A DNA stretch of 64,000 bases from Candidatus Eremiobacteria bacterium (GTDB lineage Bacteria > Vulcanimicrobiota > Vulcanimicrobiia > Vulcanimicrobiales > Vulcanimicrobiaceae), in assembly GCA_963758295.1 (NCBI GenBank), contig CAVWUU010000003.1:160001-224000 (forward strand), written 5' to 3'. A program made the translations under genes and the position numbers. The notes under the pieces are model-generated. The model did no database searches, had not been told where the DNA came from, and saw nothing but the letters and a program-made list of their open reading frames with translations. Below, in pieces: positions 1 to 64,000 of the stretch (the first letter of the stretch is position 1; each line of letters starts with the position of its first letter).

Positions 1-2
1 AG

Positions 3-218
3 AATCTCTTCGCTGCGCTAGGCGCGGCGAACTCGAGCTGCGGCGCAACGGCGAACAAGTGCGGCGACTCAACCACCGGGACCGCCTTTACGGGTGCGAC
101 CGCCGGTTCAACGTCCTTTACGGCAACCATCGGCGGCGCGACGTTTCAGCTGGTCCCGTCGGGAGTTACAGGCGGTACGTCGCAAGGAACGATTACGTTC
201 GCCGTAGTTATTAAGTAG
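3..218 (+). CDS. 3' end of a Gly/Thr/Ser-rich, probably secreted protein (partial, runs off the window start)
   Basis: Frame 3 is open from the window edge: NLFAALGAANSSCGATANKCGDSTTGTAFTG...GTITFAVVIK*, with TAG at 216-218, 7 nt before the next ATG. Confidence 0.6.
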   Translation, partial: NLFAALGAANSSCGATANKCGDSTTGTAFTGATAGSTSFTATIGGATFQLVPSGVTGGTSQGTITFAVVIK

Positions 219-225
219 CGTATTC

Positions 226-1494
226 ATGCTACAAACTGACGTGGCCGTCATCGGCGCAGGCGCGGCCGGTCTCGCGGCAGCGCGACGCCTGCGCGATCGC
301 GGCCTCAATGTGTTGGTGCTCGAGGGACGCGATCGCATCGGCGGTCGCGCATATACCCTTGCTTCGCACGACGGATCGCAGCCGATCGAACTGGGCGCCG
401 AGTTCATTCACGGAACGCCCGAATCGACGTTTGGGTTATTGCGCGAAAGCGGCGAGAGCGCGATTGATGAAGCGCCGCATTCCATGCTCGTCCGTGATGG
501 AACGGATCGGCCCGCGCCGGACATATGGGAAACCACCGAACGCCTTCTGGCGCGCGTCGACGTGCATGAGCCTGACACCACCATCGACCAATTCCTCGAA
601 ACCGTTCCCCCGTCCGAAGCGACGCTTCAGGACCGCGACGCGGTGCGCACGCTGGTCGAAGGATTCGATGCGGCGATCACCAGCGAGGCAAGCACGATCG
701 CCATTGCGCAGGAGTGGCGGGGCGACCAAAACGGATCGCAGTTTCGCCCGATGAACGGATATGCGCCGCTGATGGAATATCTCGCGCGCATTGTCAATGC
801 GCAAACGATGTTACGTGCATGGGTGCGCGAAGTCGAGTGGCGCCGAGGCGACGTCCGCATTCGCGGAACGCGCTATGGCCAAAATTTTGAAGTTCGCGCG
901 AAGCGGGTCGTCGTTACGCTACCGATCGGCGTGTTCCATAGCGGCAGCGTCAAGTTCGACCCGGTGCTACCTTCCGCAACGCAAACAGCCATCGATGCGA
1001 TTGCCATGGGGCCCGTAATCAAGGTCGTCCTCGACTTTCGCACGCCGTTTTGGGAGAAGGTCGAAGGTGGACGGTACCGGGACGTCGCGTTCTTCCAGGC
1101 GCCGGATTGCCAATTTCGTACCTTATGGACGCGATTACCGCAACGGACGCCGTTGCTTGTCGCATGGGCCGGTGGCGGCGCGGTACGGCGCTTGCTGGCA
1201 CGGCAAATCGATCCGATCTACGGAGCCATGCAAACGTGTCAAACGCTCTTTCCGTCGGTAGACGTGCACGCCGAGTTGCGCAACGCGTACTTTCACGACT
1301 GGCAGGCCGACCCGTTCTCCTGTGGGGCGTATAGCTTCTTGCGGGTTAACGGCGGCGATGCGCGAGCGGCATTTAGCATACCCGTCGAAGACACGTTGTT
1401 TTTCGCGGGCGAAGCGACGTCGGCCGACGAGACGGGCACCGTTGCGGGCGCCCTTGAGAGCGGCTTCCGCGCGGCGGCCGAAATTCTCGCATAA
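226..1494 (+). CDS. Flavin monoamine oxidase family FAD-dependent oxidoreductase
   Basis: N-terminal GAGAAG...LEGRDRIGGR dinucleotide-binding motif, ELGAEFIHG, and C-terminal FFAGEAT...GALESG. Confidence 0.9.
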   Translation: MLQTDVAVIGAGAAGLAAARRLRDRGLNVLVLEGRDRIGGRAYTLASHDGSQPIELGAEFIHGTPESTFGLLRESGESAIDEAPHSMLVRDGTDRPAPDIWETTERLLARVDVHEPDTTIDQFLETVPPSEATLQDRDAVRTLVEGFDAAITSEASTIAIAQEWRGDQNGSQFRPMNGYAPLMEYLARIVNAQTMLRAWVREVEWRRGDVRIRGTRYGQNFEVRAKRVVVTLPIGVFHSGSVKFDPVLPSATQTAIDAIAMGPVIKVVLDFRTPFWEKVEGGRYRDVAFFQAPDCQFRTLWTRLPQRTPLLVAWAGGGAVRRLLARQIDPIYGAMQTCQTLFPSVDVHAELRNAYFHDWQADPFSCGAYSFLRVNGGDARAAFSIPVEDTLFFAGEATSADETGTVAGALESGFRAAAEILA

Positions 1495-2038
1495 CTACTT
1501 CTGGTCGTCCTTGCTCTCGAGCTGTTCCAGCGCTAGATACGTAACGACGTCCCACGCGTTGTGAATACCCATGAAAATCAGCGCCACGTCGGTCGCCGCC
1601 ACGCCGAAGAGCGTCTGTTCCGGAAAACTCTCTAACAACGCACCCCACACGATTAGAGAGAAATAGACGATCAATGGGAGTAGTGCGTACCAGACCCAAT
1701 CTTCGGCGTCCGGCTCGTATGCGGTTTGCAGCCGGGTGCGACGAACCAGCCTCAAGACGTAAAGAAATCCCACGATCCCCTCGAGGGCGAGGAGGGCACC
1801 GGCATGCATAAGCGCGTGCCAGGGCGCGGTGAGCCCGGTCGACGAGGAATGCTGCGCAAAAATGCACGATGGTAGGCGTAGTGAAGGTTCCGATTCCCTC
1901 CCGCGAGGGCCGCGTGTTCATGGAAGTGATGAGCGTAACGACGACAAAAACCAGGCCGGTTAGCGCGGCGGAAGAAGAACCGGCGATTACGTAAAAATTT
2001 GACCACGGCGCGAAGTAGGCAGACGCCGCGTCGTGCAT
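1495..2038 (-). CDS. Multi-pass membrane protein of unknown function (frameshifted near 1830-1850)
   Basis: MHDAASAYFAPWSNFYVIAGSSSAALTGLVFVVVTL... in one frame continues as the hydrophobic ORF 1495-1809 (...IHNAWDVVTY). Confidence 0.7.
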
Positions 2039-2049
2039 CGCTTTCCTTG

Positions 2050-2829
2050 CTAGACCTGGGCGCCGTAGTGGGTTTTTGCGCGCTCGAGAATTGCGGCGGC
2101 GTGGCCCGGAAGATGGCTGCGCAGCCAAAGAATAAGCGACTCGGCGTGGGGCACGGTTCCCCATTCCGCGGGGTGATTGGCCTTTATTACCGGTCTTAGC
2201 CACTCGGCGCGATCGCCCAACACTTCGTCCAGCGCACGGTTCAACGCGAGCGCCAGCCGGTTCGCGTCTTCATCGGAAATAAGGTACTCGTGCGAGCGCA
2301 TGATGCGGTCGATCGACGACGAGCTAAAATCGGAGGTGAACACGTCGATGGGATAACCGCAAAAGAGCTTAAATGGTTTGGCAAGCTGCAGCTCACTCCA
2401 AAGCCTTTCCAGCTCGGCGGCAGCATCGTATTTGCGCTCTTGCCACAACTCACCGACCATTTCGCCGTACGCGCGCACGGGCTTCCCCCTGCGGAAGCGG
2501 CGTCGATCGCACCGCCGATCAATCCGAAAAACTTCGTTTCATTTACGCTATCGTTGTCTAGAAAGCGCGCGAGCGTTTCGTGTACGTCTAAGAAGCGAAT
2601 GCGGTGGTCCCTGAGCAACGCCTGCAGACCCAGCCCTGCGTCGGTAATCCGGCGGTAGAAGGCATCGCGATGAGCCGGAGTCGCGATGACTACGAGCCGA
2701 TTCGCCGGCGTACAAGCCGTCGATGATAAACGCGCCGACGTTCTCCGCCAGCGTTCCGGTGCCCGCGCCGTAGAATGCAACAACGTGGTGGTGGCCGCGA
2801 AGCCGGCTGGGTTCACCCGGAGCGCTCAT
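2050..2829 (-). CDS. MEDS (DcmR sensory) domain protein (two frameshifts)
   Basis: HHVVAFY...GAFIIDGL, then LVVIATPAHR...RFLD, then VRAYGEMVGELW...ELERLW...LFCGYP, spread over three consecutive frames. Confidence 0.75.
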
Positions 2830-2970
2830 CCCCGGCCATTTATTTGCGTCGGCCGCCCGGTCCTTGATACACAGCAGGTGCCCGGTGGCTGGCAACCTTG
2901 CCGAACAATAGTTTTAAATCTTGCGCGCTCGCCCTTGCTTGTGTAGTGTCAGCGAAGGACAGGAGCGACG

Positions 2971-3714
2971 ATGAACGAGCAAGTCGTATTGTTGACCGGC
3001 GGATCGCGCGGTATTGGTTCGGCAACCGTTCGTGCGCTTCACGCACAGGGCGCGAGCGTGCTGTTTACTTATACCTCCCGCGCGGACGAAGCTTTTGCGC
3101 TGCGCGAGGAGCTGGGCGATAGCGTCGCAACCGTTGCGTGTGATTTAGCCGATTCCGCATCGCTTCCACTTGTCGTGGAGGCTTGCGTGGAGCGCTTCGG
3201 CCGGCTGGACGTGTTGATCAATAACGGCGCCGTTTTCGAACACAATCCATTTTTTGGCGCAAGCTACGAAGCGTGGCAACGCGGCTGGGCGCGAACCTTT
3301 TCCATCAATCTGTTTGGAACGGCAAATTTAACTTGGCTCGCGCTTCAGCGCATGCGCGAGCAGCGTTACGGCAAGATTATCAACGTGGCATCGCGTTCCG
3401 CACATCGCGGCGAGCTTGAGTTTGCCGACTACGGTGCCAGCAAAGCGGCGCTGGTGAATCTGACGAAATCCATCGCGAGGTCGTGCGCGCCGGATGGCAT
3501 CGTCGCAATTGCGGTCGCCCCGGGTTTTATCGAAACGGAGATGGCTGCGGAAGAACTGGAGAATCGCCGGAGCGAGATCGAAGGCGAAATCCCCGCACGC
3601 CGAGTGGGCACGGCGGAAGAAGTCGCCTCCATTATCGCCTTCTTCGCAAGCCGGGCCGGCGATTACGCTAATGGCGCGACCATCGACGTTAACGGCGGCA
3701 GCTACGTTCGTTAG
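2971..3714 (+). CDS. Short-chain dehydrogenase/reductase
   Basis: TGGSRGIG, NNGA, YGASK catalytic motif, APGFIET. Confidence 0.92.
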   Translation: MNEQVVLLTGGSRGIGSATVRALHAQGASVLFTYTSRADEAFALREELGDSVATVACDLADSASLPLVVEACVERFGRLDVLINNGAVFEHNPFFGASYEAWQRGWARTFSINLFGTANLTWLALQRMREQRYGKIINVASRSAHRGELEFADYGASKAALVNLTKSIARSCAPDGIVAIAVAPGFIETEMAAEELENRRSEIEGEIPARRVGTAEEVASIIAFFASRAGDYANGATIDVNGGSYVR

Positions 3715-4070
3715 CGAGGCTCGAGCAAGCCGAGCCGTTCCAATCGGCGCACGATCGCGCCGCGGCTGCGTTCGAATTCCTTAATCAGCGTTGCTACGGA
3801 CGCGCCCTCGCGATAACGATCCCCAAGGCGCGATGTCTCGTCGTCGTTCCACGGTGCGTACGCTTTCGCAAAGCGGCGCTTGATTTCGGATTTGTCGACG
3901 CGTACCGCGGGACGAAAGGCCTTCGGGTTTTCTTTGAAAGCGGCGAGCCGTCCACGTACGTGCTGAAGGACGTGCTGCTCCACGCTTTCCATCGTTTGCG
4001 CACCTTCTGGTAATGCGTCCCAGACGCTCGCGATAGTGTGATCGATGAGGAGTTGCGGTTCAATTGCCAT
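3711..4070 (-). CDS. Small hypothetical protein with a C-terminal HTH/Myb-like motif
   Basis: AYAPWNDDETSRL...SVATLIKEFERSRGAIVRRLERLGL. Confidence 0.6.
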   Translation of the reverse strand: MAIEPQLLIDHTIASVWDALPEGAQTMESVEQHVLQHVRGRLAAFKENPKAFRPAVRVDKSEIKRRFAKAYAPWNDDETSRLGDRYREGASVATLIKEFERSRGAIVRRLERLGLLEPR

Positions 4071-4180
4071 TGCGCAATGCATTACCGCTTTCCGGGGCCT
4101 CGTCTAGAGTGTGCGCTTGCTTCGCATCTTCACCGTTTCAGCGTCTTGAGTCGCAACGGCAGCGCCGCACGCGGGCGTAA

Positions 4181-5384
4181 AATGGCGACAATGACATCGT
4201 CCGGGTACCGCGGGATTCGAACTACCGCCGGCGGCATGGCCGCGTTAATCGCAGCAATGTCGGTATCGCGCTTCGTCTACACGCCGATTCTGCCCGTGAT
4301 GATCGGACAACACGCCGTCGACCATCGGCTCGGCGCATTGCTCGCATCGGTGAATCTGCTGGGCTACTTGGCCGGCGCGATTGCTGCAGGATCGCCTTGG
4401 ATCCGCGCCCGGCGGCTGCCTGTACTCTGCTGGTCGTTGCTCATTGTCGTCCTGACGCTAGGGGCAATGGTGGTTCCCCACGCGACGGTGTTTTGGCTTA
4501 CCGCGCGTTTTCTCGCGGGCGCTGCCAGTGCGTTTGCTTTCGTTGCCGCTTCGAGTCTCGTGTTGGACTTTCGAAACGCCTCTTACGCCACCGCGCTTTT
4601 TTCATCCGTGGGCCTGGGCATTGCGCTGACCGGAATAATGATCCCGATAGTATACGCGTTCTTCCCGTTTTGGAATACGGGCTGGATAGCGTCTACCGTT
4701 TTAGCCGCGATGCTTGCGATCGTTACCGTGGTGACTGCGCGAGAACCGTCGTCTTCGCAGCGTGCCGTTACCGCGGGCGACGGACGAAGCCGGCTCACGG
4801 CCTCGATGCTTGTGGCATACATGGCCTACGGCGTCGCAGGTTTTGCCTACGTGATCCCCGCGACGTTCTTGGTTACGATCGTCGCGGAGACCGGAACTCT
4901 TCACGGATTTGCGCCACTCACGTGGATCGTCGTCGGGCTGGTGTCTGCGTTCACGACGTTCCTATGGGGGCCGCTTTCAGAGCGAATCGGGAAAGGGCCG
5001 TCCCTTGCGCTCTCGTTGGTATTACTCGCGGTTTCGTGTGCGGCGCCGGCGTTCGGAAGCGGCGCATTTCCGCCGCTGTGTGCGGCGTTTTGCCTGGGCG
5101 CGTCTTTCATGGCGATCTCGATGTTCACCGTACGGATCGTTGCCGAATTGGATCCGAAACAGAATGTACGCCGAATCGGTGAAGCGACGGCCGTCTTCAG
5201 CGTTGGACAGGTCTTGGGGCCCGTTGCTGCCGCATTTAGCTACGACCGGTACGGCTCGTACTCGGCGGCATTCGTCGTTGCGTCGTTGTTGGTACTGCTT
5301 GCCGCGGCCGCTATCGCGATCGCCTTTGGCCGCAATTCTTCTCGAGGTTTCAATGCCGTACAAGAGCAAAATCCCGTTTCTTGA
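4181..5384 (+). CDS. MFS transporter (YbfB/YjiJ-like)
   Basis: SRFVYTPILPVM, LASVNLLGYLAG, YVIPATF, GQVLGP; about 12 hydrophobic segments. Confidence 0.85.
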
Positions 5385-6462
5385 AAGCGCGATCGTCCTG
5401 GCGCCTATCGCAGGCCCCGGCACGCCCGAATTAACAGCGGCCGCCGCTAATGCCGGTGCGTTCGCCTTTCTTCCATGCGCGTATAGCGACGGCGCCCGGA
5501 TGAGACGGGACATCGAAAAAGTTCGGGAGCTGACGAGCCGGCCTTTTGGCGTAAATCTGTTCGTCGAAGGTGCATTACCGGACGTCGACCCGCAAGCGTT
5601 AGAGGCAGCGAATCGCCGCCTGAATCGGTACCGGCATGAACTGGGCATCGCCGAGGTTCAGCAGCCCGCCCGTCCGCCGGAAAACTACGAGCAGCAAATC
5701 GAAGTGCTGCTCGAGGCGCGGCCGCGGGCGTTTAGTTTCGTGTTCGGGATTCCGTCGGCCGGCGTGCTTGCAACGTGTCGCGATGCCGGCATCTATACGA
5801 TTGGGACGGCGACGAGCGTTGAAGAAGCCTTGGCTTTAGAAGCGGCCGGAGTCGATGCGATTTGCGCGCAAGGCGCAGAGGCAGGCGGACACCGCGGGTG
5901 GTTTTTGACCGAAAAAGCTTTGCCGCTGATCGGAACGCTTTCGCTTGTGCCGCTGATCGTCGATGCGGTGCAAATCCCGGTCATTGCTTCCGGCGGTATC
6001 GGGGATGGGCGCGGAATCGCTGCAGTTCTGACACTTGGGGCGGAAGCAGCGCAACTGGGAACGGCGTTTCTTCTGGCGCGCGAAGCGGCCACCCCGGCCG
6101 CGTACCGACGCGCTTTGGCCGAGCGCTCCAGCAGCGAAACGGTGATAACCAAGGCGTTTTCGGGAAGGCCCGCGCGCGCAATTGCCAACCGCATGACGGT
6201 CGAACTCGCAGACGGGAAAGACATTGCGCCGTTTCCGTTTCAGAATGCAATCACGCGTGAGGTACGGAATGCGGCCGCAGCACAAGAACGCGCGGAATTT
6301 CTTTCGCTCTGGGCCGGGCAGGCGTTTCCGCTAATCCGTGAAGAGCCGGCAGCGGCGACCGTGAGCCGGCTATTGGAAGAAACCGGGGAAGCGTTGAAGC
6401 GCGCCGTGCATCGCGATCGATTATTCGAAAACATTCAGGATGGCGTGGTTCCTCCGCGATGA
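5353..6462 (+). CDS. Nitronate monooxygenase family flavoprotein
   Basis: RPFGVNLF, QGAEAGGHRG, IASGGIGDGRG, AQLGTAFL, LWAGQA. Confidence 0.9.
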   Translation: MPYKSKIPFLESAIVLAPIAGPGTPELTAAAANAGAFAFLPCAYSDGARMRRDIEKVRELTSRPFGVNLFVEGALPDVDPQALEAANRRLNRYRHELGIAEVQQPARPPENYEQQIEVLLEARPRAFSFVFGIPSAGVLATCRDAGIYTIGTATSVEEALALEAAGVDAICAQGAEAGGHRGWFLTEKALPLIGTLSLVPLIVDAVQIPVIASGGIGDGRGIAAVLTLGAEAAQLGTAFLLAREAATPAAYRRALAERSSSETVITKAFSGRPARAIANRMTVELADGKDIAPFPFQNAITREVRNAAAAQERAEFLSLWAGQAFPLIREEPAAATVSRLLEETGEALKRAVHRDRLFENIQDGVVPPR

Positions 6463-6504
6463 GATTCGTGAAGTAACGCATGGCATGTTGCTTGGCAAAG
6501 CGTA

Positions 6505-6709
6505 GTGTTCGGCAGAGCGGCTTTGCATTTCGCGCTCGAAACGCAACGTAGAAAGGGCGGTCGCGTTTTATCAGGACGTGTTCAATCTCGAAAAGCTCGA
6601 CGAAGGCGACCTCCAGGTGGTCGATCTTCACGACGAATCGATGGTCTGGCTCTTACCGTATCAAGAGGTGCAGAAGGCCGGTATCGCCTTCGCAAATGAA
6701 CGCGACTGA
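6505..6709 (+). CDS. Short VOC/glyoxalase-like protein or fragment (frameshift near 6543)
   Basis: VFGRAALHFALET followed in the next frame by RNVERAVAFYQDVFNLEKLDEGDLQVVDL...ERD*, which resembles a glyoxalase N-terminus. Confidence 0.45.
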
Positions 6710-6713
6710 ATAT

Positions 6714-7559
6714 CTAGAGTGAGGCGACGCGTTCTGCCGTGCCTGCCGCGCGCGTCGAAAGCTCCGGCACGCCGAGTCGTTCGCAGACCGCCGCGAATTC
6801 GGCGGTTGGGCCCTGCCACTGCAACTCGTCGACGCTCTCGAAGAGCTTCGCATCGGTGCGGAGCGTTGCAAGGTTCTTAAACAATAAGGCGAGGGCGCGG
6901 CGTTCTCCCAGCACTTCCGACGGAAAATCCTCAATTTTGCCATACTGCGAAAGCATCGACTGCGCCCCTTTCGGACCGATGCCCTTGATGCCGGGATATC
7001 CGTCGGCTGTGTCTCCGACGAGTGCCAGATAGTCAGGGATGAGTTGCGGAATCACTCCGAATTTCGACTGCACGCCTGCGGCATTGCGAACTACGCTGCT
7101 CCGCCGATCTACTTGAACGATACGATCCCCGCGCACGCACTGTGAGAGATCTTTGTCCGGCGTCCAAATGCAGACTTTTTGAACGCGCGGATCGTGCGAT
7201 GAAATAGCGGCTGCCGAGGCTAGCGCATCGTCAGCTTCGAGTTCGACCATGGCCCATACCATGACGCCCATCGCTCCCAACGCATCCTCGAGTGGCTCGA
7301 ATTGTGCTCTAAGCGCCGGGTCGATGCCCTCGCCCGTTTTATATCCGTCCCAGAGCTGGTTGCGAAAAGACTCGATAACGTGATCGGTAGCAACGCCAAC
7401 GTGCGTGGCGCCGTCGCCAACCATTTGCAAAACGGTATTGAGCACGCCGGCGACGGCGCCGAAGCGAGTGATCTTCCCACTCTTGGCGGCGCCGTAAAAA
7501 TGCCGGAATAGCTCGTACGTTCCGTCGATCAGATGGACGATCACAGACGTGGAGTTCAC
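6714..7559 (-). CDS. Standalone 5'-3' exonuclease / flap endonuclease
   Basis: LIDGTYELFR, EADDALA, TPDKDL, LVGDTADGYPGIKGIGPK (H3TH motif). Confidence 0.9.
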   Translation of the reverse strand: MNSTSVIVHLIDGTYELFRHFYGAAKSGKITRFGAVAGVLNTVLQMVGDGATHVGVATDHVIESFRNQLWDGYKTGEGIDPALRAQFEPLEDALGAMGVMVWAMVELEADDALASAAAISSHDPRVQKVCIWTPDKDLSQCVRGDRIVQVDRRSSVVRNAAGVQSKFGVIPQLIPDYLALVGDTADGYPGIKGIGPKGAQSMLSQYGKIEDFPSEVLGERRALALLFKNLATLRTDAKLFESVDELQWQGPTAEFAAVCERLGVPELSTRAAGTAERVASL

Positions 7560-7637
7560 TGCGGTCCCCCGAGCGCCTTCGGAGAAGGCTTACGGGAGCG
7601 GTTGCTCGCAAAATAGCGCACGCCGCGCGGGCAATTC

Positions 7638-8600
7638 CTAGTGCGAAGGGCCTTGGAGTTGCGTAAGAAGCGCTTGTGCTTCGGTTGCGCCGTTGTCGTC
7701 ATTATCAATTCGATAATGGCGCAGCGCGCTCGTCGCATCATCAACAGCCTTTTCGTGATTCCCTAACGCCGCTTGAATGCGTGCTCGCGCGATGTATCCG
7801 TCGCCGTCGTCCTCGTTCTTCGCGATGTACGCGTTGATGTCGGCGAGCGCTTCGCCGTTGCGCCCAAGAGCCGCGCGCGTTAGCGAGCGCCAATAGAGGC
7901 TGTCGCCGTCACCGGCGTCCTGCGCCAGAACCGCCGAAAACTGCGCGTCCGCTTTCTGCCACTGCTGTTGCTGAAACGCAGCGCGGCCGCCGAAAAACTG
8001 CGCTTGCTCGTTCTCGGAATCCAACGCGAGCGCCTTATCGCAATCCGCGGCGGCGTTCGTGAATAGTTTCTGAGCGTTGAAGAGGCGGCATCGAACGCTG
8101 TAGTTGTAACTTTCGGTCGGGTCTGCTTGAACCGCCGCGTTCAAATCGGTAAGCGCTTTGTCGAATTGTTTTCTGTCGATGTAAGCATCGCCGCGCCACC
8201 GAAGCGCATAAGCGTAATGCGGCTTGAGGCCAATCGCCTTCGTGCAGTCGGCAACCGCGTCGTCGAAAGCCGAGAGCAAGGTACGCGATTGGCAGCGTGA
8301 GGCATAGGCGTAGGCGTAATCCGGGTTGATGGCAATCGCGCTCGAATAGTCTGTAACCGCTTCGAGATTCTTGTCGAGGCCCTGATACGCATCGCCGCGA
8401 TCCGCGAGCGCTCTCGCGTCTTTCGGGTGACTTGCAAGATAGACGTTTAGGACGTTGAGGGATTCTTGATTCTTGCCGTCTTTATAGAGTTGCTCCGCTT
8501 TTTCCACTTGCGGATCGAGGTCGGCCGCAAATAGGCGTTGCGACACGAGGGACGAAACCGAAAAGAAAAGTGCGGCAACAATAAGGATATTGCGCTTCAT
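7638..8600 (-). CDS. Secreted tetratricopeptide-repeat protein
   Basis: Signal peptide MKRNILIVAALFFSVSS..., followed by repeated TPR units (AYASRC...AVADCTKAIGLKP). Confidence 0.85.
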   Translation of the reverse strand: MKRNILIVAALFFSVSSLVSQRLFAADLDPQVEKAEQLYKDGKNQESLNVLNVYLASHPKDARALADRGDAYQGLDKNLEAVTDYSSAIAINPDYAYAYASRCQSRTLLSAFDDAVADCTKAIGLKPHYAYALRWRGDAYIDRKQFDKALTDLNAAVQADPTESYNYSVRCRLFNAQKLFTNAAADCDKALALDSENEQAQFFGGRAAFQQQQWQKADAQFSAVLAQDAGDGDSLYWRSLTRAALGRNGEALADINAYIAKNEDDGDGYIARARIQAALGNHEKAVDDATSALRHYRIDNDDNGATEAQALLTQLQGPSH

Positions 8601-8890
8601 GGCCGCGGCGCTTTCGTGAGCGCCAAATAGAGCCCTGTCCTGGTGGTACTTAAGAATCACTAATGAAAGGGACTCCGGTCGCGGGTCAGTCCCGCGCAGA
8701 CGCTTGGCGGCTCGTCCCGGAACCGACCGATGGTAACGAGAAAGCGAAAATGGCCATAGCCGCGAATCAGGCATAACGCGATAACTGCTACGTCTGTCGC
8801 AAGGAACATCGGTGCAAACGGCCATTATCGCGTTTCATTGCTGAATAAGCCGCTGCAGGGCTGCCCAAAAGGTCCTATCGTTAGCTGGTT

Positions 8891-10366
8891 ATGCCTCAGA
8901 CTCTAGCCGACATCGTTCTCGTAGGCGGCGGCATTATGTCTGCCACCCTCGCCGCGCTGCTAAAGGAAGTGCAGCCGGATATGACGCTCGAGATTTTCGA
9001 AATGCTCGATGCGCCCGCGCAAGAGAGTTCCAACGCCTGGAACAACGCCGGCACGGGACATGCCGCGCTCTGCGAACTGAACTACACACCGCAGAACCTG
9101 ACGGCAGCGTCGCCATCGACCGCGCGTTGACGGTCAACACGCAATTCGACTTGTCGCGGCAGTTCTGGTCGTCCATGGTGCGCAAGGGCGCGCTGGCGAG
9201 CCGGAGTCGTTTATTCACGACGTTCCGCACATCAGCTTTGTGTGGGGCGACGACAACGTAGCGTTCTTGCGCAAGCGATACGAGGCCATGAGTGCACACC
9301 ACTGCTTCAAGGGCATGGAGTACAGCGAAGATTCCGCGGTGCTTTCGCAGTGGATGCCGCTGGTAATGGAAGGTCGAGACCCTCAGCGAGAAAGTTGCGG
9401 CGACGCGCATGGCGACCGGCACGGACGTCGACTTCGGCTCGGTGACGCGTCAACTCATGGGTTACGTGGGTAATCAACCCGGCGCAAAGATTTCATACGC
9501 GACAACCGTTACGGATTTGAAACGCGCAGATGACGGCCGCTGGCGAGTAACGGTAAAGACACGAAGAGCGGTGCAACACGGAAAGTTTATGGCAAAGACG
9601 GTATTTCTCGGTGCCGGCGGCGGCGCGCTAACGCTGCTTCAAAAATCCGGCGTTCCGGAAGGGAAAGGCATTGGCGGGTTTCCCGTGAGCGGCATTTTCC
9701 TGCGCTGCGCGGATCCCGAAATCGCTTCGCGCCATAATGGCAAAGTTTACGGCAAAGCGTCGGTCGGCGCTCCGCCGATGTCGGTTCCGCATTTGGATTC
9801 GCGCTACATCGACGGTAAGAAGTCGCTGCTGTTCGGGCCATACGCGGGCTTCTCGACGAAGTTCCTTAAGAACGGTTCGCTGGGCGATCTCTTTTCGTCG
9901 ATAAAGGGCGACAACCTCAAGTCCATGCTCGCCGTCGGTCGCGATAACATGGCTCTGACGAAGTACCTCATCGGCGAAGTGCTCAAGTCCAAGGACAGCA
10001 AGTACGAAGCGCTGCGCGAGTACTTCCCGGATGCGGATCCGTCGCAATGGGATTTCATCGTTGCGGGTCAACGCGTTCAAGTCATCATGCCGGACGACAA
10101 AAAAGGCGGCAAGCTGGAGTTCGGCACGAAGGTCGTTCGCCGACGGTTCGCTCGCGGCCGTACTTGGTGCTTCGCCCGGCGCATCGGTCGCCGTTTCCGT
10201 CGTCCTCGACGTGCTTGGCAAATTGTACGGGAACGAAATGCCGGGCTGGGAAAGCAAGCTACGCGAAGTGATTCCGTCGTACGGGAAGTCGATTGCGAAT
10301 GATGCAGAACTTTGCCGCACCGTACGAGCCGATACGTCGGCGACGCTTCACCTCACGAACGTGTAA
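8891..10366 (+). CDS. mqo: Malate:quinone oxidoreductase (several frameshifts)
   Basis: [59 protein letters not shown], distributed over successive frames. Confidence 0.92.
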
Positions 10367-10387
10367 CCCCAGCGGGAAATAAAGAAG

Positions 10388-10418
10388 AAGCGCCGGCAGC
10401 GATTTGCTGCCGGCGCTT
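10388..10418. terminator. Probable intrinsic terminator hairpin after mqo
   Basis: AAGCGCCGGCAGC-GATTT-GCTGCCGGCGCTT is a perfect 13-bp stem with an A-rich left flank and T-rich right flank. Confidence 0.7.
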
Positions 10419-10669
10419 TCGTTTAGACCCTCACGAGAGGCTAGTCGCAGCAGCCGCCGCCGTTCATGTAGGAGTGGACGCTATAAAACGTCGGGTTCCC
10501 GGACGTCGCACTGCCTGCCGGAAGCGCGACCGTCACCGTTTCAGACGGCCGAGAAGGTTACGGTTTGCGCGCACAGTTGATGAAGCGATGTCACCCGCGG
10601 CGAAGTTGCCGGCATTGATTCGGTCCAACCGGAATGAGGTTATTGAGTTCAGCAACTTGCTTGAATGAG

Positions 10670-10703
10670 AAAAAAGAGACCGCGAACGGATCGCGATCTC
10701 TTT
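10670..10703 (-). terminator. Intrinsic terminator downstream of the tRNA pair
   Basis: AAAGAGAcCGCGA-ACGGA-TCGCGaTCTCTTT stem; the A-run at 10670-10675 gives a U-tract on the minus strand. Confidence 0.65.
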
Positions 10704-10710
10704 CTACGCT

Positions 10711-10783
10711 TAGCCCCAGCGGGATTCGAACCCGCGTTACTGCCGTGAGAGGGCAGCGTCCTAGGCCTCTAGACGATAGGGCC
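10711..10783 (-). tRNA. tRNA-Glu (anticodon CTC), CCA not encoded
   Basis: GGCCCTATCGTCTAGAGGCCTAGGACGCTGCCCTCTCACGGCAGTAACGCGGGTTCGAATCCCGCTGGGGCTA folds as a cloverleaf with a TTCGAAT T-loop. Confidence 0.95.
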
Positions 10784-10784
10784 A

Positions 10785-10858
10785 TGGCTCCCGGTCATGG
10801 ACTCGAACCACGATAAGCAGAGTCAGAGTCTGCTGTCCTACCATTAGACGAACCGGGA
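10785..10858 (-). tRNA. tRNA-Gln (anticodon CTG), CCA encoded
   Basis: TCCCGGTTCGTCTAATGGTAGGACAGCAGACTCTGACTCTGCTTATCGTGGTTCGAGTCCATGACCGGGAGCCA folds as a cloverleaf. Confidence 0.95.
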
Positions 10859-10873
10859 ATGGCGACGGTGGCT

Positions 10874-10903
10874 ATACTACACGACAGGCGGCTATTCTTG
10901 CAA
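10874..10903 (-). promoter_or_regulatory. Putative sigma70-type promoter of the tRNA pair
   Basis: Minus strand reads TTGCAA-N18-TAGTAT, ending 15 nt upstream of tRNA-Gln. Confidence 0.5.
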
Positions 10904-11248
10904 TCTTTTATTCCGCACGTTTCGACCGCCGAAGGTCTGCGTCTCGCGATGGCAATTAGGGCATAGCATCCGCAGATTCTCTAAGCGGAAGTCGTCCCGA
11001 ACTCCGCTTATGAAGAACGGCGACGCTTGATGTTTATCCGCCACCGCAAGAGGTGAGGAAATGCTCGACGGCATCCCTCGCTCGCGTGTGACAAGCCGCC
11101 CTCGAGCCTTTGCTTGCTTCACGCTTGAGCGTGGAAGCCAAATTTGAGCCGCGGCACTCCCCCAAAGGAATGGCGGTCGTCGTAGCGTCCCCGGATTTCC
11201 CAACCAATCGTATCGCTTCCGGCCCACGAGCTTATTGGAGCCGAACAT
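10892..11248 (-). pseudogene. Decayed HNH endonuclease remnant
   Basis: The C-terminus SGVRDDFRLENLRMLCPNCHRETQTFGGRN matches an HNH tail, but the catalytic His/Asn and the first CxxC are not recognisable. Confidence 0.6.
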
Positions 11249-11389
11249 CCGTTCGTAGTCGTTGCGGGGACGTTACCTCCGAAAAATCGAGCGAGCGTTA
11301 GGCGGTTTGGCCGGGAGCAGTAGAGGAAACGAAACAGGCGTCGAAAGACGACTCGTCTTTCTCGTTTATCTATTGAAGGAGCGCATTCG

Positions 11390-12469
11390 TTGCAAGCCAT
11401 CGTTCTGGTCGGCGGTGAAGGTACTCGTCTTCGTCCCCTTACGTTTGGGACGCCGAAGCCGATGGTGCCCATCATGGGCGTGCCGTTCTTGGCTCGCACG
11501 ATGGAGCGCTTGCACGACGCGGGGATCCGCGATGTCGTGCTGCCGGCAGGCTATCTGCCGCAAGCCATCATTGACTACTTCGGCGACGGCTCGCAGTTCG
11601 GCATGAAGATCACCTACGTGATCGAGGAAACGCCGCTGGGCACCGCGGGGGCGTTAAAAAACGTCGAGCAATACATCACCGGCCCGTTCTTCGTCCTCAA
11701 CGGCGACGTCCTGACGAGTCTGGATTTGCGAGCAATGATGGACGCGCATGCGGGAAAGGGCGGCATCGGCATGTTGCACCTGATCCGCGTGGAGGATCCG
11801 TCGGCGTTCGGCTGCGTCGTCCATGACCAGAACGGTCGCATCTCGTCATTCGTGGAGAAGCCCGCTAAGGGAACCGAGCCGACGAACGAAGTGAACGCGG
11901 GCACCTATCTCTTCGAACGCGAAGTCCTCGAGATGATTCCGGCCGGCCGCAACGTCTCGATCGAGCGCGAAACCTTCCCGGAAATCATCGCGGCGGGCAA
12001 AGGCCTGTTTGCGTACACGACCGACGATTATTGGATCGATCTCGGTCGTCCGGAGCAGTACCTCAGCGCTCACGAGGACGTGATGTCGGGCCGCATGCCG
12101 CTCAAAATCGAACCCGGAATAAGCGGCGAGGGCGCAGCGGCCGTTCGAGCGGCCAGCGTAACGGAACCCGTGCACGCCGACGCTGGAGTGCAAATCGACC
12201 CGAGCGCGATGCTGGGCCCGAACGTCGTCCTCGGGGCGGGCTGCAGGATCGGGCCGCGCGCCGTAGTTCGCAACTCCGTCTTATGGGACGGCGTGAAAAT
12301 TGAAGCAGGCGCCATCGTCGAAGGCACCATCATCGCGAGCAATACGACCGTTGGGCCCGAGGCCCGGGTTTTCGAAGGCTCGGTAATTGGGCACGACGTC
12401 GTGGTTGCGGCCGGTACGGTCCTGGAGGCCGGAAGCCGCGTTGGCGCGAGCGCTCCCATAACCGGCTAG
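11390..12469 (+). CDS. NDP-sugar pyrophosphorylase (mannose-1-phosphate guanylyltransferase-like)
   Basis: LVGGEGTRLRPLT..PKPM, ETPLGTAG, LNGD, FVEKP, and a C-terminal left-handed beta-helix. Confidence 0.9.
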   Translation: MQAIVLVGGEGTRLRPLTFGTPKPMVPIMGVPFLARTMERLHDAGIRDVVLPAGYLPQAIIDYFGDGSQFGMKITYVIEETPLGTAGALKNVEQYITGPFFVLNGDVLTSLDLRAMMDAHAGKGGIGMLHLIRVEDPSAFGCVVHDQNGRISSFVEKPAKGTEPTNEVNAGTYLFEREVLEMIPAGRNVSIERETFPEIIAAGKGLFAYTTDDYWIDLGRPEQYLSAHEDVMSGRMPLKIEPGISGEGAAAVRAASVTEPVHADAGVQIDPSAMLGPNVVLGAGCRIGPRAVVRNSVLWDGVKIEAGAIVEGTIIASNTTVGPEARVFEGSVIGHDVVVAAGTVLEAGSRVGASAPITG

Positions 12470-12620
12470 AAACCAGGCGGCCCCTTTATGGGTCCTTAAG
12501 GCTAGACGTTTACCGTTAAGGGAGCGCGGGGTAAATCTACCCTGTTGGTACAGGGAGGAGCTTCCTAGATACAGTGAGCTCCTGCTGGTACCGTTTACCC
12601 TTGACAGCTGGAAGTGAGAA

Positions 12621-13839
12621 ATGACCGCAACGATGCCAAGAACCGTCGACACCCTCGCCATGGCGACGGTGCCTCGAGTGCTCTTGCTATCTTCATATCC
12701 TCCGCGGGAGTGCGGGATCGCGACGTTTACGCAAGACGTCGTCACGTCGTTCGATCGCGCCTTCGGAACGAAGAGCGAAGTGATTGCGATCGACGAACCT
12801 GGCGGCGACGCGCGCCGGTATGGCCCAAAACGTCGTCGCGCGCCTCACCGAACAAGACCGCTACAGCTACAAAGAAATGGCGAAATTCATCAACAGCCAT
12901 CCGGCCGAACTGTTGAATATTCAGCACGAATACGGGCTCTTCGGCGGCGAGCGCGGCGAATGGCTGCTCGACCTGCATGGACGAGGTCAAGAAGCCGATC
13001 GTCATTACGCTGCATACCGTTTTGCCGCGAACCAGATGAAACGATGTTGCGCGTAACGCGCGCGCTGTGCCGTCGCGCGACGGCGGTGGTGTCGCTTTCC
13101 GGAACGGGCCGCGATCTGCTCGAAAACGTGTACGGAATCGATCCGGGCCGTCTTCGCTTGATCCATCACGGCGTGCCCGACGTGCCGTTCCAAAGCACGG
13201 AGCGGCGAAAGCGTCGTTCGGCATCGGCCAGCGCATGGTCATTTCGACATTCGGTCTCATCAATCGCGGCAAAGGCCTCGAGTTCGCAATCGAAGCGATG
13301 CAGTCGGTCGTTCGCCGCCATCCCGAAGCGCTGTACCTCATTCTCGGCGAGACGCATCCGGTCGTGCGCCGTCAAGAAGGCGAGTCGTATCGCGAATCTC
13401 TGCAGCAGATGGTGCGCGAGCTCGGACTGCAAAATAACGTGCAGCTGATCGACAAATATCTCGATTTCGACGAACTCGTGACATATCTTGCTCGCGACCG
13501 ACATTTATCTCACGCCGTACCTAAATCCGGTGCAGATCGTCAGCGGAACGCTTGCCTACGCGGTAGGCTGCGGCAAGGCCATCGTTTCGACGCCGTATCT
13601 TTATGCGGAAGAACTGCTCGCGCATAACCGCGGGCTTTTTGTGCAACTTCCGCGACGCGAAATCCATCGCGGAACAGCTCACCATGCTGCTCGACGATCC
13701 GTCGCTGCGCCGCGCGACCGAACGCCGCGCGTACCGTTTCGGACGTCAGATGACGTGGCCGCACGTCTCGGAAGAGTACGGACGCCTATTCCTCGAGCTG
13801 TGCCCGCCGGCCGAGCTGAAGCTCGTTACGTCGGCATAA
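12621..13839 (+). CDS. Glycosyltransferase family 4 (multiple frameshifts)
   Basis: [60 protein letters not shown], across frames. Confidence 0.85.
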
Positions 13840-13848
13840 AGGAAACGA

Positions 13849-14910
13849 ATGGCACAGAAGACGCCCGCGCTCGATCATGTGCTTGCGCTGACCGACGATA
13901 TGCGGCATCATTCAGCACGCCTTCGAGTCGATCCCGAACCGCTCGACGGGCTATTGCACCGACGACGTCGCGCGCGCATTCATTGTTGCGTTAATGCGGC
14001 GCCGCTTGAACCCGCGCGATCAGGACGCATCAAGCGACTCGCGTCCGATCTATTTATCGTTCTTGCACGACGCGCAAATTGGCGACGGACGTTTCCACAA
14101 CTTCATGAGCTACGATCGTAGGTGGCTCGATGACGGTCGGCACGCACGACAGCTGCGGCCGCGCGATTTGGGCGCTCGGTTACGGCGTGCGCTACTCGCC
14201 GACCGAGGCGTGGCGCCGGGTCTGCGCGCAGTTGCTCGACCGCGCGATTGCAGGCGATCGACTGGCTCGATTTCCCGCGTGCCGAAGCCTACGCGATGAT
14301 CGGTTTGGCGCATGCGGCTGTAGCGGAAGCGTCGCCGGGCTATCGCAGCGCGCTCCGCGAGCTGGCGGAACGCTCGCTGCGACGCGTTACGAAGCAGGGA
14401 CGCGCGGACGACTGGATCTGGTTCGAAGACGTGATGACGTACGATAACGCCCGTTTTCCGGAAGCGCTGATTCGCGCCGGCCTCGTGCTGGACGATGCGA
14501 CATTCGTCGACGTCGGGCTGCGAAACGCTGGACTTTTACGAACGCGTCGTATTCGAAGACGGCATCTTCGTTCCGATCGGCAACGACGGCTGGTACCGTC
14601 GCGGCGGCGAGCGCTCTCGCTTCGCTCAACAGCCGCTGGAAGCGGTCTCCATGGTCGATGCGGAGCTCGCAGCGTTCGCTGTCGACCGGCGATCCGGCGC
14701 GTCTTGGATCGCCGCGGAATTGGCCCTCGAATGGTACTACGGAAAGAACAGCTCGCGGCGTCGATGATGGCGAGGGCGGCGGCTGCTACGATGGTCTGGA
14801 AGCCAACGCGCGTGAACCGCAACATGGGCGCGGAATCGACGCTTGCGCATCTCGCCGCGGCATACGCGCTCGCCGAGCATCGCGCAATGGTACTGCGCAT
14901 CGCGCGCTAA
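13849..14910 (+). CDS. GT4-associated (alpha/alpha)-barrel glycosidase-like protein (multiple frameshifts)
   Basis: [66 protein letters not shown]. Confidence 0.75.
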
Positions 14911-14963
14911 CGCTCCCGACTCCGTCCGAGGCAAAATCACCTGCCGCGGCGAAGAATTGCGGG

Positions 14964-17137
14964 ATGATGATCCTGGAGTCCGAGAAACTCAACGACGTAC
15001 AAGCCGCGGCCGTCGAGCAAACCGACGGTCCTGTTTTGATATTTGCCGGTGCCGGCAGCGGAAAGACGCGCGTGCTCACGCACCGCATCGCCTATCTGCT
15101 TGGCGAACTAGGCGTGGCTCCCGGATCGTATTCTCGCGGTAACGTTCACGAACAAAGCCGCCGGCGAAATGAAGTCGCGTCTCGAACGGATGGTCGGCTA
15201 GGTCGCGCGCGACATCTGGGTGGGAACGTTCCACTCGATGTGCGTGCGCATTCTGCGCCGCGACGGCACGAAGCATCGGCATTGCGCCGAGCTTCGCCAT
15301 TATCGATGACGCGGATCAGCGGCAGCTGATCAAAGAGATTCTCGACGACCTGGACTACGACGAACGCCAGCTCGCGCCGGGTGCGTGCCTGCACGAAATC
15401 AGCAAAGCGAAGAACGCGCTGATTTGGCCCGAGCAGTATGTCGAGAAGCAAACGTCGTTCCTGGGCGAGCGCATCGCGAACGTCTACACCGAATATCAGC
15501 GCCGCCTTCACGAGTCCAACAGTCTCGACTTCGACGATCTGATCGTTCGCACGATCGATCTGCTAGAAAAAGACAAGTCGACGCGCGAGAAGTATCAGAA
15601 GCAAGTTCGAGTACGTTCTCGTCGACGAATATCAGGACGTCAATATCGCGCAGTATCGCCTCATTTCGCATGTTGGCTGCGCAAGCATAAGAACATTACG
15701 GTCGTCGGCGACGACGATCAGTCGATCTATTCATGGCGCGGCAGCGATTATCAAGATGATCCTGCGCTTCGAAGAAGATTTTCCGGGCGCGAAGGTTTTT
15801 AAGCTCGAAGAAAATTATCGCTCCACGCAGCGCATTCTCGATGCGGCAAACGCGCTCGTCGAGAACAACAAGACGCGCGCGCCGAAGAAGCTCTTCACGC
15901 GCCGCGCCGAGGGCGAAGGCATCACGGTCTATCCGGCGGCGACGGAGCGCGACGAAGCGCGCTATGTCGTCGAAAAGATCAAGGAGATGGTTCGCGATGG
16001 CGCAGCCTATCGCGATTTCCTCATCCTGTATCGCACGAACGCCCAATCGCGCGTCTTTGAAGAAGCGCTGATCGCCGACGGCATTCCGTACCGCGTCGTC
16101 GGCGGCGTCGGATTCTACGCGCGTGCCGAAATCAAAGACGTCATCGCCTATCTCCGCTACATCGTCAATCCGTCCGACGCGCTTGCGTTCAAGCGCATCG
16201 TGAACGTGCCGCGCCGCGGCATCGGCCAGCAGACGCTTGCGGCATTAGTGCAAGCGGCGAACTCGCGAACGATTTCGGTTGGCGAAGCGATCTTCGATAG
16301 CGACCTCCTTCGCGATGCGGTGCCGAAGAAGCTCAAAGAACTCGAGCGCTTCGCGGAGCTTGATCCGCAACTTCCGCGAAAAGCCCGACGACATGGGCGT
16401 CGCCGATCTCCTCGTCGCCATCATGGAAGAGTCCGGCTACGTTCGCGAACTGCAAGCCGAAGAAACGCACGACGCCCGCGCACGCATTGAGAATTTGCAA
16501 GAACTGATCGGCGTCGCTCGCGAGTACGAAGCGAACGATCCCGAACCGTCGGTTACGGGCTTCCTGGCGAATATCGCGCTCATTAGCGACCTCGATGCGC
16601 TCGACGAAGAGTCCAGCTACGTGACGCTGATGACGATGCACGGCGCCAAGGGCTTCGAATTCGGCCACGTCTTCCTCACCGGACTCGAAGAAGGCGTCTT
16701 CCCGCATAGCCGTGCGCTTACCGACATGACGGAACTCGAAGAAGAGCGCCGTCTGGCCTACGTCGGGCGTTACGCGTGCGATGGACCGGCTGTTTCTGTC
16801 GTACGCGTCTCGCCGCGCGCTCTACGGCAATACGTACGCGTATCCGAAGTCGCGCTTTATCGAAGAGATGCCGGGACTCGAAATCCTCGAGAGCGACAGC
16901 GTTGCGCTGCCGCGTCCGGCCGGCGGCCGCTGGCGCGAAGTGGCAATTCACGAAAGCGCCGGCGCGGGCATGCAGATGGATCTGCAAGACGGCGATCGGG
17001 TGCGTCATCCCAAATGGGGCGAAGGCACGATTCGCGACGTCGTGGGCGCGGGCGGCGACGGCCTGGTAACGATCGACTTCCCCAACGTCGGTCAAAAAAT
17101 GCTCATGCTGAAGTACGCTCCGCTCGAAAAAATCTGA
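14964..17137 (+). CDS. pcrA: UvrD/PcrA superfamily-1 DNA helicase (frameshifts plus an in-frame TAG near 15199, probably errors)
   Basis: [60 protein letters not shown], and a C-terminal Tudor-like VRHPKWGEG. Confidence 0.93.
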
Positions 17138-17141
17138 AGCC

Positions 17142-17841
17142 GTGATTCGCGTTGCCGTGGCCGGTGCGCTGGGCCGAATGGGGCGCATCGCCCGTGCAGC
17201 GTTGCGCGATCTCCCCGACATTTCATATGCCGGGGGCTTTGCGCGCACTTCAGCGCCCGAAGATCAGATCTTCGACGATTTCGAACGGGTCTTAGAACTC
17301 AAGCCCGACGTGCTGCTCGATCTTACGACGCAGCCGGTCAGCTCGGATATTTCTACGCGCGCCGTCGTTCATGGCGTGCGTCCGGTAGTCGGCGCGACCG
17401 GATGGTCTGCCCAAGAGCGCGACGCGCTTTCGACGCTGGCCGCAGAGCGCGGAATCGGCGCAATGATCGTTCCGAACTTTTCGATCGGCGCAATGTTAAT
17501 GATGCGCTTTGCGCAGCAAGCTGCGCGATTCTTTCCCACCGTAGAAATCGTCGAACTGCATCACGATAAAAAACTCGACAAGCCCTCCGGCACGGCGAAA
17601 TTGACGGCCGAGCAAATCGCCGCCGCCGGACCCGTAAAGGACGTGCCCGATTCACAGCGTCCGGTTACGTGGGCTGCTCGCGCATCAAGAGGTGTTTTTC
17701 GGTGCCGACGGCGAGGTGTTGACGATCCGTCACGATACATTGAGTCGCGAATGCTACGTACCCGGCATACTTGCGGCGATCCGCGCCGTAATGCAAACGC
17801 AGGGCCTCGTCGTCGGATTGGATTCGATCTTAGGTGATTGA
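17142..17841 (+). CDS. dapB: 4-hydroxy-tetrahydrodipicolinate reductase (frameshift near 17648)
   Basis: [33 protein letters not shown], then [15 protein letters not shown] in the next frame. Confidence 0.92.
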
Positions 17842-18837
17842 CGTAGCAGTAGTCGGCGCCACGGGGGTCGTCGGCGAAACGATTCTAGCGCGTGCTTGAA
17901 GAGCGGCACGTTCCCATTGCGCACGTGGGCCCGTTTGCGTCTCGTGCACGGCCGACGCGCCGTACGCTTTCGCGGTGAAGCTTTGGATGTAGAAGCTGCC
18001 AGTGCCGACCGGCTGCGCGCCTTCGACGTGGTCTTCTTCGCGAGCGGTGAAGACGCAAGCGAAGTATTCGCGCCGGCACTCGTGCAAAACGGCACGTTCG
18101 TTATCGACAATAGCTCGACGTTTCGCATGCGAGAAGACGTTCCGCTTGTGATTCCCGAGGTGAACGCCGAAGCGGTGCGCCCCGGCCACCGGCTATTCCC
18201 GGTTGCGAATTGCACGGCGATCATCTTATGCACCGCCATGGCGCCCATCGCGCGCGCTGCGGGATTACGGAACATTCGCGTTGCGACGTATCAAGCCGCA
18301 AGCGGTGCCGGCCGGGCCGGGCTCGAGGAGCTCCTGGCCGGTGAACGCGCCGTTGCGACCGGCACCGAAGAGCCGCAACCGCAGGTTTTTCCGCGCGCCC
18401 TCGCGCGAAACGTTGTCCCGCAAGTTGGAAGCTTCGACGAGTCCGGATACACCGGCGAAGAGCGCAAAGTGCGTGAGGAGACGCGCAAGATGCTCGACCT
18501 CCCCGGGCTTCGCGTCAGCGCCACGACCGTCCGTGTTCCCGTCCGTACCGCGCATTCCGAAGTGGTGTGGTTCGAAACGGAGCGCGACACGAACGTCGAG
18601 GATTTAGCCGATGCATTGCAAAGCGCCTCCGGAGTTGTTTTTCATCGGGAAGGTATCGTTACGCCGCGGGACGTCGAAGGTACGGACGAAGTGCACGTCG
18701 CCCGTCTGCGCGCGGAAGAAGACGGATCGAAGCGTCATTTCGTGCTGTGGTGTTCGGGCGACCAGCTGCGCAAAGGCGCAGCCACGAACGCGGTACAGAT
18801 TCTTGAATTACTGCTCGCCCGCGGATTTTTGAAATGA
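17834..18837 (+). CDS. asd: Aspartate-semialdehyde dehydrogenase (frameshifts in the 5' part)
   Basis: [11 protein letters not shown] at the start; [41 protein letters not shown]. Confidence 0.93.
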
Positions 18838-20054
18838 ATGCCACTGCCCGCGTCGCCGTCCTGAAGTTCGGCGGCACCTCCGTCGCGTCGCCGGAACAAC
18901 GGGCGGTTGCGATTGAGCGCATTCGCGATGCCAAAGAAAACGGGTTCGGCGCCGTTGCAGTCGTTTCAGCGATGGGACGAGCTCCGCACGCCTACGCCAC
19001 CGATTCGCTTCTGTTGCTTGCGGGCGCCGGCGACACCGGTGCAAATACCGATCTGCTCCTATCGTGCGGGGAATTGATCGCCGCGGCCGTGTTCGCAAAT
19101 GAGCTGTGCGCGAACGAGATCGAAGCGCGAGCGCTGAGCGGCGCGCAGGCCGGAATCATCACCGATGAAATGCATGGTGACGCCAAAATTTTACGCGTCG
19201 AACCGGCGATGATCCACGAGTTTTTAAACGCCGGGATCGTTCCCGTCGTCGCCGGCTTCCAAGGCGCGACCGCCGACGGTACCGTAACGACTCTGGGGCG
19301 CGGCGGTACGGATCTTTCGGCAATTGCGATCGGACACGCGCTGAGTGCCGAGCGGGTCGACATCTACACCGACGTGAGCGGCGCGATGACGGCGGACCCA
19401 CGGCGCATTCCCGAAGCGCGTACGATCGAAAGCGCTTCGCTGGAAGAAATGTCCGAACTCGCCGAACACGGCGCAAAAGTGATGCATCATAAAGCGGCGG
19501 CGTACGCGGAAGCGCGCCGTACGCCGTATGCAATCAAAGGGCTCGCGACCGACCGCGGAACGCTCGTCGATGAATCGACACGGCATGACCGAGCCGTCAC
19601 GGGCGTCACCGCGACCGGCGTGCTTACGTGGATTCGGGCGATTCGCGGCGACATCGAAAATGCGACGCAACGAATGCAAACGGAGCTCGAAATGTTCCGC
19701 CGCTTGGCCGAGTCCAAGATCTCGATCGATCAAGTTACCATCAATCAGGCCGGCGTTGCGTTCGCCGTGCAAGGCGATCGGGGCAATGACGTGCGTCGTT
19801 TGCTCGGCGACTTGAATCTTGCCGTGCGGGTGCGCGAAGGTTGTTCGAAGCTTTCGATCGTCGGCGCGGGCATGCGCGGGACGCCGGGTGTCGTGCATGA
19901 AATCGTCGCGGCGCTCTCAAGCGCGAACGTCGAAATCATTCACGCAACCGACAGCAACATCACGATTTCGGTGCTGGTACCGGAAAAGGACGTTACGCGC
20001 GCCGAGCGCGCCGTTCACGACCACTTTAACCTAGCAATGGGAGACCAGCCATGA
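18834..20054 (+). CDS. lysC: Aspartate kinase
   Basis: KFGGTSV, VSAMG, TTLGRGGTD, YTDVSG..ADPR, and C-terminal ACT domains. Confidence 0.92.
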   Translation: MNATARVAVLKFGGTSVASPEQRAVAIERIRDAKENGFGAVAVVSAMGRAPHAYATDSLLLLAGAGDTGANTDLLLSCGELIAAAVFANELCANEIEARALSGAQAGIITDEMHGDAKILRVEPAMIHEFLNAGIVPVVAGFQGATADGTVTTLGRGGTDLSAIAIGHALSAERVDIYTDVSGAMTADPRRIPEARTIESASLEEMSELAEHGAKVMHHKAAAYAEARRTPYAIKGLATDRGTLVDESTRHDRAVTGVTATGVLTWIRAIRGDIENATQRMQTELEMFRRLAESKISIDQVTINQAGVAFAVQGDRGNDVRRLLGDLNLAVRVREGCSKLSIVGAGMRGTPGVVHEIVAALSSANVEIIHATDSNITISVLVPEKDVTRAERAVHDHFNLAMGDQP

Positions 20055-20944
20055 AGGCTCTTGGTTCCATCGTCACGGCGATGATCACGCCGTTCGACGA
20101 TCGAGGCGCGCTCGACGTAGTCGAAGCGCAGCGCTTGGCGCGTTGGCTCGTCGATCGCGGAAACGACGGACTTGTGATCGCGGGCTCAACCGGTGAAGGC
20201 ATGACGCTCGATGCGCAAGAGCGCAACGGACTCTTCCGTGCCGTCAAGGAAACCCTCCAAGGGCGCGCCGCGATCATTGCAAACGTCGGAACGAGCGATA
20301 CCCGCACGACCGTTGCCGCTGCGAAAGAAGCGCAAGCCGCCGGCGCGGATGCATTGCTCGTCGTCGTTCCCCCGTACAACAAGCCACCGCAGAGCGGGAT
20401 GCTCGCGCACTTCGGCGCGGTCGCGGATGAAGTGCCGCTGCCGCTCGTGATTTACAACATTCCGGGCCGCACCGGATCGAATATGTTAGCGGAGACGCAA
20501 CTCGAACTCGCACGCCGGTATAAAAACGTTGCGGGCGTGAAAGAATCCAGCGGCGACCTGAACCAGATTGCCGCGATCGTCCGCGATCGAAGCGAGGGAT
20601 TCAGCGTCTGGTCCGGAGACGACTATCTGTTTCTTCCTGCGCTCGCCGTCGGTGTTGACGGCGTGGTCGGCGTGGCATCGCATTTGTGCTCGCCCGAGTA
20701 TCGAAAAATGTTCGAAGTCTATCGCGCCGGCGACACGCGCACCGCAACCCAGATTCACTTGTCGTTGCTTGGCTTGATGAACGCGCTGTTTGCAACGGCC
20801 AATCCCATTCCGGTGAAGTGGGCGATGAATCAACTTGGTTTTAAAGCCGGCATGTGCCGTCCGCCGCTTGACGCGATGCCCGAAGCGATAGCCCAGCGGC
20901 TGCAGCCGCTGATCGCGCCGTATCGAAGCGCCGCGCCGGTCTAA
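20051..20944 (+). CDS. dapA: 4-hydroxy-tetrahydrodipicolinate synthase
   Basis: GSTGE, PPYNKP, YNIPGRTG, GVKESSG, NPIPVK. Confidence 0.95.
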   Translation: MKALGSIVTAMITPFDDRGALDVVEAQRLARWLVDRGNDGLVIAGSTGEGMTLDAQERNGLFRAVKETLQGRAAIIANVGTSDTRTTVAAAKEAQAAGADALLVVVPPYNKPPQSGMLAHFGAVADEVPLPLVIYNIPGRTGSNMLAETQLELARRYKNVAGVKESSGDLNQIAAIVRDRSEGFSVWSGDDYLFLPALAVGVDGVVGVASHLCSPEYRKMFEVYRAGDTRTATQIHLSLLGLMNALFATANPIPVKWAMNQLGFKAGMCRPPLDAMPEAIAQRLQPLIAPYRSAAPV

Positions 20945-21700
20945 ATGACGTCGCTCGAAATACTCGGCTGCCGGCTCGATGCGATCGACGCCACGGAAGC
21001 GACGCGCCGTATCATCCAGTTCGCGCTCAACGGTACGCCGTCGCTAGTGGTCACGCTCGGGACCGAGATGGTCGTTCAAGCGCAAAACGACGAACGGTTT
21101 CGCGCCATCGTGAACGCCTCGGCGTTGAGTTTGTGCGATACGGTTGGCCTGCTCGCCGTTGCGCGACGGCGCGGCGCGAATTTGCACGAACGCGTTACCG
21201 GCGTAGAGCTAATCGAGCACCTTTGCGCGCAGGGCGCTCGCGATGGCGTCCCGGTGTACTTTTTCGGCGGCGCGGAAGGCGTGGCGGCCGACGCAGCGGC
21301 GATTCTCGAAGCGCGTTTCCCCGGACTCAAAGTCGCAGGCACGCGCAACGGATTTTTCCGTCCGGAAGATGTGCCGGCCATTGCGGAAACGATCCGCGCC
21401 ACCGGTGCCAAGTTGCTCTTCGTCGGACTAGGATCGCCGCGTCAGGAGTATTGGCTGGCGGAAAACTTGCAGGCGTCCGGTTGCGCGGTAGGGATCGGCG
21501 TCGGGGGATCATTCGACGTTATTAGCGGACGCGTACAGCGTGCGCCGATGTTCTGGCGCCGTTTCGGGATAGAATGGCTTTATAGGTTAGGCCGGGAGCC
21601 GCACAGATGGCGTAGGCAGCTCGCGCTACCGTACTTTGTTTGGCTTATCGCGCTCGAGCGCTTGGGCCTCAGCGCAAAAAAGGGAAGAACCAGCACGTGA
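20945..21700 (+). CDS. WecB/TagA/CpsF family glycosyltransferase
   Basis: RVTGVEL, VGLGSPRQE, GVGGSFD, RAP, GIEWLYRL..EP.RWRR. Confidence 0.92.
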   Translation: MTSLEILGCRLDAIDATEATRRIIQFALNGTPSLVVTLGTEMVVQAQNDERFRAIVNASALSLCDTVGLLAVARRRGANLHERVTGVELIEHLCAQGARDGVPVYFFGGAEGVAADAAAILEARFPGLKVAGTRNGFFRPEDVPAIAETIRATGAKLLFVGLGSPRQEYWLAENLQASGCAVGIGVGGSFDVISGRVQRAPMFWRRFGIEWLYRLGREPHRWRRQLALPYFVWLIALERLGLSAKKGRTST

Positions 21701-22731
21701 AAGCGATGATTCTTGCCGGCGGGCTGTCGACGCGCCTCTATCCGCTCACCAAGCAGGTGCCGAAGCCGCTGGTTCCCGTCGGTGGAAAGCCGAACGCCGT
21801 GCATCTCATTCACTACCTGAAGGCGTACGGCTTCGACGAGATCATCATCAACGTCCATTACTTAGCGGACGCCATTACAAACAAGCTCGGTGACGGCTCG
21901 GAATTCGGCGTGCACCTGGAATACTCGCACGAACCGGAACTGCTCGGGAGCGCGGGAGCCGTGAAACAAGTGCAGCGGTTCTTCGGCGACCAATCCTTCG
22001 TCGTTGTGGGATGCGACGATCTTACCGATCTGCCGCTCGATCGTCTTCTGGAAATGCACAAAGAGAAGAACGCGATCGCGACGATCGGCCTCGTGGAACG
22101 CCAGCGCGTCGATCAATACGGCGTCGTCGTTTTGGACGAAGACGGCTGCATTCGCGGATTCCAAGAAAAGCCCGAGCCGGGAACCGAGCGCAGTAAACTC
22201 GTGAACACCGGAATATACGCCTTTTCACCGGAAATTTTTGCGCATATTCCGTCGGCCGAATTTTATGATTTCGGCAAGCAAGTTTTTCCGGAATTGCAAG
22301 CCGAGCAGCTGCCGTTCTACGGCTTTGATGCGCGCGACGCCTACTGGTGCGACATTGGGACGCCCGACGAGTATTGGCGTGCAAGTGCGGACTTGGTGAA
22401 CGGACGGTTTGCTATTCCCGACACCCGCGCAAGCGGTGCAGATACAAGCGCGCAAGTTGCATCAAGCGCGAAGATCGATCCGAACGTCTGGATCGGCGCA
22501 CAGGCGAGAATCGGCGAAAACGTTCGTATTGCCGGGCCTTCGGTAGTCGGCGATCGCGTCGTGGTGGAAGATGGCGCCACATTGGATCGCACGATCGTTT
22601 GGGAGGGCTCGACGATCGGCGCGAATGCGCGCATTACAAATAGTATCATCGGTATTCGGTATCTCGTAGATGCCGGTGCGGAGTTGAATCGCAGCGTGGT
22701 CGCAAACGAAGAGGTTCCTCAGCCGCACTAG
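21697..22731 (+). CDS. Second NDP-sugar pyrophosphorylase
   Basis: ILAGGLSTRLYPLT..PKPL, LLGSAG, FQEKP, YWCDIGT, and a beta-helix C-terminus. Confidence 0.88.
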   Translation: MKAMILAGGLSTRLYPLTKQVPKPLVPVGGKPNAVHLIHYLKAYGFDEIIINVHYLADAITNKLGDGSEFGVHLEYSHEPELLGSAGAVKQVQRFFGDQSFVVVGCDDLTDLPLDRLLEMHKEKNAIATIGLVERQRVDQYGVVVLDEDGCIRGFQEKPEPGTERSKLVNTGIYAFSPEIFAHIPSAEFYDFGKQVFPELQAEQLPFYGFDARDAYWCDIGTPDEYWRASADLVNGRFAIPDTRASGADTSAQVASSAKIDPNVWIGAQARIGENVRIAGPSVVGDRVVVEDGATLDRTIVWEGSTIGANARITNSIIGIRYLVDAGAELNRSVVANEEVPQPH

Positions 22732-22762
22732 CCGGCCGGCGGATCCGCGTGATGGGCGAGCG

Positions 22763-23347
22763 ATGTCTCGCATCATCGATTTCCTTTTTCCGGCGCAATG
22801 CGCAGCGTGCGGAGCCGGGGGCAGCGGTTTATGTTTGCGGTGCGCGCCGATTTCGCGCGAACCGCTGCATCGAGCTCTTATGACGCTGAACATCCGTGCG
22901 GCCGGCGCCTATGAAGGCCATTTGGCGCGCGCGGTTCTCGCTTTGAAAAGCGGACGGCGCGACGTCGCCGACGCGCTAGCATTGCGGCTGGAGCCGCTCT
23001 TGCGCGCGGGCGATCTGCTCGTTCCCGTTCCCACGACCGCAAGGCGCCGCCGAATCCGCGGCATGGACAACGTCGTCGTGCTTGCGCAAAAAGCGTCGTG
23101 GCTGGCCGGCACAACCGTCGTGCCCGCATTGCGGCGCACCGGTGCCGACATGCAGCGCGGAAGGTCGCGCGCACAACGGTTAGCGGCTTCCGGACGCTTT
23201 CTTTGCGATGCTTCGGCGGTCGCTGCACGCCGCATTGTGCTCGTCGACGACGTATGTACGACGGGAGCGACGTTAGAAGACTGCGCACGCGTGATTCGCG
23301 CTGCCGGCGGAACGGTAGAAGAGGCAGCGGTCATAGCCCTCGCGTAG
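22763..23347 (+). CDS. ComF family phosphoribosyltransferase
   Basis: LFPAQCAAC..LCLRC zinc ribbon, VPVP, LVDDVCTTGATL. Confidence 0.88.
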   Translation: MSRIIDFLFPAQCAACGAGGSGLCLRCAPISREPLHRALMTLNIRAAGAYEGHLARAVLALKSGRRDVADALALRLEPLLRAGDLLVPVPTTARRRRIRGMDNVVVLAQKASWLAGTTVVPALRRTGADMQRGRSRAQRLAASGRFLCDASAVAARRIVLVDDVCTTGATLEDCARVIRAAGGTVEEAAVIALA

Positions 23348-23355
23348 AGAAGGGC

Positions 23356-24456
23356 GTGCCCATCTCCGCTCTCGACCGGTTATATCTCGAGCGAACTTAC
23401 GAGTTGGCGGCGCGCGGAATCGGCAGCACTGCGCCCAATCCGCCCGTTGGCGCCGTCGTCGTCCGCGACGGAAAAATCGTAGGTGAAGGCTACCATCACA
23501 AAGCCGGCGAGCCTCACGCGGAGGTCAACGCCATTAGAGCGGCCGGTGACGTTCGCGGCGCAACGGTGTACGTTTCACTAGAACCGTGCAACCACGTTGG
23601 CCGTACGCCGGCGTGTTCGCTCTCGCTCCTTGAGGCCGGAGTCCGGCGGGTAGTTGCCGGCGCGATCGATCCGAATCCCAAGACCAACGGCGGCGGTGTC
23701 GCCCGACTGCGCGACGCCGGAATCGAAGTGACGATAGCCGGCGACGAACGCGCGCGCAAACTGATAGAACCCTTTGCGTTTGCGGTCATCCACGAGCGCC
23801 CGTACGTGGCGTTGAAGATGGCAATGTCGCTTGACGGTTGCATCACGTCGAAACCAGGCGTGCAAGAATGGCTCACGAGCGAAGCGGAACGCTTGTACGT
23901 GCGGGATCTGCGCATTGCCTACGATGCGGTGATGGTGGGTGCGGGAACCGTGCGTGTTGACGATCCGCAGCTCACTGTTCGTCCGCCGCGCCACCGGTTA
24001 CGTCCATTCACGCGTGTCGTCGTTTGCGAGACCGACACCGTTGCGGAGTCGAGCCGTGTTTTCGCATCGCTGGAAGATTACGAGAAAACGATAGTGCTTG
24101 CCCCGGCGGGCGCAAAGCAACGCTTCGAAAACCTGCGCGAGGTCGCTGAGGTGCTTTTTGTCGGCGATGAATCGGCCACGCAGCTCGATCTTTCCGATGG
24201 GATGAAAACGCTACGCGCGTTTGGCATCCAAAGCGTTCTGTGCGAAGGCGGTCCGACGCTCGGGGCGCGACTCATTGAAGGCGACGTCGTCGATCGCTTC
24301 TACTGGGCGATAGCTCCCGTGTTGCTGAGTAATGCCGAAGCGGTGCCGGTGCTGGCCGGTGCAAATCTTGCAACGATCGGCCGGCGCTTGCGGTTTGACG
24401 GCATGGAGCGCGCGGGCGAAGACGTGGTTCTCACCGGCGTATTGGAACGCGTTTAG
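23356..24456 (+). CDS. ribD: Bifunctional riboflavin deaminase/reductase
   Basis: PNPPVGAV, HAE, SLEPCNH.GRTPAC, MSLDG, CEGG. Confidence 0.95.
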   Translation: MPISALDRLYLERTYELAARGIGSTAPNPPVGAVVVRDGKIVGEGYHHKAGEPHAEVNAIRAAGDVRGATVYVSLEPCNHVGRTPACSLSLLEAGVRRVVAGAIDPNPKTNGGGVARLRDAGIEVTIAGDERARKLIEPFAFAVIHERPYVALKMAMSLDGCITSKPGVQEWLTSEAERLYVRDLRIAYDAVMVGAGTVRVDDPQLTVRPPRHRLRPFTRVVVCETDTVAESSRVFASLEDYEKTIVLAPAGAKQRFENLREVAEVLFVGDESATQLDLSDGMKTLRAFGIQSVLCEGGPTLGARLIEGDVVDRFYWAIAPVLLSNAEAVPVLAGANLATIGRRLRFDGMERAGEDVVLTGVLERV

Positions 24457-24469
24457 GGAAGCGAAAACG

Positions 24470-25069
24470 ATGTTTAGCGGATTGATTGGATATCGAGGCC
24501 ACGTCGCGGCGCTCGAACCGCGTGAAGAAGGCGGCGTCACGCTGCGGCTTCATTGCGAGGGCGTGACGGAAGAAGCGCCGCAAGTGAAAGATTCTATCGC
24601 GGTGAACGGCGTGTGCCTGACGGCAACGGCGATCGACGGCGACGTGGTCGCCTTCGACGTCGTTCCGGAAACGCTTCAGCGCTCGTCGCTCGGAACGCTC
24701 GGTGAAAACGAAAGCGTAAACCTCGAGTACTCATTGCGAATCGGCGATCGTATGGGCGGGCATTTCGTCTACGGGCACGTCGATCGCAGTGCAGCGATCT
24801 TGACACGAACGCCCGAAGGTCAAGGCGAACGCGTGCGTATCGAACGTCCGGCCGCCCTTGCGCCAATGATTGCGGAGAAAGCCTTCGTGGCAGTCGACGG
24901 CGTAAGCGTTACGGTCGCCGCGGCCGGCGATGGCTGGTTCGAAATCGCACTCATTCCCGAGACGCTAGCGCGTACGACGCTCGGTGAACGTTCAGAAGGT
25001 TCGTGTGTAAATTTGGAAGTCGACCCGATGGCCCGGTACGCGCATTCGGTGCTGGAGGCCATGCGTTGA
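24470..25069 (+). CDS. ribE: Riboflavin synthase (alpha chain)
   Basis: MFSGLI, SIAVNGVCLT, VNLE, GGHFVYGHVD, IPETL, VNLEVD. Confidence 0.95.
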   Translation: MFSGLIGYRGHVAALEPREEGGVTLRLHCEGVTEEAPQVKDSIAVNGVCLTATAIDGDVVAFDVVPETLQRSSLGTLGENESVNLEYSLRIGDRMGGHFVYGHVDRSAAILTRTPEGQGERVRIERPAALAPMIAEKAFVAVDGVSVTVAAAGDGWFEIALIPETLARTTLGERSEGSCVNLEVDPMARYAHSVLEAMR

Positions 25070-25515
25070 AATTTCGCGATTCGTTGCCGGCCGGCGCGCG
25101 TGTCTTCGAGGCGCGTCTCACGGTACAGTGGGCCGACGTCGATATAGCGGGCATCATGTACTTCGCGGCGTATTGGCGTTTCGCCGAATACGCTGAAATG
25201 GAGATGTTCGGCGAACTCGGCTTTCCGTATAACACGGTCTTCGACGATTTAGACTTCTGGTTACCGCGCGTTCGCGTCGAAGCAGAATACCATGCGTCGG
25301 CCCTAATGGGCGACGTCATGCGGATGCGGACGCACCTCGAAAAAGTCGGCGCATCGAGCGTGAAGTGGAAAACCGTGCTCTTCAACGATTCTACCGGCAT
25401 TGCAAGCGCCGTCATGACGCTGACCGTGGCATGCATGAATCGTGCGACGAAGCGCAGCCAAGCCTTGCCGGCCCAGCTGCGCGAGAAGTTGCTCGCAGCG
25501 TGGACGCCGGTTTAA
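25066..25515 (+). CDS. Acyl-CoA thioesterase (4HBT/YbgC hotdog fold)
   Basis: VQWADVDIAGIMYFAAY.RFAE. Confidence 0.85.
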   Translation: MKFRDSLPAGARVFEARLTVQWADVDIAGIMYFAAYWRFAEYAEMEMFGELGFPYNTVFDDLDFWLPRVRVEAEYHASALMGDVMRMRTHLEKVGASSVKWKTVLFNDSTGIASAVMTLTVACMNRATKRSQALPAQLREKLLAAWTPV

Positions 25516-26075
25516 CGCTTTCGTAGCAGTGCAATCGCTTGTTGCGCGCGCTCGTCGCTAAAGTGCGTAGCAAGTTCGCCGAGCGTCTGCGGGACCGACG
25601 ACATAATGACGCCCGCATGAACCATGCGCGCGATAGACGCCCGTTCGCTGCGTTCCGAGGCGCCGTTGCACGCATCCAACACGACGCGCGCTTCGAAGCC
25701 GGCCTCCAGCGCGTGCAACGCTGCACGTTGAACGGCAATTTCCGTAACGACCCCGGCTAGAAGAAGCGTGCGGCGTCCCGTCGCATCGATCGACGAGCGA
25801 AGAGCCTCATCGTCTAACGAATCCGTGCCTTGACGCACGTGGAGCGGAAAATCGTCGCCAAGGACGTCTTCAAGCCGCCTAGTTAACTTGGGGTCCTTCC
25901 CGAGCGCAATAGCAGACACCACGATCGGGATGCCGTAGATCTGCGCCGCCTGCGCGAGCACCGCCGCCGTCTTATCGGTCTCGTGATGGTCGCTCGTGCG
26001 GGCACCTTCCGCAATGCCCTCTTGATGATCGACGAACAGCACTAGGGCGCGGTCGGCAAGGTCGTTCAGGTTCAT
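25512..26075 (-). CDS. Isochorismatase family hydrolase (YcaC-like)
   Basis: LVLFVDHQEG, LLLAGVVTEIAV, VVLDAC. Ala stands where the family usually has the nucleophilic Cys. Confidence 0.8.
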   Translation of the reverse strand: MNLNDLADRALVLFVDHQEGIAEGARTSDHHETDKTAAVLAQAAQIYGIPIVVSAIALGKDPKLTRRLEDVLGDDFPLHVRQGTDSLDDEALRSSIDATGRRTLLLAGVVTEIAVQRAALHALEAGFEARVVLDACNGASERSERASIARMVHAGVIMSSVPQTLGELATHFSDERAQQAIALLRKR

Positions 26076-26110
26076 TGCGCCGTTATACCCGCCGTTTTGG
26101 CGACCGTTGA

Positions 26111-26142
26111 ACTTGACACTTGTAAAGTCCGGGCCGTAGGCT
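26111..26142 (+). promoter_or_regulatory. Sigma70-type promoter of HTH-ribBA overlapped by an 18-bp inverted repeat
   Basis: TTGACA (26113-26118)-N18-TAGGCT (26137-26142), with ATG 7 nt later. Palindrome ACTTGACA-CT-TGTAAAGT at 26111-26128. Confidence 0.65.
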
Positions 26143-26149
26143 ACGCCAT

Positions 26150-27559
26150 ATGACCGCTTTTGCCCATCAGCTGAACTCCGCCATGGAGGCCGCAGGCCTC
26201 TCCGCGGCCGAGCTCGCCCAAAAAGCCGGCGTCACGGAATCAGCGGTATCGCTGCTTCGTTCCGGCCGCCGAGAACCTTCGTATAAGACGTTGCAGCGTC
26301 TCACGGGCGTGCTGCCCGATTTGGTTCCGTCACAGGCGCAAGATTCGAACCCCTTCGACATGATTGAAGACGCGATCGATGATATTCGCGCCGGCAAGAT
26401 GGTCGTCGTGCTCGACGACGAGGACCGCGAAAACGAAGGCGACCTTGTGATGGCGGCTCAGATGGTCAGTTCCGAAGCCATCAACTTCATGCGCAAGGAG
26501 GCCGGCGGACTCATCTGCGTGCCGATGCTCGGAAGACGGTTGGACGAGCTGCAGATTCCGCAGATGGTTTCGGACAACACGGCGGTCCACGAAACGGCTT
26601 TCACGGTTTCGGTTGAAGCGCGCGGCGTAACGACGACGGGAATTTCGGCGCAAGATCGCGCCGCAACGATCAAGATGCTGCTCGATCCGGAAGCGACTGC
26701 AGCGGATTTACTGCGTCCCGGTCACACCTTTCCGTTACGCGCCCGGGACGGCGGCGTGCTTGTCCGCGCCGGTCAGACCGAAGCGTCGGTCGATCTCGCA
26801 CGACTCGCGGGACTGTATCCGGCGGGCGTCATTTGCGAAATCATGGCCGAAGACGGAACGATGGAGCGACTCGAGGGGTTACGGAAGTATGCCGACCGCC
26901 ATGGGCTTCGGCTTATCACCGTAAAGGATCTCATAGCCTACCGTATGCGCACAGAAAAACTCGTCAAAAGAGTCGCAGAATTCGAGCTTCCCGCCACGAC
27001 CGGAAATTGGAAGGGCGTTGCTTACGAGAGCACCATCGACGGCAACACTCACGTCGCGCTCGTCATGGGGGACATCAGCAGCGGCAAAGACGTGCTCGTG
27101 CGCGTGCACTCCGAGTGTCTCACCGGCGACGCGCTGCACTCGATTCGTTGTGACTGCGCGGCCCAGCGTGACGGCGCAATGGCCATGATCGCTCACGGCG
27201 GCCGCGGTGTTTTCTTGTACTTGCGGCAGGAAGGGCGCGGCATTGGCCTTGCCAACAAGCTTCGCGCGTACGAACTACAAGATAAGGGAGCGGACACGGT
27301 CGAAGCAAACCTCGCGCTCGGGCTGCCGGTCGACAAGCGCGACTACGGCATCGGCTCGCAAATCCTCGCCGATCTGGGCGTCAAAGAAATGCGCCTCATC
27401 ACGAACAATCCGCGCAAAATTTTTGGCCTCGAAGGCTACGGCATCAAAATCACCGATCGCGTGCCGATGCAGACGAAGCCGACGGTCTACAACAAGCATT
27501 ACATGGCGACGAAGCGCGCGAAGCTCGGCCACATGTTCGACGACACGGTGGCTTCGTGA
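26150..27559 (+). CDS. ribBA: XRE-family HTH fused to bifunctional DHBP synthase / GTP cyclohydrolase II
   Basis: Residues about 1-57: LSAAELAQKAGVTESAVSLLRSGRREPSYKTL (HTH_3). Then DDEDRENEGD, GHTFPL, RVHSECLTGD, RCDC, QEGRGIGL. Confidence 0.95.
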   Translation: MTAFAHQLNSAMEAAGLSAAELAQKAGVTESAVSLLRSGRREPSYKTLQRLTGVLPDLVPSQAQDSNPFDMIEDAIDDIRAGKMVVVLDDEDRENEGDLVMAAQMVSSEAINFMRKEAGGLICVPMLGRRLDELQIPQMVSDNTAVHETAFTVSVEARGVTTTGISAQDRAATIKMLLDPEATAADLLRPGHTFPLRARDGGVLVRAGQTEASVDLARLAGLYPAGVICEIMAEDGTMERLEGLRKYADRHGLRLITVKDLIAYRMRTEKLVKRVAEFELPATTGNWKGVAYESTIDGNTHVALVMGDISSGKDVLVRVHSECLTGDALHSIRCDCAAQRDGAMAMIAHGGRGVFLYLRQEGRGIGLANKLRAYELQDKGADTVEANLALGLPVDKRDYGIGSQILADLGVKEMRLITNNPRKIFGLEGYGIKITDRVPMQTKPTVYNKHYMATKRAKLGHMFDDTVAS

Positions 27560-28053
27560 AGCTAAACGGATCCAGCCGTCCGCAGCCCGGGGTGCCGGAC
27601 TGCAACGGCAAGCGGTTTGCCGTCGTTGCGGCACGGTTTTATCGCGAACTCACGGATTGGCTCATTGACGGCGCGAAGCGCGCGTTGCGCGACGCGAACG
27701 TCGATGAAGCGGATATTTCGGTTTACGAAGTCCCGGGATGTTTCGAGTTGCCGCTCGCGTGCCGTCGTCTTATCGATCAGGATCGCGTTGATGGAATCGT
27801 TGCCGTCGGCGTCGTGATTCGAGGCGACACGCCGCATTTTGATTTCGTTGCGGGTGAGTGCGCGCGCGGAATCATGGACGTGCAACTGATGACCGGCGTG
27901 CCGATCGGCTTCGGCGTCTTGACCACAGAGAATCTTGTGCAGGCCGAAGAACGGGCCGATCCGAGGCGCGGAGATAAGGGATACGAGGCAGCCGTTGCGG
28001 CTGCGACCCTCATGCACATTCCCGCCGACCTTCCTCGCGCCGGCTTTCGGTAA
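27556..28053 (+). CDS. ribH: 6,7-dimethyl-8-ribityllumazine synthase
   Basis: VAARFY, VPGCFELP, GVVIRGDTPHFD, FGVLT. Confidence 0.95.
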   Translation: MKLNGSSRPQPGVPDCNGKRFAVVAARFYRELTDWLIDGAKRALRDANVDEADISVYEVPGCFELPLACRRLIDQDRVDGIVAVGVVIRGDTPHFDFVAGECARGIMDVQLMTGVPIGFGVLTTENLVQAEERADPRRGDKGYEAAVAAATLMHIPADLPRAGFR

Positions 28054-28083
28054 AAGATCTGCGGGAGCGGGTACGCTCTGCGC

Positions 28084-28308
28084 ATGCAAGACCGCAATCA
28101 AAAAACGCTAGACGGCGAGCCGCTCGTAGATCGCGGCACGATCGAATCCCGACGCGACGAAGAGACGCAAGAAATGGAACAAAATCCGCCGGTGGACGAA
28201 ACGGATTCCGGACCGCAACCGGTTCTCGGGAGCAATGACGCCGAGCCGCGCAATACCAACCAAGAGAAGCATCCCACGATAGCAGCGGAAGACGCCAAAG
28301 ACACGTAA
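28084..28308 (+). CDS. Small acidic hydrophilic protein
   Basis: 74-aa D/E/Q-rich ORF preceded by the GCGGGTAC-N9-ATG motif. Confidence 0.6.
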   Translation: MQDRNQKTLDGEPLVDRGTIESRRDEETQEMEQNPPVDETDSGPQPVLGSNDAEPRNTNQEKHPTIAAEDAKDT

Positions 28309-28419
28309 CGTCGAGAGGGTCGGGCGACGCTTGGCCGGTATGCGGGGCAAAGGAGGGGTTCGCTTACCAAAGTCGCATTAAGCTTGCCCTAACCCATCAG
28401 CGTGTGGAGGCCTCGACCC

Positions 28420-28716
28420 GTGGAAGACAAGATGATCACCTGTAAGGACTGCGGCAATGAGTTCGTGTTTACAGCACGCGAGCAGCAGTTTTTTGCCGAA
28501 AAGGGATTTCAGAATCAGCCGCAGCGCTGCCGCGAATGCCGCCAAGCCCGGCGCGCGACGAGCGGCGACGGCATCGGTTCGAGCGCCCAGCGCCCGAGCT
28601 TTGAAACCGTGTGCGCCGCATGCGGCGTGAATACCACCGTACCGTTCCGTCCTCGCGGCGATCGCCCGGTGTACTGCCGCACGTGCTACACCGCGCAGGT
28701 CCCGGCGGGCGTTTAA
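28420..28716 (+). CDS. Zinc-ribbon (zf-trcl-like) plus CxxC-x17-CxxC domain protein
   Basis: CKDCGNEFVFTAREQQFFAEKGF.N.P.RCREC and CAACG...VPFRP.GDRPVYCRTC. Confidence 0.9.
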   Translation: MEDKMITCKDCGNEFVFTAREQQFFAEKGFQNQPQRCRECRQARRATSGDGIGSSAQRPSFETVCAACGVNTTVPFRPRGDRPVYCRTCYTAQVPAGV

Positions 28717-28774
28717 CGACTTTCGCGTAAGCTCGAATGACCCGCTCGCGCCGGTCCCGAATGGGCTCGGCGCG

Positions 28775-29800
28775 ATGTCTTTCTCCCCTGTTCCGCAGCC
28801 TCTCGATGCCGTTCTCTGGGACGGCGGCGTGTTGACCTATGTCGATCAGCGTCTCCTTCCGCACGAAGTGCGACGCGTTCGCGCAACGTCCGTTGACGAA
28901 ATAGAAGCGGCAATTAAGACGCTGGCGGTTCGCGGAGCGCCGGCGATTGGCGTTTTCGGCGCCTACGGCGTTGCGTTGTTACGCAGCGGCATCAAAGACA
29001 ACGCCGAGTTCGCCGCCGCCGCGCAACGCGTGCGCAACGCACGGCCGACGGCGGTGAACCTCGCGTGGGCCGTCGACCGCGTTATGGCTGCGCCCGACAT
29101 GGTTGCCGAAGCGCAAGCGATCCATCGCGAGCAAATCGCGATCGATGCGGCAATCGCCGACGCCGGACTCGATCTCATCGCGAGAAACGCACAGATCATC
29201 ACGCATTGCAACACCGGCCCGATTGCGACCGCCGGCGGCGGCACGGCACTCGGCGTGATCATCCACGCGCACCGCGCCGGAAAGCATCCGCACGTTTTTG
29301 TCGATGAAACCCGCCCGTTGCTGCAAGGCGGGCGGCTAACCTACTTCGAGCTGGCGCACGCCGGCGTCGCCGCCACACTGCAAGTCGACGGCGCGGCCGC
29401 AATTGCGATGCAACGAAAAAGTATCGATCTCGTCATCGTAGGAGCCGACCGCATCGCGAGAAACGGTGATACCGCCAATAAGATCGGCACGTACGGTCTC
29501 GCGGTGTTGGCCGCGCATCACGGCATTCCGTTCTACGTTGCGGCACCGCGTTCGACGTTCGACTTTTCGATGCAAAGCGGTGAAGAAATCCACATCGAGG
29601 AGCGCGCCGCCGAAGAAGTAACTTCGTTCGGCGGGTCGTCTGTCGCCGTGGCCGATGCAAACGTTTATAATCCCGCGTTCGACGTGACGCCGGGACATCT
29701 CGTGACGGCGTTTATCACCGAGTACGGCGTCATTCGTCCGCCGTATCCGGAGATGATTCCGGCGCTGGAACATCGTCCGAATTTCGGCGTGCTCGCCTAG
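28775..29800 (+). CDS. mtnA: S-methyl-5-thioribose-1-phosphate isomerase
   Basis: DQRLLP, VRGAPAIG, RPTAVNL, THCNTG, ETRP, GADRIARNGDTANKIGT, NPAFDVTP. Confidence 0.95.
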   Translation: MSFSPVPQPLDAVLWDGGVLTYVDQRLLPHEVRRVRATSVDEIEAAIKTLAVRGAPAIGVFGAYGVALLRSGIKDNAEFAAAAQRVRNARPTAVNLAWAVDRVMAAPDMVAEAQAIHREQIAIDAAIADAGLDLIARNAQIITHCNTGPIATAGGGTALGVIIHAHRAGKHPHVFVDETRPLLQGGRLTYFELAHAGVAATLQVDGAAAIAMQRKSIDLVIVGADRIARNGDTANKIGTYGLAVLAAHHGIPFYVAAPRSTFDFSMQSGEEIHIEERAAEEVTSFGGSSVAVADANVYNPAFDVTPGHLVTAFITEYGVIRPPYPEMIPALEHRPNFGVLA

Positions 29801-29801
29801 C

Positions 29802-30788
29802 GTGAAGTTCTACGACTTCATCGATAAGCAGCCGAAGATCGGCGGCCTTGTGATCATCGAGGGAACGGAACGGGTGCTCGCGGAGCGCGCGCTCGAAGTT
29901 CTGCTCGACCGGCTTTTGCCGCCGGACATGCGCGATTTGAACCTCGAACGCGTTCCGGCTTCCGAATGGACCGACGCCGGCCGCGTGCGCGACGCCCTCA
30001 ATGCGATGCCGTTCCTCGCCGACCGCCGCGTAGTGGTCGTGACCGACGCGCAAACGCTGAAAGCCCAGCCGCGCCGCGATCTTTGGGATGCTGCCCAAAG
30101 TGTTCCCGACGGCAACACCCTGATCGTCAGCGATCTGTTGTCGCCGAAATCACAACGCCCGCAGGCGTTCGGTGCGCTCGCCGGAAGGGGCGCCACCCGC
30201 ATCGACACGACGGCAAATGAAGAAGCCCGCACGCGGTTTATCAAGGAATTCCTTGACGCGCTGGATGCAACGGCGGAGCCGCGCGTCATAAGCGAACTTT
30301 CGCGCAGTGAAGCCGACCTCGCGGCGGTACGGAACGACCTCGAAAAACTGGCGCTTGCGGGAAAAAAGATCACGTTCAAAGATCTCGAGGCGGAATCGCT
30401 CTCGATCGAAGATCCCAAGGCATACCGCTACGCGAGTGCGCTCGTGGAAGGCAAAGTAGCCGAAGCGATGGAGATTGCGCACGAGCTGTTCTCAAACGAC
30501 CCGCGCGGTGCCGCAATGCCGTTGCTCTCCGCGCTCGCGACGGAATGCGGCTTGCTGTGGGAAATGGCGCGGCCCGGCGGGGAGCTGCCGGCACGCGCAA
30601 GATGGCGGGAGCGGGTTCTCCGTCAGCTTGCCAGCCGTATAGGCGAGCGGCGGGCGAAAGTGGCGTTCGAGCGGGCCGTTCGCGGCATGGAATCGGTGGT
30701 CACCGGGCAGGCCGGCAACGACCCCGAAGACCACCGGACCTTGGTCGAAAGGATAACGGCCGAACTTTCGGCGCTTAGCCGCCGATAA
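29802..30788 (+). CDS. holA: DNA polymerase III delta subunit
   Basis: MPFLADRRVVVV, NDLEKLAL, and a length typical of HolA. Confidence 0.8.
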   Translation: MKFYDFIDKQPKIGGLVIIEGTERVLAERALEVLLDRLLPPDMRDLNLERVPASEWTDAGRVRDALNAMPFLADRRVVVVTDAQTLKAQPRRDLWDAAQSVPDGNTLIVSDLLSPKSQRPQAFGALAGRGATRIDTTANEEARTRFIKEFLDALDATAEPRVISELSRSEADLAAVRNDLEKLALAGKKITFKDLEAESLSIEDPKAYRYASALVEGKVAEAMEIAHELFSNDPRGAAMPLLSALATECGLLWEMARPGGELPARARWRERVLRQLASRIGERRAKVAFERAVRGMESVVTGQAGNDPEDHRTLVERITAELSALSRR

Positions 30789-30817
30789 AAGAATAAACCC
30801 CTCGCCGGAGTGCCTAC

Positions 30818-32941
30818 ATGGATGTTGCGCCGCCGACGCCGTCGGATGCAAATGATGCCCTAGACCCGAGGCAGCTGCTTCAAGCTGACCTCGATTCGGC
30901 ACGCGCCGAGGCGGAAAGCATCGAACGCGCGATAGCGGGCGACGCCGAACGGATCGTTTCGATCCGAGACGCGCTCAATACGATGGTTGCCGCCGTCTGG
31001 CGTGACGTCTTTTCGCAACAACAGCGCGCCAAGGACGGGGAGAATCTCACCTCGGCTCTTCGCTTGGAGTGGCTCGGGGCGTACCAGTTCATTGCGTTCG
31101 GACTCTTAATCGTGGTCGCAGCCGCGGCGATCTATGCGCTTCAAGAAGCGGGCGTGCCGGTCGTTGCGGGAGTCTACGTCGTTCTGGCGTTCGCGTGTTA
31201 CATAGGCGCGAGAAGCCGTTGCATCGATCAGATAAAGAAGGCCCGTCACTCGTACTTGGGATCCGACGGCAAAGACGTGCGCTTTGTGGCGTTCACCCAC
31301 ATCGAAACGGGTTTGCAACATCCGCTTATCGGCTTTGACGGACCGCAGCCGGGCGGCGAGCTCGACGACCGCGCGTGGAAGATTCCCGGCGTGCGAGACG
31401 ACGAAGCGCTGAAAGAAACGTTCGTCGAAGTGATCGACGAGCGTCGAAGCAACGTGTTGCTCACGCGTTTCCCCGACAAAAAACCGACGCTCGTGCACGC
31501 CGATCTCGAGAACCCGTTCGTACGCGCCTTCGGCGTCTTTTTCCAGCGGGCACTGGAGCGCCATCTGCCCTCGGTAGCAAACGAAGCTGAAGAATTTCGT
31601 CAGGTCGTGCTGCGAATGGGCGAGCGCAAAAGGCTCGTCGAACGCGTCCAACGCATCGAAACCGAATTAAAAGAGTACGACGGGACGCATGCGATCTTGA
31701 GTTCGGCGCCCGTGCCGATGACGGTGCGTAATAAGCTGCTTCGCCAAGCGGTGCTTTTCCGGCTTAACGACGGCGCTATCGCGCGCGGCTTGCTCTTGCT
31801 CGGCGAAGACGATATGGCGTTGAAAGAAGCAGCGCAAATCCTTGCACGCGCCGCCGCGGCCGCGTTCGTTCCCTTTTCGTTTACTTCGATGAAGATCGGC
31901 TACGTCGGCCAGGGTGCATCGCAAGTTGCCCGCACGTTTGAATCGGCGCGCCGCAACCCTTCGATGATCTACGTTGAAGACGGCGACCGGCTTTTTAGCA
32001 ACGTCGGCTCGGCCGGCTACGAATCGATGCGGCGCGAAGTCATGCAGGCGTTCCTGTCGCAATGGGATGCGCTCGAGGGCCGCACCGATGTGTGGATCGT
32101 CGCCGGCGCTGCGGGGCGGGACGCGATCGATCCGGCGGTGCTTGCGCGTTTCGGTTCGCTCGTGGACATTACGTCCGCGGTCCGCTCCGAGCCGACGATA
32201 ACAATCGATTCAGCGGGCGCCGGCGATCCGGCAATCGAGGATCCCGTGGCATTGCCCGAGGCGGTGCAAGAACGGATCCACATTTTTGCGGCGATGTTCG
32301 CACACGTCGAAACGATGGAGCGCCAAGGGATCGTCGTTCCGCGCGGCGTCCTCATCACCGGGCCGTCGTTAAATGCGAAAAATACCGCGATTCAACGGCT
32401 CGTTGCCCAAGCGGGCATTCCGCTCGTGCAAAGCGAGCTGGACGGCCTCCACGTCGCGTTCGCAAGAGCGCGGGAACTGGAGCGGGCAATCGTGGTCGTA
32501 AACATCATTGACGACGGCGATCCCGGCGACGTCGCCCATCTCTGCGTCGAGATCGACGATTTGATCGCGATGCACGCACCGGTTTTTGTGCTTGGGTCCG
32601 CGCAACAAGCGTCGACGCTCGATCCCGAACTGCGCTCCCGGTTCGGCGACGTGCTTGACATTCCGGCGTTGGATGCGACCGCGCGCCGGCGTCGCATCAC
32701 CGAGCTGATGACCGGCAAGCCGGTCGATTTTGCCGTCGAGGATGAGCTCGACCGCTTTGAGATCCTGACGGACGGAATGAGCGAGGAACGTCTCCGCGAG
32801 TACGTGGAGGAGGCAATCGGGCGTGCCGCCTTGCGCGCGATCGAAGTCGGTTCTCCGGATCGGGTCTGCGCGGTTCTCGCGGATTTCGGGCTCGCGCCCG
32901 ACCGTTCGCTCGAGGGCCCGGCAGAGGCAGCTGCGACCTAA
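30818..32941 (+). CDS. Membrane-anchored protein with two degenerate AAA+ domains
   Basis: Two TM helices and a coiled coil. AAA-like segments RGLLLLG..., KIGYVGQG, DAIDPAVLARF and RGVLITGP..., TLDPELRSRF, with no GKT. Confidence 0.75.
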   Translation: MDVAPPTPSDANDALDPRQLLQADLDSARAEAESIERAIAGDAERIVSIRDALNTMVAAVWRDVFSQQQRAKDGENLTSALRLEWLGAYQFIAFGLLIVVAAAAIYALQEAGVPVVAGVYVVLAFACYIGARSRCIDQIKKARHSYLGSDGKDVRFVAFTHIETGLQHPLIGFDGPQPGGELDDRAWKIPGVRDDEALKETFVEVIDERRSNVLLTRFPDKKPTLVHADLENPFVRAFGVFFQRALERHLPSVANEAEEFRQVVLRMGERKRLVERVQRIETELKEYDGTHAILSSAPVPMTVRNKLLRQAVLFRLNDGAIARGLLLLGEDDMALKEAAQILARAAAAAFVPFSFTSMKIGYVGQGASQVARTFESARRNPSMIYVEDGDRLFSNVGSAGYESMRREVMQAFLSQWDALEGRTDVWIVAGAAGRDAIDPAVLARFGSLVDITSAVRSEPTITIDSAGAGDPAIEDPVALPEAVQERIHIFAAMFAHVETMERQGIVVPRGVLITGPSLNAKNTAIQRLVAQAGIPLVQSELDGLHVAFARARELERAIVVVNIIDDGDPGDVAHLCVEIDDLIAMHAPVFVLGSAQQASTLDPELRSRFGDVLDIPALDATARRRRITELMTGKPVDFAVEDELDRFEILTDGMSEERLREYVEEAIGRAALRAIEVGSPDRVCAVLADFGLAPDRSLEGPAEAAAT

Positions 32942-32988
32942 GGCGACGAGGCACGCCTACACCATGAGGCGAACGCACTTCTCGTCCC

Positions 32989-34404
32989 ATGGATTACCGT
33001 ACTTATGCATCGCCGTTCTCTTGGAGATACGGCAGAGCCGAGCTACGCTCGCTTTTTTCCGAGGAAGAACGCCGGAAGCTTTGGCGCGCGGTATGGGTTG
33101 CGCTCGCGGAAGCTCAGTCGCGCAAAGGCCTTGTCTCGGCCGAAGAAGTTGAGGATCTTCGTGCGCACGCCGGCGACATCGATATTGAAGCTGCGCTCGC
33201 AATTGAACGCGAGATCCATCACGATCTCATGGCGGAGATTCGCGTATTCGCGTCGCAAGCGAAGACCGGCGGCAAAAAGCTGCATCTCGGCGCGACTTCG
33301 ATGGACATCGAAGATACGGTCGAGACGTATCGCCTGCGCCTCGCGCTTGCGATGGTCGGCGCTAATCTGCGCGAGCTTCTTGCGAGTTTTGCCGGCCGCG
33401 TCCGGCGGCACAGCGATCTCGTCACCATGGCCTTCACGCATTTGCAGCCGGCCGAACCGACGACCCTCGGGTACCGGCTTGCCGTGTACGCTCAGGATCT
33501 GCTGATCGACGACACAAATCTGCGATTCGTCTTCGAGCAGCTTACCACCAAAGGGCTGCGCGGCGCCGTCGGTACGGCGGCTTCATACGAGCATCTGCTC
33601 GACCATAGCGGCACGTCGGGTGAATTGGAAGTGTTTGTGCTGGACCGGTTCGGCTTGCAAGCGCGAGACATCAGCACGCAAACGTACCCGCGCAAACTCG
33701 ACTATCTTTTGCTCTCGGCGCTTGCGGGCGTCGGCGCGTCGCTTTCGAAGTTTGCGGCCGACATTCGCATCCTCAGCAGCCCCGAATTCGGCGAGGTCGC
33801 CGAGCCGTTCGGAAAATCACAGGTCGGCAGCTCGGCGATGCCGTTCAAACGCAATCCCATCATTTGCGAACGCATCGATTCGCTTGCGCGCCTGCTTGTC
33901 GGCTACTCCGACGTCGCGTGGCAGAACGCCGCGACCAATTATCTGGAGCGGACGCTCGACGATAGCGCGAACCGCCGCACGATTCTTCCCGAAGCGTTCC
34001 TTTGCGCCGACGAAATCATTACGCTTGCTCGAAAAGTAATCGACGGTTTGCGCGTCGAGGAACGTCGCATTTCGCATAATCTGCGCACCTACGGACCGTT
34101 TGCCGGCACGGAAGCGGTTATGATGGAAGCAGCGCGTGCGGGCGGCGACCGCCAAGAACTGCACGAGCAGATTCGCAGTGCGGCGATGGAGGCGTGGGGA
34201 GCACTCGCGCGCGGCGAAGACAATCCGCTCTCGCAAACGCTGGTCGAGGATAAAGCCTTAACCGCGTTGCTCGATCCGGCGGAAATTCGCCGCCTGCTCG
34301 ATCCCGGCAAACACGTCGGCACGGCGCCGGTGCGTGCGCGGGCGCTAGCCGACCGAATCGACGCGACTCCCGAGTTTCCGAAACAACGCACCGTAACCGT
34401 CTAA
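32989..34404 (+). CDS. purB: Adenylosuccinate lyase
   Basis: HLGATS.DI, FTHLQPA.PTT, GSSAMPFKRNP, LERTLDDSA.RR. Confidence 0.95.
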   Translation: MDYRTYASPFSWRYGRAELRSLFSEEERRKLWRAVWVALAEAQSRKGLVSAEEVEDLRAHAGDIDIEAALAIEREIHHDLMAEIRVFASQAKTGGKKLHLGATSMDIEDTVETYRLRLALAMVGANLRELLASFAGRVRRHSDLVTMAFTHLQPAEPTTLGYRLAVYAQDLLIDDTNLRFVFEQLTTKGLRGAVGTAASYEHLLDHSGTSGELEVFVLDRFGLQARDISTQTYPRKLDYLLLSALAGVGASLSKFAADIRILSSPEFGEVAEPFGKSQVGSSAMPFKRNPIICERIDSLARLLVGYSDVAWQNAATNYLERTLDDSANRRTILPEAFLCADEIITLARKVIDGLRVEERRISHNLRTYGPFAGTEAVMMEAARAGGDRQELHEQIRSAAMEAWGALARGEDNPLSQTLVEDKALTALLDPAEIRRLLDPGKHVGTAPVRARALADRIDATPEFPKQRTVTV

Positions 34405-34425
34405 CGATTTAAAGAGAAAACGAAC

Positions 34426-35629
34426 GTGAACAAAGGCATCGAAATCGCCCGCGGTAAGACGAAAGTGCTGCACGAGTATCCGGGACAGCCGGATCAGCTG
34501 GTGGTCGCGCAAACCGACTCGATCTCCGCCGGCGACGGTGCTCGCCGCAACGAGATTCCGGGGAAAGGTCGGCTTGCGGCGCAGACGACGGCGCGCGTGT
34601 TCCGGCTGCTGAATCTTTGCGGATTGCCGACGCACTACCTCAACGGCGGCGAAGACGACGACAATAACGAGATGCTCGTTCGCCGATGCAACATGATTCC
34701 GCTCGAGGTCGTCGTTCGCGGTGTCGCGGCCGGCTCGTTCGTGAAGCGCAACCCCGGCATTCAGCGCGGCGCCTTGCTCGTACCGCGCGTCATGGAGTTC
34801 TTCTTCAAGGACGACGCCAATCACGATCCGATGATCGCCGCCGACGAGATCGTCTCACGCAATATCGCAACGCCGCAGGAAGTCGGCGCGATGACCGAAC
34901 TCGCGCGGCTCACTTTCGAGATTCTTTCGCACGCCTGGCGCAAACGCGACGTGCTGCTGGTGGATGTGAAGGTCGAGTTCGGGCGGTTGACGGCAGGTGA
35001 AAATAAAGGCCAGCTGGTCATCGCCGACGTCATCGACAACGATTCATGGCGCATTTGGCCGCAAGGGCGCGAAGATCTGATGCTGGACAAGCAGATGTAT
35101 CGCAACCTCCCCGAAGTCACGGCCGAAGCGCTCGATCGCGTCAAGAGACTCATACGAACAGGTTGCCGATCTGGTCGGCACGTTTCCGGTGATGCGGCCC
35201 GGAATGGCTGCGGTTATAGCGGATCACCCCGATCGCATGAATCACGCGAATGCCGTCCTGCAAACGCTCGCGCAGCTCGGACTTCCGACCATCCGCCACG
35301 TAGCGAGCCCGTCGCAGACGCCCGGCTACGTGCTGCAACTGGTCCAGCAAATGGAGGCGACCTTCGCGCGTCTATTCTTCGTTGCGGTTGGTGAGAACGA
35401 CAGCTTGCGCGCGATGCTCGAATCGGCGTCCTCTTCGCCCGTGTTCGACGGCAACGCGGAAGCGCAACACGTAGCGATTCAATGCGCGAAAGTTCTTGGA
35501 CTTGAAGACACGGTCTTATACGGCCGCACGTTGTTAATGCAGGCGAATGCGCGTTCGGCGATCTTACACGCCGACGCGATGATGCAGCAGCAGGCCGGGC
35601 AGCCGGGTCCCGGAGCCGTTCTTGGTTAG
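34426..35629 (+). CDS. purC: SAICAR synthetase fused to a degenerate PurE-like domain (PAICS architecture; frameshift near 35146)
   Basis: GKTK, ISAGDG, MIPLEVVVR, FKDD..HDP, DVIDNDSWRIWP, DKQMYR. It continues in the next frame as DSYEQVADLVGTFPVMRPGMAAVIAD... to the stop at 35629. Confidence 0.88.
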
Positions 35630-37931
35630 TTTCGCGGTAGAAGGGCGAAACGACGAAACGCTGCGCACCGCGGCCGCGAAGGCGGGCGTGGCGCTGCGGC
35701 CCGACGAGCTTCGGCGCATCGCACAAACGTTGCGGCGCGACCCCACGATGGTCGAGCTTCAAGCGTTCGACGCGCAATGGAGCGAGCATTGCAGCTACAA
35801 GTCTAGCCGCCATCACCTAAAGAATCTGCCGACGAGCGGCACGATGGTTGTGCTCGGACCGGCCGAGGATTCGGGGATCCTCCATCTCGGGGAACATCGC
35901 GGCGAACGATACGGAATCGTCATCGCGCACGAGTCGCACAATCATCCCTCGCAAGTCGTTCCCTTTGAGGGAGCGGCCACCGGCATCGGCGGCATCGTTC
36001 GCGACGTGCTGTGCATGGGTGCCGAAGTCATCGCCGTCGCCGATCCGCTGCGCTTTGGAAAAATCGATCCGGGAACGCATCAGCGGTATGTTGCCCAAGG
36101 CGCCGTTGACGGCATCAGCGCGTATGGGAACGCGATCGGCGTTCCGAACATCGCGGGAGACGTATATTTCGATGAACGCTTTGACGACAATTGCCTAGTC
36201 AACGTCGTGGCGCTCGGAATCGTCAAAGAATCCGAAATCATCCATTCGTATGCGCCGCGGGGCGCCGACGGCTGGGACATGATTCTAGTCGGCAAAGCGA
36301 CGGATCCGAGCGGATTCGGCGGCGCCTCGTTTTCGTCGGTAACGCTCGACGCGGCCGACGAAGAGTCGAACAAAGGCGCGGTTCAGGTTCCCGATCCGTT
36401 CTTGAAGAACGTGCTGATGCGCGCAAGCTATCGCGTATTCGGACTTCTGCGTGAAAAGAAGGTGACCGTCGGATTCAAAGACCTCGGAGCCGGCGGCATC
36501 ATGGGCTGTTCGGCGGAGATCACGTCGGCCGGCGGTTACGGCGCGCAAATCGATCTCGACAAGGTGAACGTCGCGATCGAAAACATGCCGCCGGAAGTCA
36601 TCGCAATCGGCGAAACGCAGGAACGCCTCATCTGGGTCGTTCCGCCGGAAGTCACGCCTGAGATTCTGCGCATTTACAATCAAGAGTTTACGCTTCCGCA
36701 GATCGCTTATAACGCCCGTGCCGTCGTGATCGGGAAAGTGACGGAAGACCGCCGTTACGTGTTGCGCTTCAACGGCGAAGTCGTGATGGAAGTCGACAGC
36801 GAATTTCTTACCGGCTCGATTCGCGACGAATTGCCGTTCGACGACGTGCCCTCAGTCGATCATCAAATCGTCCGGCCTCTCGTCACCGGCATGCAGCTTG
36901 AGGAGATGCTCGAGCGCGTGCTGGCGCATCCCGACGTGTGTTCCCGCGAACCGCTGTATCGCCGGTACGACAGCGTCGTGCGCGGCCGCACCGTCGTCGC
37001 GCGCGGCGAAGGCGACGCGGGCGTCTTGGCGCCGGTTCCCGGGTCGCCGCTTGGCATGGCTCTCAGCGTTGCGGGCAATCCGCGCTTCGCGAAAGTCGAC
37101 GTCGCCGGCGCAGCGCGGCACGCGGTGTACGAAGCCGTTCGCAAGGTGACGGCCGTCGGCGCTCGAGCCATCGGCTTGACGGATTGCTTGAATTTCGGTA
37201 ATCCTCGCAAAGTCGAGCACTACAGCGAATTCGTTACGGCCGTGAAAGCGCTTGGATCCGCCGCGCGTGAATTCGAAACACCGTTCGTTTCAGGCAACGT
37301 CAGCCTGTACAACGAATCCGCATCCGGCAAAGCTATCCCGGCGTCGCCGGTCGTCGCTTGCCTCGGAACGATTCAAGACGTTTCCAACGTCGTTACAATG
37401 CGCTTGAAACACGCCGGATCGGTACTGTATCTTGTCGGGCATCCGCAGGGGCGTCTTGGCGGGTCGGTTTTGGCAAGTATGCTCGGACGCAACGAAGAGC
37501 ATTTGCCGCACGTCGACTATGAAACGGCGAAGGCGCATCACGAATTCATCTGGCAAGCCTCGCAAGCGCGATTACTGCGCGCGGTGCATTCGATCGGGAA
37601 CGGCGGCCTTGCTGCTGCCGTCTGTGAAATGGCGTTTGCCACGATTCGCAGCGGTCACGCGCACGTCGGCGTGCAGATCGACGACGCCTGGCAGTGGACG
37701 CACGGCTCTGTCGGTAATCTTGAAGCGTTGTTCAATGAGGCCGGCGGTTTCATCGTTGAGGTCGCAGCGCATGACGTTGAAACCTTCGAGGGACTCGCGG
37801 ACAACGTGGACGGCGTTTACGAAATCGGCGTCACGATAGAACAGCCGGTCGTCGCGATCGACGACGAAGCGTTCGACCTGCGCCGTCTGTACGAAATTTG
37901 GTCTAAGCCGCTCGAGGAGGTTTATCCGTGA
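35622..37931 (+). CDS. purL: Phosphoribosylformylglycinamidine synthase subunit PurL (small type)
   Basis: WSEHCSYK, ESHNHPS, GAATGIGG, DLGAGG, ETQER, TDCLNFGNP, SGNVSLYN. Confidence 0.95.
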   Translation: MVSFAVEGRNDETLRTAAAKAGVALRPDELRRIAQTLRRDPTMVELQAFDAQWSEHCSYKSSRHHLKNLPTSGTMVVLGPAEDSGILHLGEHRGERYGIVIAHESHNHPSQVVPFEGAATGIGGIVRDVLCMGAEVIAVADPLRFGKIDPGTHQRYVAQGAVDGISAYGNAIGVPNIAGDVYFDERFDDNCLVNVVALGIVKESEIIHSYAPRGADGWDMILVGKATDPSGFGGASFSSVTLDAADEESNKGAVQVPDPFLKNVLMRASYRVFGLLREKKVTVGFKDLGAGGIMGCSAEITSAGGYGAQIDLDKVNVAIENMPPEVIAIGETQERLIWVVPPEVTPEILRIYNQEFTLPQIAYNARAVVIGKVTEDRRYVLRFNGEVVMEVDSEFLTGSIRDELPFDDVPSVDHQIVRPLVTGMQLEEMLERVLAHPDVCSREPLYRRYDSVVRGRTVVARGEGDAGVLAPVPGSPLGMALSVAGNPRFAKVDVAGAARHAVYEAVRKVTAVGARAIGLTDCLNFGNPRKVEHYSEFVTAVKALGSAAREFETPFVSGNVSLYNESASGKAIPASPVVACLGTIQDVSNVVTMRLKHAGSVLYLVGHPQGRLGGSVLASMLGRNEEHLPHVDYETAKAHHEFIWQASQARLLRAVHSIGNGGLAAAVCEMAFATIRSGHAHVGVQIDDAWQWTHGSVGNLEALFNEAGGFIVEVAAHDVETFEGLADNVDGVYEIGVTIEQPVVAIDDEAFDLRRLYEIWSKPLEEVYP

Positions 37932-38698
37932 GCCGCCGCATTGCGGTCCTCGTTTTTCCGGGAACGAATTCGGAAGAAGAAACGCTCATGCTTCTGCGCG
38001 ACTGCGGCGGCGACGCCCATCTCGTGCACTGGAGCCGGGCCGACATGCTGCCGCATTTTGACGCGTACGTTCTGCCGGGCGGATTTGCGTACGAAGACCG
38101 CATCCGGGCCGGCGCGATTGCCGCGCACGAGCCGATGATGGATCACGTGATTGCGGGTGCTCGAGCGGGAAAACTCGTCTTCGGCATTTGCAACGGCGCG
38201 CAGATTTTGCTCGAGGCCGGCCTGATACCGGGAACCGGCGAAGTCCGGCGGCCGACCGCGGCATTTACCCGCAACGGCCCCGTGCCGCATTTTGTTTGCA
38301 CGCACACGCACGTAAAGCTGAAGATCGATCCCGCGCGTTCCCCCATCACGGCATCGCTCTCGAAAGACGCGTTGATCCCGGCATGGGCCGCGCACGGTGA
38401 AGGCCGCTTGGCGGCGAACGAGACGGAGCTGCAGAAACTCGAGGAAGGCGGTCATGTCGCCTTCGTGTACGCGCATCGCAACGGGCGCGTCGATGCATCG
38501 GCCGTGCCCAACCAATCGGCGCTCGGCGCAGCGGCGCTTATCAACAAACCGGGCAACGTGTTAGCGATCATGCCGCATCCCGAGCGCGACGGCTGGAGCT
38601 TCAACCATCCCGATCAGCGCGGAAAGCACGCGATCCTCGAACCCTCCGGCGGCTCCGTGCTTTTTCAAAGCTTCGTGAACGCGGTGACCCTGCGATGA
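37928..38698 (+). CDS. purQ: FGAM synthase glutaminase subunit
   Basis: VFPGTN, PGGFAYED, GICNG, AHGEG, MPHPER. Confidence 0.95.
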   Translation: MSRRIAVLVFPGTNSEEETLMLLRDCGGDAHLVHWSRADMLPHFDAYVLPGGFAYEDRIRAGAIAAHEPMMDHVIAGARAGKLVFGICNGAQILLEAGLIPGTGEVRRPTAAFTRNGPVPHFVCTHTHVKLKIDPARSPITASLSKDALIPAWAAHGEGRLAANETELQKLEEGGHVAFVYAHRNGRVDASAVPNQSALGAAALINKPGNVLAIMPHPERDGWSFNHPDQRGKHAILEPSGGSVLFQSFVNAVTLR

Positions 38699-39138
38699 AA
38701 GATCGCGCCGTAGCGATTTCACTGAAGATTCCCGACAACGAAGCGTATACCACGCTCACCGCGCTTCGCCGTCTGGGAGTCGGGGTCGAAAAACTGGAGC
38801 GCAGCGAGATTTGGCAAGTCGAAGATCGCGGCGACGAAACGACGTTTCTTTCACGCATCGAGAGTAACGAGACCATTTTCAATCCAAACAAGCACCGCCT
38901 TACGATCGTCGAGGGTTCCCAGCCGCGCGACGGCGAGGTATGGATCGAAGAACTCGGGCGCCACAACGAAGTGCGCGAACATCTTGGCGGAAAGGTCATC
39001 CCCGGCATCGGAAATGCGCGCCGGTACGTAGGCTGGCGAATGCTGCAAGCCGACGGCTCGCCCGCCGGAGCCAACGTACTCCGCGCCGCCGTGGAGCAGC
39101 TCCTGTGCAACCCGGCCATCGAAAAACCAATCTACTAG
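38695..39138 (+). CDS. purS: PurS-like protein with two tandem PurS repeats
   Basis: Follows purQ. Repeat 1 is SLKIPD..A.T.L.AL.RLG...IFNP; repeat 2 ends EQLLCNPAIE, like the PurS LL.NP.IE motif. Confidence 0.65.
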   Translation: MKDRAVAISLKIPDNEAYTTLTALRRLGVGVEKLERSEIWQVEDRGDETTFLSRIESNETIFNPNKHRLTIVEGSQPRDGEVWIEELGRHNEVREHLGGKVIPGIGNARRYVGWRMLQADGSPAGANVLRAAVEQLLCNPAIEKPIY

Positions 39139-39145
39139 AGGCAGA

Positions 39146-40168
39146 ATGAATCGACCGTATACCATTGCGACGCTAGGGTCGCACTCGGCCCTGCAGATTC
39201 TCAAGGGTGCGCATGACGAAGGTTTCAAGACCCTCGCTATTGCGAATCGCGAAACGGAGCGGCTCTACCGGTCGTTTCGTTTCATCGACGAAGTCATCGG
39301 CGTCGACAAGTATTCGGAGTTTCTTTCGCTCATCGGCGAACTCGAACGCCGCAAAGTCATCATCGTTCCGCACGGATCCTTCGTTGCGTACTTGTCGCTG
39401 GAAGAGCACAAGCAGATGACGGTGCCGTACTTCGGCAACAAAGCCGTGCTCGATTGGGAAGCAAGCCGCGAACTTCAACGCGACTGGCTGACGCGTGCGG
39501 GAATCACGATGCCGCGTCAGTTCAAGAGCGGCAAAGAGATCGACCGGCCCGTCATCGTGAAGCTCTACGGAGCGGGCGGCGGTAAAGGGTATATGTTCAT
39601 CCGCGACGCTTCCGACTTCGAAGCGCGGACTGCACATTTGCACGAACAGTTCACGATCCAGGAATACATCATCGGCGTTCCGCTTTACATCCATTATTTC
39701 TATTCGCCGATCGAAGACAAGTTGGAAATCATGTCGATGGACCGGCGCTACGAAACGAACGTCGACTCGCTCGGACGCATTCCGGCGGCCGCGCAAGAAG
39801 GCATGGACGTGAGCCCGTCCTACGTCGTGGTCGGCAATCAGCCGGTAAGCTTGCGCGAATCGATGCTTGCCGAAGCGCTGCGCATGGGTGAAAACGTGGT
39901 GCGCGTGAGTAAAGAAATTTGCGGGCCCAAGGGTCTCTTCGGAGCATTTTGCATCGAGACGATCATCACGCCGGACATGCAATTTTACATCATGGAGATT
40001 TCGGCCCGTATCGTCGCGGGAACGAACTTGTTCATCGACGGGTCGCCGTACTCGTACCTGAATTATTCTGAACCGATGTCCACCGGACGCCGCATCGCGC
40101 GCGAGATCAAGAACGCACTTCTCACCAACAATTTGCGTTTAGTCCTTGATGACTCGAGCAAGCTTTAG
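39146..40168 (+). CDS. purP: PurP-family ATP-grasp AICAR:formate ligase (archaeal-type FAICAR synthetase)
   Basis: IATLGSHSALQILKGA.DEGF, VPHGSF, GGKGY, DRRYETNVD, VVGN.P..LRES, EISARIVAGTN, PMSTGRRIAREI. Confidence 0.9.
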   Translation: MNRPYTIATLGSHSALQILKGAHDEGFKTLAIANRETERLYRSFRFIDEVIGVDKYSEFLSLIGELERRKVIIVPHGSFVAYLSLEEHKQMTVPYFGNKAVLDWEASRELQRDWLTRAGITMPRQFKSGKEIDRPVIVKLYGAGGGKGYMFIRDASDFEARTAHLHEQFTIQEYIIGVPLYIHYFYSPIEDKLEIMSMDRRYETNVDSLGRIPAAAQEGMDVSPSYVVVGNQPVSLRESMLAEALRMGENVVRVSKEICGPKGLFGAFCIETIITPDMQFYIMEISARIVAGTNLFIDGSPYSYLNYSEPMSTGRRIAREIKNALLTNNLRLVLDDSSKL

Positions 40169-41300
40169 CCCCAAGACCCTGCTGCGCGCGGCGCGCGGGC
40201 TAGCGCCGGCGCTGCTGGCGCTAATTCTCGTGCCGGCGCCCGCCGGCGCGACCTTGGTTGCCGACCCGCAAGTGTTATACGCGCAAATGAAAAGCGCATA
40301 CGATAAAGCGGGCGCGAACGGCTGGGACTTCCACGATCAGGAAGTCTATCTTTCGACGATCTTCAACGCGGGACGAGCGTATTCGCTGCAACGGCCAAGC
40401 GACGCTGCATATGGCGAAATTGCAACGCTGACCGTGCAAATCGGCAGCTCGCTGCATTTCAACCCGCTTACCAATCATGACGCGACCGCGTGGTACGTGC
40501 GCGAAGCCGCCGAGTGGGTCACCAAGAATTCGACCGACAAGCAGCTGCTGGACGGTGCTCAGGCGCTATTGCAGCGCGTCAATTCGGAAGAAGATCCCGA
40601 AGCGTTAGCACGGCTTGCGGATCAAGACGCAAAGGCCAACGTCGACGCATATCCTCACAACGTCGATTCGTCTCTGCAAGAGGTCGAGGCAAATTGGCGC
40701 TCGTGGCTGCTGACCCACGACGCCTCGTGGCGTTCTCTCGCGCTCGAGCGCGCGTCGCAGCCGGATTTCCCGCTCGCTCATCTGCCGACGTCCTGGGGCC
40801 CCGAGTTCCTTCAGTCCGCAAACAACGCCGCATCCGGCGTCGACGGCTTCACCTCGGGCGATCAGAAGAACGGCAAGATCATCACGGAACGCGTGAAGAG
40901 CCTTCCCGAACTGCGCGTCATTGCGAGCGTCAAAGCGGTGCCGCACGACGTCTACCTCTCGACGCTTGCGCCGGCCGACGAATACTTCGGACGCATGGGC
41001 TACTCGGTGCTTGGCATTCAGAACGAGCTCAAGCACATCAACTTCATGCTCGACTATAAGTACGGCAATCGCGAAGCTTCGCAGACGCTCCTCGTCGCCG
41101 AAGCGATCGACGACATGCACAAGGTCTATCCGCGCGACCGCGACATGCCGAAGCTGCTGCTCTCGTGCATGACGACGTTAGACCGAATGACGAGCGGCGA
41201 CACGAAAGCGGAATCGTCGCATTTGCGATCGATTTTGACGGTCGAATACCAGGATTCGCCCGAAGCGCGAAAGGTCTTAAACCCCGAGGCAGCATCGTAA
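40146..41300 (+). CDS. Secreted alpha-helical protein of unknown function
   Basis: Signal peptide LAPALLALILVPAPAGA; 384-aa ORF with host-like codon usage. Confidence 0.75.
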   Translation: MMTRASFSPKTLLRAARGLAPALLALILVPAPAGATLVADPQVLYAQMKSAYDKAGANGWDFHDQEVYLSTIFNAGRAYSLQRPSDAAYGEIATLTVQIGSSLHFNPLTNHDATAWYVREAAEWVTKNSTDKQLLDGAQALLQRVNSEEDPEALARLADQDAKANVDAYPHNVDSSLQEVEANWRSWLLTHDASWRSLALERASQPDFPLAHLPTSWGPEFLQSANNAASGVDGFTSGDQKNGKIITERVKSLPELRVIASVKAVPHDVYLSTLAPADEYFGRMGYSVLGIQNELKHINFMLDYKYGNREASQTLLVAEAIDDMHKVYPRDRDMPKLLLSCMTTLDRMTSGDTKAESSHLRSILTVEYQDSPEARKVLNPEAAS

Positions 41301-41338
41301 TACACTTCTTGTAGAAGCCTGTCCACGGAGGTGCCGGG

Positions 41339-42685
41339 ATGGATGTCGTTATCGCCGACCGCATTCAATTTGCGTTCACGATCATGTTCCATTACCTCTT
41401 TCCCATCACGACGATGGGACTCGTTCCGTTCGTAGCTCTTTACACGATCAAGGCGGCGCGCGGCGATACGGAATCGGCCGCTGCGGCGGCGTTCTGGACG
41501 AAAATTTTTGCGATAAACTTCGCAATCGGCGTCGTTACCGGGATTCCCATGGAATTTCAGTTCGGCACCAACTGGGCGGCGTTTGCCGCGCGCAGCGGCT
41601 CGGTCGTCGGGCAGCCTCTGGCTATGGAAGGCATCTACGCATTTTTCGCCGAGTCGATTTTCCTCGGCGTTTTGTTTTATGGACGCGACCGTCTGCCGGG
41701 CGCATTGCATGCGGCGTCGGCCGTTCTTGTGTGGTTCGCGGCGTGGCTGTCGGGCTTTTTCATTACGGTCACCGATGCGTGGATGCAACACCCCGTCGGC
41801 TATCGCGTAGCCGCTGGGGGCCAAATCGAAATGACGAGCCTGGCGTCGGTGATCTTCTCGCCGTTCGCCTGGTGGCAATACGTGCACGTCATTACCGGAG
41901 CGCTCGTGACGGGCGGCTTCGTCGTTGCCGGCATCGGCTCATACTACTTGCTCGCGCGCCGTGAGACGTCGCTCGGACGGCGATTTGTCCGGTCCGGCAT
42001 AATCGTCGCACTGATTTTCTCGCTGCTTGCGGTCTTTCCGACGGGCGACCGCAACGGTGCAAACGTCACGCAGTATCAACCTATCAAACTTGCCGCCATG
42101 GAAGGGCTTTTCGAAAGCTCGAACGGCGCGCCGCTTGCGATCATCGGCATGCCCGATACGAAGAACCACAAACTCATCGATCCCGTCCTCGTTCCCGACG
42201 TTTTAAGCTTTCTCGCATACGGCAACTTCAACGCGCCGGTAAAAGGCTTGCGCGGCTACGCCACGGAGCTGTGGCCACCCGTAGAACTGACGTATTACGC
42301 ATATCACGTTATGGTGGGGCTCGGCACGATCTTCGCCGGCGTTGCGGCGCTCGGGGTGCTGCTGCTTTTGCTCAAACGGCTCTTCCAAACGCGCTTGATG
42401 CTCTGGCTGATCATGCTGGTGATGCCTTTCCCGTACGTTGCGAACGAAGCGGGTTGGGTCACAACTGAAGTGGGACGGCAGCCGTGGATCATTTACGGCA
42501 TCATGCGGACCGCCGATGCGACGTCGCCCACCGTCGTTACGGGCGAGACAATTTTCACGACGATCGGTTTTGCAGGCATGTATTTCTTGCTTGGCGTGCT
42601 GTTCTTATACTTAGTCCTGCGGGAAATCGGCAGCGGTCCGAGTGCGGCCGGCGAACACGGCGGAGTCGTGGAGGCGATGTCATGA
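41339..42685 (+). CDS. cydA: Cytochrome bd ubiquinol oxidase subunit I
   Basis: RIQFAFTIMFHYLF, GIPMEFQFGTNW, WMQHP, QPIKLAAMEG, GWVTTEVGRQPW. Confidence 0.95.
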   Translation: MDVVIADRIQFAFTIMFHYLFPITTMGLVPFVALYTIKAARGDTESAAAAAFWTKIFAINFAIGVVTGIPMEFQFGTNWAAFAARSGSVVGQPLAMEGIYAFFAESIFLGVLFYGRDRLPGALHAASAVLVWFAAWLSGFFITVTDAWMQHPVGYRVAAGGQIEMTSLASVIFSPFAWWQYVHVITGALVTGGFVVAGIGSYYLLARRETSLGRRFVRSGIIVALIFSLLAVFPTGDRNGANVTQYQPIKLAAMEGLFESSNGAPLAIIGMPDTKNHKLIDPVLVPDVLSFLAYGNFNAPVKGLRGYATELWPPVELTYYAYHVMVGLGTIFAGVAALGVLLLLLKRLFQTRLMLWLIMLVMPFPYVANEAGWVTTEVGRQPWIIYGIMRTADATSPTVVTGETIFTTIGFAGMYFLLGVLFLYLVLREIGSGPSAAGEHGGVVEAMS

Positions 42686-43668
42686 GCATCACGGCCTTCG
42701 TCGTTATCGCCATAATGCTCGCTGCATATGCGGTTCTCGACGGATACGATCTGGGCGTCGCTTCGATTGCACCACTCGTTGGAAAGACCGATAGCGAGCG
42801 GTTCGCCTCCATGCAGGCCATCGGCCCGTTCTGGAACGGGAACGAAGTGTGGCTCATCGCTGCAGGTGCGGCGCTTTTCGCGTTGTTTCCGCGCGCGTAT
42901 GCTTCGGCGTTCTCAGGCTTTTATCTGCCGTTCATGGTGATTCTGTGGCTGCTGATGTTTCGCGGCGTCGCGTTGGAGCTGCGCTCGCATTTCCCCAGCG
43001 AGATGTGGCACACGTTTTGGGACGCGTGCTTTTCTGCCGCAAGTACGCTGCTGGTTCTCATCTTTGGCGTGGCACTCGGCAACTTGATTCGCGGATTGCC
43101 GCTCGACGACAAAGGCTTCTTTCAGGGCACGTTCGCGTTTTTACTCAACCCATACGCATTGCTTGTCGGTCTTTTCGCCGTCGTAGCGCTTGCGCAGCAC
43201 GGCAGTGGATTTTTGTTGCTTCGGCTCGAGGGAGCGCCGGCGGACCGCGCGCGCAAGATGCGCCCGCGCCTTCTGGCCGGAACGCTCGCGTTTTTTGTAG
43301 CGGTCTCGGCCGTAACCGCCCACATGCGTGGAATGCCGGGCACGCCCTGGGGCGTTATCGTACCGTTGCTAGCGTTGGCGGCGTTGGCATGGACGTGGTT
43401 TGAAAACGGCCGCGCGCGATACTTGCAAGCGTTTGTCGCCTCCTCGCTCTTCATCGCGCTGTTGGTCGTTACGGCCGCGATGACGATGTATCCGTATTTG
43501 CTCCCCTTGTATCCGGCAGGCGGGGGCCTCTCGATCTACGATGCGTCGCCGTCGCCTACGGCGCTCGCCAGCGCACTGACGGTCACGATCGTCGGTCTGT
43601 GCGCCGTCCTGATTTACGGCAGTTGGGTCTGGCGCCGTTTGGCGGGAAAGGTCCGCGTTGGCGAATAA
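42682..43668 (+). CDS. cydB: Cytochrome bd ubiquinol oxidase subunit II
   Basis: LDGYDLG, IGPFWNGNEVWLI, FPRAYA, FRGVALE. Confidence 0.95.
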   Translation: MSITAFVVIAIMLAAYAVLDGYDLGVASIAPLVGKTDSERFASMQAIGPFWNGNEVWLIAAGAALFALFPRAYASAFSGFYLPFMVILWLLMFRGVALELRSHFPSEMWHTFWDACFSAASTLLVLIFGVALGNLIRGLPLDDKGFFQGTFAFLLNPYALLVGLFAVVALAQHGSGFLLLRLEGAPADRARKMRPRLLAGTLAFFVAVSAVTAHMRGMPGTPWGVIVPLLALAALAWTWFENGRARYLQAFVASSLFIALLVVTAAMTMYPYLLPLYPAGGGLSIYDASPSPTALASALTVTIVGLCAVLIYGSWVWRRLAGKVRVGE

Positions 43669-44815
43669 CCGCGCTGGCGTGAACGACAACGCCGCTCGAG
43701 CCCTCGAAAAATACGACCGCTCAAAGCTCACTCTTTGTTCCATCGGAAGCCATTCGGCGCTGGAAGTGGCCTACGGCGCGCGCGCACAGGGCTTGCGGAA
43801 TCTTGTCGTAACTGCGAAGGGCCGCGAACGCACGTACACGGAGCATTACCTGCGCAAGGAATCGCCGGTACCGCGCGGATGCGTTGATTCGGTCCTGGAA
43901 CTGGAGAAGTTCACCGACCTCTTAAACGACGGCGTCCAACAGCGGCTGCTGGACGAAAACGTGATCTTTCTTGCCAACCGGTCGTTCGAAGTCTACCTGC
44001 ACCAAAAATTCAGCTACGACGAAATCGAGAACGGCATGCGAGTGCCGTTTTTCGGCAACCGCTTCTTGCTGCGCGCGGAAGAACGCGACGAAGCCTCAAA
44101 TCAGTATTCATTGATGCAGAAGGCGGGCATCCGTCATCCGCAGCAGTTCGATTCGCCGGATCAGATCGACCGGCTAGTGATGGTGAAAGCGCCGCACGCC
44201 AAAGTCAGCTTCGAGCGAGCCTTCTTTGTGGTGTCGTCGCCACAGGAGTACCGTGAGGTCAGCGCCCGGCTCATTCGCGACGGAATGCTTACCGAATCCG
44301 GTTTACGAGACGCCGTCATCGAGGAGTACGCGCTCGGACCGTCGGTCAACCTGAATTTCTTTTATTCGCCGATTCTCGGCGAGTTAGAGCTTAGCGGAAC
44401 GGACACGCGGCGCCAAACCAATCTCGAGGGATTCCGTAACGTCCCGCCGTCGGTATTCGAGGCGCTGCGCAACGTCCCGATGCGTCTGGAAGAGGCGGGA
44501 CATATCGCCGCGACGCTTACCGAGTCGACGCTGGAGAAGGCCTTCGAGATGGGCGAGCGATTCGTTGCCGCCGCACGCGAAGCCAATCCGCCCGGCGTAA
44601 TGGGACCCTTCGCGCTGCAGTGCGTAATCGTCGCCGGACCCCCCAAAGAATTTGTTTGCTACGATGTGTCGTTGCGCATCCCGGGATCGCCCGGCACCCG
44701 CTACACCCCGTATTCGGCATACCGATGGGGGCGCGATGTGTCGGTGGGCGAGCGAGTCGCAATGGAGCTCGTAATGGCCCGCGACGCCGGCCGGCTGGGG
44801 GAAATTCTTACCTAA
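43658..44815 (+). CDS. Second, divergent PurP-family ATP-grasp ligase
   Basis: IGSHSALEV..GA, NRSF.VY, PFFGNR.LLRAEER, FERAFF, TDTRRQTNLEG, GPFALQ, DVSLRIPGSPG. Confidence 0.85.
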   Translation: MANNRAGVNDNAARALEKYDRSKLTLCSIGSHSALEVAYGARAQGLRNLVVTAKGRERTYTEHYLRKESPVPRGCVDSVLELEKFTDLLNDGVQQRLLDENVIFLANRSFEVYLHQKFSYDEIENGMRVPFFGNRFLLRAEERDEASNQYSLMQKAGIRHPQQFDSPDQIDRLVMVKAPHAKVSFERAFFVVSSPQEYREVSARLIRDGMLTESGLRDAVIEEYALGPSVNLNFFYSPILGELELSGTDTRRQTNLEGFRNVPPSVFEALRNVPMRLEEAGHIAATLTESTLEKAFEMGERFVAAAREANPPGVMGPFALQCVIVAGPPKEFVCYDVSLRIPGSPGTRYTPYSAYRWGRDVSVGERVAMELVMARDAGRLGEILT

Positions 44816-44879
44816 CTTAGGTTCATATGGGTGTATGCGCCCGCTTCCCAGCCCTGGAATGCTTAAGACTTCCGGACCG

Positions 44880-44908
44880 TTGCCTATTTTAGTCGGGCAT
44901 GCTAGGGT
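44880..44908 (+). promoter_or_regulatory. Putative promoter of the second zinc-ribbon gene
   Basis: TTGCCT-N17-TAGGGT with a TGn extension, implying a leader of about 85-90 nt. Confidence 0.45.
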
Positions 44909-45001
44909 GAGGGGTGTCTAGGTATCGCAGTCGGTTACCATGTTTGGTCTAGCGAGTCGATTCCGAGAACAATAACTACCAAGTCCGAGGAGTCCTCGTT
45001 A

Positions 45002-45331
45002 ATGTATCAAGATGAGTATTTGAACTGCGTCGATTGTTCGCGTCAGTTCGTTTTCTCGAGCGGCGAGCAAGAGTTTTTCGCCATGAAAGGCTTTCAAAAT
45101 AAGCCGAACCGTTGCCCCGACTGCCGTGCGGCCCGTAAAGGCCAGCAGGGTGGCGGACGCGGCGGCAGCCGTGGCGGCGGCTTCGGCGGCGCCGGTGGCG
45201 GTGGCCAGCGGGAAATGTTCCGCGCGACCTGCAGCCAGTGCGGCGGTGTGGCGGAAGTTCCGTTCCAACCGCGTGGCGACAAGCCGGTTTACTGCCGCGA
45301 CTGCTTCAGCAGCCGCCCGTCCTACCGCTAA
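45002..45331 (+). CDS. Zinc-ribbon plus CxxC-x17-CxxC protein with a Gly-rich linker (second paralog)
   Basis: CVDC..FVFS.GEQEFF..KGF.N.P.RCPDC, GGGRGGSRGGGFGG, CSQCG...VPFQP.GDKPVYCRDC. Confidence 0.92.
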   Translation: MYQDEYLNCVDCSRQFVFSSGEQEFFAMKGFQNKPNRCPDCRAARKGQQGGGRGGSRGGGFGGAGGGGQREMFRATCSQCGGVAEVPFQPRGDKPVYCRDCFSSRPSYR

Positions 45332-45347
45332 ACCGCGATAGTACAAA

Positions 45348-45384
45348 GAAAAGGCCCGCAGCGATGCGGGCCTTTTTCTTTTTG
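45348..45384. terminator. Bidirectional intrinsic terminator
   Basis: AAAAGGCCCGCA-GCGA-TGCGGGCCTTTT-TCTTTTT between convergent genes. Confidence 0.85.
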
Positions 45385-45386
45385 TC

Positions 45387-45683
45387 TTACGAGCGGCGCA
45401 TTTCGCCGGCGCGGTAGCGGTAGACGATCCGGCCTTTGGTGAGGTCGTAGGGCGACATCTCCAGATCGACACGATCGCCAAGAAGAATCTTGATGCGATG
45501 GCGGCGGAGACGGCCGGCGAGGTGGGCGAGCACGGTGTGCCCGTTCTCCAACTCAACGGCGAAGGTCGTGCTTGGGTAGATCTGACGAACGGTGCCAAAA
45601 ACCTCGAGAGGCGCCTCTTTGGCGGGCTCAGTCGGGCGATCGCTGGGAGGGCGCGGAGGCGCCGAGCGGCGACGGCCGGCTAT
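45387..45683 (-). CDS. infA: Translation initiation factor IF-1 with an N-terminal extension; probable ATA start (absent from the ORF track)
   Basis: [66 protein letters not shown]. There is no in-frame ATG/GTG/TTG upstream of the core before a TAA. Confidence 0.9.
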
Positions 45684-45785
45684 GGCCGGCCTGCTTTCAA
45701 TGAAGTCATCCCCGAGAGTATATACGCAACCGGGCTGTGGGGGAAGGCCTTATGGTGGTGCGAACCAACTGCGCCGGAGGAAATA

Positions 45786-46328
45786 ATGGCTACGCAATCG
45801 TTACAAGAGCGCCAGGGCGCAATCACGTTCAAGGGCGGCCCGATGACGCTCGTAGGCCCGGAACTAAAGGCCGGCGACACGGCGCCGGACTTTGTCCTTA
45901 CCGGGCAGGATCTCTCCGTCAAACGGCTCGACGATCTGCTGGACGGGGGCAATCGCGCGGCGATGCTGATCGTTGTCCCCTCGCTGGATACGGGCGTCTG
46001 CTCGACTGAGTCGCACAAGTTCAACGCGCGAATGGGCGAGTTGCCGGCGGATGTGAAAACATATGTCGTCAGCATGGACCTGCCGTTTGCGCAGGCCCGC
46101 TGGTGCGGCAACGAAGGCGAGGTCAAATTTGAGACGCTTTCGGACTATCGCGACCATAGCTTCGGCCGGAACTACGGTCTGCTGATCAAAGAACTGGGTT
46201 TGCTCGCTCGCGCCATTGTAGTGATCGGCGCTGACAAAACCATCAAATACGTGCAACTTGTTCCGGAAGTCGCGAGCGAGCCGGATTACGATGCAGCCAT
46301 CACGGCGGCTCAAGCGGCGGCGAAGTAG
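45786..46328 (+). CDS. tpx: Thiol peroxidase
   Basis: ITFKG.P.TL.G, VPSLDTGVC, SMDLPFAQARWC, EPDYD. Confidence 0.95.
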   Translation: MATQSLQERQGAITFKGGPMTLVGPELKAGDTAPDFVLTGQDLSVKRLDDLLDGGNRAAMLIVVPSLDTGVCSTESHKFNARMGELPADVKTYVVSMDLPFAQARWCGNEGEVKFETLSDYRDHSFGRNYGLLIKELGLLARAIVVIGADKTIKYVQLVPEVASEPDYDAAITAAQAAAK

Positions 46329-46373
46329 CATCGAGCATGGAGCGGGGGCAATCGAGCCGAATCAGCACGGCCA

Positions 46374-47918
46374 ATGCCCCCCACCGTTTTCATTTTCGAC
46401 TTTGGCGCGCAATATAGCCAACTGATAGCGCGCCGCTCGCGCGAGCTCGGCGTTTACAGCGAGATCGTTCCTTACGACACCACGTGGTCCGCGATCGCCG
46501 GACGCAGTCCGGCCGCGATCATTCTTTCGGGCGGTCCCGAAAGCACGCTCGTGCCGGGCGCACCCGACATGGACCCAGCCGTTCTAAATAGCGGCTTGCC
46601 GATTTTTGCAATCTGTTACGGCATGCAACTGATCGCGCGTCACAACGGCGCCGAACTGGTGAAATTGGATCACGCGGAATATGGCCCCGCGATGCTGCAC
46701 GTCGATAAGCGGGACGCTCGCATTTTCGACGGCGTTCCGGCCGACTCACGCGTTTGGATGTCGCACGGCGACTCGGTCGTGAAACTTCCCCCGGGATTCG
46801 AAGAACTTGCGTCGACCGAACGCTGCAACGTTGCGGCGATAGGCAATGCCGAACGCAAAATCTACGGAACGCAGTTTCACCCCGAAGTCGTGCACAGCGA
46901 ATACGGCCGGCTGATGTTGGCGAATTTTCTGCATGGGGTAGCCGGGCTCGCAAGCGACTGGGAGATGGAATCGTACGTCGATCGCGCAATCGAAGAGATT
47001 CGCGAAGCGGTCGGTCAGGACAAAGTCATCTGCGCGCTCTCCGGCGGCGTCGATTCCGCGGTCGCCGCCACGCTTGTATCACGTGCGATCGGGGAACAGC
47101 TGACCTGCGTCTTCGTCGATCACGGACTGCTTCGCAAAGGCGAAGCGCAATCCGTGATCGAGGCGTTCCGCGATATCTTGCATTTGAATCTCGTCGTGGT
47201 CGACGCGCGCGAACGGTTCTTGACAAAACTTGCGGGCGTCATTGACCCCGAGCGCAAGCGCATCATCATCGGCCACGAGTTCATCTCCGTGTTCGAAGAA
47301 GAAGCGGCGAAGATTCCCGGGGTGAAGTATCTCGTTCAGGGAACGCTTTATCCCGACGTCATTGAATCCAAAACGCCGCAAAGCAAGGCGGGACACAAGA
47401 TCAAGTCGCATCACAACGTGGGCGGCTTGCCCGAGAAGATGAACTTCAAGCTCATCGAACCGCTGCGCGCGCTCTTCAAGGACGAAGTCCGCGCGCTCGG
47501 ACGCGTTCTAGGGCTGCCGGAACACATTGTGGCGCGCCAACCGTTTCCCGGACCGGGACTTGCGGTTCGCATCATCGGTGACATCACCGACGAGCGCTTG
47601 GAAGTGGTTCGCAACGCCGATGCGGTTGTGCGTGAAGAGATCGACAATGCCAAAGACTTGCAGCCGCATCCGTGGCAGTACTTCGCCGTGCTTACGCCGG
47701 TGCAAAGCGTCGGTGTGATGGGCGACGGCCGCACGTACGCGAACCTGGTCGCTGTACGCGCAATTACGAGCGAGGACGGCATGACGGCCGATTGGGCGCG
47801 CTTGCCGCACGAACTCCTGGAGCGAATCTCGACGCGAATCGTGAACGAAGTGCCCGGCGTGAATCGCGTGGCGTACGACATCACATCGAAGCCGCCCGCA
47901 ACGGTGGAGTGGGAATAG
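46374..47918 (+). CDS. guaA: GMP synthase (glutamine-hydrolysing)
   Basis: DFGAQY, ICYGMQ, QFHPEV, LSGGVDS, IKSHHNVGG, SKPPATVEWE. Confidence 0.97.
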   Translation: MPPTVFIFDFGAQYSQLIARRSRELGVYSEIVPYDTTWSAIAGRSPAAIILSGGPESTLVPGAPDMDPAVLNSGLPIFAICYGMQLIARHNGAELVKLDHAEYGPAMLHVDKRDARIFDGVPADSRVWMSHGDSVVKLPPGFEELASTERCNVAAIGNAERKIYGTQFHPEVVHSEYGRLMLANFLHGVAGLASDWEMESYVDRAIEEIREAVGQDKVICALSGGVDSAVAATLVSRAIGEQLTCVFVDHGLLRKGEAQSVIEAFRDILHLNLVVVDARERFLTKLAGVIDPERKRIIIGHEFISVFEEEAAKIPGVKYLVQGTLYPDVIESKTPQSKAGHKIKSHHNVGGLPEKMNFKLIEPLRALFKDEVRALGRVLGLPEHIVARQPFPGPGLAVRIIGDITDERLEVVRNADAVVREEIDNAKDLQPHPWQYFAVLTPVQSVGVMGDGRTYANLVAVRAITSEDGMTADWARLPHELLERISTRIVNEVPGVNRVAYDITSKPPATVEWE

Positions 47919-47920
47919 GG

Positions 47921-49189
47921 ATGCGAATTCTCGTCGTAGGAAACGGCGCGCGTGAGGATGCGCTCTCGTGGCGTTTGGCGCAGTCGCCGTCGTGCGAAGC
48001 GATCTTCGCTGCACCGGGTAACGCCGGTACGGCTCTGCGCGGCACGAATTGGAATATCTCCGCGACCGACGGCAAAGCGATCGTCGAAAGGTGCCGCGAG
48101 GAGAACATCGATCTCGTGGTGCTCGGTCCGGAGTCTGCAATTGCGGCGGGAGTCGGTGACCGCTTACGAGACGCCGGCTTCGCGGTGTTCGGCCCGAACC
48201 GCAGCGGGGGCCGTCTTGAGTCCAGCAAAGTCTTCTCCAAACGCTTCATGGAACGCCACGGCGTTCCGACGGCGCGCGCGATGATCGTCCACTCGGAACC
48301 GAGCGCGATGAAAGCGCTCGACGAGTGGCCGGGAGGCGGTGTGGTTATCAAAGCCGACGGTCTCGCCGCAGGTAAAGGCGTCGTAGTTTGTGACGACGTC
48401 GATACGGCCCGCGGTGTGCTCAAAGAATGGTATGGCGCGAGTAAAATTCCCGGCGGCGGCAGCGATGTGCTGCTCGAAGAAAAATTAACCGGACGTGAGG
48501 TGAGCGTGTTTGCGCTCGCAGACGGCCGCGCGATGGTTCCGCTCGCCGCGGCGTGCGATTACAAACGAGCCGGCGACGGTGATACCGGTCCGAACACCGG
48601 CGGAATGGGCGCGTATTCGCCGCCCCTTGATTTCCCGATCGACATGTACGATCAGGTGCGCGAGCGCATTCTTGCGCCCGTCTTACGCGGATTGCTCGCC
48701 GAAAGTGAAACCTATATCGGCGTTCTGTATTGCGGCCTTATGTGGACCGAGAACGGCCCCTACGTCATCGAGTTCAACGCGCGCTTTGGGGATCCCGAAA
48801 CCCAAGTGCTAATGCCGCGCATTCACGGCGATTTCGCGCAATTGCTCGCTTCGGCGGCGGAGGGCGCAATGGACTTGAGCCTCGCAACGCTGGGCAACGA
48901 CTGCTGCGTGGGCGTGGTGCTTGCAACGAGCGACTATCCGCGCTCGAGCACGCCGCTGCGAGGTTTGAATTCGAACGTAGCGTTGCCGGGTAATGCGGTC
49001 GTGTTCTGGGGCGGCAGCACCGTTGAAGAGGGCACGGTCAATACCGGCGGCGGTCGTGTGTTGACCGTAACCGCTTGCGGCTCCAACGTCACCGATGCCC
49101 GCGAAAAAGCGTATGCCGCCGTCAAGACACTCGCCGGGAGAATCGGCACCACGGACTTGACGTACCGCACCGACATCGCGAAGTTCTAA
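47921..49189 (+). CDS. purD: Phosphoribosylamine-glycine ligase
   Basis: APGNAG, LESSK, KADGLAAGKGV, DGDTGPNTGGMG, EFNARFGDPE, GGRVL. Confidence 0.96.
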   Translation: MRILVVGNGAREDALSWRLAQSPSCEAIFAAPGNAGTALRGTNWNISATDGKAIVERCREENIDLVVLGPESAIAAGVGDRLRDAGFAVFGPNRSGGRLESSKVFSKRFMERHGVPTARAMIVHSEPSAMKALDEWPGGGVVIKADGLAAGKGVVVCDDVDTARGVLKEWYGASKIPGGGSDVLLEEKLTGREVSVFALADGRAMVPLAAACDYKRAGDGDTGPNTGGMGAYSPPLDFPIDMYDQVRERILAPVLRGLLAESETYIGVLYCGLMWTENGPYVIEFNARFGDPETQVLMPRIHGDFAQLLASAAEGAMDLSLATLGNDCCVGVVLATSDYPRSSTPLRGLNSNVALPGNAVVFWGGSTVEEGTVNTGGGRVLTVTACGSNVTDAREKAYAAVKTLAGRIGTTDLTYRTDIAKF

Positions 49190-49262
49190 CGCCGCGGCGT
49201 TAGATGCGGGATTAGCCTCGGTGAGTCAATACGGAGAAAAGCCATGCGGGTATACCGTCCCT

Positions 49263-49742
49263 ATGCGAAACGTAATGATCGGCGCGATCGCCGGCGCGGC
49301 TGGGACGATGGCTCTTGATATCGCAAGCTACGGCGACATGGTGGTGCGCGGAAGGCAATCGAGCAACATGCCGGCGGAAGTGGTGCGAAGGCTCGCCGAG
49401 AAAGCGGGCGTCGAACCGCTCGCAAAACCCGACGAAGCGGTTGATGACAAAACGAAAAATCGTCGCAGTGCGCTTGGCGCTCTATCCGGCTACGGCGTAG
49501 GTCTTGCCATCGGCGCGCTTTATGGCGCGACGCGTCCGCTGACGAATCGCCTTCCCCTAGCTTTTGCTGCCCTTGGCGTCGGCGCTGCGGCGATGCTGGC
49601 GGCCGACGTTCCCGCCGTGCGCCTGGGCGCGACGGATCTGCGCGACTGGACGGCAGCATCTTGGATCTCGGATGTCATCCCGCACGTGGCCTTCGGCCTT
49701 ACGACCGTTCTTGTCGTAAATGCCATCGCCGGCGACGAATAG
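49263..49742 (+). CDS. Hypothetical membrane protein
   Basis: Hydrophobic segments (GAIAGAAGTMALD..YGDM..RGR, W.SD.IPH); preceded by GCGGGTAT-N9-ATG. Confidence 0.75.
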   Translation: MRNVMIGAIAGAAGTMALDIASYGDMVVRGRQSSNMPAEVVRRLAEKAGVEPLAKPDEAVDDKTKNRRSALGALSGYGVGLAIGALYGATRPLTNRLPLAFAALGVGAAAMLAADVPAVRLGATDLRDWTAASWISDVIPHVAFGLTTVLVVNAIAGDE

Positions 49743-49751
49743 CGAAGATCG

Positions 49752-50639
49752 TTACGCCAGCAAGCTCAATTGGAGTGGGACGTGCGTTTGAATTTGCGAT
49801 GAGCGACGCGCAGGGAAAGCCTTGAGCGCCGCTTCCACTTTCGTGTCGATGGCTTCGGCAATTGCTCGCGGCGCATACTTGCCCTTGTAAATTTCGGCGT
49901 ATTCGGCAAGTAGCTCCGGTTTCGATTCGCGCAAGTAATCGAAGAATGCCTCGCGCGTGATTTCATGAAGGTACAGGGCGTTGTGCCACACGTTTGAAGC
50001 ACCCGCTTCGCGAGCGGCGCGCACGACGGCTTCGATCTCTTCGGGCGTATCGGTAATACGCGGCAGCACCGGCGCCAAGGCAACGCTAACGGCTATTCCG
50101 GCGTCGGCAAGCATCTTTACCGCGCGCAGACGTTGCGGCGGAGGCGCAACCGTCGGCTCGATTTCGCGAGCTAGGCGCTCGTCCATCGTGGCTATGCTTA
50201 TGGACACGTGCGCACCCGCGACTCGCGCCAGTCGCGAAAGCACGTCGATATCGCGCACGACGAGCGGCGAACGTGTTACGATGCCGACGGGCGTTTCATA
50301 GTCGGCAAGTGCTTCTAAGATACCGCGGGTGAGCCGGTACTTTCCCTCGAGCGGCTGGTATGGGTCGGTAACGGTTCCGATGGAAACGCGCTCGTGACGC
50401 CACGTCCGCTTCGCGAGTTCGGCCCGGATAACGGACGGTGCATTGATCTTTACATAGATCCGGGAGCCCCAGCGGCCGACGCCGTCCTCTTCCAGATACT
50501 GATGCGTGCGGCGGGCGTAGCAAAACCGGCATTGATGATAGCAGCCGCGATAGGGATTTACCGACCACTTGAACGGCATGCCTTTGACGGCGTTTATCAC
50601 GCTTTTGGCCGGTTGCTCGATTATCTCGACGCCGCGCAT
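49752..50639 (-). CDS. Radical SAM protein, Rv2578c/SplB-like DNA-repair family
   Basis: NPYRGCYHQCRFCYAR, TDPYQP.E, IEP...PP..RL. Confidence 0.9.
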   Translation of the reverse strand: MRGVEIIEQPAKSVINAVKGMPFKWSVNPYRGCYHQCRFCYARRTHQYLEEDGVGRWGSRIYVKINAPSVIRAELAKRTWRHERVSIGTVTDPYQPLEGKYRLTRGILEALADYETPVGIVTRSPLVVRDIDVLSRLARVAGAHVSISIATMDERLAREIEPTVAPPPQRLRAVKMLADAGIAVSVALAPVLPRITDTPEEIEAVVRAAREAGASNVWHNALYLHEITREAFFDYLRESKPELLAEYAEIYKGKYAPRAIAEAIDTKVEAALKAFPARRSSQIQTHVPLQLSLLA

Positions 50640-50645
50640 GGTAAG

Positions 50646-50674
50646 ACTATAGTGCGAACAGGTGTTCGATTCAA
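50646..50674 (-). promoter_or_regulatory. Sigma70 promoter with a Gram-positive-type LexA (SOS) box in the spacer
   Basis: TTGAAT-N17-TATAGT on the minus strand; CGAACAGGTGTTCG (GAAC-N4-GTTC) at 50655-50668; ATG 6 nt after the -10. Confidence 0.8.
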
Positions 50675-50742
50675 GACCCTTGGCGGAGATTCGAAACGCC
50701 GCCTGTAACCACTGACGCGCACGGAGGTTAGTAGAGAGCAGT

Positions 50743-51408
50743 ATGGCTTACCGCTTCCCACCCAACACATACGGCCGGCCCATGCCGGCTGTTGCGCCGC
50801 AGAGCTTGCTCGGCCAGGTGCTCGGTATCACCGCACTCGGCTTATGCGTGTCGGCGCTCGCAATCTACCTGTTCCGCGACAGCGTCGGAAGCGTCGCCGG
50901 CTTGGTCGCGATGCTAATCGGCTTCGGCCTGCTCCTCGCGATCAACGCAACGCGAGCCAACCCGGTCCTTTCGCTGATGCTCTTTTACGCATTCGCGTTT
51001 GCCGAAGGCATCGGCATAACGCCCATTGTCTCGTACTACCTGCATATCGCGCCCAGCGTCGTCTACAACGCGGCCCTTACGACGGGCCTCGGAATGTTCG
51101 CGCTCGGTGCCATCGTCTACGCGACCGGTCTGGATCTGCGGCGCTTCCAAGGCATTTTCATGATTGCGCTGCTTGGGTTGATCGTGGTCGGCATCATCTC
51201 GGTCTTCGTGCATTTCATTGCGCCGACCACGTACTCATACCTCACGCTCATCATCTTTGCGGGCTTCACGCTCATCGATTTTGCCCGTTTGCGTGCAGGC
51301 GGCGACTACTATACGCCCGTGCAACTTGCGACCCAGATCTACTTAGATGTGGTGAATATCTTCCTCGCCTTGCTACAAATCTTCGGAAGCCGGCGTTCTG
51401 ACGACTAA
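50743..51408 (+). CDS. Bax inhibitor-1/YccA family membrane protein
   Basis: About 7 TM segments; C-terminal QIYLDVVNIFL.LL.IF. Confidence 0.9.
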   Translation: MAYRFPPNTYGRPMPAVAPQSLLGQVLGITALGLCVSALAIYLFRDSVGSVAGLVAMLIGFGLLLAINATRANPVLSLMLFYAFAFAEGIGITPIVSYYLHIAPSVVYNAALTTGLGMFALGAIVYATGLDLRRFQGIFMIALLGLIVVGIISVFVHFIAPTTYSYLTLIIFAGFTLIDFARLRAGGDYYTPVQLATQIYLDVVNIFLALLQIFGSRRSDD

Positions 51409-51456
51409 AAGCCGAAGCCGGAACGCCTCTCAAGCTGTTAGAATGAAGAAGAAACC

Positions 51457-52827
51457 ATGTGCGGGATAACGGGAATCTTTTCACCGGGGCGTGACGCGGC
51501 ACGCCTCGCGTATTTTGGGCTCTACGCGTTGCAGCACCGGGGCCAGGAATCGGCCGGTATTGCTGCAGCCGATGGAGGCACCATCCGCTCGCACAAAGAC
51601 ATGGGCCTCATCGGAGCGATCTTTGACGAAGAAAGTCTCACCGCGCTCGGCGGCCACATTTCAATCGGCCATACCCGGTACTCAACGACCGGTTCGTCGA
51701 TCGTCGTAAACGCTCAGCCGCTTCTGGAGCGGACCGAGCTCGGTGATTTTGCCTTCGCGCATAACGGCAACATCACCAATACCGACGAGATGCGTGCCTC
51801 GCTCGCGCCCAGCACGACACTTCAGGCCACCTCGGACTCCGAAGTAATGGCCAAGACGCTCGTCGAGGCTCGCGGATCGATGCTCGACCGGATCCGTCAG
51901 GTCCTCAGCGTGGCCCGGGGCGCATACTCGATCGTCCTCTGCACCGAAGATGAGCTCTTCGCATTCCGTGATCCGTGGGGCGTGCGTCCGCTATGCATCG
52001 GCACTTTCGGCGACGGCGGCTACGCGGTCGCTTCCGAATCGTGCGCATTGCCGACGATCGGCGCCCAGTACTTGCGTGAAATAGAAGCGGGCGAAATCGT
52101 CCGCATTACCGCGCAGGGGCTGGAGTCGTTCAAGACGCCGACCGACAACGCCCGGCCGGCGCTCTGCATGTTCGAATACATTTATTTCGCGCGGCCCGAC
52201 TCGAGTTTAAATGGCCGCTCGATCTACATGGCGCGCTACGAGATGGGACGTCAACTTGCAAAAGAGCATCCTATCGACGCAGACGTCGTCATGGCTGTTC
52301 CGGATTCCGCCGTTCCCGGCGGCATCGGCTATGCCGCACAAAGCGGCTTGCCGTACGTCGAGGGACTGATCAAGAACCGCTACATCGGCCGGACGTTCAT
52401 CAGCCCGGATCAGGGCATGCGTTCGCGAGGCGTGCAACTGAAGTTCAATCCCGTCGTAGAGAACCTCAAGGGTCAGCGTGTCGTGGTGGTGGATGACTCG
52501 ATCGTTCGCGGCACGACTACTCCGCGCATCGTTTCGCTACTGCGCGAAGCCGGCGCGAAAGAAGTTCACCTGCGCATCACTTCGCCGCCGATCAAGCACC
52601 CGTGCTATCTCGGCGTCGACATGGCAACGTACGACGAACTCATCGCGGCAAATTACACGGTCGAGGAAATTCGCCAAAAGACGGGCGCCGATTCTCTGGG
52701 CTATTTGAGTCTTGAGGGACTAATAGAAGCTAGCGGAAGAAAGGGCGGGGAGATGTGTCTCGGCTGCCTTACCGGCGAATACCCGAACGTCCCCGCCTCG
52801 CATGAAAAGCGCGTTCTAGCGGTTTGA
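51457..52827 (+). CDS. purF: Amidophosphoribosyltransferase
   Basis: MCGI, LQHRGQE, GHTRYST, FEYIYFARPDS, VVDDSIVRGTT. Confidence 0.97.
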   Translation: MCGITGIFSPGRDAARLAYFGLYALQHRGQESAGIAAADGGTIRSHKDMGLIGAIFDEESLTALGGHISIGHTRYSTTGSSIVVNAQPLLERTELGDFAFAHNGNITNTDEMRASLAPSTTLQATSDSEVMAKTLVEARGSMLDRIRQVLSVARGAYSIVLCTEDELFAFRDPWGVRPLCIGTFGDGGYAVASESCALPTIGAQYLREIEAGEIVRITAQGLESFKTPTDNARPALCMFEYIYFARPDSSLNGRSIYMARYEMGRQLAKEHPIDADVVMAVPDSAVPGGIGYAAQSGLPYVEGLIKNRYIGRTFISPDQGMRSRGVQLKFNPVVENLKGQRVVVVDDSIVRGTTTPRIVSLLREAGAKEVHLRITSPPIKHPCYLGVDMATYDELIAANYTVEEIRQKTGADSLGYLSLEGLIEASGRKGGEMCLGCLTGEYPNVPASHEKRVLAV

Positions 52828-53472
52828 TTGCTTCCCGTGACGCACGTAGCGCACGTGTGTGGCCCGGGGACCATCGAGAACCTTGTCAATGCGGAACTGG
52901 GGCGCGGGCTCGTTTAAGTTCTCGAACAGACGCCTCCCGCCGCCGAACAACACGGGCGCCAAGGCGATTTCCAGCTCGTCAACGACACCAAGATTGAGGT
53001 ACTGCTGAATTACCTCCGCTCCACCCGCGATGCGAACGTCGCGGATGCCCGCCGATTCTCGAGCGAGTTTTAGCGCGCGCTCCGGTCCGTCATTGACGAA
53101 GTAAAACGTCGTCCCGCCGGGACGCACCCACGGTTCGCGTTTCTCATGGGTCAGAACGTATACCGGTGTGTGAAACGGAGCGTCTTCCGGCCAGGAACGC
53201 TCGCCTTGGTCGAACATTCGCTTGCCCATAATGTTTGCGCCGATGCGCTCCGTGGTGCTACGAACCAGGTCGTTGACCGGGCCCGTCTCTCCGCCTGGAC
53301 CGAAGTTGAGGTTCTCGCGGAAGTACTGGAGATTGATCAGCCAGCCCATCAGCGCACCCCACTTGGATCCCCAGTCCTTGTACTGAGGCTCGTCCCAATT
53401 TTCGATGGTCATTCCGTCCGGTGACGTGTAGCCATCGAGGCTAAGTCCGATATTGACGAATACTTTGCTCAT
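52816..53472 (-). CDS. Dihydrofolate reductase / RibD C-terminal family protein
   Basis: SLDGY, IMGKRMF, VYVLTH, IAGGA, APVLFGGG..LF. Confidence 0.85.
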   Translation of the reverse strand: MSKVFVNIGLSLDGYTSPDGMTIENWDEPQYKDWGSKWGALMGWLINLQYFRENLNFGPGGETGPVNDLVRSTTERIGANIMGKRMFDQGERSWPEDAPFHTPVYVLTHEKREPWVRPGGTTFYFVNDGPERALKLARESAGIRDVRIAGGAEVIQQYLNLGVVDELEIALAPVLFGGGRRLFENLNEPAPQFRIDKVLDGPRATHVRYVRHGKQSNR

Positions 53473-53641
53473 GAAGTTCCTCTCGCATGTTCGGGTGCCG
53501 GCCTAACGAATTTTCCACACGGAGAAGCGCAACGGGAACGCGCGCAAGGCTACCTCGTGAAAATAAACTTCGCGATGATTGAATCGTGGCCGCTTTGATG
53601 CGGATCCAAAGCAGTCCTATAAGACCGTCTGACGTTACGCG

Positions 53642-55085
53642 TTAGCGGACGATGTAAGGGCGTAGATCGATCGCATGGCCGGCGAGATCGCTGCCGGCTG
53701 AAGGTTCGAGCGTGATCGTGTGCGTGCCCGGCGTTTTCCAGCGCCAAGCGAAGAAGACGGAGTCGCCGTCGGGCATCGAGTAATTCTGCCAGAGCCCGGT
53801 TTGATCGAACGTTTCGACGCCATCGATAAGCACGTGAACGTGCGCGTTTTGGCAAGCTTGGGCGAGCGTGCCCATAAGTGCGATTCCGGATCCTTTGACG
53901 GTAATGGTCGCCGGCAGCGTTGTAAGCGCCGGCGCGACGTAGAAGTCGCTCCAAGCATCGGTCGTCAAGACTTGCGCGTACGGATCGAGCGAGGCCGCCG
54001 CGATCTCGAGCGCCAGGCCACCATTACTTTCCCAAATCGACGCCCGCTGTTGCGCCGGGCCGTCGAAGAATCGTGCGAACGTACCGTCGGAAGCGCGTGC
54101 GGAAAGCGCCGCTTCGGCGTTGCGCACGACCCACGCTTCCGCAAATGATTCGTGGTTTGCGGCCAGTTCGTACATCGCTTCGACCAGCGGCTCGACGACG
54201 TCGTTTTCGCCTTGCACGTTTGCGAAAATTCCGCGCTCGTCGGAAAGGTTGGTGTCTACGGCATGCGCCGTCGCTAGCGCTTGATCGTAGAACTCGCGAT
54301 TCCCGGTGATCTGCGAGAGCGCAATGCCGTTCCAGATCATGTCGCCGTTGACGGAGGCGAAGAAGCGGTGCGGCTGTTGAACGCACGACTGGCCGTCGTC
54401 GCGTACGTGCACCGTGTATAGCGGCGTATCGGCGTCCAGATAATACTCGCGCGCGGAGGCGTACCGGCTTAGCGCCGCATCGAGGTACGTGTGATCTTGT
54501 GTTGCGCGATAGAGCAGGATCCCGGCCTTGACGGCGTTGGCTTCCGTTTCGAGCGACTTCACGAAGTAGATCGACGGCTGCGGGTGTTGATAGCGAATGC
54601 CCGGGCAGGCTCCCGTAGCAAAAGTCTTCGATCGTTCGACGAAGGCGTAAGCCGCTTTGGCGCGTTCGAGAGCCTGCGGGTCGTCGAGAACTTGGTACTC
54701 GCGCATGAACGTGACCGCATCCCATTCGGGCGTGTCACTCCACGTCGAACAGCCTTGGTCGCCGCAGGTGGGATAGTGAGGACCAGCGTCCAGCAAGCGA
54801 GCGACAACGAGCTTAACTTGCGGATCGTGCGTTGTCTTCCAACGAAGGTAGAGTGCGTCCGTGGCCGAGTCTACGCCCCAGTCGCTATTGGCTTCGCGGC
54901 ACTCCACGTCGTTACAGGCGCGCCAGCGTCCGTCGCCGGCGTAGAACACATTCAGCAGCGTAGTTGTCGCATGAACGCCTGCTTGGGCGAAGCTCACGGG
55001 CTCGCTCGCGCCGGGCATACCGAAAGCAACCCGCAACAAAGAACAGGGCTAGTGCAAACGCGCAAAAGCGACTCCGGGAAGTCAT
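53642..55085 (-). CDS. Secreted glycoside hydrolase family 76-like protein (probable frameshift near 55035)
   Basis: Signal-like MTSRSRFCAFALALFFVAG, then an (alpha/alpha)-type repeat pattern (LLYRATQD.TYL..A; L.QITG..EFY.QA) and a C-terminal beta domain. Confidence 0.6.
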
Positions 55086-55155
55086 TCAATCAATTATCGG
55101 TTTGTGTCGCAAAGCGCGTAACTTGCCCGCCCTGCGAAGAGAACTAGCGCGTGGT

Positions 55156-55794
55156 TTATCGCTCGTAGAGCGTTGTCGAGCGTTCGTCGAGGTTTTCCCA
55201 GCCGGTGCGATGGAGTTCGGGCACGGAGGAATGTTCTTGTGCATGGCCGACGCACAGATAGGCGACCAATTGCCAGGACTCCGGCACCTCGAGGGTGCGC
55301 GTGACCGCGTGCGGCTCGAGAATCGAAACCCAGCCGACGCCGATGCCGCGCGCGCGTGCTGCCAGCCAGAACGTATAGATCGACATCGCGACGGAATACG
55401 CCAGCGTCTCGGGCATGGTGCGCCGTCCGAGGCCTTTGCCGGTTTCCGTTTCCGCATCGCAGAAGACCGCGATGTGCACCGGCGCTTCACGCAGTCCTGA
55501 AAGCTTCAGGTTCGCATAGCGCGCCGCGTCGTCGCCGTTGTAGCCGCTCAGTGCCCGGGCGTTCGCGCGTTCGAACGAAGTCTTCACGAGATCGCGGCGT
55601 TCCGGTGTGTTGACCATCACGAAACGCCACGGCTGCGAATATCCGACCGAAGGCGAATGCGTCGCTTCGCGAACCAGCTCCTCGACCGTTTCGCGTGCGA
55701 TGGGATCGCGCCGGAAATGGCGCACGTCGCGGCGCCACGCGAATAGCTGCGAAAGCCGTTCGCGGAACGCTTCGTCAAAGTCCGGTTCCTTCAC
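55156..55794 (-). CDS. bluB: 5,6-dimethylbenzimidazole synthase
   Basis: WRRDVRHF, PSVGYSQPWRF, LKLSGLREAP, LGRRTMPE, GVGWVSI. Confidence 0.93.
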   Translation of the reverse strand: MKEPDFDEAFRERLSQLFAWRRDVRHFRRDPIARETVEELVREATHSPSVGYSQPWRFVMVNTPERRDLVKTSFERANARALSGYNGDDAARYANLKLSGLREAPVHIAVFCDAETETGKGLGRRTMPETLAYSVAMSIYTFWLAARARGIGVGWVSILEPHAVTRTLEVPESWQLVAYLCVGHAQEHSSVPELHRTGWENLDERSTTLYER

Positions 55795-56624
55795 GACTCG
55801 GGGAAATGTTTCTCCCGAACGGCGTCGGCGTAGTCACGCAACGCTTCGGTCGCCACGCGCCCTACTTCGGCGAATCGCTTTGCAAAGCGCGGTGAATGAG
55901 GATACATGCCGAGCGCGTCGTGCAGCACGAGGACCTGCGCATCGCAGTACGGGCCGGAGCCAATCCCGATCGTAAGAATAGAAAGCTGCTCGGTGAGTTC
56001 GCGTGCGATTTCGAAATCGACGACTTCCAGCACGATGGCGTATGCGCCGGCGTCCTGCACGGCAAGCGCATCATCGAGAAGGCGGTCGCGATTCGTGCGC
56101 ATCTTATAGCCCGGACCCATGCCGGCTGTTTGCGGTGTGATGCCGATGTGACCGACGACCGGAATACCGGCCGCCGTAATCGCTCGAATACGAGCTGCTT
56201 CGTGTTTGCCGCCTTCGAGTTTCACGGAAGTTGCGCCGGCTTCTTTTACCAGACGAATTGCGTTGCCGAGCGCGTCGCCGTCGCTGACTTGATACGAGCC
56301 GAACGGCATGTCGCAAACAATATGTGCGCGGCCCGTGCCCCGCATCACCGCTTGAGCGTGATGAATCATTTGTTCCATCGTCACGGGCGTCGTCTCGTCG
56401 AAGCCGAGAACGACGTTGCCAAGACTATCGCCGACGAGGATCCAATCGATGCCGGCCTCCTCGGCAAAGCGAGCGAATGCCGCGTCGTATGCCGTGATCA
56501 TCGGGACCGTGGAGAGACCTTTACGGCGCTTGATTGCGCCTGCAGTTACGCGGCGTAGTGCCGGCGCCTTCGCCGGCTCGTAGGGGCGTGAGTCATCTTT
56601 GACCCCCTTGATCGTGCTCGCCAT
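55791..56624 (-). CDS. panB: 3-methyl-2-oxobutanoate hydroxymethyltransferase
   Basis: MITAYD, LVGDSLG, DMPFGSY, VKLEGG, GHIGITPQ, TIGIGSG..CDAQVLV. Confidence 0.96.
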   Translation of the reverse strand: MASTIKGVKDDSRPYEPAKAPALRRVTAGAIKRRKGLSTVPMITAYDAAFARFAEEAGIDWILVGDSLGNVVLGFDETTPVTMEQMIHHAQAVMRGTGRAHIVCDMPFGSYQVSDGDALGNAIRLVKEAGATSVKLEGGKHEAARIRAITAAGIPVVGHIGITPQTAGMGPGYKMRTNRDRLLDDALAVQDAGAYAIVLEVVDFEIARELTEQLSILTIGIGSGPYCDAQVLVLHDALGMYPHSPRFAKRFAEVGRVATEALRDYADAVREKHFPES

Positions 56625-56685
56625 AATGGTTGCTCGCTTCTCCGCTGTGGCGAAAAATGCCCGCACCCGCGGGTACTATGAAGAT

Positions 56686-56928
56686 ATGAAAGACAGCAAA
56701 AGCGACCATACTATCAGCGGTCAGATCGAACGCGGAGTCAAGGACGTGCGCGACGGCGCGCATGAAGTGATGCATCGCTCGACGGCTGAAGCCGAACACA
56801 CTCGCCGGGAAACGGAAGGCGATACGATGACGCCGGGAGAGAAAGTCGCCTCGGGCGTGAACGAAGCGAAGAATCGCGTTGAGGCGGAAGGCGACAAAGC
56901 CAAACGCAACGTCCGCGATAACACGTAG
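56686..56928 (+). CDS. Small hydrophilic stress-type protein (CsbD/LEA-like composition)
   Basis: MKDSKSDHTISGQIERGVKDVRD...EAKNRVEAEGDKAKRNVRDNT; preceded by GCGGGTAC-N9-ATG. Confidence 0.7.
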   Translation: MKDSKSDHTISGQIERGVKDVRDGAHEVMHRSTAEAEHTRRETEGDTMTPGEKVASGVNEAKNRVEAEGDKAKRNVRDNT

Positions 56929-56929
56929 C

Positions 56930-57754
56930 CTAAGCCGAAGGCAGAGCTTGCGCGCGCTCCCATGCGAGGAGCGCGCGTTTGCGTTCCTGACCCCAACGAT
57001 ATCCGCTCATCGCGCCGCTTTGCGCGATGACGCGATGACATGGAATTAGAAACGCGACCGGATTGCTACCGACCGCCGTCCCAACAGCGCGCGCACCGGT
57101 CGCCATCGAAAGCGATTGAGCAAGGCGGCCGTACGTCGTCACGGCTCCGGGCGCAATTCCGAGCAGCGCGTTCCAAACACGCAATTGGAAATTCGTTCCG
57201 CGTACGTGGAGTGGAATCGTTGAATTCGAGCGTTCGCCGAAAACTTCTCGGACGATCGACTCGGCAGCGTGGTCATCCCGGCGATAACCTGCGTTCGGAA
57301 GGCCTGCCGTTTGCGGATCGAAATGCGGCTTAGCAACGAAATGGAGCATGCAAATGCCGCGCGGCGTGCGCCCTGCGAGCATCAAGCCGAACGGCGTCTG
57401 CGCGAACCCGTAGGTGATCTCGAGCGCCGCGCCGCCCGATTTATACTCGCCCGGCGACATCGCTTCGATGGATACGAAATGATCGTGCAAACGCGCGGGG
57501 CTCGAGAGACCGACGTCGAGCGAGGCGTCGAGGACCGTCGCATCTTTATCGAGCAGAGCCTTCGCGCTTTCGACGGTAAGCGCGGCGAGAAACTGTTTCG
57601 GCGTGACGCCCGCGTACCGGCGAAAGGTGCGTTGAAAATGGAACGCGCTCAGTCCTACCTGCCCGGCGATCTCTTCGAGCGGCGGCTGGTCTGCGGCGTG
57701 TTCGACGATAAACTCGATGGCGTCGGCGACGCGGCTGTAATCGGTGTCGGTCAT
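56930..57754 (-). CDS. ada: AraC-HTH / O6-methylguanine-DNA methyltransferase
   Basis: LSAFHFQRTF...GVTPKQF, GTNFQ..VW, ARAVG.A...NP...IPCHRV. Confidence 0.88.
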   Translation of the reverse strand: MTDTDYSRVADAIEFIVEHAADQPPLEEIAGQVGLSAFHFQRTFRRYAGVTPKQFLAALTVESAKALLDKDATVLDASLDVGLSSPARLHDHFVSIEAMSPGEYKSGGAALEITYGFAQTPFGLMLAGRTPRGICMLHFVAKPHFDPQTAGLPNAGYRRDDHAAESIVREVFGERSNSTIPLHVRGTNFQLRVWNALLGIAPGAVTTYGRLAQSLSMATGARAVGTAVGSNPVAFLIPCHRVIAQSGAMSGYRWGQERKRALLAWERAQALPSA

Positions 57755-57801
57755 GGCCTCTTTATTCTACGTTCGGGACGCCGTCAGGGCCCACCCGGAA
57801 C

Positions 57802-60444
57802 TTGCTTCACTGCCGGAGGCGGGCGGGAAAGCCCGTCGCGAGCGGGTATGTTGCCACCAGGAGGTCCCTTACTATCCTGACCGCCCGTGTGGTTCGCTCG
57901 CGAATCAACGAACGTTTCGCCCGCGCCAATCGCTACCCAGTCACGTTGATCGTGGCGCCGGCCGGGTTTGGCAAGACGGTAGCACTTCGCGACTACCTCG
58001 CCTCGTCCGGCGCGGACGCCGCGTCTTACGACGTGCGTCCGGAACATGCTACGCTGACGTCTTTCGCGCGCGGCTTGGCTACGGCGGCTGCGCCGCTGGT
58101 CCCCGACGCGCCGGCGGCTTTCGCGCTTTTGCAGCAACGGTTGCTCGGCGAAGAAGATCAGCTTGGCGTGCTGACCGATTGGTTCGTGGAACACTTCAAA
58201 GACGTTTTCGGAACGGTCGTCATCGACGATCTCCATTATGCGATGGAAGACCAGCGCACCGTTCCGTTTCTCGTTTCGCTAATCGAACGCACGTCCGGAC
58301 GATTGAAGTGGATTCTATCGTCACGCAATGACGCAGGCTTACCCATCGCTTCTTGGCTCGCCTACGGGCGCATCGACGTTCCGGTTCGCGAAGAAGATTT
58401 GCGCTTCTCCCGCGACGAGGCGGTGAGCGTCACGTCTGGTGAAGGCGTCGACGATCGCGAGATTGAGGCGCTGCGATCCTTGACCGGCGGCTGGCCGGTG
58501 GCGCTTACCCTTGCGTTGCATTCGCGAACGCATGCCTCGGACTTAGCAGGCATAGCGACAGGCACGCGAGACTTGTTGTATCGCTATTTGGCCGAGCAAA
58601 TCTTCAATGGCTTGGACGAACGGTCGCAGTCGATTTTGCTTCAAACGAGTGTGGCAGGCGCCTTTGGATTATCGCTCACCGAAGCGCTTGGCATCCGGCG
58701 TGTAGAGGTAGACCAGCTGCGCTCGGCCGTCGGATTTCTCACCGAAACCGCTCCGGGCGCCTATCGCTATCACGATCTGTTCCGCGAGTTCTTGGAAGCG
58801 CAACTTCACGCGGCCGGCGCTACGCAATGGCGCAACGTTTGTGAAACCGTTGCGGGCGCGCTTCGCGCACAAGGCGAGGACGTCGCCGCGTTGCGCCTCT
58901 ACACACGCGCCGCATGCGCCGGCGGCATCATCGAGATTCTGCAGCGAAACGGCACGGCACTTTTCGAACGGGGCGAAGGCGAAGCCCTGAGCGAAGCACT
59001 GGCGAGTCTCAACGGATCGCAGCGTTTGGACGCCTCGGTTCTGGGCGTAAAAGCGATGCTAGAAGCGGCGCGCGGGCATTTCGAGCTTGCCGAGCGCGAC
59101 TTTCTCGACGCGATCGACCGCGCACAAGATGGCAAGCTTCGCCTTACCCTCGTTCATCGCTACGCCATCGAGTTGATCCGGCACGAGCGTAATGCCATTA
59201 CGCTGCTCGAGCCATACGTTCGCGACGCGACGCTCCCGCCCAATCTGCGCGTGCCGATGCTGGCGACGTTCGCTACGGCGCTAGCGCGCGCGAACCGGCT
59301 CGACGAAGCAGCGCTCAACATCACGGCCGGAATCAACGCGATCGACGGCAGCGTAAACGACGACGCCCGCGCGCGATTTTACCAGCAGGCCGCGTTCGTG
59401 CACCATTTGATGTCCTCGCGCGGCCACGCTTGGAATTACGCGAATCTTGCAATCGAACTGGCGGTGAAAGACGGTCTTTACGAAGTAGCCGCTCGCGCGT
59501 ATAGCGTCCTCTACACGATCGTGTACGACGACGAAGACGATCCGCTTGAAAGCCTGATTCTGCTCGATCGCCTTATCGAATGCGCACGAAAGGGCGGTAG
59601 CGTGCAAACGCGCTTGTATGGGCTAATGGCGTCCTTCGAAATTCAAGCGGAACGCGGCGACGATTTTGCGATCGAACGCCTCGAACACGAAATGGAACGC
59701 ACCGCCGGCACGCTCATGCAAACGCGCGCCGAGACGCTCCTGCCGGCGCGCGCAATGCGCTCGGCATCCGAGGGCGACTTCCAGCATGCCTTCGCCTTGC
59801 TCGACGGCACCGGCGAATCGCAGTCGAATCCGGAACGGCGCGCGCTTCGCGAATCGGAAATCGCCCTTTACGCTTACGCAACCGGACAAACGGCGGATGC
59901 AGAAGCAGCGCACGCCCGGTCGTCTGCGGCGCTCGCGCAATGTCAAAACGTGACACGCAGAACGACGCGCACGCGGGTGATGCTCGCCCTTTGCGAATTG
60001 ATTCGGGGTCATTCGTCGGCGGCGCACCGCTTCTTAAGCGAAGCCGAACGGGCCGGCTCGATCAGGTCGCGTCGTTTGCGCTCGCTCGTGACGGCTGCGC
60101 GCGCGTTATACCGGCGTACCCTGGATCAAGTCGACGCCGAAGACGTCGAAGCCGCGTTGGAGCGCTTGCGAACCGATCAATTCGGCGGAATCGCGCGCAT
60201 GCTCGAAGCGTTGCCGTTGGCACCGGAAGGACAGCACGGCGGTTATGCGTTGCTCACGCCGTCCGAACGGCGCATTTTGAGCGCGCTTGCGCGCGGCGGG
60301 ACGTCGAAGGACATCGGTACGGCGAGCGGGCGCAGCGCGCAAACCGTCGACACGCACATTCGCTCCATTTGCCGCAAGCTGAAGTGCAGCGGAAGGCGTG
60401 AAGCGGTCGCGTTAGCAATTCGGTCCGGCTGGGTAGAGACGTAG
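57802..60444 (+). CDS. MalT-like (STAND) ATPase-LuxR transcriptional regulator; true start probably at about 57870-57890
   Basis: APAGFGKT, VVIDDLH, TGGWP, YRYHDLF, and a C-terminal LTPSE...TVDTHI.SI.RKL LuxR HTH. Confidence 0.88.
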   Translation: MLHCRRRAGKPVASGYVATRRSLTILTARVVRSRINERFARANRYPVTLIVAPAGFGKTVALRDYLASSGADAASYDVRPEHATLTSFARGLATAAAPLVPDAPAAFALLQQRLLGEEDQLGVLTDWFVEHFKDVFGTVVIDDLHYAMEDQRTVPFLVSLIERTSGRLKWILSSRNDAGLPIASWLAYGRIDVPVREEDLRFSRDEAVSVTSGEGVDDREIEALRSLTGGWPVALTLALHSRTHASDLAGIATGTRDLLYRYLAEQIFNGLDERSQSILLQTSVAGAFGLSLTEALGIRRVEVDQLRSAVGFLTETAPGAYRYHDLFREFLEAQLHAAGATQWRNVCETVAGALRAQGEDVAALRLYTRAACAGGIIEILQRNGTALFERGEGEALSEALASLNGSQRLDASVLGVKAMLEAARGHFELAERDFLDAIDRAQDGKLRLTLVHRYAIELIRHERNAITLLEPYVRDATLPPNLRVPMLATFATALARANRLDEAALNITAGINAIDGSVNDDARARFYQQAAFVHHLMSSRGHAWNYANLAIELAVKDGLYEVAARAYSVLYTIVYDDEDDPLESLILLDRLIECARKGGSVQTRLYGLMASFEIQAERGDDFAIERLEHEMERTAGTLMQTRAETLLPARAMRSASEGDFQHAFALLDGTGESQSNPERRALRESEIALYAYATGQTADAEAAHARSSAALAQCQNVTRRTTRTRVMLALCELIRGHSSAAHRFLSEAERAGSIRSRRLRSLVTAARALYRRTLDQVDAEDVEAALERLRTDQFGGIARMLEALPLAPEGQHGGYALLTPSERRILSALARGGTSKDIGTASGRSAQTVDTHIRSICRKLKCSGRREAVALAIRSGWVET

Positions 60445-60448
60445 CCGT

Positions 60449-61690
60449 ATGCGTCGTGCGCTTGCTCTGTCGATGTTGTGCTCTCTTCTCGCAGCATGCG
60501 GTGGGAGCCAATTGGGCAGCTCCGCCGGAGGGCCAGTTCTTCCGGCACGAGCCGGCTCGCACACGAATGACGCTGCCACGGCACTCCCCGGCGATGCGGC
60601 TACGGCTCTTCCCGGCGATGCTGCAACGGCGCTTCCCGGGGACGCGGCAACCGCGCTCCCCGGCGACGCAGCGACCGCATTGCCCGGCGCAACGCTCGCA
60701 TGCCCCCTCGTGCAAGCACCCGGACAAGGCAACTGTTCCGTCGCCATCAACCTTTCGTTCGCGCCGCTAGCCTCGCTCGCGCCCGGCTCCATTATCCCAG
60801 GCCTGCACCCCTCCGATCTAACGACACGCTATGCGCTGCCAGCGTCACCGGGAGGGACCGTGGCGATCGTCGATGCGTATGACGATCCGGTCGCGGAATC
60901 CGACTTGGCGATGTACCGCGCGGCGTTCGGCCTGCCGCCGTGCACCACCGCAAACGGCTGCTTAAAGAAAGTCGACGAACGCGGCGGCTCTTCGCTCCCG
61001 TCGCTTAATATCGCCTGGGCGCAAGAGATTTCGCTCGATCTGGATATGGTGTCCGCCGCCTGCCCGTCATGTTCCATCTTGCTCGTAGAAGCGAAAAGCG
61101 CCTCGATCGACGACCTCGGAACAGGCGTCGATACGGCCGCTGCAGCCGGCGTGCGCGCGATTAGCAACAGCTACTACGCGGCGGAGTGGAGCGGCGAAAC
61201 GAGCGAAGACGCACATTACAATCATCCCGGCGTGCCGATCGTCGCGAGCGCCGGCGACGCACCGTATCCCTTCTATCCCGCGTCCTCGCCGAACGTTATT
61301 TCGGTTGGCGGCACGTCGCTTTCGAAGTCGGGCGGAACGTTCACGGAAACGCCGTGGCAATACGGCGGTCGCGGATGCAGCGGTTATGAGACGCAGCCCG
61401 ACTATCAGAAGAAGCTCACGACGTGTAAGACGCGTTACGCCGTCGACATTGCGGCGGTTGCCGATCCGAATACAGGCGTCGCGATGTTCGACTCGCTCTC
61501 GGGCGGCTGGCTCGTGGCAGGCGGAACGAGCGTCGGTGCCCCGCTCGTTGCCGCTGCATATGCGCTCGCGCGCAACGGCGCGCCGCCGTCGCAAGCCTAC
61601 GCGCACTACACTTCATTCTTCGACGTGCCGCCCGCAGGCTTCGATGCCGCAACGGGACTCGGATCACCTAACGGCCTCGGCGGTCTCTAA
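60449..61690 (+). CDS. Subtilase (S8/S53-like) lipoprotein with an N-terminal octapeptide repeat
   Basis: Lipobox LAAC; VAIVDAYD, EISLDLD, SAGD, VGGT, GGTS..AP, TGLGSP. Confidence 0.85.
   Translation: MRRALALSMLCSLLAACGGSQLGSSAGGPVLPARAGSHTNDAATALPGDAATALPGDAATALPGDAATALPGDAATALPGATLACPLVQAPGQGNCSVAINLSFAPLASLAPGSIIPGLHPSDLTTRYALPASPGGTVAIVDAYDDPVAESDLAMYRAAFGLPPCTTANGCLKKVDERGGSSLPSLNIAWAQEISLDLDMVSAACPSCSILLVEAKSASIDDLGTGVDTAAAAGVRAISNSYYAAEWSGETSEDAHYNHPGVPIVASAGDAPYPFYPASSPNVISVGGTSLSKSGGTFTETPWQYGGRGCSGYETQPDYQKKLTTCKTRYAVDIAAVADPNTGVAMFDSLSGGWLVAGGTSVGAPLVAAAYALARNGAPPSQAYAHYTSFFDVPPAGFDAATGLGSPNGLGGL
60569..60688 (+). repeat. 5 x 24-bp coding tandem repeat (DAATALPG)5
   Basis: Five consecutive 24-mers encode an identical peptide with different synonymous codons. 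Confidence 0.95.
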
Positions 61691-62934
61691 CCGCCTTCCT
61701 TCGGATGTAACGCGTCGTAGTCGCGCAGCGATGGGAAAATCAGAGCCCACAGCGCGATAACGGCGAGCGTTGCGCAGCCGCCGGCAATGATAGAAGCGCG
61801 AGTGCCGATCAACGCCGCAAGCGTCCCGGATTCAAAGGCCCCGAGTTCGTTTGAAGCGCCGATGAATACGCCTTCAACCGCGCCCACACGTCCGCGCATG
61901 GCGTCGGGCGTCGTCAACTGCACGAGCGCGCCGCGAATCACCATACTCACCATGTCGAAGCCGCCTGCGATAGCGAGTGCTCCGAAAGAAAGCCAGAAAA
62001 GGTTTGAGGCGCCGAAGACGATGGTGAAAATGCCAAAACCCGCGACGACGAAAAACAATACCGGGCCGGCGTGCCGGCGGATCGGATGCCGCGTAACGTA
62101 GATTGCGACGATCGCAGCGCCGAGCGCCGGCGCGGCGCGCAACACTCCGAATCCGGTTGCGCCCGTGTGCAGAATCTGCGTGGAAACGGCCGGCAAGAGC
62201 GCCGTCGCGCCGCCGAAAAGTACCGCAAAGAGATCGAGCGAGATGGCGCCGAGAATCGTTCGTTGCGTGAAGATGAAACGCACGCCTTCGGTAGCCGATT
62301 GCCATAACGATTCCGCTTGCGTCGCGGCGCTCGGGCGCGCTCGTAAAAACCATGCAGCTACGGCGGAGACGCCGTAAAAGCACGCCGCACATGCGAAAGC
62401 GAGCGGAGTAGAAAAAGCGATCAAAAGTCCGGCCAATGCCGGCCCGGCGATCGTAATGAGCTGCCCCGACGTCGATGCAAGCGCCGAGGCTCGAACGTAG
62501 TCTTCACGGTCGACGATCGTGGCTAGGAGCGATCGTTGCGCCGGCGGCCCGAACGAATGGATGATTCCAACAAGGAGTACGACGGCGAGGTTCAGCGGCA
62601 ACGACGTGACGTGGAACAATGCGAGCGCGATGAAGAATCCGAGCCCGAGCATTTCGCAAAACGGGACGGTGATTGCAATCGTCCGGCGATCGACGTGATC
62701 GGCAAGATATCCGGCGGGAAGCGCCAGAATCAGCTGCGGCAAGAAAAGCAGCAAGCCGACCAGGCCCAAATCAAAGGGCTGGTGGCGGATTGAAAAGACC
62801 TGCCACGCAACGGCGACGTCTTCGATGCCGTAGGCGAGCCACGTCGCACTGCGCGTCAGGAAATACGCCGCAAACTCCGGGTGACGAAAAAGAGCCCGGA
62901 GCGAGCCGGGCTCTTTTCGGTTTTGCGTTGACAC
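61687..62934 (-). CDS. MFS transporter (EntS/H+ antiporter-like)
   Basis: VAWQVF, GYLADHVDRR, LDLFAVLFGGATALLP, MRGRV, SNELGAFESG. Confidence 0.9.
   Translation of the reverse strand: MSTQNRKEPGSLRALFRHPEFAAYFLTRSATWLAYGIEDVAVAWQVFSIRHQPFDLGLVGLLLFLPQLILALPAGYLADHVDRRTIAITVPFCEMLGLGFFIALALFHVTSLPLNLAVVLLVGIIHSFGPPAQRSLLATIVDREDYVRASALASTSGQLITIAGPALAGLLIAFSTPLAFACAACFYGVSAVAAWFLRARPSAATQAESLWQSATEGVRFIFTQRTILGAISLDLFAVLFGGATALLPAVSTQILHTGATGFGVLRAAPALGAAIVAIYVTRHPIRRHAGPVLFFVVAGFGIFTIVFGASNLFWLSFGALAIAGGFDMVSMVIRGALVQLTTPDAMRGRVGAVEGVFIGASNELGAFESGTLAALIGTRASIIAGGCATLAVIALWALIFPSLRDYDALHPKEGG
62886..62918 (-). terminator. Terminator-like hairpin after pepA, inside the 5' end of the MFS ORF
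   Basis: AAAAGAGCCCGG-AGCGAG-CCGGGCTCTTTT is a 12-bp stem, ending in a U5 run on the minus strand. Confidence 0.65.
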
Positions 62935-62944
62935 GCGATCGAGC

Positions 62945-64000
62945 TTAGGCGCTGACTTTCGCGGCGCCGTTCGCGTGCACGACCGGTGCGCCGGCGAGCG
63001 TTTCGACGAACGAAACCAGCGCTCGGACCGGCGTTCCCGTCGGGCCTTTGGCCTGCCATGCCGACTCGTTGTCCAAATACGCGGTTCCTGCGATATCGAG
63101 ATGGATCCACGGCTTGTCGTCGACGAACGACTTCAAGAACGCGCCGGCCGTTAACGTGCCTGCTGCACGGCCGCCGGTGTTCTTCAGGTCGGCGATGTCG
63201 CTCTTCATGGCGTTGGCGTAGTCGTCATAGAGCGGCATTTGCCAGTACCGTTCGCCGGTCGGCTTCGCCGCGCTCAAGAACGATTGAATGAATTCGTCGT
63301 TGTTCGAAACCGCGGCCGATGCAGCATGCCCGAGGGCGACGACGCAAGCGCCGGTAAGCGTTGCGGTGTCGATCATCTTCGTTGCGCCCAGCTTCGCGGC
63401 GTAGCAAAGCGCGTCAGCGAGAATCAAACGGCCTTCGGCATCGGTGTTGATCACTTCGATCGTTTTGCCGTTCATCGCTTTGACGATGTCGCCCGGCTTC
63501 GTCGCCTTGCCGCCCGGCATGTTTTCCGTCGCGGGAACGAGCCCGACAATGTTGATTTTCGGTTTCAACTTTCCGATTGCGGTCATGGCGGCAATGACCG
63601 CTGCGCCGCCCGACATGTCGTACTTCATCTCTTCCATGCGGTCGGGGGGTTTTAGCGAAATGCCGCCGGTGTCGAACGTGATGCCTTTACCAACGAGCGC
63701 GAGCAGCTCTTTGCTGCCCGGATCGCCGTTGTACCGCATAACGATGAACTTCGGCGGTTGCGCGCTGCCTTGCGCGACCGAAAGAAACGATCCCATGCCT
63801 TCGTTGCGTGCGCGCGCTTCATCCAACACTTCCACGTCCAGGCCGGCGTCTTTCGCCGCGCGCGTTGCTTCGTCGGCAAGAATCGTCGGCGTCATGTCGC
63901 TCGCCGGCGTGACCGCGAGACGGCGCGCGAAGTTCACCGCTTCGCCGACCACGATGCCGCGGTCGAGACCTGCTTGTGCCGCTCCATTATCGAGGTCGTT
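62945..64000 (-). CDS. pepA: Leucyl aminopeptidase M17 (5' end outside the window)
   Basis: VGKGITFDTGG, MKYDMSG, NTDAEGRL, ATLTGA, HLDIAGT. Confidence 0.96.
   Translation of the reverse strand, partial: NDLDNGAAQAGLDRGIVVGEAVNFARRLAVTPASDMTPTILADEATRAAKDAGLDVEVLDEARARNEGMGSFLSVAQGSAQPPKFIVMRYNGDPGSKELLALVGKGITFDTGGISLKPPDRMEEMKYDMSGGAAVIAAMTAIGKLKPKINIVGLVPATENMPGGKATKPGDIVKAMNGKTIEVINTDAEGRLILADALCYAAKLGATKMIDTATLTGACVVALGHAASAAVSNNDEFIQSFLSAAKPTGERYWQMPLYDDYANAMKSDIADLKNTGGRAAGTLTAGAFLKSFVDDKPWIHLDIAGTAYLDNESAWQAKGPTGTPVRALVSFVETLAGAPVVHANGAAKVSA

Follow-up and report, generated by a model that had tools for sequence, protein, structure and literature searches.

An XRE-type DNA-binding domain fused to RibBA, and a conserved palindrome over the promoter of its gene: a candidate autoregulatory enzyme-repressor

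Introduction

FMN riboswitches (RF00050) are the usual control of rib genes in bacteria and a textbook case. Proteins that join an enzyme to a DNA-binding domain offer another route. In Archaea, RbkR combines a winged helix-turn-helix (HTH) domain with a CTP-dependent riboflavin kinase (PMC5397151). That paper gives FMN riboswitches as the control of riboflavin genes in Bacteria and names BirA, NadR and PutA as bacterial enzyme-repressor fusions, or "trigger enzymes" (PMC5397151). In Wolbachia, the XRE-family factors wBmxR1 and wBmxR2 are described as binding to the promoter of ribA, a bifunctional gene that corresponds to ribBA (PMC3518464).

The locus studied here differs from all of these in its combination of parts: an XRE-type HTH domain is joined to RibBA, and a palindrome covers the -35 box of the gene that encodes the fusion. 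The earlier note on this DNA, which proposed autoregulation, knew of no described HTH-RibBA regulator, and our literature search likewise found no description of one.

Results

Architecture of HTH-RibBA

The gene lies in a stretch of 64,000 nucleotides, the whole of the DNA that was analysed (the window). Its parts are as follows.

26150..27559, + strand: HTH-ribBA gene, a single open reading frame (ORF) of 469 aa and the sole match to PF00926 plus PF00925 in the assembly
26150..26314, + strand: XRE/Cro-C1-type HTH domain (residues 1-55), predicted from Pfam HTH_3 and HTH_31 matches above their cut-offs and from fold matches
26315..26365, + strand: variable linker (residues 56-72), from sequence and length variation over 25 loci
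26366..26941, + strand: DHBP synthase domain (residues 73-264), from Pfam and the alignment with 4i14
26969..27466, + strand: GTP cyclohydrolase II domain (residues 274-439), from Pfam and the invariant C323, C334 and C336

A complete HTH_3/XRE domain joined in frame to RibBA had been read from the sequence, and the ORF and the Pfam analysis bear this out. HTH_3 (PF01381) matched residues 11-55 with an E-value of 2.1e-8 and 34.5 bits (cut-off 23), and HTH_31 matched the same N-terminal domain with 30.8 bits (cut-off 27). The DHBP_synthase match (PF00926) covered residues 73-264 and profile positions 1-191 of 191 (E 2.7e-85), and that of GTP_cyclohydro2 (PF00925) covered residues 274-439 and profile positions 2-165 of 165 (E 4.4e-70). 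The linker of about 15 residues differed in both sequence and length among the 25 loci. The structure model of the full-length protein was poor, with a mean pLDDT of 63 and values below 50 at linker residues 60-65, and does not show where the HTH lies relative to the enzyme or how two HTH domains would be placed in a dimer. As predicted from these domain matches, HTH-RibBA is a fusion that holds a DNA-binding-type domain and a pathway enzyme within one polypeptide.

When RibBA 4i14, a solved structure, was compared with the fusion, its residues 4-404 aligned end to end with residues 69-462 (E 1.8e-136). In an alignment of 32 fusion proteins D89-D98, H192, E211, C323, C334 and C336 were invariant; we take the acidic DDEDRENEGD loop and the Cys-X10-Cys-X-Cys of GTP cyclohydrolase II to be the catalytic and metal-binding residues. 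The proposal that the catalytic motifs are intact agrees with these invariant columns and with the completeness of both Pfam profiles. HTH-RibBA is probably the working enzyme, since PF00926 and PF00925 each had only one match in its own assembly, which is 82% complete. Judged from its sequence, the RibBA part is complete and presumably active.

The HTH part resembled the 434 repressor, SinR and DdrO in sequence (E 1e-4 to 1e-2). The model of this domain had a pLDDT of 88.7 and four helices, at residues 3-15, 19-26, 30-38 and 45-54. Foldseek matched it to the SinR DNA-binding domain, C.BclI, DdrO, P22 c2 and 434 Cro with TMq values of 0.78-0.84 and a probability of 1.00, the E-values being only about 4e-3 for so short a domain. 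Based on the sequence and the model, the N-terminal domain truly has the XRE fold seen in 434 Cro and SinR. Its putative recognition helix is TESAVSLLRSG (residues 29-39), of which T29, E30, A32, S34, L36 and R37 were invariant or nearly so among the fusions.

The nearest relatives of the HTH part were themselves fusions: all eight single-stretch matches with at least 50% identity over more than 100 aa consisted of HTH plus DHBP_synthase. When stand-alone relatives of the domain were sought in the representative search, nothing came back but fragments of fusions and generic proteins built of tandem XRE repeats.

Promoter geometry, gene neighbourhood and FMN riboswitch searches

The elements upstream of ribBA and the neighbouring genes are listed below.

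26112..26127, + strand: candidate operator, a 16-bp palindrome CTTGACA-CT-TGTAAAG, from direct reading of the sequence, its conserved position and its uniqueness in the assembly
26113..26118, + strand: -35 hexamer TTGACA, which is the left palindrome arm, from sequence; it is kept also in G110, a relative without the HTH
26137..26142, + strand: putative -10 hexamer TAGGCT, separated from the -35 by 18 nt, from its conserved position
27556..28053, + strand: ribH (lumazine synthase), which begins with a GTG that overlaps the stop codon of ribBA
25512..26075, - strand: divergent isochorismatase-family gene; the 74-bp intergenic region between it and ribBA holds the promoter
23098..25069, + strand: ribD and ribE, a separate transcription unit without palindrome and without riboswitch

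Because of the overlap of its start with the ribBA stop, ribH is most likely co-transcribed with ribBA. The isochorismatase-family gene stands between ribD-ribE and ribBA-ribH. The true start of ribE is the ATG at 24470, and that of ribD is probably near 23350.

In the window, TAGGCT is followed by 7 nt (ACGCCAT) and then by the ATG at 26150. A TAnnnT hexamer at a 16-18-nt spacer was present in 91 of 101 loci, and in 87 of these 91 it ended 6-9 nt before the start codon. Among the 91 loci with this hexamer, 38 had a spacer of 17 nt and 26 one of 16 nt. A simple sigma-70 consensus scan did not call the HTH-ribBA promoter, because TAGGCT agrees with TATAAT at only 3 of 6 positions; we assigned the -10 from its conserved position and not from consensus strength. 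No GGAGG-like stretch was found upstream of the ATG at 26150, and a Shine-Dalgarno-like 4-mer occurred in only 6 of the 101 loci. The earlier note had described a leaderless geometry without a Shine-Dalgarno sequence, and these counts uphold it: with the -10 at 6-9 nt before the start codon and almost never a Shine-Dalgarno, the mRNA is probably leaderless. The start codon was GTG in 58 of the 101 loci, and GTG starts are unusual on leaderless mRNAs of the best-studied organisms.

The suggestion that there is no FMN riboswitch before ribBA or before ribD held in the window, and the search came up empty also in the genome itself and in 150 genomes of the phylum. Over the window, only two tRNAs reached the Rfam gathering score, and a permissive scan of 21500-28500 gave no FMN-like match. 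RF00050 had no match in the 82%-complete assembly, in any of 41 genomes or in any of 150 genomes of the phylum, in a search whose control was positive in 7 of 14 reference genomes.

A conserved palindrome over the -35 box

The near-palindrome over a perfect TTGACA, as first described, could be read directly from the DNA: the 18-mer ACTTGACA-CT-TGTAAAGT at 26111-26128 is symmetric at 7 of 8 arm positions, with TTGACA at 26113-26118. Among related loci the consensus, CTTGACA-NN-TGTnAAG, likewise overlapped the -35 box, and its flanks were unconserved.

The earlier note had made its case depend on conservation of this palindrome in fusion-bearing genomes, and that conservation was found. Each of 25 genome loci had exactly one TTNACR-NN-YGTNAH site 31-41 nt before codon 1, and 76 of 79 metagenome loci had the site 35-42 nt before codon 1, these relatives not being independent samples. 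Of the 104 loci with enough upstream sequence, 101 carry the palindrome on the promoter of ribBA-ribH. An alignment anchored by the start codon alone already reveals it at a fixed place. Mean information content was 1.40 bit over the 16 operator columns and 0.12 bit in the upstream flank, the column invariance being partly circular because the sites were anchored by the pattern. Three fusion-bearing metagenome loci had a degraded site: in L186 and L213 the right arm reads TGAAAAG, and in L199 the left arm is degraded.

Two features of the site concern its symmetry. Loci with a deviant -35 stay symmetric (GTTAACG-TC-TGTTAAC and ATTTACG-TT-TGTAAAC). In addition, the right arm falls within the promoter spacer, and sigma-70 promoters require no specific spacer sequence.

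A scan for further copies, which the earlier note had proposed, gave one site only: within the 3.03-Mb assembly, TTNACANNTGTNAA has a single occurrence. With a weight matrix derived from another 100 sites, this site scored 24.9 bits and the next-best place in the genome 15.7. The uniqueness of the palindrome and the 9-bit gap to the next-best place argue that it is more than chance. With a strict pattern, the 29 relatives from f1 and f2 (the two groups of one order) and the genome itself gave 26 distinct places in 23 genomes, of which 23 were at the ribBA start; the reversed-pattern control gave 2 matches over all 41 genomes searched.

The extra strict-pattern sites were inspected for a second regulon member, and none points to one. 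One (G008:C227) is a duplicate contig that carries the same ribBA start, one (G009:C1:630251) precedes a Fur-like gene and one (G000:C3:24526, TTGACAAATGTAAG) lies within a 639-aa ORF of the genome studied here. Those in genomes of the sister order f3 lie before ArsR-like genes (L031 and L033) or within genes (L032 and L034).

Residue 31 of the recognition helix varied together with operator base 12: S31 occurred with a base other than T in 60 of 65 cases, and A or G at this position with T in 35 of 36. We discarded this covariation as evidence. The tree, made from the DHBP synthase part (84 rows; 17 loci with fewer than 180 residues or without a site were dropped), leaves two supported independent pairs, with which a sign test cannot reach significance.

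Spread and loss of the fusion

Presence of the fusion in relatives was the other point on which the earlier note had let its proposal stand or fall, and the fusion proved widespread. PF01381 was found in 119 of the best 120 homologs listed. The fusion was present in 279 of 296 f1 genomes and 5 of 5 f2 genomes, that is, in nearly all genomes of one order, and the HTH part was present in 29 of the 29 f1 and f2 genomes with a match. On 78 of 80 metagenome contigs the HTH ran on into the DHBP domain, and the remaining two are cut by the contig end. In a search for fusions in other phyla, only 3 of the 80 loci listed cover the HTH (L061-L063). The ten with the longest N-terminal reach among the matches listed were translated and read by eye, and no HTH was seen in them. 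The lineage that carries HTH-RibBA consists of uncultured soil bacteria. Among sequencing runs searched for the locus, none of RNA was listed; two soil DNA runs were, with small shares (0.09 and 0.08), and they carry no weight here.

The sister order f3 lacks the fusion: in 11 of 11 genomes the matches begin at query residues 53-68. In the five f3 loci that were read, ribBA lies directly after ribE, without HTH and without palindrome. Three f1 genomes (G110, G180 and G166) have a RibBA without the HTH, and none of the three has the palindrome. G110 keeps TTGACA-17-TAGCCT-6-ATG and has lost the right arm, which reads GTTTGC, and G180 and G166 have a Shine-Dalgarno sequence instead. The HTH and the operator are co-absent in these HTH-less relatives.

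Discussion

Proposed mechanism

We read HTH-RibBA as a dimeric enzyme-repressor that autoregulates ribBA-ribH, and we give this reading, drawn from sequence comparison, a probability of about 0.7. It would be a bifunctional trigger enzyme made up of an XRE HTH, a flexible tether of about 15 residues and a complete RibBA. Since RibBA enzymes form dimers, two HTH domains would be presented together, and these could bind the two arms of CTTGACA-NN-TGTnAAG. This 16-bp site takes in the -35 hexamer and then the first half of the spacer, in a promoter that is the gene's own and probably leaderless; if transcription starts at the start codon, the site would be centred near -30. An occupied site would keep RNA polymerase off the -35 and would therefore repress ribBA-ribH. 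The predicted outcome is that the two entry steps of riboflavin synthesis are under negative autoregulation, through a regulon of one operator per genome. In this scheme we infer that the protein binds DNA, how its dimer is arranged, that it represses and does not activate, and that the enzyme is active.

We also considered, as a tentative extension that we hold to be possible but not probable, that HTH-RibBA senses a metabolite and, as a trigger enzyme, has taken over the function of the FMN riboswitch across the whole order. The metabolite might be GTP, Ru5P or a flavin; in plain autoregulation, binding would follow only the concentration of the protein itself. Occupancy of the DHBP synthase or GTP cyclohydrolase site, or binding of a flavin end product, might alter the quaternary arrangement of the protein and with it the spacing of the HTH domains, such that riboflavin flux would be read at the leaderless ribBA-ribH promoter. 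If true, this would be the first protein-based riboflavin feedback regulator in Bacteria with the committed-step enzyme as sensor.

Alternative explanations

HTH-RibBA might bind the palindrome and activate transcription, either by MerR-like remodelling of the promoter or by contact with RNA polymerase. The poor -10 box (TAGGCT, 3 of 6 positions) would suit an activated promoter, as would a longish spacer (18 nt for the gene studied here, 16-18 nt at the other loci), and of the stand-alone Wolbachia XRE-family factors that bind the ribA promoter, one is reported to activate a reporter (PMC3518464). However, the spacer is not uniformly over-long, given the many loci with 16 or 17 nt, and the promoter seems able to work without the protein, because G110 keeps the -35/-10 geometry with neither HTH nor right arm. 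In addition, the -35 hexamer itself lies inside the site, whose centre is near -30, and proteins bound there usually exclude sigma region 4. We consider activation unlikely.

Equally improbable, in our view, is that the N-terminal domain leaves this DNA unbound and is a structural or protein-interaction module, with the palindrome belonging to the promoter as such or being bound by some other factor. XRE-like domains on enzymes can be purely structural, and the enzymes HppE and HEPD, with such a domain at their N-termini, were among the fold matches of the HTH; the covariation of residue 31 with base 12 is also not significant once phylogeny is counted. Against a purely structural role are the high conservation of the recognition-helix residues, the confinement of the palindrome to ribBA, once per genome, and its absence from the three HTH-less f1 genomes and from the f3 loci read. 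In G110, moreover, the promoter needs the left arm and not the right. As for another factor, the genes upstream of the fusion ribBA vary among loci, so no other candidate travels with the site.

An artefact as the source of the fusion, be it a misassigned start codon, a false join in the assembly or a pair of genes taken for one, is refuted by the recurrence of the fusion in the homologs, genomes and metagenome contigs counted above: although ribBA is split between reading frames in G010, G333 and G386, which may reflect assembly indels or decay there, it is one open frame in hundreds of independent assemblies and 80 metagenome contigs, with neither a stop codon nor an alternative start between the domains and with the HTH beginning within 3 residues of a conserved ATG or GTG and holding invariant F4 and L8.

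Significance

A whole order appears to use a protein solution, in a phylum in which none of 150 genomes gave an FMN riboswitch. If the enzyme-repressor reading is true, the small BirA/NadR/PutA/RbkR set would gain a new member, and a compact module of one protein and one site, which lends itself to in vitro tests and to reuse, would become available. The relatives would also form an evolutionary series for the gain and loss of a circuit, from f3 (a ribE-ribBA operon without HTH), through f1 and f2 (fusion, operator and leaderless promoter), to G110, where the promoter remains but the HTH and the right arm are gone.

Comparison with known systems

The Wolbachia factors wBmxR1 and wBmxR2 are stand-alone proteins, unlike the fused HTH-RibBA; they bind at -201 to -113, and activation of a reporter and co-regulation of a type IV secretion operon are described for them (PMC3518464). 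The FMN riboswitch shares a presumed purpose with HTH-RibBA, feedback control at ribB/ribBA or the rib operon, but it is an FMN-sensing RNA in a 5' leader, whereas the HTH-ribBA mRNA is probably without a leader. The phosphonate enzymes HppE and HEPD resemble HTH-RibBA in having an XRE-like helical domain N-terminal to an enzyme. We know of no operator and no DNA binding for these domains; that of HTH-RibBA, by contrast, is accompanied by a conserved palindrome.

The 434 repressor and Cro, P22 c2, SinR, DdrO and the C-proteins of restriction-modification systems share the predicted XRE fold of HTH-RibBA (TMq about 0.8) and act as dimers on short palindromes, often over promoters that include their own. 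Proteins of the 434/SinR type dimerise through small C-terminal domains or on DNA, whereas the presumed dimeriser of HTH-RibBA is a bifunctional enzyme of 400 residues.

From its sequence, HTH-RibBA appears to belong with fusions of the BirA, NadR, PutA and RbkR type. Like HTH-RibBA, BirA, NadR and PutA hold DNA-binding and enzyme domains in one polypeptide, and they regulate genes of their own pathways; their folds and pathways are others, and their effector-dependent binding is established, whereas for HTH-RibBA both binding and an effector are hypothetical. RbkR has a winged HTH where HTH-RibBA has an XRE/Cro-C1 fold, and its enzyme, a kinase, stands last in the pathway and not at the two entry steps. 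In addition, the archaeal RbkR controls a multi-gene regulon, in contrast to the one candidate operator of HTH-RibBA, on the promoter of its own gene, and the paper proposes an activation-deactivation mechanism for RbkR (PMC5397151), where for HTH-RibBA we infer repression. RbkR nevertheless resembles the proposed HTH-RibBA regulator in three respects: it joins a DNA-binding domain to a flavin-metabolism enzyme, riboflavin genes are controlled in a lineage without FMN riboswitches, and the regulator was predicted by comparative genomics of its operators (PMC5397151).

Organization of the locus and of the fusion protein

The earlier note had described an XRE helix-turn-helix (HTH) domain joined in frame to RibBA. 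This observation was confirmed, as Pfam placed HTH_3, DHBP_synthase and GTP_cyclohydro2 within one ORF.

Features of the ribBA region (window positions; residues are those of the fusion protein)
23098-24456: mechanical ORF of ribD, over-long; deaminase domain from ORF residue 94
24332-25069: mechanical ORF of ribE, over-long; true start ATG 24470 (MFSG…), with its own Shine-Dalgarno (SD) sequence, 13 nt after the ribD stop
26111-26128, + strand: palindrome ACTTGACA-CT-TGTAAAGT (direct reading; 7 of 8 arm positions symmetric)
26113-26118, + strand: TTGACA, -35 box (direct reading)
26137-26142, + strand: TAGGCT, inferred -10 box, then 7 nt and the ATG at 26150
26150-27559, + strand: HTH-ribBA, single ORF of 469 aa
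Residues 11-55: HTH_3 domain (Pfam 34.5 bits, cut-off 23; HTH_31 passes too)
Residues 73-264: complete DHBP_synthase domain (Pfam E 2.7e-85)
Residues 274-439: complete GTP_cyclohydro2 domain (Pfam E 4.4e-70)
Downstream of ribBA: ribH, whose GTG start overlaps the ribBA stop codon

Since its deaminase domain begins only at ORF residue 94, ribD probably starts near 23350, just past the stop of a ComF-like gene (23347) from which the separate upstream unit ribD-ribE runs on. The stretch 25003-26075, between ribD-ribE and ribBA, holds a gene for a 4HBT-type thioesterase (+) and a divergent gene of the isochorismatase family (-), and the putative regulated unit is therefore ribBA-ribH, preceded by a 74 bp intergenic region. 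Between ribH and an IF-2B-family gene, a small protein with two treble-clef zinc fingers (zf_Tbcl, zf_Tbcl_2) is encoded at 28402-28716.

Residues 69-462 give an end-to-end alignment to the solved structure of RibBA, 4i14 (E 1.8e-136), and the first 68 residues are thus an addition to a RibBA that is ordinary in other respects. This protein is probably the enzyme at work in this genome, because its 3.03-Mb assembly (82% complete) has one match each for PF00926 and PF00925. Across 32 fusion proteins, the residues that we take to be catalytic were invariant: D89-D98 (the acidic loop), H192, E211 and the Cys triad C323/C334/C336.

The N-terminus matched a designed DNA-binding protein, 434 repressor, SinR and DdrO by sequence (E 9e-5 to 6e-2). 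A model of residues 1-62 (pLDDT 88.7, four helices) superposed at TMq ~0.8 on the SinR DNA-binding domain, C.BclI, CapH, DdrO, P22 c2 and 434 Cro. The linker, residues 56-72, is variable in length and sequence, and was of low confidence in a full-length model that was poor overall.

Distribution of the fusion

All 120 of the listed top protein-search matches were full-length (82-96% identity, 458-506 aa), and 119 contained PF01381. A RibBA match was found in 40 of 41 related genomes. As the earlier note would predict, the HTH part was present in all 29 matching genomes of f1 and f2 (the window's order), in some with the contig cut or the frame shifted. By contrast, the 11 matches in f3, a sister order within the same class, all began at query residues 53-68, with MPLATIEEAI.

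When residues 1-110 were searched against 401 genomes of the phylum (13 of them unpublished; no conclusion rests on unpublished genomes alone), matches were obtained in 279/296 f1 and 5/5 f2 genomes, mostly at E 1e-31 to 1e-52. Those in f3 (27/30) reached only ~1e-13 to 1e-16, since only the DHBP part was matched, and matches in the remaining families were weak or absent. All f1 matches weaker than 1e-30 (ten by hand count) were checked individually: the HTH was truly absent in three (G110, G166, G180), contig ends cut the gene in four (G024, G261, G282, G376), a contig ended 42 nt upstream of the match in G058, and the gene lay in pieces in different reading frames in G333 and G386. Genes split over at least two frames (G010:C1:823174-824560; G333:C14:666168-667552; G386:C23:36619-38024) could represent assembly indels or real decay.

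Eighty metagenome contigs were found by alignment of the HTH alone. The frame continued past the HTH in all 80, reaching the DHBP domain in 78, with two cut earlier. The 68-residue N-terminus had no close relatives among 1.84 billion representatives other than fragments of this same fusion (8/8 single-stretch matches with ≥50% identity and >100 aa); other matches were generic tandem-XRE repeat proteins. Very long proteins of tandem XRE HTH repeats (P0122, P0124, P0130) also headed the single-HTH search, P0122 having 11 HTH_3 stretches within 1002 aa. In a genome-contig scan, the HTH was covered in only 3 of the 80 loci kept, and 10 further loci with N-terminal extensions had no HTH by eye. Together, these comparisons indicate that the fusion is real and lineage-wide.

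A conserved palindrome over the -35 box

The palindrome, both promoter boxes and the ATG lay where the earlier note had placed them, and direct reading found no SD before the window's ATG. In an alignment anchored on the start codon only, CTTGACA-NN-TGTnAAG stood at a constant place between unalignable flanks. The pattern TTNACR-NN-YGTNAH had exactly one match 31-41 nt before codon 1 in 25/25 genome loci that had ≥60 nt upstream (23/23 without L005 of G004 and L015 of G013, which are unpublished), and was found 35-42 nt before codon 1 in 76/79 metagenome loci. Our counts also take in the unpublished-genome loci L024, L056 (G024), L027 and L034 (G036). Degraded sites have the right arm TGAAAAG (L186, L213) or a degraded left arm (L199); in L194 a contig end cuts the site, with the right arm visible. 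The 16 operator columns averaged 1.40 bit of information versus 0.12 bit for 29 upstream flank columns, a figure that is partly circular as sites were anchored by pattern; the start-codon-anchored alignment is the uncircular view.

Sigma-70 promoters have no sequence requirement in the spacer, where the right arm falls. Loci whose -35 box departs from TTGACA stay symmetric (GTTAACG-TC-TGTTAAC; ATTTACG-TT-TGTAAAC).

The palindrome occurs once in the window's own genome, and a weight matrix from 100 other sites gave the window site 24.9 bits versus 15.7 for the runner-up. Across this genome and 29 f1/f2 relatives, the strict pattern occurred at 26 distinct places in 23 genomes. Starts of ribBA account for 23 of these places; the pattern reversed as a control gave two matches in all 41 genomes. 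Inspection of the remaining strict-pattern sites indicated no second target. These results argue that this element is both conserved and unique, and that it accompanies the HTH.

Several other elements were noted. A perfect TTGACA-NN-TGTCAA at position 1501 of L031 (G033) and L033 (G037), f3 genomes without the fusion, directly precedes ArsR-like genes beside glyoxalase-like genes; in these genomes the 14-mer seems to be used by another regulator. In G006, a second promoter-plus-operator copy (L058, contig C129, ~495-640; …tatattatCTTGACAAATGTCAAG…TAGTCC…), near-identical to that before its ribBA, is followed by no HTH or rib gene, and a terminator-like hairpin lies ~40-75 nt further on; this copy could represent what is left of a duplication, a small RNA or an orphan promoter. 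Two genera (L007 of G014, L008 of G011) share a long and nearly perfect palindrome, CATACTTGAAACG-N2-3-CGTTTCAAGTATG, located ~60-90 nt before the operator of ribBA; it may serve the adjacent gene as operator or terminator. Finally, a shared motif ~25-60 nt upstream of the operator, TTAATGGGCAAAGC, is full in L004 and L005, variant in L009 and in view only as GGCAAAGC in L061. An AT-rich GATATAT-like stretch comes after it, right before the palindrome, in several genera with flanks that otherwise could not be aligned.

Promoter geometry and riboswitch search

A TAnnnT hexamer lay 16-18 nt after the -35 box in 91/101 loci, and in 87 of these its end was 6-9 nt from the start codon. Only 6/101 loci had an SD-like 4-mer; start codons were ATG (41), GTG (58) and TTG (2). 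The natural reading of this geometry is that the ribBA mRNA would be leaderless. The weak -10 of the window was not called in a consensus promoter scan.

The earlier note's failure to see an FMN riboswitch also held: RF00050 was absent from the window at the gathering score and from 21500-28500 in a permissive scan. It was likewise not found in those searched among the genome itself, 41 relatives and 150 genomes over 21 families of the phylum, the large sweeps having used stricter Infernal filters with part of the candidates scored. The same search was positive in 7/14 reference genomes.

Loci without the HTH

In f3, ribBA directly follows ribE, and promoter, palindrome and HTH are all absent (5 loci read; 4 without L027). 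The palindrome was also missing from all three HTH-less f1 genomes. G180 has an SD and no TTGACA palindrome, and G166 has an f3-like ribE-ribBA junction with an SD. This junction (L226, G166:C1) lacks the HTH, yet the fusion was matched at E ~1e-36 in other members of the same genus, g51; transfer replacement, mis-binning or loss are possible origins. We consider G110 the most telling case. TTGACA and TAGCCT are retained there, 17 nt apart, and 6 nt separate TAGCCT from the ATG, while the right arm reads GTTTGC (1/5 specified positions match). The right arm has gone together with the DNA-binding domain and, since the promoter survives its loss, would not be a promoter element.

Proposed mechanism and comparison with known systems

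The best-supported reading, to which we assign a probability of about 0.72, is a dimeric enzyme-repressor acting on its own promoter. Dimerisation of RibBA is established, and the RibBA part would supply it here. Two tethered HTH domains would then bind the two arms of an operator that covers the -35 box and is centred near -30, and the bound protein would repress ribBA-ribH transcription.

Two putative recognition-helix residues, 31 (S or A/G) and 35 (L or Y), have Q29 and Q33 as their aligned counterparts in 434 repressor, where these are presumably base contacts. Residues 31/35 track operator base 12 (S31 with non-T in 60/65 loci, A/G31 with T in 35/36). As evidence for operator recognition, however, this covariation failed a kinship control: on an 84-row tree built from the DHBPS part, changes in the traits numbered 8, 5 and 7, and supported branches gave only two independent pairs, too few for significance in a sign test. 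That these residues set specificity for base 12 is offered as a hypothesis.

The main rival is that the HTH has a non-DNA role and the palindrome another purpose. The fold search with the residue 1-62 model also matched two enzymes that have an XRE-like domain, HppE and HEPD, which provide a precedent, although we think this rival improbable. The operator could alternatively mediate activation of ribBA-ribH, which also seems unlikely. An artefactual fusion is hardly credible given its occurrence throughout the lineage in genomes and in 80 metagenome contigs.

Repression of its own gene by HTH-RibBA, as the earlier note had interpreted the locus, is supported as far as sequence comparison goes. 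Our literature search found no paper on the fusion, in line with the note's knowing of no such regulator, although architecture databases such as InterPro may list it without comment. PMC5397151 describes bacterial riboflavin-gene regulation as riboswitch-based, the archaeal regulator RbkR as a wHTH-riboflavin kinase, and BirA, NadR and PutA as enzyme-regulator fusions. According to PMC3518464, the ribA promoter of Wolbachia is a binding target of wBmxR1 and wBmxR2, the former of which activates a reporter; these factors are XRE-family like HTH-RibBA, but stand-alone. On this comparison, HTH-RibBA would belong to the enzyme-repressor, or “trigger enzyme”, kind as a new variant.

Follow-up and report, generated by a model that had tools for sequence, protein, structure and literature searches.

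Two diverged archaeal-type PurP genes in the purine cluster of a bacterium of the class Eremiobacteria that also encodes PurH

The DNA analyzed here, a 64,000-nucleotide stretch referred to as the window, belongs to a soil-type bacterium of the class Eremiobacteria (phylum Eremiobacterota), the assembled genome of which is 3.0 Mb in size and 82% complete. The genes of its pur cluster, and those inserted in it, all lie on the plus strand. The cluster opens with purB for adenylosuccinate lyase (32989..34404; Pfam Lyase_1 and ADSL_C), a position conserved among relatives, and continues with purC for SAICAR synthetase (34426..35394; SAICAR_synt, 203.5 bits), purL for FGAM synthase II (35622..37931; AIRS, AIRS_C, and FGAR-AT_linker), and purQ for the FGAM synthase glutaminase (37928..38698; GATase_5, 126.1 bits). 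Further downstream are two PurP-type genes, encoding PurP1 (39146..40168) and PurP2 (43658..44815), followed by guaA for GMP synthase (46374..47918; GATase, GMP_synt_C, and synteny), purD for GAR synthetase (47921..49189), and purF for amidophosphoribosyltransferase (51457..52827; GATase_6/7 and Pribosyltran). The purD open reading frame (ORF) is listed from 47672, with GARS_N matching from residue 84 and the probable start just past guaA.

A sequence-only reading of this DNA had placed purL, purQ, and purS upstream of the first purP gene; Pfam matches bear out the run purB-purC-purL-purQ, whereas purS is less firm. The PurS candidate, a 147-aa ORF (38695..39138), has no Pfam or NCBIfam match, and PF02700 gives no match across the genome. 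A profile built from the candidate and 7 relatives (8 sequences) finds PurS MTH169 (1gtd) as its best PDB match, weakly, at an E value of only 0.0041, and in each of the 13 relatives examined the ORF sits, as here, between purQ and PurP1. Its product is probably a very divergent, double-length PurS.

The two purP genes are 3.5 kb apart in the window, split by unk384 (40146..41300), the product of which has a signal-peptide-like N-terminus and no Pfam or NCBIfam match, and by the cytochrome bd subunit genes cydA (subunit I, 41339..42685; Cyt_bd_oxida_I, 478.8 bits) and cydB (subunit II, 42682..43668; Cyt_bd_oxida_II over ORF residues 68-384). The cydB ORF is listed from 42484, but its probable start Met, read from the translation, is at 42682 and overlaps the cydA stop. 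The context purB-purC-purL-purQ-purS-like-PurP1-PurP2-guaA-purD recurs in 13/13 relatives examined, and the purP genes abut or overlap in 7 of them, indicating that unk384 and cydAB look like later insertions. unk384 is found in 6/13 relatives, all of family f1, and is absent where the purP genes abut; cydA lies between the purP genes in only two. In relatives without the insertions and a redoxin gene, guaA lies directly 3' of PurP2. A strong two-way terminator-like hairpin (45348..45377; a stem of 13 pairs, 7 of them G-C, and T runs on either strand) follows PurP2 in the window, in a scan whose overall site count was no higher than in shuffles.

Both products carry the domain organization of the PurP family, DUF1246 followed by DUF1297 and spanning the protein. 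PurP1 (340 aa; GAGG motif 5 nt 5' of its ATG) scores 226.7 bits for DUF1297 and 144.1 bits for DUF1246, and PurP2 (385 aa) scores 177.4 and 113 bits, against Pfam gathering cut-offs of 23.8 and 25, respectively. In PDB searches, PurP1 matches Pyrococcus furiosus PF1517 (E = 2.4e-100) and Methanocaldococcus jannaschii PurP (E = 1.4e-85), to the latter of which it is about half identical over nearly its full length (290 bits), and PurP2 matches M. jannaschii PurP (E = 2.1e-60). That a bacterial pur cluster contains two diverged PurP genes of archaeal type, as the sequence-only reading had it, is thus upheld by both Pfam domains and by the PDB matches. In the NCBIfam PurP equivalog models, the best score is 385.1 for PurP1 (cut-off, 590) and 242 for PurP2 (cut-off, 556), so that neither is called a FAICAR synthetase (EC 6.3.4.23) at the equivalog level.

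The diagnostic residues assign the two proteins to different archaeal subtypes. As described by Brown et al. (2011, PMC3261824), His27, Ser94, Asn258, Ser266, and Arg314 are the AICAR/formate contacts of the M. jannaschii enzyme MJ0136; Asn258 contacts the AICAR carboxamide, and His27 and Arg314 are formyl contacts. In a hand-counted alignment to 2r7k, PurP1 has H13, S78, N231, S239, and R288 at these five positions, all conserved among type I sequences. Its P-loop, GAGGGKG, has the cluster I length and all the glycines, with Gly in place of the first K/R of (K/R)GG(K/R)G (M. jannaschii positions 161-165); among 29 type I sequences, G142, A143, G145, and G146 do not vary. By these features, PurP1 is of the archaeal cluster Ib, or "PurP II," type. 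The same paper defines cluster II by a His at the Asn258 position, replacement of the P-loop by a loop with two extra residues, and retention of His27 and Arg314 (PMC3261824). In PurP2, H282 aligns with Asn258 of 2r7k and is invariant in 24/24 and 56/56 type II sequences. The charged, glycine-free loop KVSFERAFF exceeds the P-loop by two residues (HMMER pairs "akvsferaff" with "arg--grgyf"), so the glycine P-loop is lost, and its E186 and R187 are conserved across type II. The equivalents of His27 and Arg314 are kept as H32 and R340, as are S109 and S290, and conserved R56, R108, R143, E186-R187, and E279 are gained. PurP2 is, on these residues, of the cluster II, or "PurP III," type, which agrees with the earlier placement of this protein in the archaeal paralog class without established function; the motifs quoted for it in the sequence-only reading (NRSF, FERAFF, TDTRRQTN, and DVSLRIPGSPG) are all present in the translation. 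PurP2 starts with TTG, with GGAAAGG 6 nt upstream, and an alternative GTG at 43679 would give a protein of 378 aa, the length of most homologues.

Across 43 type I and 56 type II sequences aligned together, the residues that contact formate, ATP, and phosphate (H, K, R, ES, and S) are conserved at 95% or more in either type. At 12 positions, each type has a conserved residue of its own (N to H, G to R, E to Q, and E to D are among the changes). The constraint on PurP2 is therefore that of an enzyme, not of a decaying copy. Twenty-one positions are invariant among 24 diverse type II sequences, PurP2 homologues are 81 to 100% identical among the best 120 matches, and class-wide identity to the window copies is 72 to 91% for PurP1 and 61 to 84% for PurP2. 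At least two DUF1297 matches are found in 131/131 sampled class genomes, with both genes intact, versus 1/69 sampled genomes from elsewhere in the phylum. That the pair is a redundant remnant of gene transfer without current role, or PurP2 a decaying pseudo-enzyme, is therefore very unlikely, even though the loss of the glycine P-loop would suit such decay and PurH and PurN (see below) make the pair dispensable on paper.

Linkage of the two genes extends beyond this class. Of 63 loci recovered by searching with a type II sequence, 52 have a second PurP gene on the same strand, and 8 of the other 11 are cut by a contig end. In CPR genomes, "Gammaproteobacteria" metagenome-assembled genomes (MAGs), and one Micrarchaeota genome, the pair lies within operons of purL, purQ, purM, purA, purB, purE, purC, and guaA, the order of which differs; in Curtissbacteria and Saccharimonadales, purA is located between the two purP genes. 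The same clade of Eremiobacteria, CPR, Chloroflexota, "Gammaproteobacteria" MAGs, and two Micrarchaeota appears in the two subtype halves of the tree (support 95/89 for type I, 12 rows; 99/92 for type II, 15 rows), nested among archaeal sequences in each. This pattern fits transfer of the PurP pair as one unit, and a pair that both moves and persists in this way speaks for two proteins that depend on each other. The pair would have come from archaea and then become fixed in the pur operon of class Eremiobacteria, to be split later in the window lineage by the insertion of unk384, a putative secreted protein gene, and cydAB.

The window contains no purH, purN, purT, purO, or purM, as noted earlier, but purM and a GNAT-PurN fusion lie 0.6 to 3 kb beyond its end, and another contig encodes a bifunctional PurH of 524 aa (PF01808, 324 bits; NF002049, 594 bits with a cut-off of 402). 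The PurN-type domain scores 134 bits, below its cut-off of 150.1. FolD has two matches in the genome, whereas PurT, PurO, and Fhs were not found in this 82%-complete assembly; with no Fhs found, no other entry of formate is visible. The proposal that this bacterium formylates AICAR without folate is thus only partly right and, as worded, is not supported: PurH, the PurN fusion, and FolD speak against it, and a folate-independent pathway would lack the AICAR formyltransferase domain of the PurH encoded here. The sequence-only reading had itself named a full purH, together with inactivity of both paralogs, as evidence against it, and the first half of this is what the genome contains. PurH is also found in 140/141 sampled class genomes. 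The PurP pair adds to PurH and does not replace it, and hence it must supply something beyond PurH, for which formate use and folate independence are the obvious candidates.

From the observed family, subtypes, residues, synteny, distribution, co-inheritance, and coexistence with PurH, we infer substrates, a heteromer, and a physiological role for the pair. Our best reading, held with about even confidence, is that of a two-protein formate/ATP-dependent AICAR formylase beside PurH. PurP1 and PurP2 would act together, most likely as a hetero-oligomer, to convert AICAR to FAICAR with formate and ATP, and the IMP cyclohydrolase domain of PurH would then close FAICAR to IMP. The result would be a folate-independent route to purine C2 parallel to the folate-dependent PurH. 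A similar arrangement exists in E. coli, where the formate/ATP-dependent PurT stands beside the folate-dependent PurN at GAR formylation. PurT is likewise an ATP-grasp formate enzyme alongside a folate-dependent one, but it acts at the GAR step, works as one protein, and comes from a different ATP-grasp family. A heteromer or a second step is favored by the strictly shared inheritance of the two genes, their abutment in relatives, and the agreement of their trees, and a complex prediction for PurP1 and PurP2 passed, weakly; co-inheritance and adjacency suit two consecutive enzymes equally well. Also counted in favor of joint action are the reported inactivity of PF1517 and of PF0421, each taken singly, as AICAR formyltransferase and the formation of IMP from AICAR and formate by Sulfolobus extracts (PMC3261824).

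Several observations weigh against the pair as an AICAR formylase. In the account of Brown et al., the assayed archaeal cluster Ib and II proteins, PF1517 and PF0421, were each reported inactive as AICAR formyltransferase (PMC3261824), both window proteins score below every PurP equivalog cut-off, and no pathway gap forces the assignment, because PurH, PurN, and FolD are present. The first two of these points would also suit an ATP-grasp ligase system for another purine-nucleotide-linked reaction, named PurP only by homology to MJ0136, as would the position of purA between the two genes in CPR operons and the class-wide retention beside a complete PurH route, which would be unexpected if the pair simply duplicated a function. 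We consider this improbable, since PurP1 has all the MJ0136 AICAR/formate contacts listed by Brown et al., is about half identical to the M. jannaschii enzyme, and has counterparts in Sulfolobus, for which only Ib and II paralogs are listed and the extracts of which are described as turning AICAR into IMP with incorporation of formate (PMC3261824).

Another question is whether the two proteins catalyze separate steps, with formate/ATP-dependent AICAR formylation by PurP1 and, by PurP2, either ring closure of FAICAR to IMP or a PurT-like, formate-using formylation of GAR. PurP2 keeps the phosphate/formate contacts, alters the carboxamide contact (the invariant Asn258-to-His change), and gains conserved Arg and Glu residues. 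A cyclohydrolase role was raised by Brown et al. for the archaeal pair, as many pair-bearing archaea are described as lacking PurO and PurH2, and Archaeoglobi are given as having the pair without PurN or PurT (PMC3261824). Searches of 61 class genomes and of 12 further pair-bearing genomes found no PurT. However, neither step is missing: PurH with its cyclohydrolase domain is found in all but one of the 141 sampled class genomes, and the window genome has a PurN-type gene. Of other pair-bearing genomes, 4/5 have PurH or its two halves, and 8/12 have a full-length PurN-like match. The archaeal phyletic pattern was also called imperfect by Brown et al. (PMC3261824). A division of labor over two steps is accordingly possible but unlikely. 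A further scheme, which we put forward only tentatively, is that one PurP enzyme takes AICAR, formate, and ATP to FAICAR or on to IMP, the cluster II His at the Asn258 site acting on the carboxamide. Its two-gene cassette would have passed from archaea to several bacterial phyla and been kept class-wide in Eremiobacteria as a formate-fed, folate-sparing bypass of PurH. Such an enzyme would explain why each Pyrococcus protein was inactive alone.

Among the closest known counterparts is the archaeal Ib and II pair (PF1517, PDB 2R84-2R87, with PF0421; also Sulfolobales and Pyrobaculum), which has the same subtypes and diagnostic residues and, as in Eremiobacteria, strict co-occurrence, frequent adjacency, and linkage to pur genes; PurP II and III are reported from the same 61 archaeal operational taxonomic units (PMC6486802). 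In contrast, the window comes from a bacterium whose genome is of ordinary size and also encodes full PurH, PurN, and FolD. The window order is I to II, whereas most archaeal loci found are II to I (38 versus 14, by a score-based call that mislabels the partial locus L090). MJ0136 (cluster Ia, EC 6.3.4.23, PDB 2R7K-2R7N) shares the ATP-grasp fold family with both window proteins and the P-loop and five contact residues with PurP1. It differs in being described as the sole PurP of its genome, with PurO as partner in a host without PurH1, and the equivalog cut-offs that the window proteins do not reach are built around such enzymes. Among PurPs, FAICAR synthetase activity is reported in these accounts only for MJ0136 (PMC3261824, PMC6486802).

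Questions about what the cluster II protein does date from 2008 to 2011, and purP, called an archaeal signature gene, was Archaea-only in a 2019 survey of 1,403 complete genomes (PMC6486802). Here, an entire bacterial class with ordinary-sized genomes has fixed the Ib and II pair and also keeps PurH, and the mesophilic bacterial copies should express easily in E. coli purine mutants, so that the role of the cluster II protein can be put to a direct test. The finding loses some of its initial appeal in that these proteins already carry the label DUF1297 or FAICAR synthetase in public annotation. The pairs of CPR/Patescibacteria (Curtissbacteria, Daviesbacteria, and Saccharimonadales) and of Chloroflexota MAGs belong to the same clade, have the same I-to-II order, and lie in pur operons, and most of their hosts, like the window host, also have PurH or its two halves. 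The Curtissbacteria and Saccharimonadales hosts have genomes of ~1 Mb, whereas in Eremiobacteria the pair is fixed class-wide in genomes of ~2 to 5 Mb.

The + strand of the window (G000:C3:160001-224000) carries a single long purine cluster, as defined by ORF and family searches. It runs from holA (29802-30788) through purB (32989-34404), purC (34426-35394), purL (35622-37931), purQ (37928-38698) and a 147-aa ORF (38695-39138) to PurP1 (39146-40168), then through unk384, a 384-aa ORF of no known family (40146-41300), and the cytochrome bd oxidase genes cydA (41339-42685) and cydB (ending at 43668) to PurP2 (43658-44815), a redoxin gene (45498-46328), guaA (46374-47918), purD (ending at 49189) and, farther along, purF (51457-52827). 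An Rfam scan of the whole window at gathering threshold found no ZTP or purine riboswitch, the only matches being two tRNAs, adjacent genes at 10711-10858 on the - strand. Promoter and terminator scanning of the window gave a site count not above that of shuffles, with a terminator-like hairpin at 45348-45377 as the sole standout. For 38600-45400, no RNA data set was listed and two DNA runs showed small shares (0.08 and 0.07), which is no evidence on expression either way. Between holA and purB lies a + strand gene for a 707-aa AAA ATPase (30818-32941), which has weak NCBIfam matches including CDC48/PAN-type ATPases and a partial match to the anti-phage ATPase IteA (37 bits). It is missing from the relatives with both holA and purB in view, where these two genes are adjacent (in one relative with another ORF between them).

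The sequence-only reading held that two archaeal-type PurP genes sit in this bacterial pur cluster, and the family and structure searches bear this out. Both proteins match the Pfam families DUF1246 and DUF1297 far above threshold; among solved structures, PurP1 matches PF1517 of Pyrococcus furiosus (E 2.4e-100) and Methanocaldococcus jannaschii PurP (E 1.4e-85), and PurP2 matches M. jannaschii PurP (E 2.1e-60). The motifs quoted earlier for PurP2 are present in its translation. The same reading labeled the 147-aa ORF purS, which is a weak assignment: the ORF matches no family, PF02700 (PurS) has no match anywhere in the source genome, and what stands is a profile match to PurS 1gtd (E 0.0041). 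The protein is kept between purQ and PurP1 across the class, with invariant IPDN and NPNKH motifs, and may be a very divergent, double-length PurS.

Archaeal PurP-like proteins were divided by Brown et al. 2011 (PMC3261824) into clusters Ia/Ib and II, and a 2019 survey (PMC6486802) uses the names PurP I, II and III for them, with a further group IV. According to Brown et al., from whom the residue roles are taken second-hand, cluster I carries the P-loop (K/R)GG(K/R)G (positions 161-165 in M. jannaschii) and an Asn258 that contacts the AICAR carboxamide; in cluster II, residue 258 is always His and the loop is glycine-free and two residues longer, and the formyl contacts His27 and Arg314 are retained in clusters I and II alike. 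Contact positions were counted by hand on alignments to solved PurP structures. PurP1 is in the cluster I state (H13, S78, GAGGGKG, N231, S239, R288), its nearest structure being the cluster Ib protein PF1517, and PurP2 is in the cluster II state (H32, S109, the longer loop KVSFERAFF, H282, S290, R340). The same split runs through an alignment of 56 family members with the two window proteins.

We compared 43 cluster I-like (type I) and 56 cluster II-like (type II) sequences, omitting three intermediate representatives. The residues S, H, Y, K, E, R, ES and R at contact positions are conserved at 90% or more in both types, and twelve positions swap between two conserved states (type I/type II): G77/R108, an inserted E186, Q172/E222, Y181/N231, E203/Q253, V228/E279, N231/H282, E271/Q321, E284/D336, A291/G343, T293/P345 and G299/gap. 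The shared contact residues together with the two-state positions argue that PurP2 is a constrained protein with a remodeled pocket and no decaying copy. That the pair is a relic is very unlikely. Q321 of PurP2 is no argument against activity, since the active M. jannaschii enzyme has Gln there too. The three omitted representatives (P0135, P0142 and P0166) are mixed, combining a cluster II loop (ER.FF) and His258 with R.GGGTN, the C-terminal motif of cluster I; the type I half of the tree has them at its base, and they may constitute an intermediate PurP group.

The pair is a class-wide trait. Among the source names of PurP2 homologues are Candidatus Eremiobacteraeota, Baltobacteraceae, Aquilonibacter and Vulcanimicrobiaceae, and the protein atlas gives Vulcanimicrobiota. 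In a phylum sample of 201 genomes, all 131 other genomes of the window's class (families f1, f2 and f3) have at least two DUF1297 matches, compared with a single match in 1 of the 69 genomes sampled elsewhere in the phylum. Of the 141 class genomes sampled, 140 gave a PurH match, the lone exception being 72% complete; PurT was found in none of 61. These tallies take in genomes flagged as unpublished (G128 and G178 for DUF1297; G128, G178, G208 and G215 for PurH), and the DUF1297 and PurH picture is unchanged without them; nothing else claimed here depends on these genomes.

The order holA-purB-purC-purL-purQ-(147-aa gene)-PurP1 ... PurP2-guaA-purD is conserved in 13 relatives, drawn from all three families. 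In seven of them PurP1 and PurP2 are contiguous or overlapping, among these every sampled member of f2 and f3 (four in all); unk384 alone separates the two genes in two others, and unk384 plus cydAB or other genes in the remaining four. By parsimony, adjacency is ancestral, so the 3.5 kb between the two genes here would be a later insertion within f1. In the window, unk384 overlaps the end of PurP1 by 23 nt and has a signal-peptide-like N terminus; it occurs between the purP genes in six of the 13 relatives, all f1, at 38 to 65% identity and at times without cydAB, and looks like a lineage-specific insertion into the operon. The cydAB genes (41339-43668) lie between the purP genes here and in 2 of the 13 relatives, and a redoxin gene follows PurP2 here and in three relatives. 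An oxygen-related link of these genes to the pair is possible; given the later insertion, the cydAB link is probably incidental, and that of the redoxin gene looks so as well.

The inference that this bacterium may formylate AICAR without folate is at odds with the whole genome. Contig C1 encodes a full bifunctional PurH of 524 aa (PF01808, 324 bits; NF002049, 594 bits against a cut-off of 402) as well as purK. Just beyond the window's end lie purM and, about 2 to 3 kb past it, a GNAT-PurN fusion (G000:C3:225941-227074; L004:985-2118) with a PurN-type formyltransferase domain behind a GNAT acetyltransferase domain, the PurN part matching in two stretches for a total of 134 bits, below the cut-off of 150.1. 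FolD (THF dehydrogenase/cyclohydrolase) has two separate matches with near-equal scores (G000:C4:1391590-1392066 and G000:C6:133446-133922). PurO and PurT (above cut-off) were not found, nor was Fhs; these three are "not found" rather than "absent" because the genome is 82% complete. The second PurN-like match (C3:91839) was considered as a PurU supplying formate but is fmt (218 bits, above the cut-off).

The PurP family is small: a search of 1.84 billion representatives at E up to 0.001 yields 474 clusters (50% identity). The query for scanning species genomes was P0123, a type II representative that shares 49% identity with PurP2, so that the resulting list of host taxa samples the relatives of P0123 rather than those of the window proteins and is no census. 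The scan gave 63 loci. Archaeal titles account for 47 (Micrarchaeota, Methanosarcinales, ANME-1, Nitrosotalea and Bathyarchaeota among them) and bacterial ones for 16 (Curtissbacteria, 5; Patescibacteria, 3; "Gammaproteobacteria," 2; and a single locus each for Daviesbacteria, Saccharimonadales, Ardenticatenales, Anaerolineae, Desulfobacteria and "bacterium"). At 52 of the 63 loci a partner PurP gene is present on the same strand; among the other 11, eight are interrupted by a contig end and three have room on both sides yet are partnerless. Type II precedes type I at most archaeal loci, and type I precedes type II, as in the window, at bacterial loci and at two Micrarchaeota loci (L066 and L068), the order being assigned by a score rule that mis-called partial locus L090. 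The pair lies within pur operons in Curtissbacteria, Saccharimonadales, one "Gammaproteobacteria" MAG, Daviesbacteria and Micrarchaeota L066, together with purL, purQ, purM, purA, purB, purK, purE, purC and guaA, and purA stands between the two PurP genes in Curtissbacteria and Saccharimonadales. Five other genomes with such pur-operon pairs had no PurO, and four of them encode PurH or both its halves; in a set of 12 other pair-bearing genomes, a full-length PurN-like match was found in eight and PurT in none.

What might the two proteins do next to a complete PurH? Their family and subtype are shown here, as are the conserved contact residues, the setting in the pur operon, strict co-inheritance and a long coexistence with PurH. 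We infer that PurP1 and PurP2 act together, probably as a hetero-oligomer. They would jointly formylate AICAR with formate and ATP, ring closure being left to the cyclohydrolase domain of PurH. Since Fhs was not found, the pair would be the sole visible entry of formate into purines here. Brown et al. 2011 (PMC3261824) report, second-hand, that Pyrococcus PF1517 and PF0421 are each inactive and that extracts of Sulfolobus, which has only a Ib + II pair like that of the window, incorporate formate into IMP from AICAR; in the 2019 survey (PMC6486802), PurP II and III occur together in the same 61 archaeal OTUs. The main rival assigns the proteins two separate steps, PurP2 being a cyclohydrolase or a PurT-like GAR formylase, and the altered carboxamide contact and added charged residues of PurP2 fit such a role; however, no pathway step is missing in the class, nor in most other bacterial hosts. 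It is also possible that the pair catalyzes a different reaction altogether.

The joint-action reading was also approached by complex prediction. PurP1 with PurP2 gave an ipSAE of 0.51 (0.54, 0.51 and 0.51 in three runs sharing at least 90% of contacts, partner pLDDT 85 to 86) against 0.00 for the best of three controls, a verdict of "weak support." In calibration, 116 of 157 solved complexes passed the mark, compared with 2 of 215 mismatched pairs, and scores of 0.60 or less included only 18 of the 157 solved complexes and both passing mismatches. Because PurP homo-oligomers have been solved (2R7K and 2R84), the pass may merely reflect that likeness; the predicted complex does not distinguish hetero- from homo-oligomers and carries little weight.

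In the 2019 survey (PMC6486802), purP is described as confined to Archaea, and our search of the literature on bacterial PurP, Eremiobacterota purines and CPR PurP, in which text matching was partly noisy ("purp" hits "purpose" and "purple" as well), found no paper describing PurP or its pair in bacteria. Public annotation labels for these proteins already exist; to these the present case contributes a class-wide pair alongside PurH in bacteria with ordinary-sized genomes, a practical route into the old open question of the PurP pair.

To place the pair, we started from 179 sequences of at least 300 aa, comprising all PurP genes of loci L030 to L106, the two window proteins and representatives (16 type I and 24 type II, picked from 64 of at least 300 aa). 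Thinning at 72% identity left 92 rows, and 10 named rows were restored to give 102, from which an IQ-TREE phylogeny was built (LG+G4, 377 columns); a quick tree agrees with it. PurP1 falls in a 12-row clade of Eremiobacteria, CPR, "Gammaproteobacteria" MAGs, Chloroflexota and Micrarchaeota L066 and L068 (UFBoot 95/SH-aLRT 89), and PurP2 in a matching 15-row clade (99/92). Both are nested in bigger groups of mostly archaeal or unnamed sequences, those enclosing the type II clade having 24 rows (99/98) and 35 rows (100/98). With a tree that is unrooted except for the paralogs rooting each other, a model without site heterogeneity and seven rows of odd composition, we see good evidence in the matching clades for joint travel of the two genes, and fair evidence in the nesting that the pair originated in archaea, no donor being named.

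G082, a genome that belongs to a different class of the phylum, contains one lone type I PurP (L098; G082:C110:11935-13002) that is 46% identical to PurP1, clusters with Nanoarchaeia-type sequences and has no pur context, representing either a separate acquisition or contamination. The pair of L053, a locus titled Desulfobacteria bacterium, is at least 72% identical to ANME-1, Methanosarcinales and Nitrosotalea pairs and has the archaeal II-then-I order, which points to an archaeal contig binned wrongly or to very recent transfer.
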